A stretch of DNA of 64,000 nucleotides from Desulfobacteraceae bacterium (GTDB taxonomy: Bacteria; Desulfobacterota; Desulfobacteria; Desulfobacterales; SURF-7), in the NCBI GenBank assembly GCA_003599865.1, contig QZKS01000088.1, forward strand, positions 6,682 to 70,681, written 5' to 3'. Every line of letters starts with the position of its first letter. Position 1 is the stretch's first letter. Below are positions 1 to 64,000 of the stretch, piece after piece. Under the pieces are notes generated by a model, which was not told the origin of the DNA, ran no database searches, and saw only the letters and a list, made by a program, of their open reading frames with translations. The translations under genes were made by a program, and so were the position numbers.

Positions 1-122
1 AAGTGACAAATGGTTGTGTATCGTAAGGACATTCCACCGATCATAATATAAACATGATTTTTATCTGAGATCCGCTCGCAGCATTCGATATTGATGATAG
101 CTGAAAAACAATTGGATGAGAG

Positions 123-965
123 ATGAATCGAAGAATTTTTTTAACATTGGCTGTATCAACTGTTTTTAGCCTTGGCCGTTTTCCATGGGTTTGGGCAAAG
201 AGCGTTGAGCCCGACACGAGTAACCGGTTCCGGATTCAAGATGTTTCCTTAAAAGATTACCTTCATAAGATGAGGAATTTTGATGTGCCGCATATGGAGG
301 ACATTTATGTCGAACCGGAAGATTGTCATTTTCTGGAATCAGTCGTTTTCCGATTTAGAAAAATAATTAAAATGGTCGGGCACGGAAACTTTGCGCTGCT
401 CAGCTTGGACGAGGCCATTCAGACAGCAAGAAATTATCAAGACGTCGGTTGTTTTTCCGAAAATGAATTGATTTTTCTGGAGAAAATTTTTTATACGGAA
501 TCCTCCGTCTATGGATTTCTGGACGATAAGCCCTTGAAGAATCTGACCGATCGGATTGATAAACAACGAACAGTAAAAATACCCTATTCGGGAAATTATC
601 TCTATCAGGGGCACCCTTTTGAAACCTATCAGCAAATTAAAAACAGTATTGGCGAAAATGTTATTTTAACATCCGGATTACGAAGTATTGTCAAACAGTT
701 TTATCTTTTTTTAAACAAGGTATACACCAATCAGGGTAATCTTTCTCTTGCATCACGATCACTCGCGCCGCCCGGCTATTCCTTTCACGGTATAGGCGAT
801 TTTGATGTAGGGCAGGTAAATTTCGGGGAATTTAATTTTACGGAAAAATTTACAGATTCGGGAGTGTATAAAAAATTAACCGATCTCGGGTATTCCGGAT
901 TTCGGTATCCTGATGGAAATCAGCTCGGCGTTCGTTTTGAACCATGGCATATCAAAGTGAGCTGA
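123..965 (+). CDS. Secreted peptidase M15 / VanY-like D-alanyl-D-alanine carboxypeptidase family protein
   Basis: 280-aa ORF with a signal-like N-terminus (MNRRIFLTLAVSTVFSLGRFPWVWA). It carries an SxHxxGxxxD-like motif (YSFHGIGDFDVG) and a C-terminal EPWH (FEPWHIKV), typical of VanY/M15 zinc peptidases. Confidence 0.6.
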   Translation: MNRRIFLTLAVSTVFSLGRFPWVWAKSVEPDTSNRFRIQDVSLKDYLHKMRNFDVPHMEDIYVEPEDCHFLESVVFRFRKIIKMVGHGNFALLSLDEAIQTARNYQDVGCFSENELIFLEKIFYTESSVYGFLDDKPLKNLTDRIDKQRTVKIPYSGNYLYQGHPFETYQQIKNSIGENVILTSGLRSIVKQFYLFLNKVYTNQGNLSLASRSLAPPGYSFHGIGDFDVGQVNFGEFNFTEKFTDSGVYKKLTDLGYSGFRYPDGNQLGVRFEPWHIKVS

Positions 966-989
966 TTTCCGGAAAACAGGATATCCGTT

Positions 990-2240
990 TCAATGTTTAA
1001 AACTTCTTTGTCCGGTCAGAACCATTGTTGCTCCCACTTCGTTGCAGGCTTCTATCGACTGATAATCATTTAACGATCCTCCGGGCTGGATGACGGAAAG
1101 AATACCTTCCTTCAGGCCGATATCAATTCCATCTCGAAACGGGAAAAAGGCATCACTGACCATGCTTGCACCAAGGAGCCCTCCCTTTTCGCGGGCCACC
1201 TTGTCATCGATTTCTTTTTTCTGATCCGGATCTTTCAGATCAGTGTAAGCAATTTTGTATATTTCCCAGGAATATCGATCCGCCAGTTTCCGGTATGCCT
1301 TATCCCGGGCAATTTCGGCAACACCAACCCGGTCCTGTTCTCCGGTTCCGATGCCGATAGTAACTTCGTTTTTCACATAGATGACCGAGTTGGAGGTAAT
1401 TCCGGATTCAACAAGCCATCCAAACAATAAATCATTAAATTCCTGATCGCTGGGTTCCCGTTTGATTCTATAAACCTTGCCTTGATATTCACATTCGGCT
1501 AGTTTTACATCATTTTTGGTTCGGGCCTGTGGAACAAAAGACCATTGCACGATCTGGCCGCCATCCATCAGGCTTTTAAATTCAATACAGCGTTTACCAA
1601 TAAAATCCTGAAGCCGGTGAATGTTGCCGATACGAATAACCCGGAGATTTTTTCGTTGGCCCAGAATGCCCAGAACACCTTCTTCAAAATCAGGGGCTGC
1701 AACGACTTCCGCATATTGCGAAGCAATGGCGGAAGCGGTTTCTTTATCAACCGCTTGATTCAGAGCGATACAGCCGCCAAAAGCGGCGACCCGGTCAGCC
1801 ATATAAGCTTTTTGGTAGGCGTCAGCCAGTGAATCGGATCTGGCTACCCCACAGGGATTGTTATGTTTTACGATGACCACGGTTGGTTTGTCCTTGAAAT
1901 ATCGCAGAATATTCAATGCATTGTCCGCATCCGTCAGATTTGTTTTTCCCGGGTGTTTTCCGGACTGAAGCAACTCGATATCCGATGCCAGATATTGTCC
2001 CGGCGCAATGGTCTGTGTCTGTCCCAGCACCAGATTCCCGTTTACCAGTTTGTATAGTGCGGCCTCCTGTCCGGGATTTTCACCATAACGGAGTCCTTTT
2101 TGAATGTTATCAATTGTCCAGGCGACCTTTTGATAGAAAAGGGTTTGCCTTTTTCCATTGTCAATAAAACTGATTTCCATTTCCGGTGTGAAATGGTCAT
2201 CCATAATGGTTTTGTACATCTGTTTCAGATCTTCCGGCAT
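990..2240 (-). CDS. purH: AICAR transformylase (PurH C-terminal-domain-type, stand-alone)
   Basis: AICARFT-type sequence (VVIVKHNNPCGVA; C-terminal VIQPGGSLND...LTGQRSFKH). The ORF opens at 2270, but the ATG at 2240 is preceded by AAGAGGAG plus 6 nt, so 2240 was chosen. Confidence 0.8.
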   Translation of the reverse strand: MPEDLKQMYKTIMDDHFTPEMEISFIDNGKRQTLFYQKVAWTIDNIQKGLRYGENPGQEAALYKLVNGNLVLGQTQTIAPGQYLASDIELLQSGKHPGKTNLTDADNALNILRYFKDKPTVVIVKHNNPCGVARSDSLADAYQKAYMADRVAAFGGCIALNQAVDKETASAIASQYAEVVAAPDFEEGVLGILGQRKNLRVIRIGNIHRLQDFIGKRCIEFKSLMDGGQIVQWSFVPQARTKNDVKLAECEYQGKVYRIKREPSDQEFNDLLFGWLVESGITSNSVIYVKNEVTIGIGTGEQDRVGVAEIARDKAYRKLADRYSWEIYKIAYTDLKDPDQKKEIDDKVAREKGGLLGASMVSDAFFPFRDGIDIGLKEGILSVIQPGGSLNDYQSIEACNEVGATMVLTGQRSFKH

Positions 2241-2279
2241 ATCGATCTCCTCTTGATATTCAGGATTCATTCAGTAGCG

Positions 2280-2993
2280 TTACAGGTTATAACAATTGCG
2301 AACTTCATCAACGGATTTAGACGTGAAGTAATCCGCAATGGCCGCATCGTATTCGGCAGTATGTTTAAACGCCTTACCGGCAAGTTTATAGCGTATGTCC
2401 AGGGTCGTGCATCCATGGTTTGCTTTCAGGCATGAAATGATCTGCGGATAATCGGAAGGATCGATAACCGATGCAACCCGTAAATGATTTTTGGCGGAGG
2501 CTCGAATCATGCAAGGACCACCGATGTCGATATTTCCGCGAGCCATCTCCGGTGTGGTGTTGTGTTGTGCAATGGTTTGCTGAAAAGGATACAGGTTTAC
2601 AACGACCATATCAATGGGAACGCCATTGGTACGTTGCAGGTCTGATTGATGGGAATCGTTGTAGGTTTCGGTCAGAAGTCCGAGATAGATTTTAAAATCA
2701 AGAGTTTTAACCAGCCCTCCCTGGGTTTCCGGCTGGCCGGTATAGTCAGAGACCGGTGTCAGGTTGAATTTCCAATTCTTTCCCAGGATCTCTTTGAGTT
2801 TTGAAAATGTGCCGCCGGTTGATAAAAAATGTATCTCCGGATTGATTTCAAGAAGTCCCGGAACAAACAGCGCAAGACCGGTTTTATCGGATACACTCAC
2901 CAGAACGTGTTGAACCTTTACCAGGTCGTCAATTTTGTTTACAATATTGATACTCATAGCATGTAATCGGCAGCAGCCGAAACCTCCCTTCAT
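2280..2993 (-). CDS. purH: IMP cyclohydrolase (PurH N-terminal MGS-like domain, stand-alone)
   Basis: Contains HVLVSVSDKTGL and DIGGPCMIRASAKNH, as in the IMPCH half of PurH. Its TAA stop lies 9 nt before the ORF opening (ATG 2270) of the AICARFT gene. The start is uncertain (2993 or the internal ATG at 2957). Confidence 0.75.
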   Translation of the reverse strand: MKGGFGCCRLHAMSINIVNKIDDLVKVQHVLVSVSDKTGLALFVPGLLEINPEIHFLSTGGTFSKLKEILGKNWKFNLTPVSDYTGQPETQGGLVKTLDFKIYLGLLTETYNDSHQSDLQRTNGVPIDMVVVNLYPFQQTIAQHNTTPEMARGNIDIGGPCMIRASAKNHLRVASVIDPSDYPQIISCLKANHGCTTLDIRYKLAGKAFKHTAEYDAAIADYFTSKSVDEVRNCYNL

Positions 2994-3158
2994 GATTGTT
3001 TCAATTTCCGGATCGGTTTGTCATACGCGGGACAAAAGATCTTGAAGCACTTGTCAACTACTTGTTTTTCCCACATTAAGATAGTCCGGCCGGTCCGTCA
3101 AGAAAGGAATCGGAAAAAATCATGAAATGGATATTGTGCCTTGGGGAATGATCCGTAT

Positions 3159-3187
3159 TTGACACCGCATGGAGAAACCCTTATATT
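3159..3187 (+). promoter_or_regulatory. Candidate sigma70-type promoter upstream of pepA
   Basis: TTGACA (3159-3164), a 17-nt spacer, then TATATT (3182-3187), about 85 nt upstream of the proposed pepA start. Confidence 0.4.
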
Positions 3188-3272
3188 TTCAACATTAAAA
3201 ATGAATTCACCAAGATGTAATCAAAAAAACCAATATATCGGACTGTCATTGTGAATGGAAAGGAGATGCGTC

Positions 3273-4736
3273 GTGTTACAATTAATCTCAACTGGACTGC
3301 AGAAGGTAACCGCGGATGCGATTGTAATTCCAGTATGTGAAGATAGAACGATCTATGTGGATAAAACAATTGTCGCATGGATTCAGGAGGCGAAAAAATT
3401 TCAGGAATTCAAAGGACGCAAATCCGATGAGGTAACGCTTTATCATGTACCGGAGGTAAAACCGGAACGGATTATTTTTTCAGGGTTGGGAAAATTTTCG
3501 GAAATAAACCCGGAAACATTCCGGGGCCTGATCGGTGGTATTGTTCAGTCGAGCATCAAAAAAGAATTTTCACATATTCTGATTGCCGCACCTGATGAAG
3601 AAAAGCTGGATCATCCGATCGAGCTGATTATAGAGGCCATGCTGGAAGGAGCGTGTCTTGGAAACCATATTTTTGATCGTTATAAAAAAGAAAAAAAATA
3701 CAAGGCGCTGAAAAAGATCGGTGTACTGACATCTTCGAATATCGTAAAAAAATTGCGGCATCTTCCGGATCGCATCCAGACAATCTGCGAAGGGACGATT
3801 ATGGCAAGAAACTGGGTTTCAACCCCTCCGAATGAAAAAAAACCAGAGCAGTTTTCCCGTGAAATTGCGCGTCTGGCAGGAAAGGAAAAACTAAAGGTCC
3901 GCGTGATTCAAGAAGGAGAATTGAAAAAACTGAAGATGAATGCAATGCTGGCGGTTGCGGCTGGAAGCGAGAGCAGTGCGAGGCTTGTTATCTTGGAGCA
4001 TGAGCCCGGGGATTCAAAACAGACGATCGTACTGGTAGGAAAAGGTGTTACCTTTGATTCCGGGGGGATCAACTTAAAACCATCCGGTTCATTGGAAGAT
4101 ATGAAGATGGACATGGCCGGCGCTGCAGCAGTGGCGGCAACCATGATCACCGCTGCAAGGCTTGGGATACGGAAAAGACTGATCGGCGTTATCCCGATTG
4201 TGGAAAACATGCCGTCGGGAAGTGCTACACGCCCGGGAGATATTGTCAGAAGTTATGCCGGCAAAACAGTTGAAATCGGAAATACCGATGCAGAAGGAAG
4301 GTTGATTCTGATTGACGCCATTTCCTATGCCATTAAAAAATTCAGGCCGGATACCGTGATTGATCTGGCGACCTTAACCGGTGCCTGCGTGATGGCCCTT
4401 GGGGAAAAAATTGCGGGAGTGTTCTCGCCCGATGATGATTTGTCCAATATGCTCATTTCTGCCGGTGAAAAAACGTATGAACGATGCTGGCGTCTGCCAT
4501 TGCCGGAAGATTACAAAGAATTGATTAAAAGCGATCTGGCAGATATCAAAAATCTTGCGAGTTCGAGAATGGGCGGAGCGATTACGGCCGCATTATTTCT
4601 TTCCGAATTTGCAGATGTTTCAAAATGGGCTCATATCGACATTGCCGGTCCTGCATTTGCCAAAAAAGGAACAACCTATTGTCCGAAAGGCGGGACCGGG
4701 TTTGGGGTGCGTCTGCTTTGTGAGGTGTTGAAATAG
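3273..4736 (+). CDS. pepA: Leucyl aminopeptidase (M17)
   Basis: M17 signature NTDAEGRL and VGKGVTFDSGG. The ORF opens at 3255, but the GTG at 3273 follows AAGGAGA plus 6 nt. Confidence 0.9.
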   Translation: MLQLISTGLQKVTADAIVIPVCEDRTIYVDKTIVAWIQEAKKFQEFKGRKSDEVTLYHVPEVKPERIIFSGLGKFSEINPETFRGLIGGIVQSSIKKEFSHILIAAPDEEKLDHPIELIIEAMLEGACLGNHIFDRYKKEKKYKALKKIGVLTSSNIVKKLRHLPDRIQTICEGTIMARNWVSTPPNEKKPEQFSREIARLAGKEKLKVRVIQEGELKKLKMNAMLAVAAGSESSARLVILEHEPGDSKQTIVLVGKGVTFDSGGINLKPSGSLEDMKMDMAGAAAVAATMITAARLGIRKRLIGVIPIVENMPSGSATRPGDIVRSYAGKTVEIGNTDAEGRLILIDAISYAIKKFRPDTVIDLATLTGACVMALGEKIAGVFSPDDDLSNMLISAGEKTYERCWRLPLPEDYKELIKSDLADIKNLASSRMGGAITAALFLSEFADVSKWAHIDIAGPAFAKKGTTYCPKGGTGFGVRLLCEVLK

Positions 4737-4759
4737 AGGGAATAAGTGTTTTCTGCACA

Positions 4760-4791
4760 AACGGCTGTTGATGATTATGACGACAGCCGTT
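4760..4791. terminator. Hairpin between convergent pepA and the response-regulator gene
   Basis: 9-bp stem AACGGCTGT (4760-4768) / ACAGCCGTT (4783-4791) with a 14-nt loop. The right arm lies in the last codons of the minus-strand gene. There is no clear U-tract on either side. Confidence 0.3.
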
Positions 4792-5158
4792 GCAGTTTGT
4801 CAAAAGCGCCGTCAACAGCCTGTTTGATTGTTGCGGTTGTTGCCGGTTTTCTGAGGTAGCCATCAAAACCGACTTCTTCTAATTTTTCCGCTTGATAGGA
4901 TTCAATAAATCCTGACAAGGCATAGATAATGGAGTTTTGATTTTTCGAGCGAATACGTTTGCATAGCTTTGTGCCATCCATGCCGGGCATACTCAAGTCT
5001 GTAATGATCAGAGGAAAGTATTCCTTTTTCAGTATTTCCAATGCCTCCACAGGGCCGGAAGAGAGTGTCACCGAATAACCCATTTTCCGTAAAACACGCC
5101 GCATGATATCTCTTTGGGACTCTTCATCATCCACAAATAAAATTTTTTTTTCAATCAT
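4775..5158 (-). CDS. Single-domain response regulator (CheY-like receiver)
   Basis: 127 aa containing ILFVDDE...PLIITDLSMPGMDG...ALSG, the canonical receiver acidic pocket and phospho-acceptor Asp context. No output domain is present. Confidence 0.85.
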   Translation of the reverse strand: MIEKKILFVDDEESQRDIMRRVLRKMGYSVTLSSGPVEALEILKKEYFPLIITDLSMPGMDGTKLCKRIRSKNQNSIIYALSGFIESYQAEKLEEVGFDGYLRKPATTATIKQAVDGAFDKLQRLSS

Positions 5159-5397
5159 TGGTTTCCCTTGCCGGAATATGTGCCTTAAACCAAGGTCAAA
5201 AGTGAATGGTTGTTTTGTTATTAGTGTTCAGGGTTCTGTGAGTTGCGACGGATATGAGATATACGCAGGCACACTCAATGTAAAAAACATTATACTATGG
5301 GAATGAATAACATGCAAGGGGATGTGTGGATCAAAAAGCCAATGCCAAGCTTCGGGGGTGCAATATTTCATTGGGGCAAGATCCGCTTCCTGTTGAA

Positions 5398-6174
5398 TTA
5401 AGGAGATACACTTTTTGCAAAACGAAATATTTTTTGAGTAATTTTTTTTCTGTCGTCAGACGAAAATGTACGTTCAACAAACATGACCTCACCGGACCTT
5501 TTGATGGTCAGCAAGGATGAGCATCGGGTTCCATAAATATCGCTGTCGATAAAAATGGGGGCGAGAATTTTTTCCCATCTCTGTCCGACTCCGGTGTCCG
5601 GAAGTTGATCATCCGGTGGTGACGACCGGTCTCCCAGAACCTGAAAGGTGTCTTGGATATCGATTCCCGATCTGGAAAAAACAGATTTGAGTTTCGATTT
5701 TCCCTGGATAACCTTCGGCCATGGTGTATTCAACAAGTGATTGCTAAGTCCGTGAAAACCGCCTGGAACATTCATTGCTGCGGAAGAATGGTTGGAATAA
5801 TACCAAAGCTGGTCTTTCTCTCCGACCAATAGATTAAAGCCATGGTATTGATGTCCGGTATGTTGAATCTGCTTGATATAGTTTTCCGGAGATGATTGAC
5901 CGCAAAGAAAGTTACGGACCAGATTCCCCCGTGTGGGCGCTTTTTTTTTCCGATCAAATGGATCTCGAAAATTCGTGATGGCGGCATACCGTAATGAGCG
6001 GGTAATTCCGAGCCATGTTCCCCCGCCAACCAAGTCTTTTCCGGCTAAAACCGATGGGTTGTCCTCCCAGAAATCAAGCGGTTTTGCAGGACGGTCAAAA
6101 AATTCATCCCGGTTTGCTGCCAGAATCAGGAGGTAGTCAGGATGCTGGTTATAGGAAAAAAGAATCAGGCACAT
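5398..6174 (-). CDS. NRDE family protein (TANGO2/DUF833-like)
   Basis: N-terminus MCLILFSY...LILAANRDEF carries the family-defining Cys2 and NRDE motif. Confidence 0.8.
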   Translation of the reverse strand: MCLILFSYNQHPDYLLILAANRDEFFDRPAKPLDFWEDNPSVLAGKDLVGGGTWLGITRSLRYAAITNFRDPFDRKKKAPTRGNLVRNFLCGQSSPENYIKQIQHTGHQYHGFNLLVGEKDQLWYYSNHSSAAMNVPGGFHGLSNHLLNTPWPKVIQGKSKLKSVFSRSGIDIQDTFQVLGDRSSPPDDQLPDTGVGQRWEKILAPIFIDSDIYGTRCSSLLTIKRSGEVMFVERTFSSDDRKKITQKIFRFAKSVSP

Positions 6175-6346
6175 ACGCTCATTATTGACCTCAGGTTGTT
6201 TTTTATGGTAGTTTCCAATCTTTATTCAATCATTTATATCTGTCTGATCAAGAATATCCAATTCATTTCACATATTCAGGCATGATACTGACGATCATAA
6301 CAAAATTGCAGAGGTTTTTAAATATCATTAGACGGAGGATTTGATC

Positions 6347-7636
6347 ATGAAGGAAGTCGTTATTGTCGGAGGATCAAGGACAGCCATCGCCTCATTTGGC
6401 GGCTCTTTACAAACTGTTCCCGTTGTTGAACTGGGTGCAATTGTAATGAAAGATGTTCTGAAGAAGGCCGGACTCAGGCCGGTTCTGAGCGATGAAATGA
6501 AAGCCATGGCACCGGATAAATTAAAAAATCAGGGAAAGATTGATCTGGAAAAAAGTTTGTATGAATGGAATGACAACCTCGCTCCGGTTGTGATCGATGA
6601 AGTGATTATGGGAAATGTCCTGCAGGCGGCACAGGGACAGAATACAGCAAGACAGGCGATGGTTCGAGCCGGCATTCCAAAGGAAACCCCCGCTTTTACG
6701 GCAAATAAGATTTGCGGTTCCGGATTAAAGGCAATTGCTCTTGGCGCAACTGAAATTATGGCCGGACAAGCGGATGTTGTTCTTGCCGGTGGTCAGGAAA
6801 ATATGAGTCTTGCACCGATGGCTTTGCCCAAAGCACGCTGGGGACACCGGATGGAATTGACCGGGACCGGGGATATCTATGACTTGATGGTATTTGATGG
6901 GCTTTATGAAATTTTTTATGGATATCATATGGGGCTGACAGCTGAAAATATTGTTGATCTTTACGGTATCAGTCGGCAGGAACAGGATGAGCTTTCCGTC
7001 TTGAGTCACCAGAGAGCGTTAAAGGCAATCCATGACGGTCTTTTTGCACAGGAGATTGTGCCGGTGATCACCAAATCCCGAAAAGGCGAAATTGTTTTTG
7101 ATCGGGATGAGCGGCCTATGGAAACCAGTCTTGAAAAAATGGCAAAACTACGTCCGGCTTTTAAAAAGGATGGGAGTGTAACAGCCGGTAATGCATCTGG
7201 AATTAATGATGCAGCAGCAGCGGTTTTGCTGATGAGTGCGGAAAAGGCAAAAGAAATGGGATTGGAGCCGATCGTCAAGATTAAAGGTTTTGCTTCCGGC
7301 GGTCTTGATCCCGCCTACATGGGTCTTGGTCCTGTCCCTGCGGTACGAAAGGTTCTGCGTTCTTGTGGAATGACAATCCATGATATGGATATGATCGAGC
7401 TGAATGAAGCCTTTGCCGCACAGGCAATTGGGTGCATGCGGGAACTCGGAATCGAGGTTGAGAAACCCAATGAGCTTGGCAGCGGTATTTCTTTAGGCCA
7501 TCCGATCGGGGCAACCGGAGCACGGCAGATGGTATCGGGAATGTATCAAATGAAACGGAAAGGATATCAGACCGGATTGATTACCATGTGTATCGGCGGT
7601 GGTATGGGGCTTGCCATGGTTGTTGAGCGGGTTTAA
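6347..7636 (+). CDS. Acetyl-CoA C-acetyltransferase (thiolase II)
   Basis: Thiolase motifs are present: NKICGSGLKA (active-site Cys), NEAFAAQ, GHPIGATGAR and CIGGGMG. The ATG at 6347 follows GGAGGA plus 7 nt. Confidence 0.9.
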   Translation: MKEVVIVGGSRTAIASFGGSLQTVPVVELGAIVMKDVLKKAGLRPVLSDEMKAMAPDKLKNQGKIDLEKSLYEWNDNLAPVVIDEVIMGNVLQAAQGQNTARQAMVRAGIPKETPAFTANKICGSGLKAIALGATEIMAGQADVVLAGGQENMSLAPMALPKARWGHRMELTGTGDIYDLMVFDGLYEIFYGYHMGLTAENIVDLYGISRQEQDELSVLSHQRALKAIHDGLFAQEIVPVITKSRKGEIVFDRDERPMETSLEKMAKLRPAFKKDGSVTAGNASGINDAAAAVLLMSAEKAKEMGLEPIVKIKGFASGGLDPAYMGLGPVPAVRKVLRSCGMTIHDMDMIELNEAFAAQAIGCMRELGIEVEKPNELGSGISLGHPIGATGARQMVSGMYQMKRKGYQTGLITMCIGGGMGLAMVVERV

Positions 7637-7665
7637 TTTAAAAACAAATAGAATAAACATACAAA

Positions 7666-7698
7666 CGGCCTGATGATAAAATCGGGCCGTTTTTTTTG
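7666..7698 (+). terminator. Rho-independent terminator after the thiolase gene
   Basis: Stem ACGGCC (7666-7671) / GGCCGT (7686-7691) followed by a run of 8 T. Confidence 0.65.
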
Positions 7699-7972
7699 AT
7701 TTCAGAGAAGTATTTGCCTATATCATATTGAAAAAATAATAAAAAGCGATTAAAGAGGTGCTGACGCCGGAGCAGTCCGCTCACATGATTTCAAAGATTT
7801 TATTTGCTCTTTTTTCAGAAGGAAAATCGAATAAAAACAGTCTCTAAAAAAGAAATCAAACTTCCTATTTTTTGCTTTACTTAACCAGGCCGAATTGCTA
7901 AAACCATGACAGTCTCGAGAAAGAAGATGGTATGAGAAGGTTGATCATGATCAAAACGGACAACAGGAGATA

Positions 7973-8137
7973 ATGAAAAAAATGAGTATTACCAGGAAGT
8001 TGGGCATTTTGGTTTTTTTTATGGTACCCGCTATTATCGGTGGTGGAATCATCTATCATGCTTTTCATAATTACACGCCGGTTGTTGTCTATGAGCTGAT
8101 TCTTTATTTGATTGCAGGCGGGTTTCTCAGCAAATAA
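7973..8137 (+). CDS. Small two-TM membrane protein (54 aa, below the ORF-track cutoff)
   Basis: Hand translation gives MKKMSITRKLGILVFFMVPAIIGGGIIYHAFHNYTPVVVYELILYLIAGGFLSK*. AGGAGA sits 3 nt upstream of the ATG. There are two hydrophobic spans and a positively charged N-terminus. Confidence 0.45.
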   Translation: MKKMSITRKLGILVFFMVPAIIGGGIIYHAFHNYTPVVVYELILYLIAGGFLSK

Positions 8138-8384
8138 GATCATATCGTTTTCGCTGAAAACAAACCGGTCTTGCAGGTACATTATTTTCGGAGAGATCCT
8201 GGTGAATAGGATGGGACATCATCCATCATTGCCCTTGAGGGTGGCCGGTTAAGGAAAAGTCACCGGTTTCTTATATCTCAAATCCTGTCAACCGATTAAC
8301 CTGCCTGTTGTATGATATCTTAAAGTGTCAAGGTTGAAACTGTTTTTTTGGAGAGCGATCTGTTGATTGTCAATATTTTATGTG

Positions 8385-9497
8385 ATGAATTCATTGGGGA
8401 AAGCAATGCAGGATCGAACAAATAGCGATCTGATTTTCTGGTTTTTCTTGGGATTGTTTTTAATCTCATTTTTTTTAATCGGATGGTTGCTGTTGCCGTT
8501 TCTGTCGACGATTGTGCTTGCCGCGGTTATTACCGGTGTTTTTAATCCGGTTTATCGGTACATGACGAAAACATTTCGAATCCGCCAGGCCTTTTCTGCT
8601 TTGATCACCTGTATTCTGATATTTTTTATTCTGTTTGTTCCCATTCTTTTTTTTACCGGTATTTTATCAAAAGAAGCGTATGATGTTTATCTGTTGGGTA
8701 AAACAGCTGTTTTGGATGGTCAGATTAAAAAGTTTCTGGAAAGTAACCATGTGATTGAAAAAACGAACATATTGCTTTCCAATATCAACATTCAGGTTTC
8801 CATAGAAGACCTGAATCGATCCCTGTCTGAACTGGGAAAAGAGTTTGGCTTATTTCTGTTTGACCAGATAAAATTAATTACCTCCAATATATTCAGTGTT
8901 GTTGCCAACTTTTTTTTCATGCTGCTGATTATCTTTTTTCTGTTGATGGACAGTGCGAAATTAATTGATTTTATTGTTGACTTGTCCCCTCTTCCCAAGG
9001 ATCAGGATGAAAAGCTGATTCAAAAATTCAAGGAGATGGCCGGTGCTATTTTAATCGGCAACGGTCTTGGCGGCATGATTCAGGGAACCATCGGTGGAAT
9101 TGTTTTTGCGATGTTTGGGTTAAATGCTCCCTTTTTATGGGGTGTTTTAATGGCTCTTCTGGCATTTTTGCCGATTGTAGGAATCGGTGTTGTGTTTCTT
9201 CCCACGGCCGTGTTTATGTTCATTAAGGGACGAATGTTTGCCGGCATTTTTTTTATTGTTTTTTATATGATTTTATCCTTTGGAATTGAGTATATTTTCA
9301 AACCAAAAATTGTAGGAAACAAGGTTAAGATGCATACTTTGCTGGTTTTTCTCGCCATAATTGGAGGGATGAAGTTATTTGGAATTTTAGGGATCATCTA
9401 TGGTCCTTTGATTGTTACCTGTTTTTTAACCATGGTGGATATTTATCATGAAAATTATCAGAAGATGGTGGAGCCGATCAATATTTTATCTGACTGA
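8385..9497 (+). CDS. AI-2E family transporter (PerM/UPF0118)
   Basis: Polytopic membrane protein with the C-terminal pattern typical of AI-2E/PerM proteins (GGMIQGTIGG...FLPIVG...KPKIVGNKVKMH). The start is ambiguous: TTG 8367, ATG 8385 or ATG 8406. Confidence 0.7.
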   Translation: MNSLGKAMQDRTNSDLIFWFFLGLFLISFFLIGWLLLPFLSTIVLAAVITGVFNPVYRYMTKTFRIRQAFSALITCILIFFILFVPILFFTGILSKEAYDVYLLGKTAVLDGQIKKFLESNHVIEKTNILLSNINIQVSIEDLNRSLSELGKEFGLFLFDQIKLITSNIFSVVANFFFMLLIIFFLLMDSAKLIDFIVDLSPLPKDQDEKLIQKFKEMAGAILIGNGLGGMIQGTIGGIVFAMFGLNAPFLWGVLMALLAFLPIVGIGVVFLPTAVFMFIKGRMFAGIFFIVFYMILSFGIEYIFKPKIVGNKVKMHTLLVFLAIIGGMKLFGILGIIYGPLIVTCFLTMVDIYHENYQKMVEPINILSD

Positions 9498-9588
9498 AGA
9501 AGAGCTGTAACCGGTTACGCAGAAGTGTTAAGATCAGGGTTGTTAATTTTACTATTTGGAGATCACTGATATTTTCAGTTGAAAGAGA

Positions 9589-12075
9589 ATGAATATGCAA
9601 GACATACAAGTGGTGGATGCGGGACCGAAGATCAGTATTGAGACCGAGATGAAGAAGTCTTATCTCGAATATGCGATGAGTGTCATTATCGGCCGGGCGC
9701 TGCCGGATGTGCGTGATGGATTGAAACCGGTACACCGCAGGGTTCTGTTTGCCATGCGGGAACTCAAAAATGATTGGAACAAACCCTATAAAAAATCTGC
9801 CCGTATTGTCGGAGATGTCATTGGTAAATATCATCCGCATGGAGATACGGCGGTCTATGACACCATTGTTCGAATGGCGCAGGATTTTTCCCTGCGATAT
9901 CCGTTTGTAGATGGTCAAGGTAACTTTGGTTCTGTAGACGGGGATTCAGCGGCTGCGATGAGATATACGGAAATCCGCATGATGCGGCTCGCGCATGAAA
10001 TGCTGGATGATCTGGATAAGGAAACCGTAACATTTATCCCCAATTATGATGAATCCCTTACCGAACCATCGGTGCTTCCGGCCAAGATTCCAGCCCTCTT
10101 GATAAACGGCTCCTCCGGAATTGCCGTCGGCATGGCAACCAATATTCCGCCCCATAATCTGACGGAAGTCATCAATGCCATCACCGCTCTAATTGATAAC
10201 CCGGATATTACCTGGCAGGAGCTGCTGGAGCACATTCCGGGACCGGATTTCCCGACCGCAGGGATCATTTATGGTACCAGCGGTATCCATGAAGCATACA
10301 AAACCGGAAGAGGTATTATTCGTGTTCGTGCCAGAGTGGAGGTTGAGAAAGATCGGACAACGGACATGGAGACAATCGTCATTTCAGAGCTTCCGTATCA
10401 GGTCAACAAGGCCCGGCTTATTGAAACCATCGCGCAATTGGTTCGGAACAAGCAGATTGAGGGAGTGCGATATGTACGGGATGAGTCGGACCGGCATGGA
10501 ATGCGGATTGCAATCGGATTAAAAAAAGATCAATTTTCCGAAATCATCATTAACAAACTGTTTAAACATACCCGGTTGGAAAATAGTTTTGGGATTATTT
10601 TTCTTGCCGTAGTCAACAATCGGCCTGAGATTCTTTCCCTAAAAGAGATTCTGGAACACTTTGTCCTTCATCGCAGGGAAATTATTGTAAAGCGGACCCG
10701 GTTCGAGCTTGCGAAAGCAGAAGCAAGAGCACATGTATTGGAAGGCCTGAAGATTGCCCTGGATAATCTGGATGAAGTGGTTGCATTGATCCGGGCATCA
10801 AAATCACCTCAGGAAGCGAAATCCGGATTGATGGAGCGGTTTGCCCTTTCTGAAATTCAGGCCCAGGCAATCCTGGAAATGCGCCTACAGCGGTTAACCG
10901 GTCTTGAGCAGGAGAAAATTTTAGAAGAATACCAGGCGGTGCTTAAGGATATTGAGCGTTATAAGGCCATTCTTGGCAGTGCTCGGCTGGTGCTTGATAT
11001 TATCAAAGACGAACTTTCTCAGATTAAAAGTGAATTTGGAGATGCGAGAAGGACGCAAATTGTCCAGGCGACAAAAGAGATCACCATGGCCGATATGATC
11101 GCTGAAGAAGATATGGTCGTGACCATTACCCAAAGCGGCTATATCAAACGAAATCCCATCACTCTGTATCAGCAGCAAAACCGGGGGGGTAAGGGAAAAA
11201 CAGCGATGGGCACCAAGGATGAGGATTTTGTTGAGCATTTATTTGTCGCATCCACACATCACAACTTTTTGTTTTTCACAAATAATGGAAAGGTTTACTG
11301 GTGCAAGGTATATGACATCCCGCAAGCAGGCCGTGCCAGCAGGGGTAAGGCGATTGTGAATCTGCTTGATTTCGATCAGGATGAAAAATTGACAACGGTC
11401 CTGGCCGTACCGGAATTTGAGCCGGGATATCATATCATGATGGCAACCAGAAAGGGTACGGTGAAAAAGACGGATTTGATGGCATACAGCAGACCGAGAA
11501 CCGGCGGTATCATTGCGCTGAATCTGGCAGAAGGAGATGAATTGATTTCGGCCAGAATAACCGACGGAACCATGAATGTTTTCCTCTGCACGGCAAATGG
11601 AAAATCAATTCGATTTCTGGAATCGGATATCCGGCCTTCCGGCAGAATTGCACGGGGGGTAAGAGGAATCCGGTTGGTAAAGGATGACCGGCTCATCGGC
11701 ATGGAAGTTTTGAGTCATGGCCAGACCCTTTTTACGGTGACGGAAAACGGGTTTGGGAAACGCACATCCATTGATGAGTATCCTGTTCAGAAAAGAGGCG
11801 GGCAGGGTGTCATAACAATTAAAACCAATGTTCGTAACGGCAATGTTGTTGCCATTCTTCTGGTCGATGAAGATGATGATATTATGCTGATGGCAGACAG
11901 CGGCAAGTTGATCCGGATGGCGGTAAAGGGAATTTCCGTGATCAGCCGCAACACCCAGGGCGTTAAGCTGATTGAAATGGAAGCCCATGAGAAGGTGGCC
12001 GGTGCGGCAAGGCTGGCAGAGAAAGAAGAAGAAAATGATGATGAAAATATAGAAAACATAGAAAATGAAGAATAA
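9589..12075 (+). CDS. gyrA: DNA gyrase subunit A
   Basis: Contains DGLKPVHRR, the active-site context AAMRYTE, C-terminal beta-pinwheel repeats and an acidic tail. Confidence 0.97.
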
Positions 12076-13112
12076 TGGATCATATGCTTGTTGATATTAA
12101 TAAGACAAAGATCGGGGTTGTCGGTGCTGGTTCATGGGGAACGGCGCTGGCCAATCAGTTGGCTGAAAAAGGATTTATCATAGACCTTTGGGTGTTTGAG
12201 AGCCAGGTGAAACAGGAAATACTGGAACACCGCGAAAACAGCATTTTTCTTCCCGGCATTACACTCTCGAAAAACATTCTCCCGTCCAATGATTTTCATC
12301 CGGTTGCATCCGACAAGGATCTTCTTCTGGTTGTCGTTCCTTCCCATCTCATGCGGGAGACAATGACCAGACTGAAGGATTTAGTATCGGAAAAAACAAT
12401 TCTCGTATCTGCATCAAAGGGTATCGAAAACAAAACACACCTGACCATGTCCGGTGTACTGAAAGAGGTTTTTTCAAACCGATTGAAAGAAAAATTTGCC
12501 GTGCTGTCAGGACCCAGCTTTGCGAAGGAGGTTGCCCGCGGTGTTCCAACCCTTGTAACCGTAGCGGCGGAGAATCAGATGGTAGCTGAATTTGTCCAGC
12601 ATGTCTTTGCAACACCCACTTTTCGCGTTTACACTATTGATGATATGATTGGTGTTGAACTCGGAGGGGCTGTAAAAAATGTAATCGCTATCGCATCCGG
12701 AATTGTGGATGGATTGGGGCTGGGTCTGAATACCCGTGCCGCCCTGATTACCAGAGGACTCACGGAAATAAGAAGGCTTGGCCTTCGGCTGGGCGCCAAG
12801 CCGGAGACGTTTTCAGGCCTTGCCGGGGTGGGGGATCTCATGCTCACCTGTACCGGGGATTTAAGCCGGAATCATACTGTGGGAAAGCAGATCGGGCAGG
12901 GAAGAAAATTACAGGAAATCTTAGGCGAGATGCGGATGGTGGCCGAAGGTGTAAAGACGGCAAAGTCTGTTTATAATCTATCCAGAAAACTGGATGTTGA
13001 AATGCCGATATCCCATGAGGTGTATCGGGTGTTGTATGAGGACCGATCGCCTGCGGATGCTGTTTATCGACTGATGACAAGAAGTCTGAAAAATGAATTT
13101 GATGAAGTCTGA
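12075..13112 (+). CDS. gpsA: NAD(P)H-dependent glycerol-3-phosphate dehydrogenase
   Basis: Contains IGVVGAGSWGTALA, the Rossmann motif, and GpsA-like sequence throughout. Its start overlaps the gyrA stop (TAATG). Confidence 0.92.
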   Translation: MDHMLVDINKTKIGVVGAGSWGTALANQLAEKGFIIDLWVFESQVKQEILEHRENSIFLPGITLSKNILPSNDFHPVASDKDLLLVVVPSHLMRETMTRLKDLVSEKTILVSASKGIENKTHLTMSGVLKEVFSNRLKEKFAVLSGPSFAKEVARGVPTLVTVAAENQMVAEFVQHVFATPTFRVYTIDDMIGVELGGAVKNVIAIASGIVDGLGLGLNTRAALITRGLTEIRRLGLRLGAKPETFSGLAGVGDLMLTCTGDLSRNHTVGKQIGQGRKLQEILGEMRMVAEGVKTAKSVYNLSRKLDVEMPISHEVYRVLYEDRSPADAVYRLMTRSLKNEFDEV

Positions 13113-13127
13113 TGATGCTTTTCTCAT

Positions 13128-13847
13128 ATGGAAAAGAAACAAGCGCATAAAGGATCCGGACACCGCAATCGACTCAGAGAGAAATTTTTGGAATCCGGGC
13201 TGTCCGGTTTTCATGACTATGAAATTATAGAACTGCTTCTCACCCTTGCTACCCCGAGAAAAGACTGCAAGGATGCGGCCAAGGACGCGTTGGAAAGATT
13301 TCAATCTTTACCCGGTGTTTTTGAAGCGTCCAAGGAAGAGCTTTTGTCCGTGAACGGAATTGGACCCAAGAACCTTCTTGGTATCCAACTGATCAAGGCT
13401 GTCTCGGACAGATATCTTGAAAAAAAAATACGGGTCAGGGATCTCGTTCAAAACTCCCGGGATCTTTTTAACTATTTGTATCAAACATTACGAGACAAAT
13501 CGCAGGAGTGTTTTTCCGTAATTTTTCTGGATGCTAAAAACAGGGTCATCGACTCAAACGTTCTTTTTAAAGGAACATTAACCGAAAGCGCTGTCTATTC
13601 ACGTGAGGTGATCAAGATGGCACTGGAGAAAAGAGCGGCGGCATTAATTTTTGCTCATAATCATCCATCCGGTGATCCGGAACCATCGAACGTTGACATT
13701 CTCATTACCAAACGGCTACTGTTTGCATGCAAGGTTGTTGGGATAACGGTTCATGAACATATTATTATCGGGGATAATCGTTATTTCAGCTTTGCCGATC
13801 AAGGCCATATTCACCGTATGACTCGAGAATGTGAAGGTAACCTGTAA
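13128..13847 (+). CDS. radC: RadC-family JAB/MPN domain protein
   Basis: The C-terminal JAMM motif HNHPSGDPEPS is preceded by a helix-hairpin-helix-like N-terminal region. Confidence 0.88.
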   Translation: MEKKQAHKGSGHRNRLREKFLESGLSGFHDYEIIELLLTLATPRKDCKDAAKDALERFQSLPGVFEASKEELLSVNGIGPKNLLGIQLIKAVSDRYLEKKIRVRDLVQNSRDLFNYLYQTLRDKSQECFSVIFLDAKNRVIDSNVLFKGTLTESAVYSREVIKMALEKRAAALIFAHNHPSGDPEPSNVDILITKRLLFACKVVGITVHEHIIIGDNRYFSFADQGHIHRMTRECEGNL

Positions 13848-13870
13848 TCTGGTCGTCAATAGAAATCCAT

Positions 13871-14155
13871 ATGAATGATCAAGTACACAACGAAGTGCCG
13901 GCATGTTTTGGAAAGCTCGATATTGTTTTTCCGAAAAAAGATGACGGATTGCGGCATAGTCCGGAGTCCTGTATGCCATGTTTTTATAAAACAGAATGCC
14001 TGCGATCGGCGATAGACGGATCGGATGGAGTGCAGGTAAAAGAGGAGCGGACCGACAGGGCATATGAATCCGGGCTCATTGGTTTCTTTGAAAGATGGTC
14101 CACGAAAAAAGAGCTCAACCGAAAAAAACAAAAAAAGAACAAAACAGTTTCATAA
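13871..14155 (+). CDS. Hypothetical small Cys-rich protein with a basic tail
   Basis: 94 aa with five Cys in the N-terminal half (C12, C34, C37, C43 region) and a Lys-rich C-terminus (RKKQKKNK). I recognise no family. Confidence 0.4.
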   Translation: MNDQVHNEVPACFGKLDIVFPKKDDGLRHSPESCMPCFYKTECLRSAIDGSDGVQVKEERTDRAYESGLIGFFERWSTKKELNRKKQKKNKTVS

Positions 14156-14209
14156 CTATTTTCATACGAGAAAATAGTATACGGGATCCTTTTAAGAAGG
14201 AGATACAAA

Positions 14210-15406
14210 ATGAAAAAATTGTTTATTGAGGACATTCAACTGGCAGGAAAGCGCGTTTTGATGCGTGTCGATTTCAATGTGCCGATGGAAAACGGTTTGG
14301 TGACAAACGATAAGCGGATTCGTGCCGCCCTTCCTACGATTCAATATGTTCTGGAAAAAAAAGGCAGGTTGATTCTTATCTCCCATCTGGGACGTCCAAA
14401 AGGAAAACGGATTCCAGAGATGTCTCTGGCCCCGTGTGCGAAGGCACTTTCAGCAATTTTGGGCAAAACAGTAGCGTTTGCGGATGATTGTATCGGTGCA
14501 TCTGTGGAAAAGGCCGTGAATAATCTTTCGGATGGTGAGAGCATTCTTCTTGAAAATTTACGCTATCATGATGCGGAGACCAAAAATGATCCGGAATTTG
14601 CAAAGAAACTTGCAAGTTTGGGGGATGTTTATGTGAACGATGCTTTTGGTACAGCGCATCGAGCCCATGCTTCAACGGATGGCGTAACGCGATATATCGA
14701 TCAATGTGCTGCAGGATACCTTTTAATGAAGGAATTGAATTACCTGGGGCAAATCAACGACAATGCGGAAAGGCCATTTGTGGCCATCCTCGGCGGGGCA
14801 AAAATTTCCGGTAAAATTGATGTGATTTCCAATCTGCTTCCAAAGGTAGATCGCCTGATTATTGGAGGGGGCATGGCCTATACATTTTACAAGGCGATGG
14901 GATATGGAATCGGAAATTCTCTTCTGGAGGAAGACAAGGTAAGGCTTGCGGAAGATCTTCTCAAAAAGGGAGGGGAAAAGCTGATATTGCCGAAAGACTG
15001 CATGGTGTCGGATGAATTTGATTTTCAGACAAGGAAGATCGGTACCTTGAAACCGGTAAAATGCAATGCCATTCCGGATAAGGCTTTTGGACTGGATATT
15101 GGGCCTGAATCAATTGAAATTTTTGGCAAGATCTTAAAAGGGGCAAAAACCATTATATGGAACGGGCCCATGGGTGTTTTTGAGATTCCGGAAACGGCTA
15201 AAGGCACCTATGCCATTGCCGGTATGTTGGCAGAATCGACGGAAAGAGGTGCCATCACTGTGGTTGGCGGTGGAGATTCGGCAGCAGCCGTCAAGCAGGC
15301 GGGGGTCGCAGATAAGGTATCGCATGTTTCGACCGGTGGCGGCGCATCGCTCGAATTTTTGGAAGGAAAGATACTTCCCGGTGTGGCAGCATTAACAGAC
15401 AAGTAG
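14210..15406 (+). CDS. pgk: Phosphoglycerate kinase
   Basis: Contains [15 protein letters not shown] and GGGDSAAA. A strong RBS (AAGGAGA) precedes the start. Confidence 0.97.
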
Positions 15407-15488
15407 AATGGTGTTTTGATGCATAAATAGCATAGTATGATCATTACGAATAACGGTTGGATCATCCGGTGAGCAGGAAAAAATCGAT

Positions 15489-16205
15489 TTGAAAAAATTC
15501 GTATCTTCCCTCTATTCAGTGATCGTTCTGCTTGGATTACTGTTGCTGTCTGCTTTTTTCATCATATTTTTTAAAACCCAGATCTGGGGTGCAGTACTTT
15601 CGGGTTATACGTTTCTTAGCGACAGAGACGAAATTCATCGTTTCATATCATCATTTGGCGGTTGGGCGCCTGTTATCTTTATTCTGTTCCAGCTTCTTCA
15701 GGTTATTTTTGCACCAGTACCAGGAGAGGCAAGCGGTTTTATCGGCGGGTATCTTTTTGGTGCCCTTCCCGGTTTTTGTTATTCGTGTATCGGCTTAACC
15801 ATTGGTTCCTGGATCAATTTTATCATCGGGCGCTTTCTCGGAAAAAAGTATATTCGAAAATTGATTCCTCAAAAGTTTATTGACCGGTTTGAGCCCTTGT
15901 TACAAAAACAGGGCATTTTTGTATTGATCATCCTATTTATTTTTCCCGGTTTTCCAAAGGATTATCTGTGTTTGTTTCTGGGAATGACGGCCCTGCCGGT
16001 AAAGGTGTTCATGGTTATTTCCAGTGTCGGCCGGATGCCGGGGACACTCATGCTGAGCTTGCAGGGAGCTTATGTGTTTGAAAGAATGTATGGGCTTTTT
16101 GCAGTTATTTTCGGTATCAGCATGGTAGTTGTTTTGCTGACGTATCGATTTCGTAAAGTTTTGTACTGCTATATGGAGCGGGTAAATGATAAATCTCTAT
16201 CTTGA
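15489..16205 (+). CDS. TVP38/TMEM64 (DedA-related, SNARE-associated) membrane protein
   Basis: Polytopic protein with the family-like motif [20 protein letters not shown]. It uses a TTG start. Confidence 0.65.
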
Positions 16206-16349
16206 CGGTCACTTAAAATAGTGGTATTCATTATAAATTTCATATCATCATCAATTTTTTAAGAAGGAGTCCATCAAAAATATTGACTGGTAATGGATTA
16301 AATCAACAGAGCTTATATCTGGATTAAACCGAGATACGCTGTATAGGAG

Positions 16350-17432
16350 ATGACATTGGGTTTCTGGACATACAGAGAAGCGTTGAGCAATGAAAACAGG
16401 CTAAGGAGATCCTATTATGAGCTGCTGAGAGATGAGCTGGATCAGTTTATTCTTCAATATGCTCTTACCGATTCTTATTACAATTTCATCAACCGTAACA
16501 TTCCTTACCCTTTTGTAGAGCGCCGTGAATTAAAACCAAGGGCACGAATACCCAATCTGGAATATGAATCACAAAATTCTTTTCTGGTAATCTTTCTGGA
16601 AGAGACCATTCCCGATGTCCATAAAAAATATATTCGTTTTTTCGATGTCAACAAGACCACAAAGATCAACCTTCTTCAAACAAAGGCGTTATCCCTGGAA
16701 AAAAAATTTGATAGAAATCAGAAATATTTGGATTCCGCTCATTTTTTTGACTTCCTTAGACAGCTTCTGCCTGTGGATTATGCGCTCCTTATACAAAGAG
16801 ATCCCACGAGTCACAGCAGAAACAGATATGCCATGTCTCATTTTCATGTCCGCATTGATTGGCCGATTGCGGATGCTGCTGAAAATCTTGCTCGAAGCCT
16901 GCGGTATATTTCAAAGGATATCTACGAAAAAGGGGATAAATACGCAGAGGACATCCAGAAAAAATTATTTGAATACTATGGGCTTCCGGTTATGGTTGGC
17001 GGACGAAGAACAGCTGCTATCGTGGCGGCGCAATATATTAAACAGCTGGGATGCCTCTCCACGGTATATGCAGGAAGCAGTGAATCCAGAGCATTAATCC
17101 GAATCTCCGAACGAGGGGTATCAAAATCAATCTTGATAAAATTTACAAAAGAGGAAGTGGATCAGATCGCAGAAAGCAATAAGCTTTCAACAAGAACGTT
17201 TTCCAAAAATTATGCGATTTCGCATGAAGATGCTGATAAGAACAACAAGGAATCGGTTTGTTTGTTTCAAGCGACCTACGCGTATACGGATCATGCCCGG
17301 CCACCGGATGATGGAAAATTGAGGGATATCAATCCGGATCCTTACTGGCTGATTGTGGGAGCGCAGCATATCCTCCCCAAACCCGGTGTGTGGAAATATC
17401 CTCCGATTCCCATGAATGTCATATACTCTTAG
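16350..17432 (+). CDS. Hypothetical protein (no recognisable domain)
   Basis: 360-aa ORF preceded by TAGGAGA. It is soluble and charged, and I recognise no motif. Confidence 0.5.
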   Translation: MTLGFWTYREALSNENRLRRSYYELLRDELDQFILQYALTDSYYNFINRNIPYPFVERRELKPRARIPNLEYESQNSFLVIFLEETIPDVHKKYIRFFDVNKTTKINLLQTKALSLEKKFDRNQKYLDSAHFFDFLRQLLPVDYALLIQRDPTSHSRNRYAMSHFHVRIDWPIADAAENLARSLRYISKDIYEKGDKYAEDIQKKLFEYYGLPVMVGGRRTAAIVAAQYIKQLGCLSTVYAGSSESRALIRISERGVSKSILIKFTKEEVDQIAESNKLSTRTFSKNYAISHEDADKNNKESVCLFQATYAYTDHARPPDDGKLRDINPDPYWLIVGAQHILPKPGVWKYPPIPMNVIYS

Positions 17433-17439
17433 CCGGTAA

Positions 17440-17949
17440 TTATGGCTGAAGTTTCTTCATCATGGCGGTTTCGTCACAGTCTGGAAATTTTACACATAAA
17501 AGGCAGTCTGCCCAGATTTTATGGGGGAGGTTTGCTTTGTCAATGGTTTGGAAATCAAACTTTTTAAAGAAATCCGGCTTATAAGTAAGCGTGAACACAT
17601 TTTTGATTTGAAACGTTCTGGCTTCGGAAAGGATGGCTTCAACAAGTCTTGTTCCGATTTTTTGTCTCTCATATTCAGCAGACACGGCAAGGGATCGGAT
17701 CTCTGCCAGATCTTCCCAGCAAAATTGAAGCGCTCCGCAACCAACAATCGCTTTTGTATCCGTATCCTCAAAAACAAAAAAATCCCTTACATGATCGTAA
17801 AGCTGACTGAGCGGCCTTGGGAGCAATTCACCTTTGTTTCCATATTCATTTAGAATTTTATGGATGGATTGAATATCTTTTGTGGTTGCTTTTCGAATCA
17901 TGGGGGGGTTATAGCATTCTTTTCTATTTAAGGGAAGACCATGTTTCAT
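17440..17949 (-). CDS. GNAT family N-acetyltransferase (ArgA-like short form)
   Basis: Acetyl-CoA-binding motif region IRSLAVSAEYERQKIGTRLVEA. The true start may be the internal MIRKATTKD (17901). Confidence 0.75.
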   Translation of the reverse strand: MKHGLPLNRKECYNPPMIRKATTKDIQSIHKILNEYGNKGELLPRPLSQLYDHVRDFFVFEDTDTKAIVGCGALQFCWEDLAEIRSLAVSAEYERQKIGTRLVEAILSEARTFQIKNVFTLTYKPDFFKKFDFQTIDKANLPHKIWADCLLCVKFPDCDETAMMKKLQP

Positions 17950-18023
17950 GGGGATGCAGGAGTTGTTATTGGCTTGTTCAACAGATAGAGATTTTGTTTT
18001 CCGAAACAGGATTGTAGATCTTA

Positions 18024-18725
18024 ATGGATGAAATAGGAAATCATTTGAAAATTAAAATGAAGCTGGCTTTTCTGGAACAAATGTATGCAATTTATGACCA
18101 CTATCTGGAAGATAAAGAATTCTCCTGTAAACGGTTTTGCGATTCCTGTTGTACCAGAAATGTGACCATTACAACCCTTGAAGGCAGCTATATTCTCAGA
18201 CATCTATCCTCTCAGGATCAGGGAAATCTTATTGGCTGCCTGGAGCGGGATCGATTCAAGGCGCGATTTTCTCCTGAAGTTACGATTAACCGGTTTGCAG
18301 ATTGTTGCAGAAATGGCGGCAATCCGCCTGAAGAAGAAGCGGACCCGAACTGGACCCCGTGTTCGTTACTGAAAGGGAATGAATGTCCGATATATCGGTA
18401 TCGGCCGTTTGGGTGCAGATGCCTTGTTTCAACGGTTCATTGCCGGGAAACAGGCTTTGCTCAGATCGATCCACTTCTACTGACCATAAATACAATTTTT
18501 CAACAATATATTGAACATATTGATTTACATGGAGCAACCGGCAATTTAATCGATGTCATTCTGCATCTGAAGCAGGAGGATGGAAACGAGGTCTTTCAAC
18601 GGGATAAAAAATTGAAAAATACAAACCTGGTTTCCAATACAATCTTGACATATCTGATGATCCCACCGGAACACCGGGAAGAGGTTTGGCCGATTCTGGA
18701 TTCGATACAGAGAATCCGTGTCTGA
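18024..18725 (+). CDS. YkgJ-family (UPF0153) cysteine-cluster protein
   Basis: Contains CKRFCDSCC near the N-terminus and a later CPIYRYRPFGCR, the pattern typical of YkgJ zinc/iron-chelating domain proteins. Confidence 0.6.
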   Translation: MDEIGNHLKIKMKLAFLEQMYAIYDHYLEDKEFSCKRFCDSCCTRNVTITTLEGSYILRHLSSQDQGNLIGCLERDRFKARFSPEVTINRFADCCRNGGNPPEEEADPNWTPCSLLKGNECPIYRYRPFGCRCLVSTVHCRETGFAQIDPLLLTINTIFQQYIEHIDLHGATGNLIDVILHLKQEDGNEVFQRDKKLKNTNLVSNTILTYLMIPPEHREEVWPILDSIQRIRV

Positions 18726-18755
18726 GTGGACTATCATGATTATTCAAACAGATCT

Positions 18756-19241
18756 TCAGTCATTCGGATGCACATCGTTCAAGATTATCTTGGCACCCCA
18801 TAAACCGCCGGTGGTTTCCGTTATAATTTCCACATCCCTTTCTTTTGTTGGGAGGTATTGATCGGAAACTGTCCGAGTATCGATCAATTCCGGGATGGCA
18901 AGTTTAAATTCAATCTGGTTGTTCAATGTACTGAAGGTGTTTCCGGCAATCATATTGGCCAATTCTTTTATTGTGCCTTCCCTATGTTGTGCTGTAATCT
19001 TATCCTGCTCCAGGCCCATGAAGCTTTCCGTCATATGGGCAAGAAGGTCCTTGGGAACAATAATAAGCAGACAACCTGAGAAGGGACCGGTAAAGTTAAG
19101 GCGGCAAGCCATTGAGAGATCATTGTGCATGATATCACTATTTTCCAGTGTTGCATGAATGTCGAAATCAAGAGACATGAAAAACATGGTTTCAAGCACT
19201 TCAGAAATCGAGGTCATCATCGCTGTTTTCAGGCTCTGCAT
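18756..19241 (-). CDS. cheX: CheX-like chemotaxis phosphatase
   Basis: N-terminal SISEVLETMFF and a central IKELANMIAGN match the CheX/CheC-fold pattern. The ATG at 19241 follows GGAGAA plus 7 nt and overlaps the upstream receiver gene. Confidence 0.7.
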   Translation of the reverse strand: MQSLKTAMMTSISEVLETMFFMSLDFDIHATLENSDIMHNDLSMACRLNFTGPFSGCLLIIVPKDLLAHMTESFMGLEQDKITAQHREGTIKELANMIAGNTFSTLNNQIEFKLAIPELIDTRTVSDQYLPTKERDVEIITETTGGLWGAKIILNDVHPND

Positions 19242-19623
19242 TTTCCAGTTCTCCTAAAATTTCTATTAATTTGTTTCGTATGGCCTCCGGTGTAAATGGT
19301 TTTTTTATATAACCGGCTGCTCCTTGTTCAAGGAACTCATTTACTTTCTGCTGACTGCCTTCAGTAGTTACTACCAAGACAGGAGTCGCCTGAAATGCAT
19401 TGTCCTGTTTCATGGCCTTAATGAGTTCCATTCCATTCATTTCAGGCATATTGTAGTCTGTTATTACAATATCGAGCCATGTGTTTTTCAGGATTTCCAA
19501 TGCGAGCTTTCCATTTTCCGCTTCAAAGAATTCCGCTTCAGCATATCCGGATGCCTTGATTGTTTTTTTGATAACGCCTCTCATGGGCAAGGAGTCGTCG
19601 ACGATGAGTATTTTTATGGTCAT
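19201..19623 (-). CDS. cheY: CheY-like single-domain response regulator
   Basis: Contains KILIVDDS...DIVITDYNMPEMNG...TTEG...YIKKPF, the canonical CheY layout. Confidence 0.85.
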   Translation of the reverse strand: MTIKILIVDDSLPMRGVIKKTIKASGYAEAEFFEAENGKLALEILKNTWLDIVITDYNMPEMNGMELIKAMKQDNAFQATPVLVVTTEGSQQKVNEFLEQGAAGYIKKPFTPEAIRNKLIEILGELENAEPENSDDDLDF

Positions 19624-19653
19624 ATAAAGCTCCCTCTTCCTGGGATATTCGAT

Positions 19654-20505
19654 TCAAACCGCCTGTATCAGTTCTTCCACTTTTTGCATATTTTCTCCAA
19701 ATCGCATGATGATTTCCTGCAGGTCGGATGGATTAACCCCTAGTTTATCAAGGATATCCTGATGGAATCGATATGCCAGCCCATCGGACCCTCCACCAAT
19801 ACCCATCATCATGCAGATGGTGTCTGCAAGATAAACAATTGAGGTTTCAATATCTTCATGAGCCTTTTGATCAGACATATGATGATTGGAGATGATGAAA
19901 ATCATTTTCGGACTGAATTTCCATATCTTAGCTACAAGTCCGCCCAATTCAGCGTGATCCACCCCAATGATTTTTTTTTCAGCTTCTCGAAAACTGAGAC
20001 CCTTTTTTTCCACCTGGAAGGATATTTTTTCAAAAGAATCCGATACAAAACGGTCAAGTATAACTTTACCAATATCTTTTAGAAGGGCCGCAGTAAAAAT
20101 GATATGCTTTTGCCGACTGATTCCTTTTTTTTCAGATAAATCTTTTGCAATCAAAGCCGAGGCGACCGCCTGTCTCCATAATTCTCCCTCATGCAGTCCA
20201 TAACCTTCCTGACTTTTAGTCAGATTTTCGGCTCCCCCGTGTAATAGGATCAGATCAACCATCTGGTCAATACCAAGAAATGAAATGGCGTCGCGTACGG
20301 AGTCGATTTCTCTGGACTGGCCAAAATAGGCGGAATTGCAGATTTTTAAAAGATTTGCTGTGGTGGATGGATCATATAGAACGATTTCGGCAATATCCGC
20401 GATGGAGCTGTTTGGATCTTCAATAATGGTGAGGATTTGGCCGGCTATCCGGGGTATGGGTTTGAGCATGTGTATTTCTTTGATCAGTTTTTGAATGGTA
20501 CTCAT
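19654..20505 (-). CDS. HDOD domain protein
   Basis: The N-terminal LKPIPRIAGQILTIIEDPNSSIADIAEIVLYDPSTTANLLKICNSAYFG is typical of HDOD. It is followed by a degenerate HD-like region (DHAELGG). Confidence 0.8.
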   Translation of the reverse strand: MSTIQKLIKEIHMLKPIPRIAGQILTIIEDPNSSIADIAEIVLYDPSTTANLLKICNSAYFGQSREIDSVRDAISFLGIDQMVDLILLHGGAENLTKSQEGYGLHEGELWRQAVASALIAKDLSEKKGISRQKHIIFTAALLKDIGKVILDRFVSDSFEKISFQVEKKGLSFREAEKKIIGVDHAELGGLVAKIWKFSPKMIFIISNHHMSDQKAHEDIETSIVYLADTICMMMGIGGGSDGLAYRFHQDILDKLGVNPSDLQEIIMRFGENMQKVEELIQAV

Positions 20506-20981
20506 ACTTTAATTTCCCCTTTGCCGGATATTTTAATATAGGTATCACCGGTTTTAATATCCAGGCGAACTGTTCTGTTGCAGTTTCCGCCAACATCTTC
20601 ATGATTGATAATCACATTATTTTTAAATAACATTTTCCGAAGCGCCATGTGATTTCTTTTTCCGATATTGAAAAAACCTTTCTGGTCTAAAATCTGAGCT
20701 CCTCCGGCAACAACGATTTTCATTCTCTGTTTTTTCGCTCCAAGCTCATAGGTTGCTTTGAAAAGTTTTGGAATACCGGTATCGGCGAACATATATGGGT
20801 TATTGATCGCTTTGGCCTCATCAATACTGGATTCCGGGAGCATATAGTGAAGAAGACCACCTGCCTTGGCAACAGGGTCATAAATCGAGACACCAATACA
20901 TGACCCTAAAGAATAGGTGATCAAGCTGGCTTCTGTATCATTGCTTGTTTTCATATCGGAAACGCCGATAATAATTTTCAC
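20502..20981 (-). CDS. cheD: Chemoreceptor glutamine deamidase CheD
   Basis: Contains YSLGSCIGVSIYDP (catalytic Cys context) and GGAQ. The GTG at 20981 follows AAAGGAA plus 6 nt and gives about 159 aa, a typical CheD size. The ORF track opens at 21038. Confidence 0.8.
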   Translation of the reverse strand: MKIIIGVSDMKTSNDTEASLITYSLGSCIGVSIYDPVAKAGGLLHYMLPESSIDEAKAINNPYMFADTGIPKLFKATYELGAKKQRMKIVVAGGAQILDQKGFFNIGKRNHMALRKMLFKNNVIINHEDVGGNCNRTVRLDIKTGDTYIKISGKGEIKV

Positions 20982-21341
20982 AGAATGTTCCTTTCTGTTT
21001 ATCTTGGACAAAAAATGAAATTTTATCATGCCAATCAATTCGTTGGTGCTAAGCCATTACCGAATTATTGGAGCAGATAGATAGTTTATTATAAGGATAC
21101 GTGTAATGATTTGAATAAAAGTGCGGAGGCGCAAAGATTCTTTATTTACTGACCGTCATTATAAAGAGTGTAAAATATTTTGTCAAATATGAAATCATGA
21201 AGATAATGAACGGCATACTGATTTGACAAACCAAATAACGGGACTTATGTTTGTGCTGAAATGGACGTTGCTTATTCACCGTTAAAACCTGTTATTCACA
21301 AGGGCAGGTTTTATTTTTAAGATAGTAGAGGAGATAAACAG

Positions 21342-22019
21342 ATGACGTTTGAGACAAAAGAACAGGTTCTGGAGAAAATACTTTCTCAGGAAAAACCGCA
21401 TTGCCCTTATTGTAATATGGTGATGAGCCTGTGGGATGTTCCTGATATTGCATTAGGTGATGGGCTTGGATGGGGAACACCTTATCTGTATATTTGTTTT
21501 AATGACGAATGCTCTCTTTATAAAAGCGGCTGGGAAAATATTATGGAAAATTTTTCTCACAATGCATCCCACCGTTGTATGAATTATCCTGGCACAGATC
21601 AATTCGAGTGCATTCCGGTGTTCAGCCCGGATGGTGCAAAAGGACAAATTTTAGATGATGAAGTGCTTGCTGCGCAGGAAAGGTTGAAAGAAGCAATCAA
21701 ACGAGGCTTTTCCATTCTCGCGGATTGTTATGTTTCAAAAGATTGGGTGGAAGTTCTCAAGATCTTGATTGATGCAACGGAGCCGGCCCGCGTAAGACTA
21801 AAGGCCGCTGAAATGATTGGAGATATTGGTGAAGTCGAGGTGGTTGAATCCCTCCGGAGTACGCGCTTTGGAAATGTTAAACTAACCGAGACTGTTGAGG
21901 AAGCGGTTCAAAAAATACACAATCGCTCTTTTACCCGGGAGTGCCCGTTCTGTGCGGAAATTATTAAAAAAAGAGCAAAAGTATGCAAGCATTGCGGGAA
22001 GGATGTAGCCGGCATTTAG
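21342..22019 (+). CDS. Hypothetical zinc-ribbon / HEAT-repeat-like protein
   Basis: Has an N-terminal CPYC...C..EC cluster, a central HEAT-like segment (RVRLKAAEMIGDIGEVEVVESL) and a C-terminal zinc ribbon (CPFCAEIIKKRAKVCKHCG). The RBS is GAGGAG. Confidence 0.55.
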   Translation: MTFETKEQVLEKILSQEKPHCPYCNMVMSLWDVPDIALGDGLGWGTPYLYICFNDECSLYKSGWENIMENFSHNASHRCMNYPGTDQFECIPVFSPDGAKGQILDDEVLAAQERLKEAIKRGFSILADCYVSKDWVEVLKILIDATEPARVRLKAAEMIGDIGEVEVVESLRSTRFGNVKLTETVEEAVQKIHNRSFTRECPFCAEIIKKRAKVCKHCGKDVAGI

Positions 22020-22549
22020 ATTCTGTTTTTATCCGGAACATTAATGATCATGCTGTCATAGGAGCGGAAAATCAGTTTTTCCCGCTCCTTTTTTTCTGGA
22101 GGAAAAGATTGGAGCGGGATTTGTTGAATTCGTTTGAGGGATTCCTCCTTGGACGGGATGGCATCCAGTCCTTCCCCCGTTTTTTTTCCGGCAATGGTGT
22201 CCAGGATAATAGCTGTTTTTCCATCCGACACAATTGAATATGGCACTTGATATTCTTCGATCAGCCTTGCCACGGCCAGGGTCTCTCTCTCTCGTGATCC
22301 TAAAGAACCGGCCGCGCATTTGATCACCATCATTTTATTTTCTTCCACCGCCACGATGATATCCACGGTTGATCGATAGATTTCTCCATTGATCATCAGT
22401 GATATTTTGTGATCAATTAAGAGATCCTTTTTATCAAAACCTTTATTGTTCACCAGAAACTGTTCAATGGCCTGGCGATTCATTTCCGCGCCGATATTTG
22501 GAATTTCCCGGCCGGTCAGAAAATCTGTAATGGTATCAGATGCTTTCAT
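22016..22549 (-). CDS. Stand-alone HsdR_N-like (type I restriction enzyme R N-terminal domain) protein
   Basis: 177 aa. The pattern DFLTGREIPNIGAE.NRQ...VDIIV...VIKC...YSIVSDG resembles the PD-(D/E)xK-like HSDR_N_2 fold as I remember it. It overlaps the gpmI stop by 4 nt. Confidence 0.5.
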   Translation of the reverse strand: MKASDTITDFLTGREIPNIGAEMNRQAIEQFLVNNKGFDKKDLLIDHKISLMINGEIYRSTVDIIVAVEENKMMVIKCAAGSLGSRERETLAVARLIEEYQVPYSIVSDGKTAIILDTIAGKKTGEGLDAIPSKEESLKRIQQIPLQSFPPEKKEREKLIFRSYDSMIINVPDKNRI

Positions 22550-24072
22550 TGTATCAGCGACCTCCCGGTCATCTGTCTGGGTTTGGCTATTCCCATGATA
22601 TCCAGTATGGTTGGGGCGATATCTCCAAGGATACCGGGTCGGAGGTTTATATTTTTCCGGTCTTCGTTTACGATAATGAATGGAACGGGGTTGACCGTAT
22701 GGGCTGTATGCGGTTGGCCATGATCGTCAAGCATTTTTTCAGCGTTTCCATGGTCAGCCGTGATCAACGCTGTCCCTCCGGCAGCCTGGATTGCGGTAAC
22801 CACTTTTTGCACATTTTCATCTACGGCTTCACAAGCCTTAATGGCGGCAGGAATGATTCCGGTATGGCCAACCATGTCCATATTCGCAAAATTTAAAACA
22901 ATTAAATCATAACGCCCGGACTGAATGCGAGATACAACCTCATCTCCCACTGGTAAGGCACTCATTTCAGGTTTCTGATCATAGGTTTCAACATCCCGTG
23001 GGGATGGAATTAAACATCGGTCTTCACCCGGAAACGGTTTTTCTTCTCCACCATTGAAAAAGTAGGTTACATGGGCATATTTTTCGGTTTCCGCAATCCG
23101 AAGTTGGGAAAGCCCCTCTTTACTGAGGACTTCTCCGAGGAGTCCGTCCAAATGCTGGGGTGGGAAAGCGATTGGCAGGGTGAAACTTTCATCATACATG
23201 GTCAGACAGACAAAATTTGCAATCCGTGGGCAGACCTCTCTCTTAAAGCCGGCAAATTTTAAATCTGTAAGGGCTCTTGTAATTTGTCTTGCCCGGTCGG
23301 CACGGAAATTAAAAAAGATAACGCAATCATGATCGGAAATCGTTCCTTCCGGATTGAGGACGATGGGTTGAACAAATTCATCTGTTTCTCCCCTTGCATA
23401 GGCATTACGAACAGCCGTAATCGGATCGGTCTCCTTTATGCCCTGTGCCTGGGTGTATAATTGATATGCTTTTTTGGTCCGATCCCACCTTGTATCTCGA
23501 TCCATTGCAAAGAATCTTCCACAGATGCTGGAGATGCATCCGATTTCCAGTTTTTGGATAATATTTTGCAATTTCGTTATATATCCTGCTCCGCTATCGG
23601 GCGGGGTATCGCGGCCGTCCAGAATTGCATGGATATATACGTTGCTGAACTTTTTCTGTTTTGCAAATTCAAGAAGTGCAAACAGATGGGTTAACTGGCT
23701 GTGAACGCCCCCATCAGATACCAGCCCCATAATATGAAGGTTGGATTTTTTTTCTTTAGCGATAGAAAAGGCATTTGTTAACATTTTATTTTTAAAGAAG
23801 GATTTGTCTTGAATGGCCTTGTCGATTCGGAGAAGATCCTGGTATACTATACGTCCGGCACCAATATTCAGATGCCCGACTTCCGAGTTTCCCATAATTC
23901 CATCCGGAAGGCCGACTGCTTCCCCGCTGCATATCAGGTGGGTGTGTGGATATGTCTCCATGAGTTTCGTTAAATATGGCAATTTCGCCTGAGCAACAGC
24001 ATTCCCTTCTCTTGAAGGATTAAGGCCCCATCCATCAAGAATGATGAGAATACAAGGTTTCACTTTTTTCAT
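22546..24072 (-). CDS. gpmI: 2,3-bisphosphoglycerate-independent phosphoglycerate mutase
   Basis: Contains ILIILDGWG, NSEVGHLNIGAGR and ADHGNAE. Confidence 0.95.
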   Translation of the reverse strand: MKKVKPCILIILDGWGLNPSREGNAVAQAKLPYLTKLMETYPHTHLICSGEAVGLPDGIMGNSEVGHLNIGAGRIVYQDLLRIDKAIQDKSFFKNKMLTNAFSIAKEKKSNLHIMGLVSDGGVHSQLTHLFALLEFAKQKKFSNVYIHAILDGRDTPPDSGAGYITKLQNIIQKLEIGCISSICGRFFAMDRDTRWDRTKKAYQLYTQAQGIKETDPITAVRNAYARGETDEFVQPIVLNPEGTISDHDCVIFFNFRADRARQITRALTDLKFAGFKREVCPRIANFVCLTMYDESFTLPIAFPPQHLDGLLGEVLSKEGLSQLRIAETEKYAHVTYFFNGGEEKPFPGEDRCLIPSPRDVETYDQKPEMSALPVGDEVVSRIQSGRYDLIVLNFANMDMVGHTGIIPAAIKACEAVDENVQKVVTAIQAAGGTALITADHGNAEKMLDDHGQPHTAHTVNPVPFIIVNEDRKNINLRPGILGDIAPTILDIMGIAKPRQMTGRSLIQ

Positions 24073-24090
24073 TGGATGACTCCATCTGGT

Positions 24091-24471
24091 TTATAAATGG
24101 TTTTTTCTAACAGGTTTCACAATATTTTCCGTGTTGATTTTCCCGGCGTCTTCCCAAAGGCCGTCAAGGTCATAAAAACTTCTTACCGGCTCGTAAAAAA
24201 CATGTATAATCACATTACCATAGTCTAACAATACCCACTGACCCTCCTTGATTCCTTCCACATGGTATGGCTTGATTCCATTTTTTTTCAGCTCTCTTCT
24301 GATATGTTCCCCAATGGATGTTACCTGCCTGTTCGAGCTGCCACTGCAGATCATGAAGACGTCGGCAATAGAGGTTAATTTGCGAACATCGAGAACGGTC
24401 AGACCTTTTATTTTTTTCCCCAATACAGCTGTGACATAGGGCTTTAAGGAAAAGTCAAAATCAGATGTCAT
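24091..24471 (-). CDS. rsfS: Ribosome silencing factor RsfS (iojap-like)
   Basis: Contains LTVLDVRKLTSIADVFMICSGSSNRQV and DYGNVIIHVF. The internal ATG at 24471 was chosen, giving 126 aa; the ORF opens at 24507. Confidence 0.85.
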   Translation of the reverse strand: MTSDFDFSLKPYVTAVLGKKIKGLTVLDVRKLTSIADVFMICSGSSNRQVTSIGEHIRRELKKNGIKPYHVEGIKEGQWVLLDYGNVIIHVFYEPVRSFYDLDGLWEDAGKINTENIVKPVRKNHL

Positions 24472-25123
24472 GTAAATATAGTCCTTTGTTTTTAATATAC
24501 TGTTCAACTTTTTCCGGTACCAGATATTTCAAAGATTGTTTCCGGCGAATGATTTTTCGAATATCGGTGGAAGAAATATCATAGGGTGAAACTTTTACAA
24601 GATATATTGACTGTTTTGTCTGGTGCTTGAAGCAATTGCAGTTTTTCTGAAAATAATAATGGTTGGAAATTTTTTCCCGAATGTGGCTCGATAATTCCTG
24701 AAAACCAACATGTTCGGTTCCCGGCCTTGACATGATGATCAAAGGCAGTTTGGTAAACAATTTTTTATAGGACTTCCATGTATCGATTTCAAGAAATGCA
24801 TCCATTCCCAATATAAGGAATATTTTTGCGTTTTCCGGCAGGGTATTTTTGAAATAATCTATGGTATCAACAGTATAAGAAGGGCCGGAACGAGTAATCT
24901 CCACATCTGAGACCAGGTAACCATCCAAGCTGGATACGGCAAGACGGGTCATATTCAGTCGATCTCGGGCATCTGCAACGCCTTGTCTTTTTTTGTGTGG
25001 AGGGATGGCGGAAGGAATCATGTAGAGTTGATCCAGTTCAAATTTATTTTTAATTTCTTTTGAGACGTGGATATGACCAAAATGGATTGGATTAAACGTG
25101 CCACCAAACAGGCCAATACGCAT
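24461..25123 (-). CDS. nadD: Nicotinate-nucleotide adenylyltransferase
   Basis: Starts MRIGLFGGTFNPIHFGH. The ATG at 25123 follows AGGAA plus 5 nt. Confidence 0.9.
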   Translation of the reverse strand: MRIGLFGGTFNPIHFGHIHVSKEIKNKFELDQLYMIPSAIPPHKKRQGVADARDRLNMTRLAVSSLDGYLVSDVEITRSGPSYTVDTIDYFKNTLPENAKIFLILGMDAFLEIDTWKSYKKLFTKLPLIIMSRPGTEHVGFQELSSHIREKISNHYYFQKNCNCFKHQTKQSIYLVKVSPYDISSTDIRKIIRRKQSLKYLVPEKVEQYIKNKGLYLHDI

Positions 25124-25159
25124 GAATATTCCTATTCGACAAATCAATTTTTTGGTTTA

Positions 25160-26425
25160 TTATTCTCTTATCTGTCCTTCTCCGAGCACAATAAATTTGG
25201 TTGTTGTCAGTTCCTCCACGCCCATGGGTCCAAAAGCATGAAGTTTTGAAGTGCTGATACCGATTTCCGCACCAAGCCCAAGCTGTCCGCCATCATTGAA
25301 TCTGGTGGAAGCGTTAACAAGAACTACGGACGAGTCCGCTTCTTTTAGAAATTGTTGCGCACGGCTGTAGTTTTGGGTGACAATTGCTTCCGTATGGCTT
25401 GAGCCATATTGTCGGATATGCTCAAGGGCAGCATGAATATCTTCTACGACCCTGACAGCAAGAATCAGATCCAGATATTCTTCCGACCAATCTTTTTCAG
25501 TGGCTGGTTTTGCCTGAGGAAGAATGCGGCAGGTTTCAGGACAGCCCCTGATTTCGACACCTGCGTTGATGAACCGTTCGCCCATCATTGGTAAAAAGTC
25601 AGATACAATATTTTTATGCACCAGCAAGGTTTCCATGGCATTACATACTCCCGGGCGCTGAACTTTGGAATTGAAACAGATTTTTTCAGCCATGGCCAAA
25701 TCAGCACCATCATCGACAAAGACATGGCAAACCCCTTTATAGTGCTTTAATACCGGAATTTTGGAGTTTTCCACAACAAAGCGAATCAGGCTTTCTCCGC
25801 CTCGTGGAATAATCAGGTCAATACATTCTTCCTGTTGTAAAAGCCAGGTTACGGCCTCACGATCGGGAATGGGAACAACCTGTACGATTTCTTTTGGAAG
25901 TCCGGTTTCCGAAAGTGCTTCATGAATCGTTTTTGCCAATGCCCTGTTTGAATGAATTGCCTCCGAACCTCCCCGCAAGATGACTGCATTGCCGGCTTTC
26001 AGGCAAAGGCCTGCTGCATCAATGGTGACATTCGGCCGCGATTCATAGATAATGCCGATCACTCCCAATGGGATGCGCATTTTTGAAATGGTTAACTGAT
26101 TTGGCCGTTTCCATGATGCCGATGTTGAGCCGACCGGATCAGGAAGCTGCACAACTTCCTGCAAGCCTTGAATCATTGACCGGATCGTTGCTTCTGTAAT
26201 CGTTAGCCGATCGATCATAGCGATGGAAAGTCCTTTTTCTTTGGCCAATATCAGGTCTTTTGTATTTTCATTTTGAATAAATGCTTCATTTTGTGTCAAT
26301 TTTTCAGCGATTTTCAACAATGCTGCATTTTTTGTATCAGAAGAACTTGTTGCGATTTGTCTGGAAGCGGACCGGGCGGCGCGCGCCATTCCCATAATGG
26401 TGGATTCAATGTGCATTTTTTTCAT
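25160..26425 (-). CDS. proA: Glutamate-5-semialdehyde dehydrogenase
   Basis: Aldehyde-dehydrogenase-type ProA sequence with [22 protein letters not shown]. The start is ambiguous: TTG 26452, ATG 26425 or ATG 26416. Confidence 0.9.
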
Positions 26426-26487
26426 ATCCCTCGTGTTGTTTATTGATTTCAAACCGGTATCAGCTGAAATAATTTCAGTACGGATTC

Positions 26488-27630
26488 TTAATACTCTTTT
26501 TCATGTCTGATCGCAAGGTTATCCCGATGTATCACCTCGTCATATGGTTTGGAACCTAAAACAAATTCGATTTGATTAGACCGGTGTCCCATGATTTTCA
26601 AGATATCCACAGCACTGTAATTTACCAATCCGATTGCGAGTTTCCGGCCATCTGCGGAGAATAATTCAACGCAGTCGCCGATCATAAAAGATCCTTCGAC
26701 AGCTGTAATTCCAATTGGTAAAAGACTTTTTCCATTGTGAAGCAGTGCTTGAGCAGCACCGTCATCTACTTGGATTTTGCCTTTTGGCTTGCGGGAAAAA
26801 GCAATCCAACACTTTCTCTTAGATAGCTTATTTTCATTGGCAACAAAATACGTGCCGGATTGCTTTCCGGAAAAAAGATCATTGAGGGTATTCGGTTTTT
26901 TTCCATTGGCGATCACCATCGGGATGCCGGCAGCTGTTACTTTCTCTGCCGCGTGAATTTTACTCAGCATGCCTCCGGTCCCTAAAGCTCCGGGAATTCC
27001 TCCAGCCATTTTTTTGATTTTATGATCGATATTGCCGATGATTTTTATCATTTCCGCATCAGGGGTCGTCCGGGGATCCTTTGTATACAGTCCGTCAATA
27101 TCCGTTAAATTGATGAGAATGTTTGCATCCATGAGCAGGGCGATCATCGCGGACAGATTGTCATTATCTCCAAATTTAATCTCTTCGGTAACCACCGTGT
27201 CATTTTCGTTAATGATGGGAAGGATGCTCCATGAAAGAAGTGTGTTCAGTGTGTTTCGTGCATTCAAATACCGTTCACGATGATTGAGATCACTCTGGGT
27301 AAGCAAGATCTGAGCGACCTTTTTATTATACTTGGAAAAAGCTTTTTCATACTCCAGGATCAGGCCGGCCTGACCGACAGCGGCAACCGCCTGTCTGCTG
27401 GGAATATCGGCCGGCCGTTTTGCAAGCCCTATTTTTTTACAGCCCGCAGCCATTGCACCGGAAGAAACCATCACAATTTCGATACCTCTTTCAAACAGGA
27501 GGCTGATCTGTTGACTGATGATCCCGATTGCATCCGTGTTGAGGCCATGTTCTGCGGTAAGCACATTGCTTCCTACTTTGATCACAATACGCTTTGCCGT
27601 GGAAAAGATTTTTTTTTGCTTAGTCATCAT
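26488..27630 (-). CDS. proB: Glutamate 5-kinase (with PUA domain)
   Basis: Contains [12 protein letters not shown], an amino-acid kinase fold and a C-terminal PUA-like region. Its start overlaps the obg stop. Confidence 0.9.
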
Positions 27631-28624
27631 GGAACATATCAATCTGTTTGATAATTTCTTTTTTCAAACGGGATATGTTTTTTCCGGTTGCTGCAGAAAT
27701 CAGGATAATTTTAGAATTTTTAAGAGCAGATTGAAAAACAGCGGCATTTTTTTCAGCTTCCGGTATATCCAATTTGTTTAATACAATAATCTGTTTCTTT
27801 TCAGCGAGTTTTTTACTGTAAAGCGTAAGCTCTCTGTTAATGGCATGATATAAATCGAGTGGCTTTTCAGGATCGATGACCGATGCATCGATAAGATGGA
27901 CCAGTATTTTGGTTCTTTCGATATGCCGAAGAAATTTAATACCCAATCCAGTTCCGGAATGAGCACCTTCAATCAAGCCGGGTATATCGGCAATCGCGAA
28001 AGGTTCTGCCGAATCCGTATAGACAATCCCAAGGGTGGGTGTTAGCGTAGTAAACGGGTAGTTTCCGATTTTGGGACGTGCGGAAGAAAGGACGCTCATC
28101 AATGTGGATTTACCGGCATTGGGGAATCCAATAATACCGGCATCCGCGAGAAGTTTAAGTTCCAGTTTCAGCTTAATGGTCTGCCCTGGTTCTCCGGGTT
28201 GTGCAAAACGCGGCGCACGATTGGTAGAGGTTGCAAATCGTTTGTTGCCTTGCCCTCCCCTTCCCCCTTTGGCGACGACATACACATCATCGAAACCAAT
28301 GAAATCATAGATGACTTCATTGGTTTCCGGGTCAGACATAATTGTTCCCGGGGGTATTTCAATAACCAGCGGTTGCGCACTTTTTCCGGTTTTTTGCTGC
28401 CCTTCTCCAGGTCCACCGTTTTTTGCCCGCAACAATTTTTGGTAACAGAATTGATAAAGCGTTCTTTTTTTTGGAGAAACTTTAAATATTACATCTCCAC
28501 CATTCCCACCGTCGCCGCCGTCCGGTCCTCCGCGAGGTATAAATTTTTCACGCCGGAAACTGACACAACCTCGGCCACCATTTCCGGATTGGACGGTGAT
28601 AATCGCCTCATCTATGAATTTCAC
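27620..28624 (-). CDS. obg: GTPase Obg/CgtA
   Basis: Starts MKFIDEA (GTG start). It has the Gly-rich Obg fold (GGDGGNGG) and the P-loop GFPNAGKST. Its start overlaps the rpmA stop (GTGA). Confidence 0.95.
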
Positions 28625-28875
28625 GTGGCATAAACGCTGACTTTTTTCCGGTCTTTTCCCATTCGTTCATAGGTAACCTTGCCGTCTATTTTGGCAAAAA
28701 GGGTATAATCATTTCCAACACCCACATTTTCACCAGCGTGAATTTTGGTTCCTATCTGACGTACCAGAATATTGCCAGCCCTGACGTTTTGACCGCCATA
28801 TACTTTCACTCCGCGACGTTGACCATTACTGTCGCGTCCGTTTCGTGTACTTCCGCCTGCTTTTTTATGAGCCAT
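28621..28875 (-). CDS. rpmA: 50S ribosomal protein L27
   Basis: Starts [16 protein letters not shown]. Confidence 0.97.
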
Positions 28876-28907
28876 CTTTTCTACCTCGAATCGTCGGATC
28901 GGTTGTT

Positions 28908-29219
28908 CTATGCCCCGATGCTGTCAATTTTAATTGCCGTATATTGTTGACGATGTCCTTGCATTTTACGAAATTTTTTACGGCGTTTGTATTTAAATAC
29001 AAGAATTTTTTTGGCTTTTCCCTGTTCTACAATGTGCCCTCGAACTGCGACATCTTCAACAACCGGTTGGCCGATTTTAACAGCCTCACCATCTGAAAAC
29101 ATGAGGACATTGTCAAAAGAGATTGCATCTCCAATTTCACCAGAAAGTTTTTCAACCTTCACGGTTTCACCTTCTTCAACTTTATATTGTTTCCCGCCTG
29201 TGGCGATGACCGCATACAT
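28908..29219 (-). CDS. rplU: 50S ribosomal protein L21
   Basis: Starts [14 protein letters not shown]. The RBS is AAGGAGG. Confidence 0.97.
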
Positions 29220-29272
29220 GATCCAGGGCCTCCTTGTTTGACAAAATTTTTACCAATGCTTAAAACCAAAAC

Positions 29273-29300
29273 ATTCTATTATTATAATTTATTTTGTCAA
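29273..29300 (-). promoter_or_regulatory. Candidate sigma70-type promoter for the rplU-rpmA-obg-proB string
   Basis: On the minus strand: TTGACA (29300-29295), a 16-nt spacer, then TAGAAT (29278-29273), about 55 nt upstream of the rplU ATG. Confidence 0.45.
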
Positions 29301-29337
29301 GAAAAATATTGTAAAAATCGTATTTGTCTTCTCCATA

Positions 29338-30141
29338 TCATGGAGAGATATCCAGCCGTTCCTTTCCGCAAAAGATCATTAATCCGGTATCTTTGGATCG
29401 ACAAACAAGAGTCATGCGTAATTGTTTTGCCAGGTCAACGGCTAAGGCAGTTGGTTTGGAAAGAGCCAGAATAACGGGAATACGGGCACGCGCTGCTTTT
29501 TGAACCAGTTCGAAGCTTATTCTCGAAGAAAGGATTATACAAGCGGCTTCCGGCAGACGTTTTTCCAGAAACAGTTTTCCAATGACTTTATCCAGTGCAT
29601 TATGCCTTCCAACATCTTCCGCGACCGAGAGGAGCTTCATGCTGCGGTGTAAAATCGCTGCTGCATGTGCGGCTCGCGTAATATTTCGCAAGGGTTGATG
29701 ATTGGAAATGGTATTCAGGAAATGTGAAGCTTCTTCTATGTTCAATTTTGCTGATTCTTCCATGGGCCGGACAATCTGAAAGAGGTCATCGATAATCTGT
29801 TTGCCGCAGACTCCGCAACTTGTCTGACTGACAAAGCTTTTTCTATCGATCAACCCCAGAACTCTTTTTTCAGCGGATGGATTCAGGGTCACAGTTACCA
29901 TGTTTCTATCGATTTCATTACAAAAACCGATGGATGAAAAATCATCCATGGTTTCGACAATCCCCTCTGCTAAACAAAAGCCGGCGGCATGAGCAATCTC
30001 GTCTCCAGGTGTTCTCATTACAACGGAATACGGTTTCCCTTGAATTTTTATGGACAGGGGTTCTTCAGCAATCAGTTGATGCCTGGTTTCGGTGATTGTG
30101 CCATGATTCCAGCAAAGGCTTTGGCAGGGAGCGTGATCCAC
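29338..30141 (-). CDS. fdhD: Formate dehydrogenase accessory sulfurtransferase FdhD
   Basis: Contains QTSCGVCGKQ (the FdhD Cys pair) and VGRHNALDK. Confidence 0.88.
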   Translation of the reverse strand: MDHAPCQSLCWNHGTITETRHQLIAEEPLSIKIQGKPYSVVMRTPGDEIAHAAGFCLAEGIVETMDDFSSIGFCNEIDRNMVTVTLNPSAEKRVLGLIDRKSFVSQTSCGVCGKQIIDDLFQIVRPMEESAKLNIEEASHFLNTISNHQPLRNITRAAHAAAILHRSMKLLSVAEDVGRHNALDKVIGKLFLEKRLPEAACIILSSRISFELVQKAARARIPVILALSKPTALAVDLAKQLRMTLVCRSKDTGLMIFCGKERLDISP

Positions 30142-30410
30142 TTTAACTCCTTATATTTTATATTTATTATGATCCGATAATGATCTGATGGTGTGTTCAT
30201 TATTTCATAAGTTCAGACCGGTGTAAAGATCAGTTTACTGAAGTTTTTCTTGACAGGCCTTGTGGTTTGCAATTATGTCTTTTGGCAAGGATTGTGAACA
30301 ATGTTTCACTTTTTTCATCAATCAACTTGCAGTGACAATATGTGGGTTTTGATTTTGAAATAAATGATTCTTTATAGAAATAACAAAATATTTTGGGAGT
30401 ATTTGGTACC

Positions 30411-30872
30411 ATGAAACGCTTATTTCCATTTTTTAGAAAAAAAATAGAAAAAAAAGAAGAGATTGAGGTTTCTGAAGATGTCATGAGGGTACCCCGGTTG
30501 ATTGAACCGCTGTTGAATAAAGCAGCTCTTGATATTGTCGATTTGTATAAGAGTAAATTGATAGGAGAGCCGGTTACCTATATTGTTCCGGCAATATGGG
30601 GGGCCAAAGAAAAAGGAAAAATGGACACGGTTCAGGACGAGATATACCGGAAGGTAACACCTTTGATTCATGAAATATTCGACACGCTGAATCTGGACTG
30701 TCAGACCGCATCGCAACGGTTTGCCGTTGGATATATGATCAAGGGGCTTATTATTTCAAAAATTACTTATATGATTGAAATATTAAAGAATCGTTTGAAG
30801 GATGATGTTGCTGTGGGAGATCCGAAATCTGAAAGATCCTTAGCATATGTAGAGCCTATCGGAAATGCGTAA
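30411..30872 (+). CDS. Hypothetical protein
   Basis: 153 aa counted from the ATG at 30411 (the ORF opens with TTG at 30393). I recognise no motif. Confidence 0.45.
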   Translation: MKRLFPFFRKKIEKKEEIEVSEDVMRVPRLIEPLLNKAALDIVDLYKSKLIGEPVTYIVPAIWGAKEKGKMDTVQDEIYRKVTPLIHEIFDTLNLDCQTASQRFAVGYMIKGLIISKITYMIEILKNRLKDDVAVGDPKSERSLAYVEPIGNA

Positions 30873-30913
30873 TCAGATTTTTTTATGACCTGGGATGAGA
30901 TAGAGAAGGTTAT

Positions 30914-30950
30914 CGTGCCGGTCATTTTTTAGTAACGCATAACCGGCACG
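30914..30950. terminator. Hairpin between convergent genes
   Basis: 9-bp stem CGTGCCGGT (30914-30922) / ACCGGCACG (30942-30950) with a 19-nt loop. No flanking U-tract is present. Confidence 0.3.
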
Positions 30951-30978
30951 AATTTGGAGTGGATTATTGCTTCTGTTT

Positions 30979-31380
30979 TTACCGTTCGCACAACTCTACA
31001 AGAACACCACTGGTTGCTTTAGGGTGCAGAAAGGCGATTTTAGCACCGCCGGCTCCAATTCTGGGTTTTTCATCAATCAGCTGAATTCCTTTTTCCTTTA
31101 ATTCCGCCAAGGCATTTTCAATGTTGTCTACCCTGAATGCGATATGTTGAATTCCCTGTCCTTTTTTTTCAATGTATCTGGCGATCGGGCCATCTGGTGC
31201 GGTCGATTCCAATAGTTCGACTTCGCTTTCTCCAACAGGGAAGAAAGCAGTTGTCACTTTCTGCTCTGTAACCGTTTCAGATCCTTGAAAGTTTAGGCCT
31301 AAGACATCCGTCCAGAATGATTTTCCATCTTCAATGCTGTTTACCGCGATACCCAGATGATCAATTTTTAAAATTTTCAT
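30979..31380 (-). CDS. mce: Methylmalonyl-CoA epimerase (VOC/glyoxalase fold)
   Basis: Contains KIDHLGIAV...IQHIAFRVDNIENA...GGAKIAFLHPK...GVLVELCE. The ATG at 31380 follows AAGGAG plus 6 nt; the ORF track opens at 31410. Confidence 0.85.
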   Translation of the reverse strand: MKILKIDHLGIAVNSIEDGKSFWTDVLGLNFQGSETVTEQKVTTAFFPVGESEVELLESTAPDGPIARYIEKKGQGIQHIAFRVDNIENALAELKEKGIQLIDEKPRIGAGGAKIAFLHPKATSGVLVELCER

Positions 31381-31619
31381 ACAAAGCTCCTTTTTTATAC
31401 TGGCTGACACAGACCATGCAATATGCAGTCACACAATTTTGATGGCTTCCTAAAAAAGCCCAATATCTGCGTTGCGCTACATCCCTCGTCACTGCGGCGT
31501 ACGCCAAGTATTTCTCATTCCTCGGGATTTGCGCGCCTTGATCTTGAACTTTTTTCAAAGCCGTCTCAAATTCGACTTTTTATGATTTCATCAATTTTGA
31601 AGACCCGGTCTCCTATGGG

Positions 31620-32798
31620 TTAAACTTTTTGTATGGCTCTTTTAAATCCTGGCAATGCCTTGATAATCGTATCGTCATCAACACAAAAAGCAATTCTGAA
31701 GTAACCAGGACCTCCAAATCCGCTTCCCGGAACAGTAAGAATCAGTTCCTCCTGCAGGATTTTGACAAACCTGACATCATCCGGAATCGGTGATTTGCAG
31801 AACAGATAAAAAGCCCCGGCCGGTTTTTCAAACTGATACCCAAAATCGGATAGGGAATCACATAAAAGATTCCGTTTTTTGGCATACAAACGCATATCCG
31901 CGCTCTCTCCCTGAAGCTCACCAACAGCACGCTGCATGAGAGCCGGGGCATTGACAAACCCAAGAATCCGGTTGGCCAGGGCCATTCCGGCAATCAGGTC
32001 TTTTTTGTATTCTGCTTTCGGGTTGACCGCCACAAACCCGATGCGTTCTCCGGGGATGGAAATATCTTTTGAAAATGAGGTTACAATAATGCTGTCATCA
32101 TAACAGGGAAAAAGGCTTGGAACATCAATCCCGTCATAGACTATTTTTCGATAGGGCTCATCTGAAACCAGATATATTGTCCTGTTCAGTTCTTTGCTTT
32201 TTTGACGAAGCATGGATCCCAATTGTTCAAGGCTTTTTTTGCTATAAATCTGTCCGGTCGGGTTATTGGGCGAATTGATCAGAACCATACGGGTTTTTCC
32301 GGTAATGGCGGATTCGATTTTCTGAAGATCCAGTGTGAAATCGCTATTTGTCGGAACGGTTACCAGTTTTCCGCCGTGGTTATCTGCATAAAATCCATAT
32401 TCCACAAAATAGGGTGCCGGCGTGACGACTTCTTCATTCGGGTTGAGCAGGGTTTTCAGGATAACATTCAATCCACCGGCGGCACCACAGGTCATGATGA
32501 TTTCACTGCCCGAGATCGGAACACCCTGCTCGGTCACCAAGTAGTCGGCGACCTTTTTACAAACAGCCGGATATCCGGTATTGGGCATGTAGGAATGATC
32601 GCACGGACCTGCATTCCTGAGGAGATCCTGAAGCACTGTCCGGAATTTGTCAGGTGGTTGAAGGTATGGATTTCCCAGACTGAAATCAAATACATTGTCT
32701 GAGCCATGCTGTTGTTTGAGCCGTGTTCCTTCTTCAAACATTTTTCTGATCCAGGATGATCTGGAAATGAAGGTTTCAATTTTTCCGGCAATTGTCAT
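31620..32798 (-). CDS. Class I/II pyridoxal-phosphate-dependent aminotransferase (AspC/AlaT-like)
   Basis: Contains INSPNNPTG and SFSKDISIPGERIGF, which includes the PLP-binding Lys. Confidence 0.85.
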   Translation of the reverse strand: MTIAGKIETFISRSSWIRKMFEEGTRLKQQHGSDNVFDFSLGNPYLQPPDKFRTVLQDLLRNAGPCDHSYMPNTGYPAVCKKVADYLVTEQGVPISGSEIIMTCGAAGGLNVILKTLLNPNEEVVTPAPYFVEYGFYADNHGGKLVTVPTNSDFTLDLQKIESAITGKTRMVLINSPNNPTGQIYSKKSLEQLGSMLRQKSKELNRTIYLVSDEPYRKIVYDGIDVPSLFPCYDDSIIVTSFSKDISIPGERIGFVAVNPKAEYKKDLIAGMALANRILGFVNAPALMQRAVGELQGESADMRLYAKKRNLLCDSLSDFGYQFEKPAGAFYLFCKSPIPDDVRFVKILQEELILTVPGSGFGGPGYFRIAFCVDDDTIIKALPGFKRAIQKV

Positions 32799-32857
32799 AC
32801 AAGCCTCCGGTAATGATCAATGGATATCTTTTTTTCGTGAGGGTTGAAAATATAATT

Positions 32858-33079
32858 TTATCCTACGTTTTGAACAGATTCAATTCCTGGGATCTGTTCT
32901 TTCAATAGCTTTTCAATGCCGTTTTTCAGTGTCATCTGAGACATGGGGCAACCCGCGCATGCGCCTTGCAGCCTTACTTGTACAACATTTCCCTTGATAC
33001 CGACGAGTTCAACATCGCCACCATCTTTCTGAAGCATGGGTCTGATTTTATTCAGGGTGTCCTGGACTTTTTCAAGCAT
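32858..33079 (-). CDS. NifU C-terminal-domain (Nfu-type) Fe-S assembly protein
   Basis: 73 aa containing GGDVELVGIKGNVVQVRLQGACAGCPMS. Confidence 0.85.
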   Translation of the reverse strand: MLEKVQDTLNKIRPMLQKDGGDVELVGIKGNVVQVRLQGACAGCPMSQMTLKNGIEKLLKEQIPGIESVQNVG

Positions 33080-33094
33080 GATTTTCTCCTGTTT

Positions 33095-34216
<1,122 letters not shown>

Positions 34217-34235
34217 TTAAATTTTTTCCCTGCTG

Positions 34236-35297
34236 TCAGATAATGAACATGGCGTCACCATAACTGAAAAAGCGGTAACCGTTATTAATGGCCTCTTGAT
34301 ACGCGGAAAGAATGGTCGATCGGTCGGCAAATGCAGATACGAGCATAATCAACGATGATTTGGGCAGATGAAAATTGGTGATCATGCTTTTTACGGTTTG
34401 AAACTGATATCCCGGATAAATGAAAAGATCACAAATTCCGGATCCATGTCTTATGAGCCCATCCTGGTTTGTCGCAAACTCTATTGTCCGGACCGATGTC
34501 GTACCCACAGCAATGATTCTGGCATTTTCTTTTTTTTTCTGGTTAATTGTATCCGCAGCCTGTTTGGAAATGGAAAATCTTTCCGCATGCATCTTGTGGT
34601 CTCGGATATCATTTGTCCGGATAGGAAGAAATGTTCCATAACCGACATGCAGCGTAATTTCAACCAGAGGGATATTTTTTAATTTTATTTTTTCAATAAG
34701 TTGTGGTGTAAAATGAAGCCCTGCTGTCGGAGCGGCAATCGCACCTTTTTCTTCTGCATAAACAGTTTGATAGGTGTTTCGATCATTCCATGCAGTACTA
34801 TTATTTCCCCGTTTGATATATGGCGGAAGTGGAACCTGCCCAATCCTATCCAAAATCTGGTCAAAATGTCCGGTAAACCAGAATCGAACTATGTGTATGC
34901 CTTCTTTAAATTCGATAACTTCCGCCTTCAGGTTCATGTCAAAAGATAAAAGGGAACCAACTTTTGGCCGTTTGGATGCTTTGATCAGGCATGGACATTC
35001 AAATGTATTTTCCCGATCATGTCCGTGAAGGCCTCCGGCATAGTCCAGTATTAAAAGTTCAACCTGGCCTCCTGTTTCCTTTCGACCAAACAAGCGGCCG
35101 GGAATTACTTTTGTATTGTTTACCACCAGCAGATCGGAAGGTGAAAGTAAATCAAGGAGTTGAAAAAATGACAGGTGGCTGATTTGTCCTGACTTTCTAT
35201 TCAGAACAAGCAGTTTGGATTGATCGCGGTCAATATTGGGTTTCTGGGCAATCTGTTTTTCCGGAAGTGGGAAATCATAATCCGACACCTGATACAT
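34236..35297 (-). CDS. queA: S-adenosylmethionine:tRNA ribosyltransferase-isomerase
   Basis: Contains DYDFPLPEKQIAQKP, PLPPYI and FFSYGDAMFI. Confidence 0.95.
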   Translation of the reverse strand: MYQVSDYDFPLPEKQIAQKPNIDRDQSKLLVLNRKSGQISHLSFFQLLDLLSPSDLLVVNNTKVIPGRLFGRKETGGQVELLILDYAGGLHGHDRENTFECPCLIKASKRPKVGSLLSFDMNLKAEVIEFKEGIHIVRFWFTGHFDQILDRIGQVPLPPYIKRGNNSTAWNDRNTYQTVYAEEKGAIAAPTAGLHFTPQLIEKIKLKNIPLVEITLHVGYGTFLPIRTNDIRDHKMHAERFSISKQAADTINQKKKENARIIAVGTTSVRTIEFATNQDGLIRHGSGICDLFIYPGYQFQTVKSMITNFHLPKSSLIMLVSAFADRSTILSAYQEAINNGYRFFSYGDAMFII

Positions 35298-35304
35298 AGC
35301 TGCT

Positions 35305-35496
35305 TTATCCTATTTTTTTCCCGAAATAGACAAGACATAGTCCGGAAAGCATTAGTATCAATCCAATCGTACGCAAGGACTGATCAGGTGTTTGGGCGAT
35401 TTTTAATATAAAGATTTTAATTTTTTCCGGAAATGCAAAATAGGGGAGTCCTTCCAGAATCATTACCATTCCAACAACACATAAAAAAAAACTCAT
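35305..35496 (-). CDS. DUF2065-like small membrane protein
   Basis: 63 aa with two TM spans and the motif LEGLPYFAFPEK. Confidence 0.6.
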   Translation of the reverse strand: MSFFLCVVGMVMILEGLPYFAFPEKIKIFILKIAQTPDQSLRTIGLILMLSGLCLVYFGKKIG

Positions 35497-36093
35497 AACA
35501 ACCTTCTGATATCATAATTATATTATTATTGATAAACGGTTCTTGAAAGGTTTTATCATGGATACATAGAAAATCCCCAAATTCCTTTATAACCAGTGAT
35601 GGCCAGTATCACGAAAAAAAAACAGCGGCAAGAACGAAATCATCAGGATTCGGAGTCGGAACGAGATAATCCGGAAAGAAGGAACAATGAAATAGCTTAT
35701 GAAAAACATTATATATAACGTTTGTATTGTTAGACATGATTAAGGTGAATGTCTTGTTAGCGAGATTTTCGTATCCGTATTTTCATTATTCAAAAATGAG
35801 ACCTTTATTATATAAACTATTGAAATAAAAAATATTAAATATTAAATTTTCACGAATACCGTATTAATAACGCAACTATATATCGTCTGCTGTCAATAAC
35901 AACCCACATTCGTTTTCCAATCAAGCAATATTCTCAATTTGCTTTTATCAATCAAATTGACAGGGTTGAGTGATTCTAGTAGGATGTTTGTCTTATGTCA
36001 TTTTTACTACACACCTTTCTTTTTTGATAACATAATCTTTTATGGAAATGAAACGGTAAAACCGATCGATATCATCATATTAAAGGAATTAAT

Positions 36094-37524
36094 ATGGAAT
36101 TTGAAGCTGTTATCGGGCTGGAGGTTCATGCCCAATTAAAAACCAAATCAAAAATTTTTTGTTCTTGTTCAACAGAATTCGGCGCACCGCCCAATACCCA
36201 TGTATGTCCGATCTGTCTCGGGATGCCGGGTGTGCTTCCGGTTTTGAACAAAAAGGTGGTGGAGTATGCTCTTCGAATGGCGGTGGCAACAGGTTGCCGG
36301 ATTGCACAAACCAGCCGTTTTGCAAGGAAAAATTATTTTTATCCGGATCTTCCCAAAGGGTATCAAATTTCCCAGTATGAGCTTCCCATAGCCGAGTCTG
36401 GAATGGTTGAAATTGAAGCAAATGGCGGTTTTAAAAAAATCGGTATTACCAGAATACATATGGAAGAGGATGCCGGAAAACTGAATCATGATCCGCATCG
36501 GCCGATGAGTCATGTCGATTTGAATCGAACCGGCATACCACTGATCGAAATTGTTAGTGAACCGGATATTCGATCTCCGGAAGAGGCTGGTGCTTATCTC
36601 AGAAAGTTACGGGCAATATTGCGGTATCTTGAGATCTGTGATGGAAATATGGAGGAAGGCAGTTTCCGGTGTGATGCAAATATTTCTCTTCGGCTAAAGG
36701 GTAATGAGGTTTTTGGGACACGAACGGAATTGAAAAATTTAAATTCTTTCAAGCATGTGGAAAAGGCAATTCAATATGAAATCAGGCGCCAGCAGTCCAT
36801 CCTTGAAGAAGGCGGAGAAGTGATTCAGGAAACCCGATTGTGGAATCCGGACTCCGGAAAAACATTTTCCATGCGGGGAAAAGAAGAAGCCCATGATTAT
36901 CGATATTTCCCTGATCCGGATTTATTGCCTCTGGTAATTGATAGCGCCTGGATAGAACGGGTGAAAAGGGAGCTGCCGGAGTTGCCGGATGAGAAGACCG
37001 CTCGTTTTATCCGGCAGTATTCACTTCCAAACCAGGATGCCGAACGTCTAACATCAAGCAGAGAACTATCTGATTTTTTTGAAAGATGCGCAACTTTTTT
37101 TCCGGATGCCAAAGCCATATGCAACTGGATTACCGGAACCCTTCTGGGGCTTTTAAATGCACAGGGAAAAACCATTGAGAATTCACCTGTAAGTGCTGAA
37201 AACCTGGCGGGGCTGCTGAAGCTGGTTTCAGACGATGTGATCAGTGGAAAAATTGCCAAAACCGTTTTTGATGAAATGGCGGAAACCGGAAAGCCTGCCA
37301 AACAGATTGTGGATGAAAAGGGACTGGTTCAGGTGACCGATACTTCAGCCATTGATGCGGCTGTGCAAAAAGTAATTGAAGGTTCTCCCAATGAAGTGGC
37401 GGCCTATCAGGCCGGCAAAAAGAAATTAATGGGTTTTTTTGTGGGGCAGGTCATGAAAGAAACGCGTGGAAAGGCCAATCCCGGAATGGTTAACAAGATT
37501 CTACAGGACAAATTGGGGGGATAA
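36094..37524 (+). CDS. gatB: Asp/Glu-tRNA amidotransferase subunit B
   Basis: Starts [25 protein letters not shown] and has a C-terminal YqeY-like tail. Confidence 0.96.
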
Positions 37525-37527
37525 TCT

Positions 37528-39111
37528 GTGAAATATTTAATTTTAAAAAGTGTAATCGTTTTTTTCTTGTTTCTTTTCATCCCGATGCAGGCAATGACAA
37601 ATTCTCCTACACAAATTGCCGTCATCCCCTTCACAGTCAATGCGGAAAAGAATTATGCATATTTGCAGAATGGGATAACGGAGACGCTTATCTTTCATTT
37701 GTCAAAAGAAGGAGAATCAAAAATAATTGATTCGGAAGCTGTTAATGAAGTAATGAAAGATATGAAAGGTCCTTTGACTGATACAAAAGCAGCACAGATT
37801 GGTCAGGAATTGAAGGCAGATTATATTGTTTACGGTAGTGTTACGGTTTTTGGCGACCAGGTCAATGTTCATGGAAAAGCGTTTGATGTAAAAAAGTTAC
37901 ACCCTCCTGTACGTTTGTCCAGGGAAATGTCTTCTATTGATGGAATCATTCCGGAGATCAAGGTGTTTGCAGGTGAAATTGAAAAAGCTATTGTATCAGC
38001 CACTTCTCACACCAATCAACCACAAGATGAGCTGGAAATCCAGGCGGAAAAAAAATCCGACTCCTCATCAGAGATTATTGTTCATCGTGAATCTCAGGTT
38101 CAGGGCATGACCGGTTTTTGGAGAAGCGAGCCTGTTGAAACACTGATTCACAGCCTGGGGGTTGGTGATATAGACAACGATGGTAAAAAAGAAATCCTTA
38201 TCCTTTCACCGCATACAATTGATCTCTATCGCATTCAACAGTCAAAGCTTGTAAAAGAAGAAAAAATTTATTCAGATGATGGCCATTATTTCATCAGTAT
38301 CGATATTGCGGATATCAATGGGAACGGTTTTCCGGAAATTTTTGTGACCAGCCTGAATGCACTTCAAAATACGGTCTCTTCTTTTGTGCTGGAATACAAA
38401 CAGGGAGTTTATATCCGAACTATGAAAGACCTTTCCTGGTATTTTAAAGTGATTGAGGGAAAACAGCTGATGGGTCAAAATCAGAGAACCGGTGGTTCGG
38501 ATATTTTCAGCGGTGCAATTGTGCGGATGGCTTGGAAGAACAACCGATATGAGCCGGCTGAACCGATTATGCCTGAACATTCAGCGAATCTCTTGGGTTT
38601 TGCGTACGGAAGATTCCTGAATACTAGTGAAAGTGTGGCAGTTGTTACGACCAAGGGCGGCTCATTGCAGATCATTGATTCTTCGGGAAATCGGTTTTGG
38701 TCAGGAAGTGAGTCTTATGCAACCCTCCCATTTTATTTCATACTTCCCAGGGAGGAACCGAGTGTTGAAAATCGGCAGTATTATCCGGCGCGGATCAAGA
38801 TCAACCCTACGGATGGAAGCAAAGAGATTATTGTTGCAAGGAATCCAAAATCCATCGGAGGAGCCTTGTTGAATTTCTTCAGTTCAAATGATCAATCTCA
38901 AATCGAGGCTCTTTACTGGGATGGAATCGGTTTTACGTCTAAATGGGAAACCAGGAAGATATCAGGAACCATAACTGATTTTATTATCGATGATGTTGAT
39001 CAGGATGGAAAAAACGAACTGGTTGTCAGCCTGATTTTGGAAACAGGCAACATTTTACGTCAACCCAAAAGTGTTCTATTTCTATATAATCTCGATGGGA
39101 TAAAAGAATAG
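37528..39111 (+). CDS. Secreted FG-GAP/VCBS-repeat protein with a TolB-N-like (IAVLPF-type) N-terminal domain, copy 1
   Basis: Signal peptide (MKYLILKSVIVFFLFLFIPMQA) followed by IAVIPFTVN...YIVYGSVTVFG. Three Ca-binding-like FG-GAP motifs are present: VGDIDNDGKKEILI, DIADINGNGFPEIFV and IDDVDQDGKNELVV. The GTG start lies 3 nt after the gatB stop, with GGGGGA upstream. Confidence 0.7.
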   Translation: MKYLILKSVIVFFLFLFIPMQAMTNSPTQIAVIPFTVNAEKNYAYLQNGITETLIFHLSKEGESKIIDSEAVNEVMKDMKGPLTDTKAAQIGQELKADYIVYGSVTVFGDQVNVHGKAFDVKKLHPPVRLSREMSSIDGIIPEIKVFAGEIEKAIVSATSHTNQPQDELEIQAEKKSDSSSEIIVHRESQVQGMTGFWRSEPVETLIHSLGVGDIDNDGKKEILILSPHTIDLYRIQQSKLVKEEKIYSDDGHYFISIDIADINGNGFPEIFVTSLNALQNTVSSFVLEYKQGVYIRTMKDLSWYFKVIEGKQLMGQNQRTGGSDIFSGAIVRMAWKNNRYEPAEPIMPEHSANLLGFAYGRFLNTSESVAVVTTKGGSLQIIDSSGNRFWSGSESYATLPFYFILPREEPSVENRQYYPARIKINPTDGSKEIIVARNPKSIGGALLNFFSSNDQSQIEALYWDGIGFTSKWETRKISGTITDFIIDDVDQDGKNELVVSLILETGNILRQPKSVLFLYNLDGIKE

Positions 39112-39130
39112 GGTCTGTTCACAAAGAAAA

Positions 39131-39158
39131 CCCGGAGACGGTATTGGCTGTCTCCGGG
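39131..39158. terminator. Bidirectional rho-independent terminator
   Basis: Stem CCCGGAGAC (39131-39139) / GTCTCCGGG (39150-39158), flanked by an A-run on the left and TTTGAAATTTT on the right. It lies between convergent genes. Confidence 0.7.
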
Positions 39159-39187
39159 TTTGAAATTTTCAACACGATATTTTTTGT

Positions 39188-40243
39188 CTAGAAATTGATC
39201 TGAGTTTTGGCACCAAAGTACAGTTTGTTCCCCTCATCGGCACCGGTGTTGTCATCCATATAATCGAAATATCCGATTTCCGGAACAATAAACACACCGT
39301 CTGCAAAGCTGTAGGTTGTATTCACATAGTAACATATGGTCTCGTCTTTTTCTGCACTCCCATCCAGATCATTGGTATCATACCCAACGCCCAGTTCAAC
39401 CGTAACTTTGTCACTGGCTTTTATGCCGGCAACCAGAAGTCCGCCGAAGGTTGCATTGTCTTTGATATCATTTGTAATAGCATCATAAGCTGCTGAATTA
39501 TCGCCTTGAGATACCAAACCATAGTCCCCACCGTTCATGGCATAGTTCAACGCTGCGTTAACATAGGCTTTGCCGAGGTTCACACCACCGCCAACACCGA
39601 CAACATAGGAGGTAACGGTTACATCCTCGGAGCCGCCAACACCAAGCTCTTCAACGGTAAAGGTCTGGACACCTGCAAAAGCATCCATAAAGAATTTTTC
39701 TTTGCTCATATTATAAGAAACTTCCAGTTTGGGGAGGATTACATCAACATCTCCACCCGTACCCAGATCGGTACTTGAGGGTCTAACCAGAGCAATTTTG
39801 ACCATTTTGTTCAGGGTAAACTGAATCATGGGGATTCGTCCGGCATAGGCTTGTCCGGTTCCGAGCAGGTCATTGTCATCACCCCACACCTGGTTGCTGT
39901 AAAAATAGTTGCTGACAGGGGTGTAGGTTTGACCAACCAGCACTTCATTGTTGCCGAATTGATAGGTTCCATACAGTTTTCTCAGATTGGGTCCTGAACC
40001 ATACTCAAATCCACCGCCAACATCACCATTTTTGACAGTAGCGCCAAGCCGGGCATTCCCCTGAAGATTCCATGTTGTATTTCCATCGTCATCCAGTGTG
40101 CCTGCGTTAACCTTATCATCAATATCATGGAAGGTTTTCATTCGTGCGGAACCGTAAAAATTCCAATCTGCCGCCGTCGCAGATGCTGCAAAACCGGCTA
40201 CCAGTGCAAAAACTGAAAATAAAATAAATAATTTCTTCATCAT
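39188..40243 (-). CDS. Outer-membrane beta-barrel porin-like protein
   Basis: Signal peptide ending ASATA-ADW, alternating amphipathic Gly/Tyr-rich strands, and a C-terminal ...GAKTQINF ending in Phe. The RBS AGGAGGA is strong. Confidence 0.7.
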   Translation of the reverse strand: MMKKLFILFSVFALVAGFAASATAADWNFYGSARMKTFHDIDDKVNAGTLDDDGNTTWNLQGNARLGATVKNGDVGGGFEYGSGPNLRKLYGTYQFGNNEVLVGQTYTPVSNYFYSNQVWGDDNDLLGTGQAYAGRIPMIQFTLNKMVKIALVRPSSTDLGTGGDVDVILPKLEVSYNMSKEKFFMDAFAGVQTFTVEELGVGGSEDVTVTSYVVGVGGGVNLGKAYVNAALNYAMNGGDYGLVSQGDNSAAYDAITNDIKDNATFGGLLVAGIKASDKVTVELGVGYDTNDLDGSAEKDETICYYVNTTYSFADGVFIVPEIGYFDYMDDNTGADEGNKLYFGAKTQINF

Positions 40244-40788
40244 CTGTTTCCTCCTGAATGTAAGGTGTAAGCAATTGGGTTTTTGTCTTCCTTAATTATA
40301 TGAAATTAAAAATCAATAAACATGTATCAGACAATTCCTTCGCTTCAGCATCACCTCCTTTAAAATGTTTTGAAAACACAAAACAAGTAGTAACTGGTTA
40401 ATAGCTGATGTTGACTGTCTTAATGTTTTATCTTCTGTTGTTTCGAGCTATCTTCAACCTTGTACAAATCAAATTTTATATTACGTTTTTACTAAAATTA
40501 AGGAGAATATTGTTTTGAGGACTTGCCAGATGATTATATATAACAATCTAAAATCATACTGGTTTTTTATATAATAAAACCTAAAAATTGATGTAGTTCT
40601 ATCAAGCGAGAAATGAAAAGTCAAGATATTTTGGCAATAAATGCAGAAAGTTATTTTTATATCCTTCCATAATATCAAACAATATGCTATTCCCGCTATC
40701 ATCAGGACTATAATTCTGCAGAAACAAGTCTGAGATTAAAAGCATACATATAGAAAGAAGTTAAAAAAAGTGATCAGGAGTCCTTCGG

Positions 40789-42363
40789 ATGAAAAAAATA
40801 GATCTGTCTCATATTTTGATAGCTATAGCAGTTTTATTAATTTATTTATGGATGTCGGATTTTCATGTGATTGCCGCGAACAGAAATAGAATCAAGGTTC
40901 TGCTGTTTCAAGTCAACTCGGAAAAGGACATGAAATATTTGCAGAAGGGACTTTCCGACATTTTGGAATCCAGACTGGCCGGTATCGAAAACGTGGAGAT
41001 CGTGGGGCCGGAAGCACAAACGGTTGTTCATATCCCTGGAGAACACGGTTATCATCCGGAGGAGATTCGCAAGGTCTATAAGGACGGGAATGTAGATTAT
41101 ATTGTTTGCGGGAGTCTTACCATCGTAGGAAACCATACGAGCCTGGATGCAAAGGTGATCGAGCTGTCGGGAACGAAAGGATTCTGGTCATTTTATCGAA
41201 ATGTGGATCATCTGGACGAAGTCATCCCGGCTGCTGAACAGATTGCAAAGGAAATTGAAGATACCGTATTTAAGGGGCTATCTCGGAATATAAAGACTTT
41301 TATTTCAACACAAAAAGATGATCTGAAGAGCCGGAAAGAAAAGAGAAATGATTATCATCTTCAAAGCCTTGAATTGCCGATTCAGGTCATCGGTCTTGGT
41401 GCCGGAGATGTTGATGGAGATGGAAGCATTGAAATTGTCGCGGCCTCCAATCATGATATTCATACATTCCGTTTCAAGGAAAACAGCCTTGTCGGCAGTG
41501 GAGACGTCAAGGGAGAAAAATATCACTCCTACCTGTCAATAGATGTTGCCGATATCAACAAAAATGGAAAGGCGGAGATTTATATTTCCGGTGAACATAC
41601 CGGATCAGGTTCTTTGACATCATTTGTCATGGAATGGAATGGAAAGCAGTTTTCTCCGATTATCCAGGATCAAAATTGGTATTTTCGTGTGATTCGTACG
41701 GAAAAAGGAAATCAGCTTCTCGGGCAGAAAAAGGGGATTTCCATGGCTTATATGTCTGGAATTTATAGACTTTTATGGGATGGCGAGGTATTGATACCGG
41801 CCAAACAGCAAGAAGCTTTTCCGGATGATACAATGGTTTTTGGGGTTTCAAAAGGATTTGCCGGGCAGAATGCAGATCTGACCGCAGCGTTTGATTCAAG
41901 TGACCGGCTTTCGATCATCCATGAAAATGGCAGCATTGCCTGGAAAAGTGATACTCCTTATGGCGGCAGCGAGCGTTTTATAAAGACGGTTGAAGATTAC
42001 CGTGACAGCGAAGGTGATCGGTTTTATCTGCCGCAACGAATCGTTGCTTTGGATTTTGAGAAAAAGCCGATGGTGATCATGCCGTCAAATGATTCCTCTT
42101 CCGGTCGGTTTTTTCAAAAATTCAGAAATTATACCAATGCACGGTTTTTGTTTTTCACCTGGGATGGTATGGGGCTTCTGTTAAGCCGAAAATCGCCGGA
42201 CCTGTCCGGTTATGTGAGTGATTTCTGTATCGCAGACGTAAATAACGATGGGTGGGAAGAATTGATTTATGCGCTTGTTACAGACAGAGAAACGGCTTTT
42301 CGCAGTGCGAAAAGTTATCTTGCGAGTGAGGCTTTATCCGGGTTGATCATACCACGTCCATAG
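40789..42363 (+). CDS. Secreted FG-GAP/VCBS-repeat protein with a TolB-N-like N-terminal domain, copy 2 (paralog of 37528-39111)
   Basis: Same architecture as copy 1: RIKVLLFQVN...DYIVCGSLTIVG, then AGDVDGDGSIEIVA, DVADINKNGKAEIYI and IADVNNDGWEELIYA. It also shares the NWYFRVI...QLLGQ block (SWYFKVI...QLMGQ in copy 1). Confidence 0.7.
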   Translation: MKKIDLSHILIAIAVLLIYLWMSDFHVIAANRNRIKVLLFQVNSEKDMKYLQKGLSDILESRLAGIENVEIVGPEAQTVVHIPGEHGYHPEEIRKVYKDGNVDYIVCGSLTIVGNHTSLDAKVIELSGTKGFWSFYRNVDHLDEVIPAAEQIAKEIEDTVFKGLSRNIKTFISTQKDDLKSRKEKRNDYHLQSLELPIQVIGLGAGDVDGDGSIEIVAASNHDIHTFRFKENSLVGSGDVKGEKYHSYLSIDVADINKNGKAEIYISGEHTGSGSLTSFVMEWNGKQFSPIIQDQNWYFRVIRTEKGNQLLGQKKGISMAYMSGIYRLLWDGEVLIPAKQQEAFPDDTMVFGVSKGFAGQNADLTAAFDSSDRLSIIHENGSIAWKSDTPYGGSERFIKTVEDYRDSEGDRFYLPQRIVALDFEKKPMVIMPSNDSSSGRFFQKFRNYTNARFLFFTWDGMGLLLSRKSPDLSGYVSDFCIADVNNDGWEELIYALVTDRETAFRSAKSYLASEALSGLIIPRP

Positions 42364-42378
42364 ATATTACATAAATAC

Positions 42379-42407
42379 TTGACATTAGTCTTTAAAAAGA
42401 AGATAAT
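42379..42407 (+). promoter_or_regulatory. Candidate strong sigma70-type promoter upstream of the second beta-barrel gene
   Basis: TTGACA (42379-42384), a 17-nt spacer, then GATAAT (42402-42407). This implies a leader of roughly 285 nt before the ATG at 42700. Confidence 0.45.
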
Positions 42408-42699
42408 GCCGTCTATGATTATTTTGGATTTGCTGAAAATCATAACATGCCTGTCCCAAACATCAATAACGAAAAGTCATTATACAAATCATTAACATTT
42501 TGAGCCTGCAACAGCTTTCATAAAAACACGACTATGACATACTTTTTGATACATGATGTCTTATGAAATTTCAGCTATTATTACAATCGATGAATTTTAT
42601 GATGAAAGGAGGGATGCCGGGAACGTTTCAGTCTGATGATATTCACTGAATGGTTTAAGATTTATTATTAGTAATAACAGATATTTAAGGAGATGATTG

Positions 42700-44250
42700 A
42701 TGAAAAAAACAACCATATTACTGCTTACAATCTGTGTTTTGGTGATGACTGCCGGCACAGGTATGGCTGCGGAAGTTGATTTCAGCGGCGAGTACTATAT
42801 TGAAGGGATCTACAACTCCAATCCAAACCTGGCCAAAACAGATCTGGCAACCTATTACCGCCAGATGAGGCTCCGGGTTCAGACTGATTTTAAAGTGACC
42901 GAAGATTTAAAACTCACGACCCGGTTTGATGCGCTTGAAAAAGTATGGAATACGGATGACTCGGCCTTTACAAATAGTGAAGATGCGGAAAATATCGATT
43001 TTGACCGGGCATACATGACCATCATCAGCAAGGTCGGTATGTTTATGCTGGGGCGCCAGGAAGGGGTTACCTGGGGTACGACCTGGGCGGATGATGAGGA
43101 TGACACGGATCGCTTCAAGTGGGTGCTGCCTCTGGACGCTGCCGGCGGTAAATTGATTTTTGCATTGATTGCGGAAAAAACCACGGAGAATGATAAAACC
43201 AGGCAGGATGATAATCTTACTAATGATATAACCAGCGGAAAAGATAATGACAAGTATTACTTTGGAACGATTTATAAACGGGAAAGATATGATACCGGTC
43301 TGTTGCTGGGGCTCTATGATTTTAACCGGGTTCCGGACCCTGGTCAACGCAATGCAATCAATCAGTTTAGCGATGCCGGATATACTGCGAATGTGGCCGG
43401 ACTCACTGCTTATGGGGCGGTACTTCAGGGTTATGTAGCCGCTGTCATAGCAGATGGCGGAACACCAGGCGCAAATACACTTGCATACCTTGCGGCAAAC
43501 CCGGAAATAGCTACACTGGGTACTCCGACTACAGCGGGCAGCCCGATGAATACGCTGATCACCAGAGGAGGCGTTGGCGAGGCGCATGTTTATCTCTTAT
43601 CTCCCTATTTCCGCGGGAAATTCGATAAACTTGGTGTCCAGGCCGAACTTGATTATGTATTTGGAAAAGTGGAATATTCAGATGATGGATATGCCGTGCC
43701 AGACCATGATGTCAAGGCGTTTTCTTATTTTATGGAAGGCACCTATGATGTGGGTCCGTTGGTTTTCCAGGCAGGATGGGCACACCGTTCCGGTGATGGC
43801 AATGAAGCCGATACGGATGAAAAAGGCATGGGATATTTTTCACCGGGTCTGGATTGGGAAAAAATGCTTATCCTGTCTTCCGATTACCACGGCTTGAATA
43901 CCACTATGGCCGGGATTGGAAACCATGTGGGCGATGGATTTATAACTTTTTCAAGACCGCTTCTGGATGGTTTCCGGATGCCTTACATCGGAGCTGATTA
44001 TTCCGTAAGAGATGACATCACTATCGGCCTTCTGGCAGCCATGTCTACAGCAGACGATACGGTTACCGGCTGGGATGATGACCAGGGCGTTGAAGTGGAT
44101 CTTAAGTTTACCTGGCAACTCATGGATAACCTGGAATACCAGGCAACCTTTGCCTATCTGTCTGCAGGAGATTACTGGAAACAGGGTAATGCGGCTGCGG
44201 ATTTAGATGATCTTTATTGTGTTTTCAGCCGGCTGACCATGACATTCTAA
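42700..44250 (+). CDS. Outer-membrane beta-barrel protein (porin-like, large)
   Basis: Signal peptide (MKKTTILLLTICVLVMTAGTGMA-AE), Asp/Gly/Tyr-rich alternating strands, and a C-terminal ...SRLTMTF ending in Phe. The ATG at 42700 follows AAGGAGA plus 6 nt. Confidence 0.65.
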   Translation: MKKTTILLLTICVLVMTAGTGMAAEVDFSGEYYIEGIYNSNPNLAKTDLATYYRQMRLRVQTDFKVTEDLKLTTRFDALEKVWNTDDSAFTNSEDAENIDFDRAYMTIISKVGMFMLGRQEGVTWGTTWADDEDDTDRFKWVLPLDAAGGKLIFALIAEKTTENDKTRQDDNLTNDITSGKDNDKYYFGTIYKRERYDTGLLLGLYDFNRVPDPGQRNAINQFSDAGYTANVAGLTAYGAVLQGYVAAVIADGGTPGANTLAYLAANPEIATLGTPTTAGSPMNTLITRGGVGEAHVYLLSPYFRGKFDKLGVQAELDYVFGKVEYSDDGYAVPDHDVKAFSYFMEGTYDVGPLVFQAGWAHRSGDGNEADTDEKGMGYFSPGLDWEKMLILSSDYHGLNTTMAGIGNHVGDGFITFSRPLLDGFRMPYIGADYSVRDDITIGLLAAMSTADDTVTGWDDDQGVEVDLKFTWQLMDNLEYQATFAYLSAGDYWKQGNAAADLDDLYCVFSRLTMTF

Positions 44251-44274
44251 CAGCGATATAATGTATAGTTTTCC

Positions 44275-44308
44275 AAGAATCCCCCCTTGATTTCAAGGGG
44301 GGATTCTT
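44275..44308. terminator. Bidirectional terminator hairpin
   Basis: Near-perfect 16-bp inverted repeat AAGAATCCCCCCTTGA / TCAAGGGGGGATTCTT between convergent genes. Confidence 0.7.
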
Positions 44309-44340
44309 TATGGAGGCAACTTGTAACTGTTTGCTTGGAA

Positions 44341-45117
44341 TCAGGTAATCATATTCTGAATCCGCATCATGAAATCCCCGACATCGCGACCATATTCGGG
44401 TGATCCTTCTACCCGGAGATATTCATTTTTCACGGCCGTCACCATATCCACCTCATTCAGGATTACCGGGAGTGCACCGTCAATGCCATTGAACCGCATA
44501 TGAACAAAGGGGCGCCTCTTTTTGTAAAAACCTCTTCCCGCTTTTGTTTTTCCGGCTTTGACCCTTAGGTATGCGGCGATGTCCTCGTTGTCCACGGACA
44601 TCTGATAAATCCGTTCCGGCTGTTTGGATGTCCAGCGGACCATTTCCGGATCGCCGCCCTTGTTGTACTGGCTGAGGGCAGTGGTAATCATATAAATTGT
44701 CATTTTAATTTTCAGTCTTTTTTTATCCTCTGCGGTTGGTTTTGCATTGGGCATGAGAATTTTTAAGCTCAGGAGCAGGCTGAACATTTTGATCAGCAAT
44801 CTGATTTTCAGAAACCCTTTTATACGCGGAATCACCGGTTTGCCGGCCAGCATGTCATTCATTTTCTTGACACTTCCAAATCCAAAACGAATATCCGGAC
44901 TGGGGCAGATACCCTGGATGATTTCCAGATTTCCTTTCTGAAAGTCCAGATATGCTCCCACTTCTCCGGAACCGTTTTGAGCGGCAAACTGGATTTTTGC
45001 GGTAACATCCTGGAAGCGGTTTTTCATTTTTTGAACATCAGAAAGAACAACCTTCATTACCGGAAACAAAGCCTGCAAGAATAATCGTGCTGCGAGCAAA
45101 TCTCTTTCAGTTGTCAT
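44341..45117 (-). CDS. SCP2-like hypothetical protein, copy B (last gene of the operon)
   Basis: Paralog of 48367-49128, sharing IQF..., P.P.I.F.F.S and IP.IKGF.KI blocks. The C-terminal ...LRVEGSPEYGRDVGDFMMRI resembles an SCP2 sterol-binding tail. The ATG at 45117 lies 1 nt after the transketolase-C stop. Confidence 0.5.
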   Translation of the reverse strand: MTTERDLLAARLFLQALFPVMKVVLSDVQKMKNRFQDVTAKIQFAAQNGSGEVGAYLDFQKGNLEIIQGICPSPDIRFGFGSVKKMNDMLAGKPVIPRIKGFLKIRLLIKMFSLLLSLKILMPNAKPTAEDKKRLKIKMTIYMITTALSQYNKGGDPEMVRWTSKQPERIYQMSVDNEDIAAYLRVKAGKTKAGRGFYKKRRPFVHMRFNGIDGALPVILNEVDMVTAVKNEYLRVEGSPEYGRDVGDFMMRIQNMIT

Positions 45118-45118
45118 G

Positions 45119-46129
45119 TTATACCTCATCTTCCCAGTCGTCATCCTCTTCAAAATCCATGTTCATGACTTCCCGGACCTTGTCAATAATTCCATCCGTA
45201 TCCAGCTTATAGTGGCTGCAAAGATCTTCCGGATACCCGACGATGCAGTAGCAGTCGGGAATGCCGACCTTGACAAAGGCACAACCTTTTCCACTTGCAG
45301 CAATAACATCGGCAACAGCGCTTCCAAGCCCTCCCAGCACCGTATGATCTTCAAAGGTGATGATCCTTCTCGTGTCCGTTACGGCCGCCAGAACGGCTTC
45401 TTCATCCAGCGGTTTGATGGTATGCATGTTCAGTACCCGCACGCTCAGACCATCATTTTCCTTGAGAAATTTTGCTGCCTCGGCAGCCTGCAAAACGGTA
45501 ACACCGCAGCAGATCAGGGTGATATCGGTTCCTTCATTTACCTCAATGGCTTTTCCAATCTGGAAATCATAGTCTTCGTTTTCATAAAATTTGGGTTCAA
45601 ATCCCCTTCCGATGCGGATATACACCGGCCCGGGGTAGTCGACGCAGGCTTTTACAGCCTTTGCAGTCTCAATTCCATCAGCCGGAGCGATCACGGTCAT
45701 GTTGGCGAAAGATCGCATGATCGCAAGATCTTCCGTACAATGGTGGGTGGTGCCGGCCGAACCAAATGAGGTGCCGGCGTGGGTGGCGATAATCTTGCAG
45801 TTCAGATTCTGATAGCAGATATCCGTGCGAACCTGCTCCACTCCTCGCATGGCAGTGAAGGCTGCCATTGTTGAGACAAAGGGGATCAGACCGGTTTTGG
45901 CAAGGCCGGCGGAAACACCAAAAAGATTTTGTTCGGCAATCCCGACATTGAAAAAACGATCCGGAAATTTTTTGCCGAATTTTCCGATTTTAGTGGAGTT
46001 GGCCAGATCCGCCGACAGGCCGACTATTTTTGGATTTTCTTCTCCTAACCGGCAAAGAACTTCTCCATAGATTTCCGCCTGGGTCATTGTATCGGCATCA
46101 TAGACCGTCCATGTTAAGCCTTCCGTCAT
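45119..46129 (-). CDS. Transketolase family protein, C-terminal (pyrimidine-binding) subunit
   Basis: 336 aa containing FFNVGIAEQN, GTSFGSAGTTHH and the C-terminal regulatory domain. It is a split-transketolase type. Confidence 0.85.
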   Translation of the reverse strand: MTEGLTWTVYDADTMTQAEIYGEVLCRLGEENPKIVGLSADLANSTKIGKFGKKFPDRFFNVGIAEQNLFGVSAGLAKTGLIPFVSTMAAFTAMRGVEQVRTDICYQNLNCKIIATHAGTSFGSAGTTHHCTEDLAIMRSFANMTVIAPADGIETAKAVKACVDYPGPVYIRIGRGFEPKFYENEDYDFQIGKAIEVNEGTDITLICCGVTVLQAAEAAKFLKENDGLSVRVLNMHTIKPLDEEAVLAAVTDTRRIITFEDHTVLGGLGSAVADVIAASGKGCAFVKVGIPDCYCIVGYPEDLCSHYKLDTDGIIDKVREVMNMDFEEDDDWEDEV

Positions 46130-46162
46130 TGTGCCCTCCTCTTTTTATTTTTGAGCGTGCCG

Positions 46163-47020
46163 CTAATTTTTGAGGTTCATTGCCTGTTCAGCCATCCGGT
46201 CTACAGATGCTTTTGCTTTTTCAACCAGCTCCGTATCCAGACCTCCGTAATGCCATTTTACTTGGTTTTCCATGAAATCGATCCCCTTGCCTTTAACCGT
46301 ATTGGCGATTATGACAACCGGGCCTTTTTTTTCGCTTTGGGCGTATTCGATAGCAGCAGACAACTCGGAAAAGCTATGTCCATCAACTTCTTTCACAATA
46401 AAACCAAAAGCTTTCCATTTGTCCGCAAAAGGCTCAAGACCCATGACCTCCTCTGTCGGTCCGTCAATCATCAGTTTATTCCGGTCCACAAAAGTGATGA
46501 GGTTGGTCAGTTTAAACTGGGAGGCAGCCATGGCCGCTTCCCAGATGGAACCTTCATTGCATTCGCCATCCCCTAAAATACAGTAGGTGAGCCAGGATTG
46601 TTTTTGTACCCTGGCGCCTAACGCCATCCCGACAGCCATGGGAAGACCATGACCCAGGGAGCCGGTGGAAGCATCCACGCCTTTTACCTTCAGGCTGTCC
46701 AGATGCATTCCAAAAGGAGATTTGAATTTGTTGAATTCTTTCAGGTCCTGAAAGTCAAAATAGCCTTTGCGGGCCAGCAGCGGAGCGTATCCCACACCAC
46801 CATGGCCTTTACTGAGAACCATCCGGTCTCTGTCTTTCCAGGTCGGATTTTTCGGATCAATATTCATATACTTGTAATAAAGGAGGATCAACATTTCGAC
46901 CATACTCAACGCACCACCAATATGTGCCCCCCCTGCCCAATATGTGATATCGATAATATCCTTCCGCAGCTGGCATGCCTTTTCATGTAATAATCGGATT
47001 TCCTGATCTGTAACCGGCAT
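46163..47020 (-). CDS. Transketolase family protein, N-terminal (ThDP-binding) subunit
   Basis: 285 aa containing GGHIGGALS, SKGHG and the ThDP motif GDGECNEGSIWEA...N. Confidence 0.85.
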   Translation of the reverse strand: MPVTDQEIRLLHEKACQLRKDIIDITYWAGGAHIGGALSMVEMLILLYYKYMNIDPKNPTWKDRDRMVLSKGHGGVGYAPLLARKGYFDFQDLKEFNKFKSPFGMHLDSLKVKGVDASTGSLGHGLPMAVGMALGARVQKQSWLTYCILGDGECNEGSIWEAAMAASQFKLTNLITFVDRNKLMIDGPTEEVMGLEPFADKWKAFGFIVKEVDGHSFSELSAAIEYAQSEKKGPVVIIANTVKGKGIDFMENQVKWHYGGLDTELVEKAKASVDRMAEQAMNLKN

Positions 47021-47061
47021 TTTTTCCTCCTGTTGTGACGGGATTGTTCACCATTATCTTC

Positions 47062-48312
47062 CTAAAAGCGATCACCATATTGCTGTTTGATGATTTGAAA
47101 TGCATCATCCGCAATTTCGAGCGTTTGTTGGATATCTTCATCGGTATGGGCTGTTGAAACAAACCAGTTATGATGGGATGTAAAATAGGCCCCTCTTCCG
47201 GTACACTCCGCACACCAGTCCTGATGCAGCATGAGGCTTTCATCATTGGTAATGCGAAGATAGGGCATGGAAGGGGCGCCGGTAACCTTCAAATCATATC
47301 CATAGGTTTTGGCAACCTTAACCAGCCCATCCAGAAGCTTTTTCCCTGTTGCCAGAATTTTTTTTGGTCCATCGATTCTTTTGAGCTCTTTCAGGGTCTC
47401 AAGGGCGGCTGCCATGGGTTCTGCCTGGAACCAGTAGCTTCCCGTGTAAAAAACACGCGCCGTAACATCCTTGAGCGCCTGGCTGCCCATCAGAGCGGAA
47501 ATCGGATATCCGTTTGCAAGCGCCTTGCAGAAGCAGATCAGATCCGGTGTGAAGCCGAAATATTCGCAGGATCCTCCGATATCCATCCGAAAACCGTGGC
47601 GGATGTCATCGACAATAAGAACGATTCCATGTTTTCGGCAAAGAGCCTCGATTTTTTTCCAATATCCCTCATCCGGCATTTCATTGTCCGCAAAGACAGG
47701 AACATGATAAGGGGTTGCAATAAAACCAGCGATATCATTTGGATTGTTCTCTATGGCTTTTTCAAATGCAGGAACATCATTCCAGGGTATCCGGATGATG
47801 TTTTCCGCATCCTCCTCAATGGTTCCATGGTGTCCCGGCGCCTGCATCCAGGAAGACGCGCCGTGGTAGCCGCCTTTGATCATGACAATTTTTTTTCTTC
47901 CGGTGGCATCCCTGGCAATCATGGTTGAATAATTGGTCACATCCGCGCCGTTTTTGGCAAAAAACACCCAATCTGCTGCCGGAATTAAATCCACCATAAA
48001 CTCTGCCAGCTCAACCATGACGCTTGGCGCTCCAGTGGTGCAATTGGATGATTGAATCTGCTTTGCCGCAGCCTGATCGACAAGCGGATGATTATATCCT
48101 AAAATCATGGGGCCGTAGGCACACATATAATCAATGAACTCATTTCCATCCACATCCCAGAACCTGGCACCGGCAGATCTTGCCGTATAAAATGGATAGG
48201 ATGTTGCCGGAACAAGAGGGGCGGGGCTGAAATGCCCATAGATACCGCATGGAATGACCTTTGCTGCCCGTTTAAACAATTCCTGTGATTTTGTAAATTG
48301 GTATGTTTTCAT
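47062..48312 (-). CDS. Class-III (omega-type) aminotransferase, glutamate-1-semialdehyde aminomutase-like
   Basis: Fold-type I class III pattern with GGYHG, VDDIRHGFR and the PLP-Lys context FCKALANGYP. The ATG at 48312 follows GAGGGA plus 8 nt; the ORF opens at 48363. Confidence 0.8.
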   Translation of the reverse strand: MKTYQFTKSQELFKRAAKVIPCGIYGHFSPAPLVPATSYPFYTARSAGARFWDVDGNEFIDYMCAYGPMILGYNHPLVDQAAAKQIQSSNCTTGAPSVMVELAEFMVDLIPAADWVFFAKNGADVTNYSTMIARDATGRKKIVMIKGGYHGASSWMQAPGHHGTIEEDAENIIRIPWNDVPAFEKAIENNPNDIAGFIATPYHVPVFADNEMPDEGYWKKIEALCRKHGIVLIVDDIRHGFRMDIGGSCEYFGFTPDLICFCKALANGYPISALMGSQALKDVTARVFYTGSYWFQAEPMAAALETLKELKRIDGPKKILATGKKLLDGLVKVAKTYGYDLKVTGAPSMPYLRITNDESLMLHQDWCAECTGRGAYFTSHHNWFVSTAHTDEDIQQTLEIADDAFQIIKQQYGDRF

Positions 48313-48366
48313 AAACAGTTCCCTCACATGTTTTCCGATAGGAATTCCCGCCATCGGTCCCATGTT

Positions 48367-49128
48367 CTATCCCAGATAAAGCGGTATTCTGTCCAGTACC
48401 AGACCCATGGAATCCAGCATGGGGGTTTGTCCTTTAATCATCACATCTCCGGAAGCAATCGCAGTGAATGCATCCAGTTTGGCATTCAGAAAAGCATTTG
48501 CGACTTGCATATTTTTCATATAGAGGCAGGCCATCGGCCTTTCCGTCTCGCCGGAAACCGGTGTGATATTGCCGTTCCGGACCCGGAGGGTTACTGCCGG
48601 CCCGTCCGGCAGAATCTTCATGAGAATATCACCGTTTTGAATATGGGAGACAGCATGTATTCCAACCCGGTCCAGGCTTCCGATTTCCGGTATGGCATGA
48701 GCTGCCGTGTTCAGTGTAAATCGGGTATTGAGTTCGCAGTAGGTTGTATCCTTCAAGAGTTCATCGGTCGGCTTGAGATAATATTCCAGCTTTTTGGTCA
48801 GTTTTTGAAAGTCGCCGTTCAGGAAAGGTATTTTGGTAAACCCTTTTAATGGAATCGGAAATCCCCGGCCGTCCATCATCCGGTTTAAATGGGCTGGAGA
48901 GAAAAAAAACAGAATGATTGTCGGTTTGGGAAGTTTGCCCTGTCCTACCCGGCATTTTCCGTTTTGAAATTCGATAAATGCCTTGGGTCCGAGCAGTATG
49001 GAAAACTGGATGGATATATTCCACTGTTTTGACAGGGCGGCCATTTCCGGATCATATTGAACAAGATCTTCGAGGTTTTTCAGCACAGCACAGAGGTTGA
49101 GTCGGGCTTTAATCAGTTCATGACCCAT
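48367..49128 (-). CDS. SCP2-like hypothetical protein, copy A (first gene of the operon)
   Basis: 253 aa. The C-terminal FLNAKLDAFTAIASGDVMIKGQTPMLDSMGLVLDRI resembles the SCP2 sterol-carrier tail. It is a paralog of 44341-45117. Confidence 0.5.
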   Translation of the reverse strand: MGHELIKARLNLCAVLKNLEDLVQYDPEMAALSKQWNISIQFSILLGPKAFIEFQNGKCRVGQGKLPKPTIILFFFSPAHLNRMMDGRGFPIPLKGFTKIPFLNGDFQKLTKKLEYYLKPTDELLKDTTYCELNTRFTLNTAAHAIPEIGSLDRVGIHAVSHIQNGDILMKILPDGPAVTLRVRNGNITPVSGETERPMACLYMKNMQVANAFLNAKLDAFTAIASGDVMIKGQTPMLDSMGLVLDRIPLYLG

Positions 49129-49180
49129 GAAAAATCCTCCTATTGTCTGGGGGGAAAAAATATGTTATCTTCACGATAAT

Positions 49181-49196
49181 GAGTGATCGCTCACTC
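49181..49196. promoter_or_regulatory. Candidate TetR operator (inverted repeat) in the divergent intergenic region
   Basis: GAGTGA-TCGC-TCACTC is a perfect 6-bp-arm palindrome. It lies 53 bp upstream of the operon's first gene, and a minus-strand TTGACA (49209-49204) sits 7 bp away. Confidence 0.35.
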
Positions 49197-49410
49197 TATT
49201 GGGTGTCAATAAATCAAAACAGCCTTTAAAAGTCAAGTGGAATTTGTCCGACGAGAAGCACAGGACTTAACCATCGACACCCCTGATGTTTGTAAACAAA
49301 TGGGTTGTTTTTTACGATAGTTGACAGAAAACCAGGATGAAACGTCATTTCAATCCATCTGGAAAAAAATAAGCAACGTGTCTTCAGATGAATACGTGCC
49401 AAGGAGCAAG

Positions 49411-50118
49411 ATGAAAAAACAGTTCGAACTGAATTCAAACCAAGGAATTACAAAGCAGAAACATTATAAAGAGGCGTTTCAAAAAATTTCTCCGGAAAAA
49501 CGGGAAAAAATTCATACTGTGGCGGCTGGAGAATTTGCAAAGCACGGACTAAAGGCTGCGAATATTAATATCATCGCCAAAAAGGCCGGGGTCAGTATCG
49601 GGTCCATGTATAATTATTTTAATTCCAAGGAAGATCTGTTTTTAACGGTTATGGATTACGGCTATCAGGTGCTGGAACAGGTGATTTCGGAAATCGATCT
49701 TGAAAAAGGTGATATTTTTGATAAAATTGAGAGACTCTTACGGGCGGCCCAGAAGTATACAAAGGAATATCCGGAGCTGAATCAGATCTATCTGGATATT
49801 ACCTCCCAGGGGCTTTCCCATCTTTCGACATTGCTTTCCCGCAAGATGGAGACGATCTCGGCACAATTTTATCGCTCCATGCTTACAGAGTCCAAAAAAT
49901 CGGGAACCATTGATCCGGATATCGACGAACATATAGCCTCTTTTTGTTTGGATAATTTGATCCTTTTATTGCAATATTCTTATACAACCGATTATTTCCG
50001 GGAACGCATGAAGATATTTGCCGGCGAAAATACGGCGGATAATGATGAAAAAATAATTCAGGGCATGATGCACTTTATACGGAACGCACTTTCTTCTCAT
50101 CCCAAGATAATAAAATAA
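49411..50118 (+). CDS. TetR/AcrR family transcriptional regulator
   Basis: The HTH region is GLKAANINIIAKKAGVSIGSMYNYFNSKEDLF. The ATG at 49411 follows AAGGAG plus 4 nt; the ORF track opens with TTG at 49321. Confidence 0.85.
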   Translation: MKKQFELNSNQGITKQKHYKEAFQKISPEKREKIHTVAAGEFAKHGLKAANINIIAKKAGVSIGSMYNYFNSKEDLFLTVMDYGYQVLEQVISEIDLEKGDIFDKIERLLRAAQKYTKEYPELNQIYLDITSQGLSHLSTLLSRKMETISAQFYRSMLTESKKSGTIDPDIDEHIASFCLDNLILLLQYSYTTDYFRERMKIFAGENTADNDEKIIQGMMHFIRNALSSHPKIIK

Positions 50119-50158
50119 AAAAGCCGTCACTCAACTTTGATTTAGGAGGGGATTTGCC

Positions 50159-51265
50159 ATGAAAATCGGGGTGCCAAAAGAGATAAAAATCAAGGAAAAC
50201 AGGGTTTCATTAACACCAGCCGGGGTCGCGGCGCTTGTGGATGGCGGGCATACGGTTTATGTGGAAAAAGGAGCCGGACAGGGTTCCGGGATCATGGATG
50301 AAACGTATGTCAAGACCGGTGCTGTTATGCTGAATACACCGGAAGCGGTTTGGGCGGAAGCGGATATGATCATTAAGGTGAAAGAACCCATAGAACCGGA
50401 ATTGGGTTTAATGAAGGAAGGTCAGATTCTGTTTACCTATTTGCATCTGGCCGCTGATCAGAAACTAACCCAGTGGCTGCTGGGTAAAAAAGTGATCGGG
50501 ATTGCCTATGAAACCATTCAGCTGGAAAATGGATCTCTTCCCCTGCTCGCTCCCATGAGTGCCGTTGCCGGAAGGCTTTCCGTACAAATGGGCTGTGCCT
50601 GCCTGGAAGTTAAAAACGGCGGAAAGGGACTTCTGGTATCCGGGGTCCCGGGTGTTGCACCTGCCCGTGTAACCATTGTCGGCGGAGGCATATCCGGGAT
50701 TAATGCAGCTCAAGTTGCCATTGGCATGGGTGCCCGGGTGACCATTCTCGATATCAATCAGGAGAGACTCCGTTATCTGGACCATCTCTTTTATTCACAA
50801 GCTGTGACCTTGATGTCCAATCCCGTGAATCTGGAACAAAGTATTCTCAGTGCGGATCTGGTGATCGGCGCGGTGCTGATACCGGGAGCCAAAGCACCCA
50901 AACTGATCAAGAAAGAGTATCTGAAAAAAATGGAGCCGGGTTCTGCGCTGGTGGATATTGCCATCGATCAGGGTGGATGTGCGGAGACAAGCAGGCCCAC
51001 AACCCATGATGATCCAATATATATTATTGATAATATTGTACACTATTGTGTTGCCAATATGCCCGGGGCTGTTCCGCGTACATCAACCTATGCCTTGACC
51101 AATGCAACTTTTCCTTATGTCCTTGCGCTGGCAAACAAGGGATTGAAGAAAGCCCTTACGGAAAATACCGCATTGAAAAGGGGCCTGAACGTTTACAAAG
51201 GTCAATTAACCTGTGAAGAAGTCGCGAATGCCTTTGGGATGAAGTCCGCAGCAATCAGTTTATAA
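50159..51265 (+). CDS. ald: Alanine dehydrogenase
   Basis: Starts [20 protein letters not shown] and has the NAD motif [12 protein letters not shown]. It is Ald-like throughout and begins 40 nt after the TetR gene. Confidence 0.92.
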
Positions 51266-53654
51266 TGCTGCTTCTCCGGATGATTTCATCTTTCATTTTG
51301 GGAGACAGATCGTTGAAATAAGCGGAATAACCGGAAACCCGGACAAGAAGATGGGGATACAGATCCGGATTGTTCTTGGCGGCCAGTAACATGGAAGGGT
51401 CAAGGACATTCACCTGAACCTGCATGCCGCCTTTTCGGAAATAGGTTGACAGCACACTTTTCAAGGCAAGTTTTCCGGTTGGTCCACGGAGCGTATGGCT
51501 GTCAAACTTCAGGTTAAAATTGACACCGTTGGCGATTTTGGAAAAATCAATTCGATTCACCGAATTGATGAGAGCCGTTGGCCCAAGCCTGTCCATTCCA
51601 TTGGATGGAGAAATCCCGGAGGAAAAGCTTTCTCCTTTTTTTCTGCCGTTGGGAAGAGCACCGGTAACTCTTCCATAATATTCATGGATGGTAACCGAGT
51701 AAAGACCCGGAACATAACGGCCGCCTCGGGTATTCCGGTATTGGTTCAATTGCCGTGTAAATTGCTCCACCACATAAACCGTCCATTTGTCTGCATCCGG
51801 TTGGTCATTACCGAATTTTTCAATGGCTTTTAAATAATTCCGGAGGGAATTGTCCGGCAGGTTGAGGCTGAGTTGTTTCACCAGCGCGGGGAGGGTGATT
51901 TTTTGATCGGTAAATACCGCTTTTTCAATGGCAAAAAGGGAGTCGCCGGTATCTGCCGGAGCCACACATTGAATACCGGAAAAGTTGTAACGGGCTCCTC
52001 CTGCCGTAGAGCAAATCCCGTTTTCCAGACACCCCTCCAGAAGAGAGCTGGTAAGGGGGGTTGGATGATATTTTCGATTGGCCGTTTCAATGGCCTGAAG
52101 ATCTTTGATCAGCCGGGATACCTGATCGGCAAGCTGGATTTCAAAAGCGGTTTTTACATCCTCCATGGACCGCATGTTTTTGACGGGCATGCTTTTGGCT
52201 CCGGACCGGAACCGGGAACCGAACCGTCTGCCCTGGTTGAGCGCCAGCTCCAGAATCAGCGGTACATTCAACAGCGCGGCATCGGTTGATGAAAAGCTTT
52301 TTCCCTGTGCCACGGGTTCAACACACCCCACGCCGGTATAATCCCTTGCATCTTCGATGGAATATCCGTGATGAACCATGGTATCCACAATAACCGTATC
52401 ATTATACAAGGCCGGGGAATTGCTGCCGTTGGCCAGCATGGTATGGATTTTTTCCAGATATTGTTCAGGGGATTTGTCTGAAATCCGCGCATGATAATTG
52501 GGTTGCCGCATTCGCAGTTCATCCATGATTTCCAGAAAAACATAGGTCAGTTCATTGGTTCCGTCTGTTCCATCCGGTCGCAATCCCCCTACCGTAACCA
52601 CCTGACCGTTGAACATGCCCCCATGAATATTGGTGAGGTATTCTGAAAAAACAGGTATGATTTCAGACATTTTAATGGAAAATGCCGAGAGGAGTTCCTT
52701 GGCTTTATCCCGAGTGATTTGCTTGCGCTGCAAATCGGCTTCATAAAAAGGATACAGATACTGGTCCATCCTTCCCGGGCACACCGAGTTATCCAGACTT
52801 TCCAGGTTAATGGCAATCTGGGCAAAAAAGAGGGACTGGACAGCTTCCTGAAAGGATGAGGCGCCTTTTTGGGGCACATTTCTACAGGTTTGGGCTATCG
52901 TGAATAATTCCTGTTTTCGACCGGCATCGGATTCAGCACTTGCCATTTTTTCAGCAAGATGCGCATAGCGTTGTCCGAACTTTGCAAGTGCATCTGCAAT
53001 GATTTTCACCGCCTCATAAAAACACCATTTTTCCGTTCCCTGGATTGAATTTTTCTGAAATCCGGAGGCCTCGGCAAGGATTCCATCCGTGCCGATGGAG
53101 ATCAGTTTTTCATAATCCGGAGCAATGTGGGAGATTCCGCCTGACTCGTTAATGATATAGAAATGGCCTTTCAGCTGATGAATCAGCAGCCGGATGAGTT
53201 GATAGGGGGAGCGGTAAGCCTTGAGAGCCATAAATCGGAACATCCAGAATGGAATGATTTTCAACAGATTCCAGATTTCAATGCCGGAAATCCGGAGCGG
53301 ATTGGTTTTTCGTTTGGAGAATTTGAAAATATCCAGCAATACGGGAACGCCATGAAGCTCAGGAAAAATGGACCCGCCGACTCTTTTGGAGGAATAATTG
53401 CCGACAATCAGTTCGTCAGGGTAGATGCGGATTTTTTTGTTCAGCAATACCTCACGCAAGGATTCCGCCATCTGAATATGGGCGGACTTTTTGCGGTTAT
53501 CCGATTGTTTGTGGTAGGCTGTCCAGATGCAGGCCCGATCCGTACAGATCCCGGGAGAGGCTGTCTGTACGGAATTTTTCAAGCGCATCACCCGCGATGG
53601 TTTTTTTTCTTCGGTTACCGGTCTTCCCAGGTGATCAGTCGTAAAGAACAGCAT
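51255..53654 (-). CDS. Glycyl radical enzyme (PFL2/eliminase-type, specificity unassigned)
   Basis: The C-terminal glycyl-radical motif is LLVRVSGYSAYFNDL and the thiyl loop is GVGCVEP (Cys-x-Glu). The ATG at 53654 follows AAGGAGGA plus 5 nt; the ORF opens at 53672. Confidence 0.9.
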   Translation of the reverse strand: MLFFTTDHLGRPVTEEKKPSRVMRLKNSVQTASPGICTDRACIWTAYHKQSDNRKKSAHIQMAESLREVLLNKKIRIYPDELIVGNYSSKRVGGSIFPELHGVPVLLDIFKFSKRKTNPLRISGIEIWNLLKIIPFWMFRFMALKAYRSPYQLIRLLIHQLKGHFYIINESGGISHIAPDYEKLISIGTDGILAEASGFQKNSIQGTEKWCFYEAVKIIADALAKFGQRYAHLAEKMASAESDAGRKQELFTIAQTCRNVPQKGASSFQEAVQSLFFAQIAINLESLDNSVCPGRMDQYLYPFYEADLQRKQITRDKAKELLSAFSIKMSEIIPVFSEYLTNIHGGMFNGQVVTVGGLRPDGTDGTNELTYVFLEIMDELRMRQPNYHARISDKSPEQYLEKIHTMLANGSNSPALYNDTVIVDTMVHHGYSIEDARDYTGVGCVEPVAQGKSFSSTDAALLNVPLILELALNQGRRFGSRFRSGAKSMPVKNMRSMEDVKTAFEIQLADQVSRLIKDLQAIETANRKYHPTPLTSSLLEGCLENGICSTAGGARYNFSGIQCVAPADTGDSLFAIEKAVFTDQKITLPALVKQLSLNLPDNSLRNYLKAIEKFGNDQPDADKWTVYVVEQFTRQLNQYRNTRGGRYVPGLYSVTIHEYYGRVTGALPNGRKKGESFSSGISPSNGMDRLGPTALINSVNRIDFSKIANGVNFNLKFDSHTLRGPTGKLALKSVLSTYFRKGGMQVQVNVLDPSMLLAAKNNPDLYPHLLVRVSGYSAYFNDLSPKMKDEIIRRSSIIN

Positions 53655-54582
53655 GGATTTCCTCCTTTTCAAACAATTCTTGGATTTCTTGAAGATTTTT
53701 CAGATCCAGAGGCGTGATATTCATGGGGCGTAAGGATGTATCGATTCGGTTCAGCTTGGCCTCGCCCAGCGGATGATACGGAAGCAAATGGATGCTTTCC
53801 TGCTGATTCTTCTTCAGGAAGCGGGCTGTTTCCCGGATATTATCGGGCGCGGTATTGACACCCGGGATAACCGGCATTCTCGCCTGAACAGCCATTCCGC
53901 TTTTCGATAACCAGATGAAATTATCCAGTATGTTGGCATTCCCTTTTCCGGTAAACTGTTTGTGGATGGAATCATTCATATGTTTGAGGTCATAGAACAC
54001 AAGATCAAGCAAGGGAAGCAGTTTTTCGATATTGGTCCAGGACATCATACCACAGGTCTGGATGGTCGTATGAATATGTTTCTCCCGTATCATGGGAAGC
54101 CAGGCCAGCAGAAAATCCGTTTGAAGAAGCGGTTCTCCGCCGGAAAGGGTAATGCCTCCATTGGAGTCCTGAAAAAAGGCGATGTCCTTTACGACTTCAT
54201 TCGTAAGATCCGTTAGGCCCCATTCCTTTCCCACCAGTCGGAGACTGTTTGTAGGACATTTGGAAACGCAAAGGCCGCATGCCGTGCATCTTTCAGGATC
54301 AAATCGAAGGGCCAGAGTTTCAGAGATGGCATTTTCCGGACAGATTTGTTTACAGGTGAAGCAATGGATACAGCTTTCTGCATAGAAAATCAGTTCCGGT
54401 TGCGCGCGATGGGATTCCGGGTTTTGACACCATACACAGGATAACGGGCAGCCCTTGAAAAAACAGGTTGTGCGAATTCCCGGTCCATCATGAAGGCAAA
54501 ACCGCTGAATATCAAAAATGACGGCCTTTTCTCCGGGATAATGCAAGTTACCATCCTTTTCCATCATGGGAATGTTATGCAT
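53635..54582 (-). CDS. Glycyl-radical enzyme activating protein (radical SAM with two auxiliary ferredoxin-like clusters)
   Basis: Contains CPLSCVWCQN (CxxxCxxC), CIHCFTCKQICP and CTACGLCVSKCP. Its stop overlaps the start of the glycyl radical enzyme gene. Confidence 0.9.
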   Translation of the reverse strand: MHNIPMMEKDGNLHYPGEKAVIFDIQRFCLHDGPGIRTTCFFKGCPLSCVWCQNPESHRAQPELIFYAESCIHCFTCKQICPENAISETLALRFDPERCTACGLCVSKCPTNSLRLVGKEWGLTDLTNEVVKDIAFFQDSNGGITLSGGEPLLQTDFLLAWLPMIREKHIHTTIQTCGMMSWTNIEKLLPLLDLVFYDLKHMNDSIHKQFTGKGNANILDNFIWLSKSGMAVQARMPVIPGVNTAPDNIRETARFLKKNQQESIHLLPYHPLGEAKLNRIDTSLRPMNITPLDLKNLQEIQELFEKEEIHAVLYD

Positions 54583-54717
54583 TTTTATGGCTGAATACTA
54601 ACAAACAGACCATACGGTCTTTAAGTTGAAAACTAACACACCCCTTTCCTTTTTGTCAAATGATTTGCTCTGTATTTAATAATAGAAAAAAACCCGATAC
54701 AGGGATAAGCATTTGGA

Positions 54718-55461
54718 TCAGGAAAACAGGTTGAATCTCATAAGTCCCATTTTTGCAAGACGGAATTGAAAGGCTGTTGCCAGGCATCCAATTCCATATC
54801 GGGTACTTCTTGAGAAGTTTATAGAAGAGGCTTCCGGAAAATATTTGGTCGGGCAGCTGACTTCCGCAATGGTGTAACCGAGCCACAAAATTTGCGCCAG
54901 AATTTGATTGTCAAATAAAAAATCATCTGAGTTCCGTTCCAGGGGAAGCTGACGGATCAGTTGCCCGGAAAATGCGCGATAACCGGTATGATATTCTGAA
55001 AGTTTAGCACCGGTTAATACATTTTCCGTTAGTGTTAAAAAGCGGTTGGCAATATATTTCCAGATCGGCATACCGCCTTTCAGGGCATACCCGCCGAGTA
55101 TTCGGGATCCAAGCACACAATGATATAGTCCGTTTCCGATCATGGATGCCATGGCCGGGATCAACTGGGGAGTATATTGATAGTCGGGATGAATCATGAT
55201 GATGATGTCACCACCATGGTCAAGAGCGATCCGATAACATGATTTTTGGTTTCCCCCGTATCCGAGATTATAAGGGTGCGGATGAACAATTGTCCGGGGA
55301 AGGGAGTTGGCAATCGAGACAGTCTGGTCGCTGCTGCTGTCATCAACGACAATGACCAGGTCAACGATTTCCTGAGCCAGAACCTCATCATGCGTTTTTT
55401 TCAGGGTTTTTGCTGCATTAAAGGCCGGCATGACGACGATGACTTTTTGATCATTATACAT
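54718..55461 (-). CDS. Family 2 glycosyltransferase
   Basis: Contains VIVVMPAFNAAKTL...VIVVDDSSSDQT with a DxD-type GT-A fold signature. Confidence 0.8.
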   Translation of the reverse strand: MYNDQKVIVVMPAFNAAKTLKKTHDEVLAQEIVDLVIVVDDSSSDQTVSIANSLPRTIVHPHPYNLGYGGNQKSCYRIALDHGGDIIIMIHPDYQYTPQLIPAMASMIGNGLYHCVLGSRILGGYALKGGMPIWKYIANRFLTLTENVLTGAKLSEYHTGYRAFSGQLIRQLPLERNSDDFLFDNQILAQILWLGYTIAEVSCPTKYFPEASSINFSRSTRYGIGCLATAFQFRLAKMGLMRFNLFS

Positions 55462-55572
55462 TTTTCAACATCAGCAATAGAGGGATTTTTATTTCACGGG
55501 CGCCTGGATTCCAGATCATTGCAACTTTTTTTAAAGCACGCTTTCCCCCGGGGACCGGCATATATTTACAGA

Positions 55573-55998
55573 TCAATAGGTAACCTTGTAGGATCGTTTG
55601 TCATTGGTTCGTGCAAATCCATAGCCGTCTCCGCCTTTAAAAGAGTCATATCCCAGAAATACTTCCATCATCAGATCTGTTTTTTCCGATCTCAGAAGAG
55701 CATAAACATCCGCACGGATTCCATGAGGTACGCCGGACCCGAAACCGGATCTGGGAGGTGGATCCGGCAGTTTGAATTCCTTTTCAGAGGGATAGGGATT
55801 CTCCGTCACCGGGCGATATTTTCCCGTCAATATATCTCCATCCGGCATGACAACCGTTATTTCTTTGTAAACATTATCATATCGGCCTTTCAGGGTATGT
55901 CCGGAATCTAGATTTTTCAGCTTCAGGTGAGAGGTGCAACCCGTCATCAAAAATCCAATAAGCATAAAGATAAGAAAAGGTATTTTATTCCGATTCAT
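55573..55998 (-). CDS. Putative lipoprotein
   Basis: The ATG at 55998 follows AGGAGA plus 7 nt. The product starts MNRNKIPFLIFMLIGFLMTGC, a lipobox-like sequence. The ORF track opens at 56067. Confidence 0.55.
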   Translation of the reverse strand: MNRNKIPFLIFMLIGFLMTGCTSHLKLKNLDSGHTLKGRYDNVYKEITVVMPDGDILTGKYRPVTENPYPSEKEFKLPDPPPRSGFGSGVPHGIRADVYALLRSEKTDLMMEVFLGYDSFKGGDGYGFARTNDKRSYKVTY

Positions 55999-56019
55999 TG
56001 CGCTCTCCTGTCGGATCAT

Positions 56020-56056
56020 CCGGAATGGTCCGCCGGAATGGTCCGCCGGAATGGTC
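56020..56056. repeat. 13-bp tandem direct repeat (about 2.8 copies)
   Basis: CCGGAATGGTCCG occurs at 56020-56032 and 56033-45, with a partial copy at 56046-56. It lies just upstream of the lipoprotein start. Confidence 0.9.
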
Positions 56057-56311
56057 TGATTGATCATTGATAACTGTTGATTCCGTATCCGGGTTCAGTG
56101 TGTTCTTCTGGATCTGGATTATCAAAACAGTTAATCCACTTGATGAGCATGTGTCAATTGAAAAGATATCGGAGGGGTCGGTCCTGACTATTGGTAAACA
56201 TTTTCTGAAACCGATTGGGGGGTTGATTTTTCAGGGGCATCCCTTATCTTGTTGAATAATTGATTCCTATCCATGAACCCACAATGATTCAATGAATCGT
56301 ATGGAGGTATT

Positions 56312-56794
56312 ATGCAGGTTCTTGTTTTATATTATTCAAAAGGCGGAAATACCCGGAAACTGGCAGAAGCAATTGCATGGGGCGTTGAGCGTGTCGATGG
56401 TGTCACGGCGCGTTTACAAAAAACAGATACGGTCACGACAAGTGATTTTTTGAATTCTGACGCCGTGATAGCGGGGTCACCGGTTTATTTCGGCGTAATG
56501 GCGGCACAGCTCAAAAAGGTGTTTGATGATTTTGTGGGTGTCCGGAAAAAAATGGAAAACAAAATCGGAGCTGCTTTTACAACATCAGGAGATCAGTCGG
56601 GCGGCAAGGAAACAACCATGATGTCCATCATCCAGGCCATGATGATTTATGGAATGATCATTGTCGGTGACCCATTGTCGGCAACCGGACATTACGGTGT
56701 TTCCTGTGTCGGCAGCCCGGATGAAAAAACAGAGAATAATGGGATGATGCTGGGACAGAGGGTTGCGGAACTGGTAAAAAAGATAAGGGGATAA
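56312..56794 (+). CDS. Flavodoxin-like fold protein (WrbA/NAD(P)H-quinone-oxidoreductase-like)
   Basis: Starts MQVLVLYYSKGGNTRKLAEAI, an FMN-binding loop, and contains SPVYFG. Length is 160 aa. Confidence 0.75.
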   Translation: MQVLVLYYSKGGNTRKLAEAIAWGVERVDGVTARLQKTDTVTTSDFLNSDAVIAGSPVYFGVMAAQLKKVFDDFVGVRKKMENKIGAAFTTSGDQSGGKETTMMSIIQAMMIYGMIIVGDPLSATGHYGVSCVGSPDEKTENNGMMLGQRVAELVKKIRG

Positions 56795-56877
56795 TGGAAA
56801 AAATATCACTTGACATCCTTCAGAAGGCGGCCTAATTTTTCTATTTTTTTATTTCGATGTAAAAAAGGAGTGTTGAC

Positions 56878-57732
56878 ATGAAATCACGTCAGGATGGTAT
56901 CAGCATCGCCTCGAGCCCGGATCAGGCAAAGAAAGCGGATCCCGATGCATCATTGAAGAATTCTTTGCATAAGATAAAACACATTTTCATGATTATGAGT
57001 GGAAAGGGCGGTGTCGGGAAAAGCAGTACCTCCGTTAATCTTGCCATTGCGCTGGCAGGAAAGGGGTTTCAGGTCGGCCTTATGGATGTGGATATTCATG
57101 GCCCGGATATTCCCAGGATGCTTGGCCTTTCGGCAATGCTGGATCTGGATTCAGAGCAGAAGCTTGTTCCGGCGGCTTTTTCAGAGAACCTGAAGGTCAT
57201 GTCCGTCGAGTCCTTGAGCATCAACAAGGATGATGCCATTATCTGGCGAGGACCGATGAAATATTCAGCCATTCGACAGTTTATAGCCGATGTCGCCTGG
57301 GGGGATCTTGATTTTCTTTTGATAGACGCTCCCCCGGGAACAGGGGATGAGCCCTTGACTATCGCTCAGATCATTCCCCATGCAAAAGCAATTATCGTGA
57401 CTACTCCTCAGGAGATTTCATTGGCAGATGTGAGAAAGTCGATCAGTTTTTGCAAGACCGTAAAAATGGAGATATTTGGACTGGTTGAAAATATGAGCGG
57501 ATTTGTCTGCCCGCATTGTAATGAAGCCCTGGATATGTTTGGTTCCGGAGGAGGAGAAAAAACAGCGCAAGAGGCGGGAATTGCTTTTCTGGGTAAAATA
57601 CCGTTTGATACAAAGATGGTATCCTGCGGGGATCAAGGTGTTTCCTTTCAGGAAAAGCATGCTGATTCGGCGGTGGGAAAGGCGTTTTTGAACATCGCGG
57701 AAAGAATGGCCAGCCTGGTTTCCGGAAGATGA
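56878..57732 (+). CDS. apbC: Mrp/NBP35/ApbC-type Fe-S cluster carrier ATPase
   Basis: Deviant Walker A MSGKGGVGKSS and the CPHC cluster-bridging motif. Confidence 0.88.
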   Translation: MKSRQDGISIASSPDQAKKADPDASLKNSLHKIKHIFMIMSGKGGVGKSSTSVNLAIALAGKGFQVGLMDVDIHGPDIPRMLGLSAMLDLDSEQKLVPAAFSENLKVMSVESLSINKDDAIIWRGPMKYSAIRQFIADVAWGDLDFLLIDAPPGTGDEPLTIAQIIPHAKAIIVTTPQEISLADVRKSISFCKTVKMEIFGLVENMSGFVCPHCNEALDMFGSGGGEKTAQEAGIAFLGKIPFDTKMVSCGDQGVSFQEKHADSAVGKAFLNIAERMASLVSGR

Positions 57733-57785
57733 TCCTGCCGGGAACAGGAATCCGGTTTTATACGATATTCCTGAAAGGATGAACT

Positions 57786-58097
57786 TCAATGTCCGGGTTT
57801 GGCTTTAATTTTTTCCCATGCGGCCAATACTTTTTCCCGTATTGTTTTTTCGCTGATAAAGTTTGCGCTGTTCAAATATTTTTCAATGCTGGTAATCTGA
57901 ATATACCGCGGAGGGATTGAATTTAAAGACAGGGCAAACAGATCTTCAATGCAAATGGGGCATCGGCAAAGTGTTTGATCTTTCCACAAGATCTCCCGAA
58001 TGACTTTCAGAACCAGAATTTCGTTATAGTTAAAGATATCACTGACCGAACAGTCTTCGATCGTATAATCAATTCCATCTCTGTTGAAAATTTCCAT
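57786..58097 (-). CDS. ComFB-like domain protein
   Basis: NEILVLKVIREILWKDQTLCRCPICIEDLFALSLNSIPPRY fits the ComFB CxCxxCxxD...LN.LPP.Y pattern. The internal ATG at 58097 (104 aa) was chosen because the longer ORF (to 58337) overlaps the mutL 3' end. Confidence 0.55.
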   Translation of the reverse strand: MEIFNRDGIDYTIEDCSVSDIFNYNEILVLKVIREILWKDQTLCRCPICIEDLFALSLNSIPPRYIQITSIEKYLNSANFISEKTIREKVLAAWEKIKAKPGH

Positions 58098-58236
58098 GGC
58101 AGCCTGCCTTGTAATATATGATATGAATCGGATCTGAAATAACGGGAAAACAGGAAGATCAATATCGATCACCGATCGAATGTTACAATAGTACAGCAGA
58201 TGATTCCGGTCAATGACAATGGTGTCCTCATTTTGT

Positions 58237-60099
58237 TTATAGAATCCGCTTGAATTTTTTTTCAAGTTCAACAATTGGCCAGCTGATTCGTATGGGACGT
58301 CCATGCGGACAGTGCGAAGGATTCTCGCATGAAGCAAGCTGATCGATTAGTCCCGTCATTTCCTTTACCGAGAGAGCCTGATTTGCCCGAATCGATCCGT
58401 GACAGGCCATCAGGATCAGGCATTCATCCAGGATTTTTTCAATCCCATCGGAAAAACCGATATCGGTGATGCTTTCCACCATTTCCATAATAAATGGTTT
58501 GACTTCCTTATCCGATATCAGGGATGGGATCGTTTTGACGGCAAACGCAGTGCCGCCAAACGGCTCCATTTCAAGGCCGTAATGTAAAAGTCCGGGAATG
58601 AGTTTTTCAAGGGTAATGCTTTCCTGATATCCCAGGTCGATGATTTCCGGTATCAGCAGCTTTTGAGCAAGGGAGCCGGTTATTTTGGATTTTCTTTTTA
58701 AATGCTCAAAGAGGATTCGCTCATGGGCGGCATGCTGGTCAAATAAAATCAGTTCATTTTCAGATTCGCAGACAATGTATGTATTATGAAGCTGGCCGAT
58801 AACGGCAAGCTGGGCTTGGGTTTCGGTCGACGGAACATGCTCTTTTTGCATTTCCGGATCATCGTGATGGGGTGTTCTGCTGATGTGGTTAACGGAATGT
58901 CTCAATGAAAGGTATGGATATTGTTCTTCGGCTATGATTTCCTTCCTATCGTCAAGTTCCAATAGCGGTTCTTGAGAAGAAACCGGAAAGGGGATTTCCT
59001 TGTTCTGATGCGGATTTTTCGAAAACGCAGGTGTCGGCTCTGCTTCATGGCTTGGGAACAGGGGGTTTTGTTTCCTCTGATTTTGTGAAATGGGTTTGAA
59101 CTTTTTATGCTCAATATCATCCCATGTCCGGAACACCGCCGACTTCAGGGTTTCATACACATTCCGATAACCTGTAAATCTGACCTCATGTTTTGTGGGG
59201 TGGACATTGACATCAAGCTGTTCATGCGGAACGTCGATGTAGAGGACGGCGACCGGAAAACGGCCTTTCATGAGTCTTCCCCGGTAGCCTTCGAACAGGG
59301 CATGCTGTAACCCCCTGTCTCGTATAAAACGGCCATTCACATACAGATAGATTTTTTGGGATGTGCTTCGCGTAAGAGACGGAGAAGATATCCAGCCGTA
59401 CACAGTGACATCCTGGCTTTCCATCCGCAGTTTATGCAGATCTCCTCGAATGTCCTGCCCGAACACGGATGAAACCCGATCCAGGGGATTGTCTGTAGGC
59501 GGCCAGTTTTTGACGGTTTTCCCATTATGCGTGATCCGGAATCCGATTTCCGGACACCCCAGTGCAACTGCGGACACAGTTTCCAGGATATGACCCATTT
59601 CAGTATCAGTCGCTTTTAAAAACTTGCGCCGGGCAGGTATATTGTAAAACAGATTGTTAACATCGATCATGGTGCCGACAGGAGTGCCCACTTCCATGAC
59701 ATTCCTGATTTTTCCGCCGTCAATCAGAATCTTGGTTCCGGTTTCCGAGGAGGCATCCCTGGTGGTCAGGGAAAATCGGGAGACAGCGGCAATACTGGGC
59801 AACGCCTCTCCCCGAAAGCCCAGTGTTTTAATGGAAAACAGGTCTGCATCCGTATGAATTTTGCTGGTCGCATAACGTTCGATGGAGAGCAACGCATCAT
59901 CCCGGTTCATTCCTGATCCATTATCGGAAATACGGATCAAGGATCGGCCGCCGTTTTCAATATCAATCAGGATGCGGGAGCTATTTGCATCAATCGCATT
60001 TTCAAGAAGTTCTTTGACAACAGAAGCCGGCCGCTCGACAACTTCTCCTGCTGCGATCTTGTTGGATAGAATATCAGGCAGTATTTGAATTCTCGGCAC
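58237..60099 (-). CDS. mutL: DNA mismatch repair protein MutL
   Basis: Contains IQILPDILSNKIAAGEVVERPASVVKELLENAIDA and the C-terminal endonuclease-type motif region (DQHAAHERI). Confidence 0.95.
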   Translation of the reverse strand: MPRIQILPDILSNKIAAGEVVERPASVVKELLENAIDANSSRILIDIENGGRSLIRISDNGSGMNRDDALLSIERYATSKIHTDADLFSIKTLGFRGEALPSIAAVSRFSLTTRDASSETGTKILIDGGKIRNVMEVGTPVGTMIDVNNLFYNIPARRKFLKATDTEMGHILETVSAVALGCPEIGFRITHNGKTVKNWPPTDNPLDRVSSVFGQDIRGDLHKLRMESQDVTVYGWISSPSLTRSTSQKIYLYVNGRFIRDRGLQHALFEGYRGRLMKGRFPVAVLYIDVPHEQLDVNVHPTKHEVRFTGYRNVYETLKSAVFRTWDDIEHKKFKPISQNQRKQNPLFPSHEAEPTPAFSKNPHQNKEIPFPVSSQEPLLELDDRKEIIAEEQYPYLSLRHSVNHISRTPHHDDPEMQKEHVPSTETQAQLAVIGQLHNTYIVCESENELILFDQHAAHERILFEHLKRKSKITGSLAQKLLIPEIIDLGYQESITLEKLIPGLLHYGLEMEPFGGTAFAVKTIPSLISDKEVKPFIMEMVESITDIGFSDGIEKILDECLILMACHGSIRANQALSVKEMTGLIDQLASCENPSHCPHGRPIRISWPIVELEKKFKRIL

Positions 60100-60113
60100 A
60101 GTTCCTTCTTTAT

Positions 60114-60311
60114 CTATTCCTGAGAGACATTTTCCTTTCTGTAAAAGCGGATGATAAACTCACTCTCATTGGGTGACAGGTCAAACCGGATGCACGCTTC
60201 ATTGATCAGCTTGCCGATTTGTATTTCCGGTCGGCATTCCTGTTCTTCGGAAATCCATTTGATCGCTTTGCGCAGCGCTTCTCCTTCAGGCATAATACTC
60301 ATTTCATCCAT
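60114..60311 (-). CDS. Hypothetical small protein
   Basis: 65-aa ORF packed between mutL and gatA on the same strand. I recognise no motif. Confidence 0.4.
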   Translation of the reverse strand: MDEMSIMPEGEALRKAIKWISEEQECRPEIQIGKLINEACIRFDLSPNESEFIIRFYRKENVSQE

Positions 60312-60316
60312 CCTTC

Positions 60317-61777
60317 CTATAAAGCCGGTTTTTCTTTATGAAACGTTGTGGCTTGCTCAAAATTATAGGCAACCTTGATCAGCAATTCTTCGTTGAAATG
60401 TCTGCCCATTAATTGCAGTCCGATCGGCAGCCGGTCTTTTGAAAATCCGCAAGGGATGGAAATTCCGGGCACGCCGGTAAGATTGGCTGACAGTGTAAAT
60501 ATATCCGATAAATACATGTTTAAAGGGTCGTTCGCCTTTTCACCGATTTTAAAGGCCGGGCTCGGGGTGACCGGAGAAAGAAGCAAATCGCATTTCTGAA
60601 AAGCATTTTGAAAATCTTCGATCATCAGTGTTCTGACCTGGGATGCTTTACCATAATATGCATCATAGTATCCGGCGGAAAGAGCGTACGTTCCGATAAT
60701 AATCCTTCGTTGCACTTCCGGACCAAATCCCTTTGATTTTGTGCTGCGATACATCTGAATTAAATCTTCCGGTTCCCTATCCCGGAATCCATAACGAACA
60801 CCATCGTATCTTGCCAGGTTGGAACTGGCTTCACATGGGGCAATCACATAATAGACCGCCACGGCATATTGGGTATGAGGAAGAGAGACATCGACAAATT
60901 CCGCACCAAGATTTTTCAAGGTATGGATGGCATTGTCGATGGCGGCAGCAACATCCGGATCCATTCCATCCGTTGTATAGTATTCCTTCGGCAATCCGAT
61001 TTTAATGCCGCCAATTCCCATGGACAGAGATTTTTGAAAGTCAGGAACCTCTTTTGGTACGGATGTTGAGTCTGATGGGTCATAACCCGAAATTACATTC
61101 ATCAGAAGGGCACAATCCGTCACATCTTTGGTAAGCGGACCAATTTGGTCGAGGGATGACGCAAATGCCACGAGTCCAAATCGGGAAACCCTTCCATAGG
61201 TGGGCTTCATTCCGACAATGCCGCAATGGGAAGCCGGCTGACGTATGGAACCGCCGGTATCGGACCCCAGCGAGCCGATACACATGTCCGCAGCGACGGA
61301 TGCTGCTGAACCGCCGCTGGACCCGCCTGGTATTCTGGTTACATCCCATGGGTTTCGGGTAAGATGCATGCCGGAATTTTCCGTAGAGGAGCCCATGGCG
61401 AATTCGTCCATGTTTGCCTTTCCCAGTGTGACAGCCCCGGCATTTTTCAGTTTTACCATCACGGTAGCATCATATGGAGGTATAAAGTTTTCCAGTATTT
61501 TGGACGCGCATGTTGTCGGAAGATCCTTGGTACAGATCAAATCTTTTATGGATAAGGGGATGCCGGTAAGGGGCTGGATTTCACTTCTGCCGATCATGTT
61601 GTCCGCATCCCTGGCCTGAGCGATGGCCTGCTCCTGAAAAACAGAGAGATATGCACCGATTTTATGATCCGTTTTGTCAATATGATCCAGAACATCCCGG
61701 GTCAATTCGGTGGAGGATATCTGCCGGGTCTTCAGCAGATCATGCGCTTCGTGTATGGTTAATTCATGCAGCTTCAT
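60317..61777 (-). CDS. gatA: Asp/Glu-tRNA amidotransferase subunit A
   Basis: Amidase signature [13 protein letters not shown]. Confidence 0.96.
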
Positions 61778-61791
61778 TTCCGTGGCTCCTT

Positions 61792-62082
61792 CTATCGCTC
61801 AACGACTTTCGGCACTACAAAGGCTCCATTTTCTTTTTCCGGAGCATTGGAGAGTGCTTGATCGTTTGTAAGATATTCTCTGGTGATATCCTCCCGGAAT
61901 GCATTGGTCAATGTGATTGCATGCGATGTCTTTTGAATTGAATTTGTTTCTGCCTGGTTTAATGTGTCTACATATTCAAGAATCCGACCGATCTGTTCTG
62001 TCAGTTTATCCAAAGAGACCTCATCGATTTCAATCCTTGCCAGATCGGCAACGTGAATAATATCATTTTTTGTGATGGGCAT
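61792..62082 (-). CDS. gatC: Asp/Glu-tRNA amidotransferase subunit C
   Basis: 96 aa starting [21 protein letters not shown], located immediately upstream of gatA. Confidence 0.9.
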
Positions 62083-62161
62083 ACCAACTCCTGACTCTGG
62101 TTATCTGAAACGGTTGAAAGTTCGCTTACGGCGATTTCATCCTTTGTAAAAACCTGCCAAC

Positions 62162-62878
62162 TTATTGTTTTAACAGAATCGCTCCATTATGGGTTTTTTT
62201 GATTTTTGCCATCATGGCCTGGGATTCTTCCTTGCTGCTGAAGTAACCGGCGCGAACACGATACCATATGTTATCTTTCGATAAGACGCCTACGGATTTA
62301 TAGGCTGGAATGCCTTGTTTCTGCAGAGTGGAAATCAATTGATCCGCTTCTTTGGAATCCCGCAAAGAAGCAATCTGAATGGTCATTTTTTTTTCAGATA
62401 AATCGGCATCTGCCGGAGAAGGCTCTTGTTTGGGAAGAGATGGTTTTTCCGGTTTGTCCGCAAGTTGTTTCTTTTTGATAACCGTTCTGGTTTTATGTGA
62501 TGGCTTGCCTGTCTGAGAAATTTCCGTCGGCTCCGGGGTTTCCGTTTGAAAACTTACGGATGTATCCGGCTTGCTTTCTTTCAGGTTCTCGTGAAATTCA
62601 AAATCCGGCTTTTCCGTCAGAATCGTGGTATCACTTTTTGTTAGTTGCAACTCCTTGTTAATCAGGGCAAGCCGGAGGTCTGCCAGATCTTTTTGAAGCG
62701 CATTGATGTCAAATTGTACCGGAGCCATTCCCCTTCCGACCAAAATACCCAATAAGAATATCCAGACGGAAATGAAGCAAAAGATGACAATCCATCCCAT
62801 TGCTCGTTTTCTGGGCATTTGAATCAACTGTTCATCCTTGCAGGATGGTTGCTGTGCGGCGGACTTGTTTTTTTCCAT
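62162..62878 (-). CDS. SPOR domain membrane protein
   Basis: One TM span (WIVIFCFISVWIFLLGILVG), a Pro/Lys/Glu-rich linker and a C-terminal SPOR fold (TIQIASLRDSKEA...WYRVRAGYFSSKEE). The ATG at 62878 was chosen to avoid overlap with argS. Confidence 0.75.
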   Translation of the reverse strand: MEKNKSAAQQPSCKDEQLIQMPRKRAMGWIVIFCFISVWIFLLGILVGRGMAPVQFDINALQKDLADLRLALINKELQLTKSDTTILTEKPDFEFHENLKESKPDTSVSFQTETPEPTEISQTGKPSHKTRTVIKKKQLADKPEKPSLPKQEPSPADADLSEKKMTIQIASLRDSKEADQLISTLQKQGIPAYKSVGVLSKDNIWYRVRAGYFSSKEESQAMMAKIKKTHNGAILLKQ

Positions 62879-62888
62879 GGGTGTAAAC

Positions 62889-64000
62889 TCACATTTTATC
62901 CGGTGCGGAAACGCCAAGAAGTGCCAGACCGTTTCGGATAACCGTCTTTACTGCATCGACAAGATAGAGTCTGGCTTTTGTCAGATCAGGATCTTCGGTT
63001 AGCACCTTGTGTTTATTGTAATAGGTGTGAAAGGATGATGCAAGATTCATCAGGAAAAATGTTATTCGGTGCGGTTCCATCATTTCTGCACTGGTGAGAA
63101 CGGTTTCCGGATATCGGACCATTTGACGGATCAGTTGTATTTCTTCCGGTTCCTGAAGCAATTGAATTGCTCTCTCATCCCATTCCCGATTATGGATGAT
63201 AGTATCTTCCCCAGCAGCTTTTTTCCCGATGCTGGATATTCGGGCATGCACATATTGGACGTAATATACCGGATTTTCGTTTGTCTTCTTGGCCGCAAGT
63301 TCCAGATCAAAATCAAGAGGGCTTTCATAATGGCGGGTAAGAAAGATAAATCTTGCAGCATCGCTCCCGACTTCATCGACGACTTCTTTCAGTGTGACAA
63401 ATTCTCCGGATCGGGTGGACATGGCAACCGGCTCTCCTCCTCTGAGGAGATTCACAAGATGCACGAGAATCACATGAAATTGATCTCTTCTGTAACCGCT
63501 TGCCTCAACACATGCTGCGATGCGCTGGATATAGCCATGATGATCCGCACCCCATACATCGATTACCCGATCGAAGCCTCGCAGAAACTTGTCCTTATGA
63601 TATGCGATGTCAGAGGCAAAATAGGTTGTCAGTCCATTTTCACGAATGACAACACGATCTTTTTCATCCCCATACGCACTGGTTTTAAACCAGTTTGCGC
63701 CATCTTTTTCATAAATGATATTTTTTTCTTTAAGCTCTTTGAGGATGATATCGACTTTTTGGGAATCAAACAGGCTTTGTTCGCTGTACCATCGGTCAAA
63801 GGTAACCCGAAAATCCAGCAAATCGGTCTTAATTCCATCCAGTATGATGGACGCCGCATATTTTGCACAACGGTCAATGGCATCTTCTTCATTTTGATCC
63901 AGAAGATCGCGGCCGATTTCGGTTTGCAATGATTTCGCAATATCTTTAATATAATCACCCTGATAACAATCTTTGGGAAAGTCCGATGCTTGGCCGAAGA
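62889..64000 (-). CDS. argS: Arginine--tRNA ligase (5' end beyond the window)
   Basis: The C-terminal anticodon-binding domain ends ...LGVSAPDKM. My hand translation shows the reading frame stays open upstream of the track's TTG at 63929 to the window edge (...[12 protein letters not shown]...). Confidence 0.92.

Follow-up and report, generated by a model that had tools for sequence, protein, structure and literature searches.

A conserved five-gene module encoding tandem SCP2-like proteins, a FumI-like aminotransferase and a split transketolase in a Desulfobacteraceae bacterium

Five co-directional open reading frames (ORFs) occupy positions 44341-49128 on the minus strand of the window, the whole 64,000-nucleotide stretch of Desulfobacteraceae DNA analyzed here, in agreement with the five-gene operon described in the initial annotation. 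Their order is A-AT-TktN-TktC-B. The features of the region are as follows.

44282..44303, no strand: GC-rich hairpin CCCCCCTTGAaatcAAGGGGGG, a terminator-like site between the convergent porin gene and B
44341..45117, minus strand: gene B, last gene of the operon, 258 aa, tandem double-SCP2 protein and paralogue of A; ATG 1 nt past the TktC stop codon
45119..46129, minus strand: TktC, C-terminal (Pyr + C domain) chain of a split transketolase, 336 aa; Pfam Transket_pyr and Transketolase_C
46163..47020, minus strand: TktN, N-terminal (ThDP/PP-domain) chain of a split transketolase, 285 aa; Pfam Transketolase_N, 157 bits
47062..48312, minus strand: AT, class-III (FumI/HemL-like) aminotransferase, 416 aa; Pfam Aminotran_3, 152 bits
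48367..49128, minus strand: gene A, first gene of the operon, 253 aa, tandem double-SCP2 protein; GGAGG ribosome-binding site before the ATG of the ORF
49181..49196, no strand: palindrome GAGTGA-N4-TCACTC in the A/TetR intergenic region, read from the sequence
49231..49236, minus strand: TTGACT, candidate -35 element of the operon promoter, conserved among intergenic regions
49321..50118, plus strand: TetR-family regulator, divergent from the operon; NCBIfam TetR-family matches
50159..51265, plus strand: alanine dehydrogenase (Ald); TIGR00518 alaDH, 519 bits (cut-off 392)

The ATG at 48312 was taken as the start of AT, since a GAGGG ribosome-binding site precedes it by 8 nt and the resulting length agrees with that of AT orthologues (412-418 aa). 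Direct reading of the TktC/B junction gave TAA-c-ATG (45121-45115), and with this AT start the remaining intergenic gaps are 54, 41, and 33 nt; the tight gene junctions noted earlier are thus accurate. The hairpin beyond B is likely a bidirectional terminator, in a region where terminator-like sites are no more numerous than in shuffled sequence. The palindrome upstream of A is kept in six related loci together with the upstream TTGACT, and alignment of the six intergenic regions showed an invariant CTTGACTTTT block around the latter. The palindrome is a probable operator for the TetR regulator. The true start of the TetR gene is probably the ATG near 49411, and its orthologues are 206-230 aa long. 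A porin gene as well as genes for a glycyl radical enzyme and its activase also adjoin the operon in the window.

Comparison of 65 loci, of which 55 have enough downstream sequence to be informative for the full gene order, indicated that the bracketing of the enzyme genes by A and B is conserved in both related and distant genomes. The order A-AT-TktN-TktC-B was found in 43 of the 55 loci, and the hosts span at least six phyla, including Desulfobacterota, Spirochaetota, Bacteroidota, and Myxococcota. Among them are Desulfatibacillum and Desulfosudis oleivorans, which are known degraders of fatty acids and alkanes. The flanking genes are more variable. The TetR gene (within 3 kb of A or just past B in 26 of the 65 loci) and Ald (16 of the 65, including Desulfosudis oleivorans and Desulfatibacillum genomes) each accompany the cassette in a minority of loci, and no further consistently conserved neighbor gene was found across the loci, so the module appears to be self-contained. 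In the Desulfoluna loci a gene for an NSS-type sodium-dependent transporter lies a few kb upstream, and locus L014 has one immediately upstream of A; an aldehyde dehydrogenase gene lies directly 3' of B in Draconibacterium. Partial forms of the cassette also occur. A and AT are present without the transketolase and B in 9 loci, while locus L090 has AT-Ald-TK-B without A, adjoining a quinohemoprotein amine dehydrogenase. From these two forms we infer that A pairs with AT and B with the transketolase. In locus L037, the genes on either side of A-AT encode a fused E1 and a ThDP enzyme resembling acetolactate synthase. No published description of the A-AT-TktN-TktC-B module was found in the literature.

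Proteins A (48370-49128) and B (44344-45117) are paralogous. BLASTP aligned them over their full length with 25% identity across 253 residues (E = 4e-9), and profile-profile comparison of the two families gave a probability of 98.4% and E = 5e-15 over 241 columns. The motifs on which homology was initially proposed align exactly, with GRGFPIPLKGFTKIPFL paired with GKPVIPRIKGFLKIRLL, IQFSILLG with IQFAAQNG, and the two C-terminal tails with each other. The AlphaFold models (pLDDT of 93 for A and 92 for B) each contain two tandem SCP2-like halves. Each half of A is predicted as helix/4-strand/helix/strand/helix, and B has the same two-half architecture; the SCP2 α/β pattern (N-terminal helices, five-stranded sheet, C-terminal helices) occurs twice in each modeled protein. 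Foldseek searches of the PDB with both models retrieved only SCP2-fold proteins at E ≤ 1e-3, and hhalign aligned the N-terminal half of A with its C-terminal half (E = 4e-8). A and B therefore share a tandemly duplicated SCP2 fold. The SCP2 likeness first seen in the tails holds, but its restriction to the tails does not, since both halves are SCP2-like.

The α/β fold of A and B is common to SCP2, MFE-2 SCP2L, UbiJ, and the C-terminal domain of alkylsulfatase, with which approximately 110 residues align at target-normalized TM-scores of ~0.6. UbiJ and the alkylsulfatase domain present hydrophobic substrates to enzymes, and a like role may be proposed for A and B. Unlike the known SCP2 domains, A and B stand alone as ~255-aa proteins in which two SCP2 halves are fused, and they form a tight family of their own. 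Their sequence similarity to Pfam SCP2 (PF02036) is marginal for A (28.0 bits, cut-off 21.3) and absent for B, which has no Pfam match itself, while several B orthologues carry a precomputed PF02036 match. The family comprises 743 representatives, nearly all of 250-270 aa, and no fusions were found among the best 150. A and B retain 55-70% identity between phyla, with many invariant polar residues. Alternatively, A and B may be structural subunits of a complex, which would fit both this unusually high conservation and the separate pairing of A with AT and of B with the transketolase.

The closest solved relative of AT is the aminopentol aminotransferase FumI (PDB 6HBS), which matches over the full length with 39% identity and E = 1e-96. 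Glutamate-1-semialdehyde aminomutases are more distant (E ~1e-54; bit scores of at most 187 compared with 327 for FumI). AT has the class-III fold, and the PLP-binding lysine of the C(F/W)xK motif is aligned with that of 6HBS. FumI acts on a long-chain sphinganine analogue of the 2-amino-3-hydroxy type, yielding the 2-ketone, with pyruvate as its preferred co-substrate (PMC3136697). This preference fits the linkage of alanine dehydrogenase to AT. The 39% identity does not fix the substrate of AT, because the FumI family, with at least 5,995 matches, is very large and turns up in unrelated settings too, e.g. in Variovorax beside amidases and peptide ABC transporters. In the fum cluster of Sphingopyxis, a TetR regulator and a ThDP-dependent enzyme adjoin FumI, in parallel to the module in the window. 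However, that cluster lacks SCP2 proteins and a transketolase, its ThDP enzyme is acetolactate-synthase-like, and its hosts are aerobic Alphaproteobacteria rather than anaerobes. The cluster also includes a FumD esterase, tricarballylate genes, and a TonB receptor, none of which lies near the operon in the window. The FumD carboxylesterase and tricarballylate-utilization genes are present in the Sphingopyxis locus (L087) and absent from both the neighborhood in the window and the cassette neighbors across loci.

The best PDB matches of TktN and TktC are 6YAK (the N chain of a split transketolase) and 6YAJ, respectively. This split transketolase of Carboxydothermus hydrogenoformans is the nearest structural relative of both chains (E ~1e-80) and shares the two-chain architecture, the ThDP/metal motif, and the catalytic histidines. 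The motif is GDGECNEG in the window, the cofactor-activating residues are present, and the equivalents of H26, H66, H100, H261, H461, and H473 (E. coli numbering) are conserved in the 37 operon-linked homologues, except that one aberrant ORF (L014) departs at H461/H473. The canonical sugar-phosphate channel (R358, S385, H461, R520, and D469, with the partner R91) is altered. S385, H461, and R520 are kept, whereas R91 is replaced by Asn and D469 by Ala in 37 of 37 homologues, and R358 is replaced by Ala, Ser, or Asn across the family (Ala in TktC of the window). Human TKT and the C. hydrogenoformans enzyme have Arg, Arg, and Asp at the R91, R358, and D469 positions. Because the three residues are replaced family-wide, TktN/TktC, although a member of the transketolase family, is probably no pentose-phosphate transketolase. 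Mutations of E. coli transketolase at these sites shift its preference toward non-phosphorylated, non-polar aldehydes (PMC7661550; PMC5073344).

The initial annotation suggested a hydrophobic substrate from the presence of the carrier-like proteins, and the two enzymes lend this independent support: AT is nearest to an enzyme acting on a long-chain 2-amino-3-ol, and the transketolase has lost residues that bind sugar phosphates and hydroxyls. Our leading but tentative reading is that the operon is a self-contained module for the catabolism of a hydrophobic 2-amino-alcohol, with a sphingoid-type long-chain base (2-amino-1,3-diol) as the lead candidate. AT would pass the C2 amino group to pyruvate to give alanine and a 1,3-dihydroxy-2-ketone (a lipid “ketose”), and the adjoining alanine dehydrogenase would regenerate pyruvate. 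The split transketolase would then cut the C2–C3 bond, releasing a fatty aldehyde and leaving a C2 glycolaldehyde unit on ThDP, to be handed to an acceptor that may still be a sugar phosphate. The water-insoluble substrate and product would be held by the tandem-SCP2 proteins, A for AT and B for the transketolase, acting as chaperones or tightly bound subunits. Expression would be controlled by the divergent TetR repressor at the conserved palindrome.

Some observations speak against sphingoid catabolism. The conservation of A and B far exceeds what is usual for passive lipid carriers, and the NSS-type transporter near the cassette in Desulfoluna and L014 hints at a soluble amine. Moreover, canonical transketolases need a 3S ketol, while the natural D-erythro sphingoid bases would yield the 3R ketol, which calls for a different stereospecificity or a different substrate. 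The same observations would suit a small polar amine (an aminopolyol, ethanolamine, serinol, or an aminosulfonate) as the substrate, with A and B serving not as lipid carriers but as structural or regulatory subunits, or as enzymes with an SCP2 scaffold, for example a ketol isomerase or epimerase. The invariant polar residues of A and B and the porin gene in the window are in line with this idea, and a catalytic epimerase would settle the stereochemical problem. We nevertheless regard it as unlikely: all structural matches of A and B are lipid-binding SCP2 domains, a C20 lipid is the substrate of the enzyme nearest to AT, and neither the transporter nor the porin is a conserved neighbor across loci. 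The transketolase lacks the acceptor-hydroxyl-binding Asp and a phosphate-binding Arg, and this loss speaks against a partner on that side that is a polyol or carries phosphate.

The canonical 3S stereochemistry would also suit operation of the module in the biosynthetic direction, in which the transketolase adds a C2 ketol to a fatty aldehyde and AT aminates the product with alanine from alanine dehydrogenase, giving a sphingoid-like amino-diol lipid whose intermediates are held by the SCP2 proteins. Both reactions are reversible in principle, synthetic transketolase-transaminase cascades yield 2-amino-1,3-diols, and the module is found in Bacteroidota and Myxococcota, both of which produce unusual lipids. 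Yet a divergent TetR repressor, or a Crp-type regulator as in Bacteroidota, is seen more typically with inducible catabolic genes, the closest characterized aminotransferase (FumI) is catabolic, L090 has an amine dehydrogenase beside the module, the gene after B in L054 encodes an aldehyde dehydrogenase, and no acyltransferase or lipid-assembly genes are conserved near the loci; biosynthesis therefore seems quite improbable. A further alternative is that the cassette, together with the adjoining Ald and glycyl radical enzyme, serves an organosulfonate/taurine-type pathway, as the Ald, glycyl radical enzyme, and activase genes beside the operon in the window resemble the Tpa-Ald-IslAB arrangement of taurine degraders. 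This already disfavored explanation is very hard to sustain. Apart from the window, just two loci, the close relatives L008 and L009, have the glycyl radical enzyme with the cassette, and the enzyme is closest to PFL2 (513 bits) and glycerol dehydratase (475 bits) rather than to isethionate sulfite-lyase (292 bits) and reaches no NCBIfam equivalog cut-off.

Sphingolipids are plentiful in sediments, digesters, and guts, and to our knowledge the disposal of sphingoid bases by bacteria is largely unknown. Pseudomonas aeruginosa removes sphingoid bases by means of sphBCD, although the chemistry and product of its sphingosine metabolism are still unidentified (PMC11398299). These genes encode a periplasmic oxidoreductase, a cytochrome c, and a PLP-dependent aldolase, with no aminotransferase, transketolase, or SCP2 protein among them, and none was seen to be homologous to the genes in the window. 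It is possible, though rather doubtful, that the cassette represents a hitherto unrecognized, widespread, and mainly anaerobic route of sphingoid-base degradation, in which tandem-SCP2 lipid shuttles link the membrane to a FumI-like transaminase and a naturally remodeled R91N/R358A/D469A transketolase, and cleavage of the lipid “ketose” gives a fatty aldehyde and a C2 unit that enters sugar-phosphate metabolism. If so, this route would be the natural equivalent of the transketolase-transaminase cascade used in synthesis, and the conserved cassette would offer a directly testable pathway for the flow of sphingolipid carbon and nitrogen. Biocatalysis would also gain a naturally occurring transketolase that is already suited to aliphatic aldehydes, which is of interest because directed evolution has targeted the same positions, and relatives of FumI are of applied interest in mycotoxin detoxification. 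A and B would then constitute a new family of tandem-SCP2 enzyme partners.

Five open reading frames lie in the same direction on the minus strand between positions 49128 and 44341 of the window.

Genes of the operon, in order of transcription.
49128-48367, minus strand: A, 253 aa; Pfam SCP2, 28 bits (cut-off 21.3)
48312-47062, minus strand: AT, class-III aminotransferase, 416 aa; Pfam Aminotran_3
47020-46163, minus strand: TktN, transketolase chain; Pfam Transketolase_N
46129-45119, minus strand: TktC, transketolase chain; Pfam Transket_pyr and Transketolase_C
45117-44341, minus strand: B, 258 aa; no domain assigned in the Pfam scan

The start of AT was placed at the ATG at 48312, which is preceded by a GAGGG ribosome-binding site and agrees with the lengths of the orthologues. 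The gene junctions are as tight as the initial annotation had described: TktC and B are joined by TAA-c-ATG, as read directly, and the other three junctions span 54, 41 and 33 nt. Downstream of B lies a GC-rich hairpin. Upstream of the operon and divergent from it are the genes of a TetR regulator and an alanine dehydrogenase, the latter scoring above its equivalog cut-off. The intergenic region between the TetR gene and the operon contains a palindrome, GAGTGA-N4-TCACTC (49196-49181), downstream of a conserved TTGACT, and both elements (49181-49236) are common to six related loci. The 6+6 palindrome was recognized by eye and from the alignment; a repeat tool found no inverted repeats of at least 12 nt in the promoter region. 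The TTGACT and the palindrome are probably a promoter and a TetR operator, respectively. Elsewhere in the window, a paralogous pair of proteins of ~525 aa with FG-GAP repeats and a TolB_N-like N-terminus (37528-39111 and 40789-42363) is encoded upstream of the gene for a Porin_4 outer-membrane protein (42697-44250).

The first and last genes of the operon had been proposed to encode homologous proteins, and BLASTP aligned A with B over the full length at 25% identity (E = 4e-9), with the previously quoted motifs paired in the alignment. Comparison of the two family profiles gave a probability of 98.4% and E = 5e-15 over 241 columns. The homologue search returned 382 matches for the A family and 891 for the B family, nearly all of 250-260 aa and 55-90% identical; they are annotated at source as "SCP2 domain-containing" or "hypothetical". 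AlphaFold models built on the family alignments (pLDDT 93.1 for A and 92.3 for B) display the same order of elements twice: three helices, four strands, a helix, a strand and helices. The SCP2-like fold suggested from the sequence was borne out by Foldseek, in which both models matched only SCP2-fold proteins in the PDB at E ≤ 1e-3, including SCP2, the SCP2-like domain of MFE-2, UbiJ and the C-terminal domain of alkylsulfatase, with alignments of ~110 residues and target-normalised TM-scores near 0.6. Sequence searches of A and B against the PDB gave nothing meaningful, and matches to the vitamin D receptor (E about 0.007) were judged to be due to chance. The N-terminal half of A matched its own C-terminal half in hhalign (E = 4e-8), and A therefore consists of an internally duplicated SCP2 domain. 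A combined A and B profile retrieved 743 relatives from 1.84 billion representative proteins (165 at E ≤ 1e-30), almost all of which are stand-alone proteins of 250-270 aa; the best 150 representatives include no fusion to an enzyme. Therefore, the paralogy, fold, internal duplication and stand-alone nature of the family confirm and sharpen the initial observation: the operon encodes two paralogous tandem proteins with four SCP2 domains between them. In B (44344-45117), a strongly hydrophobic helix, LLIKMFSLLLSLKILMP, is located at about residues 105-121, where the two SCP2 halves join, and a polar block, YMITTALSQYNKGGDPEM..WT..QPERIYQ, is nearly invariant. The helix could be a membrane-dipping element and the block an enzyme-contact surface.

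To examine the arrangement in other organisms, one genome per species was scanned, yielding 292 loci with a relative of A, and the proteins of the window were mapped onto 86 fetched loci. The bracketed order A-AT-TktN-TktC-B is kept in 43 of the 55 loci whose sequence continues for 4.7 kb or more downstream of A; nine of these 55 have A-AT alone. TetR and alanine dehydrogenase genes are nearby in 26 and 16, respectively, of the 65 loci having enough upstream sequence. The hosts belong to Desulfobacterota (including genomes of Desulfosudis oleivorans and Desulfatibacillum), Spirochaetota and Leptospirales, Bacteroidota, Myxococcota, Hydrogenedentota and others. Among 126 surrounding ORFs, predicted with a crude ORF caller that produced antisense artefacts in high-GC loci, a Pfam scan revealed no further family consistently linked to the cassette; it returned Crp-type regulators in 7 loci (Bacteroidota) and a few aldehyde dehydrogenases and glyoxalases. 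In Draconibacterium, an aldehyde dehydrogenase gene directly follows B.

Loci with A-AT and neither transketolase nor B are mostly from Spirochaetes. Conversely, the locus designated as L090 (3569-14373) has no A and reads TetR-AT-alanine dehydrogenase-(class-IV aminotransferase)-TktN-TktC-B, with B immediately followed by quinohemoprotein amine dehydrogenase subunits and their radical-SAM maturase. A thus pairs with the aminotransferase and B with the transketolase, and this distribution suggests corresponding functional partnerships. In the loci with A-AT alone, the next gene specifies a conserved protein of ~477 aa that carries a C-terminal hydrophobic segment and matches nothing in Pfam or NCBIfam (L026, 10564-12072; also six further loci, for the most part Spirochaetota). 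This protein might substitute for the transketolase step. In a Nitrospiraceae locus (L061, 8567-10762), a lone A-like double-SCP2 gene is divergent from a thiolase gene and is accompanied by neither aminotransferase nor transketolase, an arrangement that recalls SCPx-type thiolase plus SCP2.

The best solved relative of AT is FumI, the aminopentol aminotransferase of Sphingopyxis (6HBS; E = 1e-96, 327 bits, 39% identity across 406 residues), whereas glutamate-1-semialdehyde aminomutases scored at most 187 bits. [quoted passage not shown] A pyruvate-dependent transaminase would explain the linkage to alanine dehydrogenase. In Sphingopyxis granuli, the fum locus combines FumI with a TetR regulator, a ThDP enzyme resembling acetolactate synthase and a zinc alcohol dehydrogenase, and, unlike the cassette, has no SCP2 protein. 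L037 (4277-11741), a locus lacking both transketolase and B, encodes a ThDP enzyme on either side of A-AT: before it, a fused E1 alpha-beta protein of 844 aa; after it, one resembling acetolactate synthase / 2-hydroxyacyl-CoA lyase, together with a zinc alcohol dehydrogenase. At 30% identity, orthology of the L037 and fum ThDP enzymes cannot be claimed, so the parallel is one of analogy. By that analogy, the recurring logic is a transaminase that would yield an alpha-hydroxy-ketone and a ThDP enzyme that could then cleave beside the carbonyl. A conserved Xsc-like ThDP gene was also considered and rejected; apart from that of L037, the ThDP cluster near some loci consists of heterogeneous acetolactate synthases.

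The transketolase most resembles the split enzyme of Carboxydothermus hydrogenoformans and keeps the ThDP/metal motif, all catalytic histidines, S385, H461 and R520 (E. coli numbering). Among 37 operon-linked homologues, R91 is replaced by Asn and D469 by Ala in all 37, and R358 by Ala, rarely Ser or Asn, while the C. hydrogenoformans and human enzymes retain Arg, Arg and Asp at R91, R358 and D469. In E. coli transketolase, D469 is salt-bridged to R91, and mutations of R358, S385, D469 and R520 shift the enzyme from phosphorylated sugars toward non-polar aldehydes (PMC7661550; PMC5073344). In the light of these mutants, the pocket replacements make the protein look like a natural transketolase for an aldehyde without phosphate and without alpha-hydroxyl, i.e. 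an alkyl aldehyde. With S385, H461 and R520 kept, there would still be room for a phosphorylated second substrate.

We propose that the cassette may be a module that breaks down hydrophobic 2-amino-1,3-diols; the leading, if tentative, candidates are sphingoid bases. The amine would be transaminated onto pyruvate to give a lipid ketol, and pyruvate would be restored by alanine dehydrogenase. The transketolase would then cut C2-C3, releasing a fatty aldehyde and passing the glycolaldehyde unit to an acceptor, while A and B would each hold the insoluble substrate or product for their own enzyme. A TetR repressor would act at the conserved palindrome. We infer the substrate, direction, lipid binding and partnerships from facts established at the level of sequence and structure. 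Several points count against this proposal: FumI-like enzymes form a very large family found in unrelated gene contexts, and canonical transketolases require a 3S ketol, while D-erythro sphingoid bases would yield 3R. Furthermore, A and B are more conserved and have more invariant polar residues than is usual for passive carriers; they may be tightly bound subunits or even have a catalytic role. In addition, some loci have a sodium-dependent transporter nearby, a hint that the amine could be a soluble one.

A small polar amine as the substrate, with A and B as non-carrier SCP2 proteins, appears unlikely. Operation of the same module in the biosynthetic direction is a still slimmer prospect. 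Adjoining the alanine dehydrogenase gene, the minus strand at 51258-54582 encodes a glycyl radical enzyme (805 aa) and its activase; the radical enzyme most resembles Archaeoglobus PFL2 (2F3O, 513 bits) and B12-independent glycerol dehydratase and reached no NCBIfam equivalog cut-off. This neighbourhood would suit a taurine or organosulfonate pathway, but the enzyme is unlike isethionate sulfite-lyase and is not conserved with the cassette, being found with it, beyond the window, only in the close relatives L008 and L009. This pathway was rejected as highly improbable.

Full-text literature searches found no paper describing the cassette, and bacterial sphingoid-base metabolism is still unresolved, including in Pseudomonas (PMC11398299). 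The parts come from known superfamilies, namely SCP2, class-III aminotransferases and split transketolases. New are the family of tandem-SCP2 proteins, the transketolase subfamily whose pocket is remodelled, and the fixed combination of these.

Follow-up and report, generated by a model that had tools for sequence, protein, structure and literature searches.

The window, a 64,000-nucleotide stretch of DNA from a Desulfobacteraceae bacterium, encodes a glycyl radical enzyme (GRE) and its radical-SAM activating enzyme (activase) in a two-gene operon that contains these two genes only. On sequence grounds, the GRE belongs to a compact, strongly conserved bacterial family that groups first with a plasmid-borne Acinetobacter/Moraxella GRE and next with PFL2 of Archaeoglobus fulgidus. 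We infer its chemistry, the bond it cleaves and its type of substrate with evenly divided confidence: the GRE could be a C-O-cleaving eliminase or isomerase that acts on a hydroxylated substrate. That substrate is probably none of those characterised to date. The features of the locus are as follows.

51255..53654, minus strand: GRE coding sequence, 799 aa plus stop (translation, PF02901, PF01228)
51315..51341, minus strand: glycyl radical motif RVSGYSAYF with Gly775 (aa 772-780), aligned with Gly763 of glycerol dehydratase (GDH)
52314..52328, minus strand: Cys loop GCVEP with thiyl Cys444 and Glu446 of the CXE motif (aa 443-447), aligned with GDH C433/E435
53112..53141, minus strand: beta-1 motif GGISHIAPDY with His176, the equivalent of GDH His164
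53145..53321, minus strand: "atypical" N-terminal helical stretch, aa 112-170 (sequence and predicted helices)
53232..53249, minus strand: FWMFRF, which replaces W-x-G-[KR]-[ST] of other GRE eliminases (alignment)
53635..54582, minus strand: activase coding sequence, 315 aa, upstream of the GRE
53661..53667, minus strand: putative Shine-Dalgarno sequence AAGGAGG, read from the sequence, in the 3'-terminal part of the activase gene
54256..54372, minus strand: two ferredoxin-like CxxCxxCxxxC motifs of the activase (aa 71-81 and 99-109), with Pfam Fer4 matches
54427..54450, minus strand: CPLSCVWC, the CxxxCxxC radical-SAM cluster motif of the activase (aa 45-52)

The 799-aa GRE product is an exact match to a database protein (P0001). 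The maximal open reading frame spans 51255-53672 on the minus strand, and the preliminary description placed the start at its TTG (53672). The start is likely to be the ATG at 53654 instead, which is preceded at 6 nt by AAGGAGG, a strong putative ribosome-binding site, and gives the 799-aa product of P0001. This Shine-Dalgarno sequence lies within the activase reading frame, close to its 3' end, which suggests that translation of the activase and the GRE is coupled. The two genes overlap by 20 nt, and the same 20-nt overlap is present in the homologous loci L001, L002 and L005-L007, including distant homologues. A gap of 135 nt separates the operon from the next upstream gene, and the 3' end of the GRE gene overlaps an alanine dehydrogenase gene (50159-51265).

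The hallmark motifs had been described as intact, and all of them (RVSGYSAYF, GCVEP, the activase CxxxCxxC and the two ferredoxin-like clusters) are confirmed. The GRE scores 554 bits against the PFL-like domain PF02901 and 101.7 bits against the Gly_radical domain PF01228 (threshold 22.2 bits); since both Pfam scores are far above their thresholds, the motifs and domains are not chance matches. The activase scores 329 bits against TIGR02494 (cut-off 174). The sequence features of the GRE superfamily are present: the RVxG motif, the Gly_radical domain, a Cys-loop cysteine in a predicted PFL-like barrel and a dedicated activase. With motifs and domains intact, both proteins look functional, as had been proposed for the GRE. 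The AF2 model of the GRE (pTM 0.85) has TM-scores of 0.89-0.92 to GDH, PD, PFL2, HypD and CutC (0.91-0.92 to the first three), and predicts a PFL-like 10-stranded barrel with Cys444 on the Cys loop. Its confidence is lowest at about aa 331-350 (pLDDT 55-61), the region that holds H344 and G350.

The N-terminal region had been singled out as atypical, and this holds in part. The 59-residue string is present, has diverged further than the remainder of the protein (11-21% identity to characterised GREs over aa 112-170, against 30-37% over the whole protein) and has lost W-x-G-[KR]-[ST]. However, it is neither an insertion nor an oddity of a single gene. Other GREs align with it collinearly, at a cost of only 3-4 gap columns, and it is 62% conserved across the family (more than 100 database clusters, 80 species-level genomes). 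The region is also the more variable one among the characterised GREs themselves (27% versus 36%). Helices are predicted at residues 124-138, 142-145 and 150-162 and a strand at 166-168, with pLDDT of about 76-88. The diverged stretch is a hallmark of the whole family in at least 80 species, and the model shows it as ordinary helices.

In a neighbour-joining tree, the family is recovered with a support of 100, its grouping with the plasmid-borne Acinetobacter/Moraxella GRE with 100 and the further grouping with A. fulgidus PFL2 with 98. Identity within the family across phyla is 62-82%. Its pocket signature, H176-N289-[SAG]290-H344-G350-D458-Y652-V654 plus C444-x-E446, is found (as H-N-[SAG]-H-G-D-Y-V) in 117 full-length relatives in the alignment, none of which is less than 46% identical, and dissolves under about 45% identity. 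Among 30 family members, C444/E446, H176, D458, Y652 and S290 are invariant or nearly so, and all 30 keep the CXE motif C444-V-E446. Cultured carriers include Desulfatibacillum alkenivorans DSM 16219, and a further member comes from a metagenome-assembled genome (MAG) labelled Desulfocicer vacuolatum DSM 3385.

The specificity of the GRE had been left unassigned, and alignment bears this out: no high identity to a characterised GRE was found, none being more than 37% identical. Of the GREs with solved structures, the closest are A. fulgidus PFL2 (37%), GDH (36%) and the GRM3 propanediol dehydratase (35%); HypD, CutC, PflD and YbiW are at 30-31%, and the sulfonate-acting entries 7KQ3, 5YMR and 6LON at 27-29%. 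All NCBIfam models of characterised families score less than half of their cut-offs, for instance HypD NF043068 (463.7 versus 1100 bits) and PflD/YbiW NF007437 (449 versus 1109 bits). No NCBIfam equivalog model reaches its cut-off for the GRE, and the PFL2/glycerol dehydratase model TIGR01774 falls just under (646 bits versus 678.2).

We take the pocket of the glycerol and propanediol dehydratases to comprise H164, H281, S282, Y339/F, D447 and Y640 (GDH numbering); the residues other than H164, C433 and E435 are consistent with our alignment. H176, D458, Y652 and S290 of the GRE correspond to H164, D447, Y640 and S282 of GDH. Over eight core pocket positions, PflD matches the GRE at 6, the propanediol dehydratases at 5, GDH at 4 and HypD at 1. 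N289, H344 and G350, three of these eight positions, occur together in no characterised GRE, which makes the analogy weak at the very positions that determine specificity. The pocket may be roomier than in GDH, judging by Gly350 and by the small Ser/Thr residues that follow the Cys loop.

PFL2 (PDB 2F3O) is the best PDB sequence match (E 1.8e-152), with model TM-scores of 0.92-0.95. It shares with the GRE the CXE motif, the beta-1 His, the Asp at Cys+14, Tyr652, the RxRQPNxHxR strand and SF(S/T)S(T/S)D after the Cys loop, and it aligns through aa 112-170 with only 4 gap columns. However, PFL2 is an archaeal, hyperthermophilic protein that matches the core pocket at only 3 of 8 positions (HQAFNDYM versus HNSHGDYV) and keeps YWQRKT where the family has FWMFRF. 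This match transfers no function, because PFL2's own role is still debated after nearly two decades. The closest core pocket is that of E. coli PflD, a 1,5-anhydromannitol-6-phosphate C-O lyase (GRE isomerase), which shares H, S, G, D, Y and V, including the Gly at 350, as well as the second-shell residues H657 and N169. The two differ in overall identity (31%), in N289/H344, where PflD has Ser/Phe, and in context, as family loci lack PTS/aldolase genes, apart from a sugar-like cluster in L063.

Judged by its motif, the GRE falls in the CXE class, which comprises GRE 1,2-eliminases and isomerases (PMC13450708). Since the CXE motif is also found in C-N lyases, C-S lyases and decarboxylases, C-O cleavage is no more than the likeliest reaction. 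We propose a mechanistic model in which the activase and the GRE would form a self-contained two-gene module, co-transcribed and translationally coupled. The activase would install a radical on Gly775, which in turnover would move to Cys444. The Cys444 thiyl radical would then take a hydrogen from the carbinol carbon of a small hydroxylated substrate, while Glu446 of the CXE motif would accept the hydroxyl proton. The neighbouring C-O bond would be broken with the help of His176, and Cys444 would hand the hydrogen back, yielding a carbonyl product. The roles of the CXE motif and of His164 of GDH as a general acid follow published work (PMC13450708). The C-O break could be either the departure of a hydroxyl, as in the diol dehydratases, or the opening of a ring ether, as in PflD/YbiW.

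The activase is the sole conserved neighbour of the family GRE: among 70 loci with at least 1 kb of upstream sequence, it lies directly upstream in 59 and is absent within 10 kb in 11. In 80 species-level loci, the pair has no recurrent neighbour that encodes a dehydrogenase, an aldolase, a transporter or a microcompartment protein, and therefore no pathway anchors the chemistry. Nor does any small neighbour gene recur in these loci among ORFs of at least 90 aa, a size limit that very small genes could escape. In one genome only (L063), a sugar-like cluster lies beside the GRE; the window has no PTS or aldolase context. The preliminary description correctly stated that the pair in the window adjoins no gene for an alcohol dehydrogenase, a microcompartment shell protein or a transporter. 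It overlooked, however, a block of TetR, alanine dehydrogenase, aminotransferase and split-transketolase genes, which is syntenic only in the three closest genomes. The block consists of the alanine dehydrogenase gene, a TetR regulator gene and an operon for an SCP2-like protein, an aminotransferase, a split transketolase and a second SCP2-like protein. It is kept in L008, L009 and L069 (3 of 80 genomes), L069 having a GRE of only 74% identity.

Aminotransferase and alanine dehydrogenase are classic partners in isethionate sulfite-lyase pathways. A doubtful alternative is that the GRE is a C-N or C-S lyase whose substrate in this lineage would be an amino- or sulfo-compound; the alanine dehydrogenase, the class-III aminotransferase and the split transketolase would be its partners, in a scheme resembling the taurine/isethionate or sulfo-transketolase routes. 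The alanine dehydrogenase gene abuts the GRE gene with the rest of the block nearby, and the block persists in L069 despite the divergence of its GRE. However, its confinement to the closest genomes fits inherited synteny, and its genes lie on other strands and in other operons. The pocket argues against C-N cleavage of the CutC type, as His176 occupies the position of CutC Asp216 and His344 and Gly350 occupy that of its aromatic Phe/Phe box, with 0 of 8 core matches and 404 bits against a cut-off of 1050 (TIGR04394). The models for sulfonate-acting GREs, NF048009 and NF048011 (the C-S lyase HpsG and the DHPS dehydratase HpfG), reach 461 and 443 bits, respectively, against a cut-off of 1000 each. 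C-S lyases (IslA/IseG/HpsG) hold the sulfonate with two Arg and a Gln (PMC13450708), whereas no family-specific Arg or Lys was found in the 31 pocket and second-shell columns compared.

There is a small chance that the GRE carries out the same eliminase chemistry on a known substrate, as a divergent glycerol, 1,2-propanediol or ethylene glycol dehydratase. GDH (1R8W) and the propanediol dehydratases (5I2A, 9RCO) are the best structural matches (TM 0.91) and come just behind PFL2 in sequence searches. They share the CXE motif, the general-acid His and the Asp447, Tyr640 and Ser282 equivalents, so that the His/Asp/Tyr/Ser/Cys/Glu set of GDH is retained in the GRE. PFL2 was itself first proposed to be a glycerol dehydratase (PMC13450708). 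However, identity is just 35-36%; H281, F333 and Y339 (Y339/F across these enzymes) are replaced by Asn, His and Gly, respectively, and EGWH after the Cys loop becomes FSST. In addition, neither the window nor the 80 loci offer a diol-pathway context in the form of a microcompartment or a gene for 1,3-propanediol dehydrogenase or aldehyde dehydrogenase, and the GRE stays under the cut-off of even the broad TIGR01774.

An X-succinate (alkylsuccinate) synthase that adds alkanes to fumarate, as proposed for A. fulgidus PflD/PFL2, is unlikely, and we give this role a very slim chance. A MASS role has been put forward for PFL2, which is the sister lineage and gives the best sequence match. The GRE fold and the single catalytic Cys are shared with BSS/MASS, as is occurrence in hydrocarbon-degrading Desulfobacterota. 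The family is found in alkane/alkene degraders (Desulfatibacillum alkenivorans, Desulfosudis oleivorans MAGs and Smithella), and some of its loci adjoin beta-oxidation genes or a FadR-like regulator. However, family members also occur in Desulfocicer vacuolatum, Leptospirales and Chitinophagales, which are not known for hydrocarbon use. The CXE Glu is invariant, as in eliminases. In BSS and MASS, the fumarate-binding Arg lies 15 residues after the catalytic Cys (PMC12358834), whereas Cys+15, mapped by offset and not by direct alignment, is Ala459 in the GRE and Ala in all 30 family members. Identity to MASS/BSS is only 23-24%, fold scores are weaker, and the 135-nt gap and the 3' overlap leave no room for, and show no trace of, beta, gamma or (as in MASS) delta subunit genes. 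Pyruvate formate-lyase, which has only database names in its favour, has practically no chance of being right: the name "formate acetyltransferase" that public records routinely give to family proteins is wrong, as the protein lacks a Cys-Cys pair (its loop has G443-C444 in G-C-V-E-P), TIGR01255 gives 138 bits against 994, and E. coli PFL matches well over the C-terminal radical domain only.

GREs carry out chemically hard anaerobic reactions, and each new specificity so far has led to a new pathway (choline, hydroxyproline, isethionate, anhydro-sugars). GRE-like proteins form about 2,100 distinct clusters at 50% identity, and one further unassigned family is thus expected rather than surprising. 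The GRE reported here is nevertheless a reasonable target for enzyme discovery. The window holds a clean, complete member of the large bacterial family nearest PFL2, and the question is experimentally approachable because members occur in cultured strains. With belief and doubt in equal measure, we suggest that the H-N-[SAG]-H-G-D-Y-V family may act on a substrate new to GREs, for example by dehydrating, or opening the ring of, a polyol or cyclic ether abundant in the environment, and may serve sulfate reducers, syntrophs, spirochaetes and others as a free-standing module. As the nearest large bacterial relative of PFL2, the family, once solved, would offer a foothold on the two-decade dispute over PFL2 as a dehydratase or an alkylsuccinate synthase.

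The enzyme under study and its activating partner are encoded by two overlapping ORFs on the minus strand.

Gene pair (positions within the window)
53635-54582, minus strand: radical-SAM activase of the glycyl radical enzyme (GRE), 315 aa, upstream ORF, passing model TIGR02494
51255-53654, minus strand: GRE, 799 aa, downstream ORF, ATG start at 53654

The activase contains the radical-SAM motif CPLSCVWC and two ferredoxin-like CxxCxxCxxxC motifs, and scores 329 bits against the GRE-activase family model TIGR02494 (curated threshold 174). The GRE carries RVSGYSAYF near its C-terminus and GCVEP on the Cys loop, and is matched by the Pfam families PFL-like (554 bits) and Gly_radical (102 bits). 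The preliminary description correctly placed a GRE here, but its extent has to be shortened: TTG 53672 is the start of the maximal ORF, and ATG 53654, preceded at 6 nt by AAGGAGG, is the likely start, giving 799 aa. An exactly matching protein is on record for a Desulfobacteraceae MAG, under the name "formate acetyltransferase". The GRE start and the activase stop overlap by 20 nt, with identical overlaps in homologous loci of Desulfobacterales, Spirochaetota and Smithella, and we read the two genes as a single translationally coupled operon. No second GRE was found in the window. An 828-aa ORF at 9589-12075, considered as a candidate, has no similarity to the GRE; its N-terminal sequence, on our reading of the sequence alone, is presumably that of DNA gyrase subunit A.

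Among solved structures, the best relative is Archaeoglobus fulgidus PFL2 (2F3O; E 1.8e-152), followed by Clostridium butyricum glycerol dehydratase (GDH) and the GRM3 propanediol dehydratase (9RCO; PMC12756279), with Roseburia propanediol dehydratase and CutC ranking lower. The window GRE is 37% identical to PFL2, 36% to GDH, 35% to the GRM3 enzyme, 31% to HypD and PflD, and 30% to CutC and YbiW; Foldseek identities are 26-29% for the C-S lyases, HplG, HpyG and HpzG, and 23-24% for the X-succinate synthases (XSS) MASS and BSS. These distances fall in line with those between characterised GRE types, which stand at 31-42% identity to one another. None of the NCBIfam equivalog models comes near its cut-off.

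NCBIfam scores of the window GRE
HypD model: 464 bits, cut-off 1100
HpfG model: 461 bits, cut-off 1000
PflD model: 449 bits, cut-off 1109
HpsG model: 443 bits, cut-off 1000
CutC model: 404 bits, cut-off 1050
PFL model: 138 bits, cut-off 994
TIGR01774, broad PFL2/glycerol dehydratase subfamily: 646 bits, cut-off 678

All characterised GREs are listed in a superfamily review of June 2026, which still treats the function of PFL2 as debated, with glycerol dehydratase and alkylsuccinate synthase as the contending assignments (PMC13450708). Our search of the 2025-2026 GRE literature found no characterisation of the family to which the window GRE belongs. Since neither the literature nor the model scores give a characterised match, with at most 37% identity to any characterised GRE and no equivalog cut-off reached, the unassigned specificity originally proposed for this enzyme stands. 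Alignment to characterised GREs with a check of pocket residues likewise uncovered differences at substrate positions and no high-identity ortholog.

Close relatives are numerous. An initial search yielded over 120 clusters (90% identity) with full-length identities of 62-82% to the window GRE; their sources include Desulfobacterales, Smithella and other Syntrophales, Spirochaetota and Chloroflexota. When one genome was scanned per species, 80 loci were recovered, which also include Leptospirales, Thermoanaerobaculia and Myxococcales. MAGs labelled Desulfosudis oleivorans and Desulfocicer vacuolatum encode proteins of 82-83% identity, the GRE of Desulfatibacillum alkenivorans DSM 16219 is 60% identical, and members from Chitinophagales and Flavobacteriales are at about 50%. 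In a 50%-identity library the family amounts to a handful of entries, with two full-length representatives at 50%, then 47%, 44% and 41%, below which lies a continuum of relatives at under 40%; about 2,100 GRE-like representatives in this library reach an E value of 1e-30 or better. Two relatives from it, P0123 (1,095 aa, 50% identity) and P0128 (1,136 aa, 41%), are each extended N-terminally by about 300-350 residues ahead of the GRE body, resembling the long form of CutC, and the Cys loop of P0128 was aligned as S-C-E as against C-V-E. In a neighbour-joining tree, the family has a bootstrap of 100, its grouping with a plasmid-borne Acinetobacter/Moraxella GRE 100, and the further grouping with PFL2 98; this assemblage is separate from GDH and propanediol dehydratases, PflD, YbiW, HypD and CutC.

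The preliminary description singled out an atypical N-terminal region, of which it quoted 59 residues (aa 112-170; 53145-53321, minus strand). In a MAFFT alignment, this stretch is collinear with nine reference GREs with 3-4 gap columns, and the AF2 model shows ordinary helices at a pLDDT of about 76-88, so it is not an inserted domain, nor is it disordered; as a whole, the model can be superposed on GDH, propanediol dehydratase and PFL2 at TM 0.91-0.92. Its divergence is real: identity to the reference GREs is 11-21% versus 30-37% for the whole protein, and FWMFRF stands in place of W-x-G-[KR]-[ST], which appears elsewhere as YWNGKT, YWPGKT, YWKGRT, FWEGRS, YWQRKT and similar forms. The region is also more variable among the characterised GREs themselves (27% versus 36%). 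It is not, however, peculiar to this gene. Mean identity to the window protein within the family is 62% in this stretch versus 66% overall, and FKFSxRKTNPL, IIPFWxFRF and INESGGISH are almost invariant across the family, of which the divergent region is thus a hallmark.

For the active-site comparison, GDH, PFL2 and propanediol dehydratase sequences were reconstructed from HMMER alignments, in which the published C433, E435, H164 and G763 fall correctly, and HypD, CutC, PflD, YbiW and GrpM were taken from annotated plasmid records. The catalytic set of C-O eliminases is kept, namely C444, E446, H176 (GDH H164), S290 (S282), D458 (D447) and Y652 (Y640), with GDH H164 being the proposed general acid (PMC13450708). 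N289, H344 and G350 differ from the specificity-setting residues of characterised GREs, yet are invariant in the family. The position of N289 is held by H281 in GDH, Asp in HypD and Thr in CutC; that of H344 by Phe in GDH, propanediol dehydratases, CutC and PflD; and that of G350 by Tyr or Phe in GDH, propanediol dehydratases, CutC and HypD, and by Gly in PflD only. H176, N289, S290, H344, G350, D458, Y652 and V654, in this order, form the signature HNSHGDYV.

Core positions shared with HNSHGDYV
E. coli PflD: 6 of 8
Propanediol dehydratases: 5 of 8
GDH: 4 of 8
PFL2: 3 of 8
Acinetobacter plasmid homologue: 3 of 8
YbiW: 2 of 8
HypD: 1 of 8
CutC: 0 of 8

H-N-[SAG]-H-G-D-Y-V is present in 117 of 255 full-length relatives, all of them with 46% identity or more to the window GRE, and gives way to many other signatures below about 45% identity. 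This distribution delimits what is probably an isofunctional family. It also argues that PFL2 and the plasmid homologue need not share the substrate of this family.

The plasmid homologue (801 aa, 48% identity) has the signature HETLWDYN, unlike HNSHGDYV. It lies in a common Tn3-flanked cassette on Acinetobacter towneri p4SAAt401 (locus L088, 11300-17322) and Moraxella osloensis pYHS2 (locus L089, 11179-17322), together with genes for an HTH regulator, an activase, a 6-bladed beta-propeller protein and a carboxymuconolactone-decarboxylase-family protein. The accession numbers of the activase, propeller and decarboxylase-family proteins are the same on both plasmids. It is odd for strictly aerobic Moraxellaceae to carry an oxygen-sensitive enzyme on a transposon.

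To survey gene context, about 1,050 flanking ORFs were clustered de novo, and first and second neighbours were scanned with Pfam. The activase is the sole conserved neighbour. Of the 70 loci whose upstream sequence is long enough, 59 have it immediately upstream of the GRE; in the remaining 11 (L010, L018, L033, L036, L044, L054, L055, L058, L074, L080 and L082) there is no activase within 10 kb. At L010 (3364-6813), the GRE is followed by a gene resembling a 2-hydroxyacyl-CoA dehydratase D-component. Second commonest, at 10 of 64 upstream neighbours, is a divergently transcribed regulator of GntR/FadR(FCD) type that occurs across Desulfobacterota and Spirochaetota and for which no specific NCBIfam identity emerged, FadR, NanR, PdhR and LldR all being under cut-off. 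The other families, including acyl-CoA dehydrogenase, ThiF-like, SpoIIE, TetR and MFS proteins among first or second neighbours, reach five loci or fewer per scan (at most 5/64, 4/71 and 5/124 neighbours). Across the 80 loci, we saw no enrichment of alcohol or aldehyde dehydrogenases, aldolases, microcompartment genes or dedicated transporters. As this census shows, the activase-GRE pair behaves as a free-standing module, and the lack of a telling context first noted in the window extends to the family, with no recurring pathway partner.

One locus is richer. In D. alkenivorans (L063, 12384-18311), a GntR regulator, a Zn-dependent polyol-type dehydrogenase and an APH-family kinase lie directly downstream of the GRE, and the cluster also holds a class-II FBP-type aldolase, a class-II fuculose-phosphate-type aldolase and a GlpD-like dehydrogenase. 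Its make-up suggests a role with sugar or polyol phosphates, which would suit a PflD-like reaction. Although it fits the PflD-like pocket, we rejected it as a partner of the family, as it is absent from all the other loci, including that of a sister Desulfatibacillum MAG.

In the window itself, a GT2 glycosyltransferase lies upstream of the operon, and the following genes lie downstream of the GRE.

Genes downstream of the GRE
50159-51265, plus strand: alanine dehydrogenase, convergent with the GRE
49321-50118, plus strand: TetR regulator, preceding alanine dehydrogenase
48367-49128, minus strand: SCP2-like protein, in a divergent operon beyond TetR
47062-48363, minus strand: class-III aminotransferase, GntE/GSA-like, under all NCBIfam cut-offs
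46163-47020 and 45119-46129, minus strand: split transketolase, divergent operon
44341-45153, minus strand: second SCP2-like paralogue, 24% identical to the first

The 3' ends of the GRE and alanine dehydrogenase genes overlap by 11 nt (51255-51265), leaving no space for a terminator. The block at 44341-51265 recalls amine or sulfonate pathways and may serve an amine carried on a hydrophobic moiety. Among the 80 loci, it adjoins the GRE only in L008, L009 and L069, the three closest genomes, and we therefore treat it as inherited synteny and not as a functional partner. Further along are two FG-GAP-repeat paralogues (37528-39111 and 40789-42363, 27% identical) and a porin-like protein (42697-44250).

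Regulatory signals were sought as well. Neither the window nor six diverse loci gave an Rfam match to a riboswitch or RNA leader, and promoter and terminator scans gave counts not above shuffled sequence. The 135-nt gap upstream of the activase contains a perfect 14-nt palindrome, AGACCGTATGGTCT (54607-54620). As an operator it was rejected, being unconserved in the closest loci, with similar palindromes no commoner than in shuffled sequence, and it is probably due to chance.

We then propose a model to which we give an even chance of being right: CXE-type chemistry (C444-V-E446) on a hydroxylated substrate unlike the characterised ones, with a carbonyl product. The C444 thiyl radical would take a hydrogen from the substrate, E446 would remove the proton of its hydroxyl, and H176 would aid breaking of the neighbouring C-O bond, yielding the carbonyl compound. 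G350, the small Ser/Thr residues after the Cys loop and the PflD-like core point to a substrate that is probably larger than glycerol. Among the 31 columns of pocket and second shell that were examined, none shows a family-specific Arg or Lys, which leans against sulfonate or carboxylate substrates; a phosphate could still be held elsewhere.

Cleavage of a C-N or C-S bond in concert with the adjacent amine block draws on a synteny that is lineage-restricted, and with the known binding residues missing we consider it unlikely. Action on a known diol is similarly improbable, given the poor fit to the pocket and the lack of supporting gene context. An alkylsuccinate synthase, an idea carried over from the PFL2 literature, is very doubtful: the eliminase Glu is invariant, Ala occupies the position of the fumarate-binding Arg (Cys+15 in XSS, PMC12358834; mapped by offset), accessory subunit genes are absent, identity to MASS and BSS is only 23-24%, and the family occurs in taxa not known for hydrocarbon use. 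The database name, which implies a pyruvate formate-lyase, is wrong, because there is no Cys-Cys pair.

Together, our results bear out the preliminary description in essence: the finding is real, and the window GRE belongs, as an ordinary member, to a family that is large, well conserved and uncharacterised. Many further unassigned GRE-like clusters exist in public data. Two points give this one its value: no large bacterial family is closer to PFL2, whose function has long been argued over, and a member is present in at least one strain in culture, D. alkenivorans DSM 16219.
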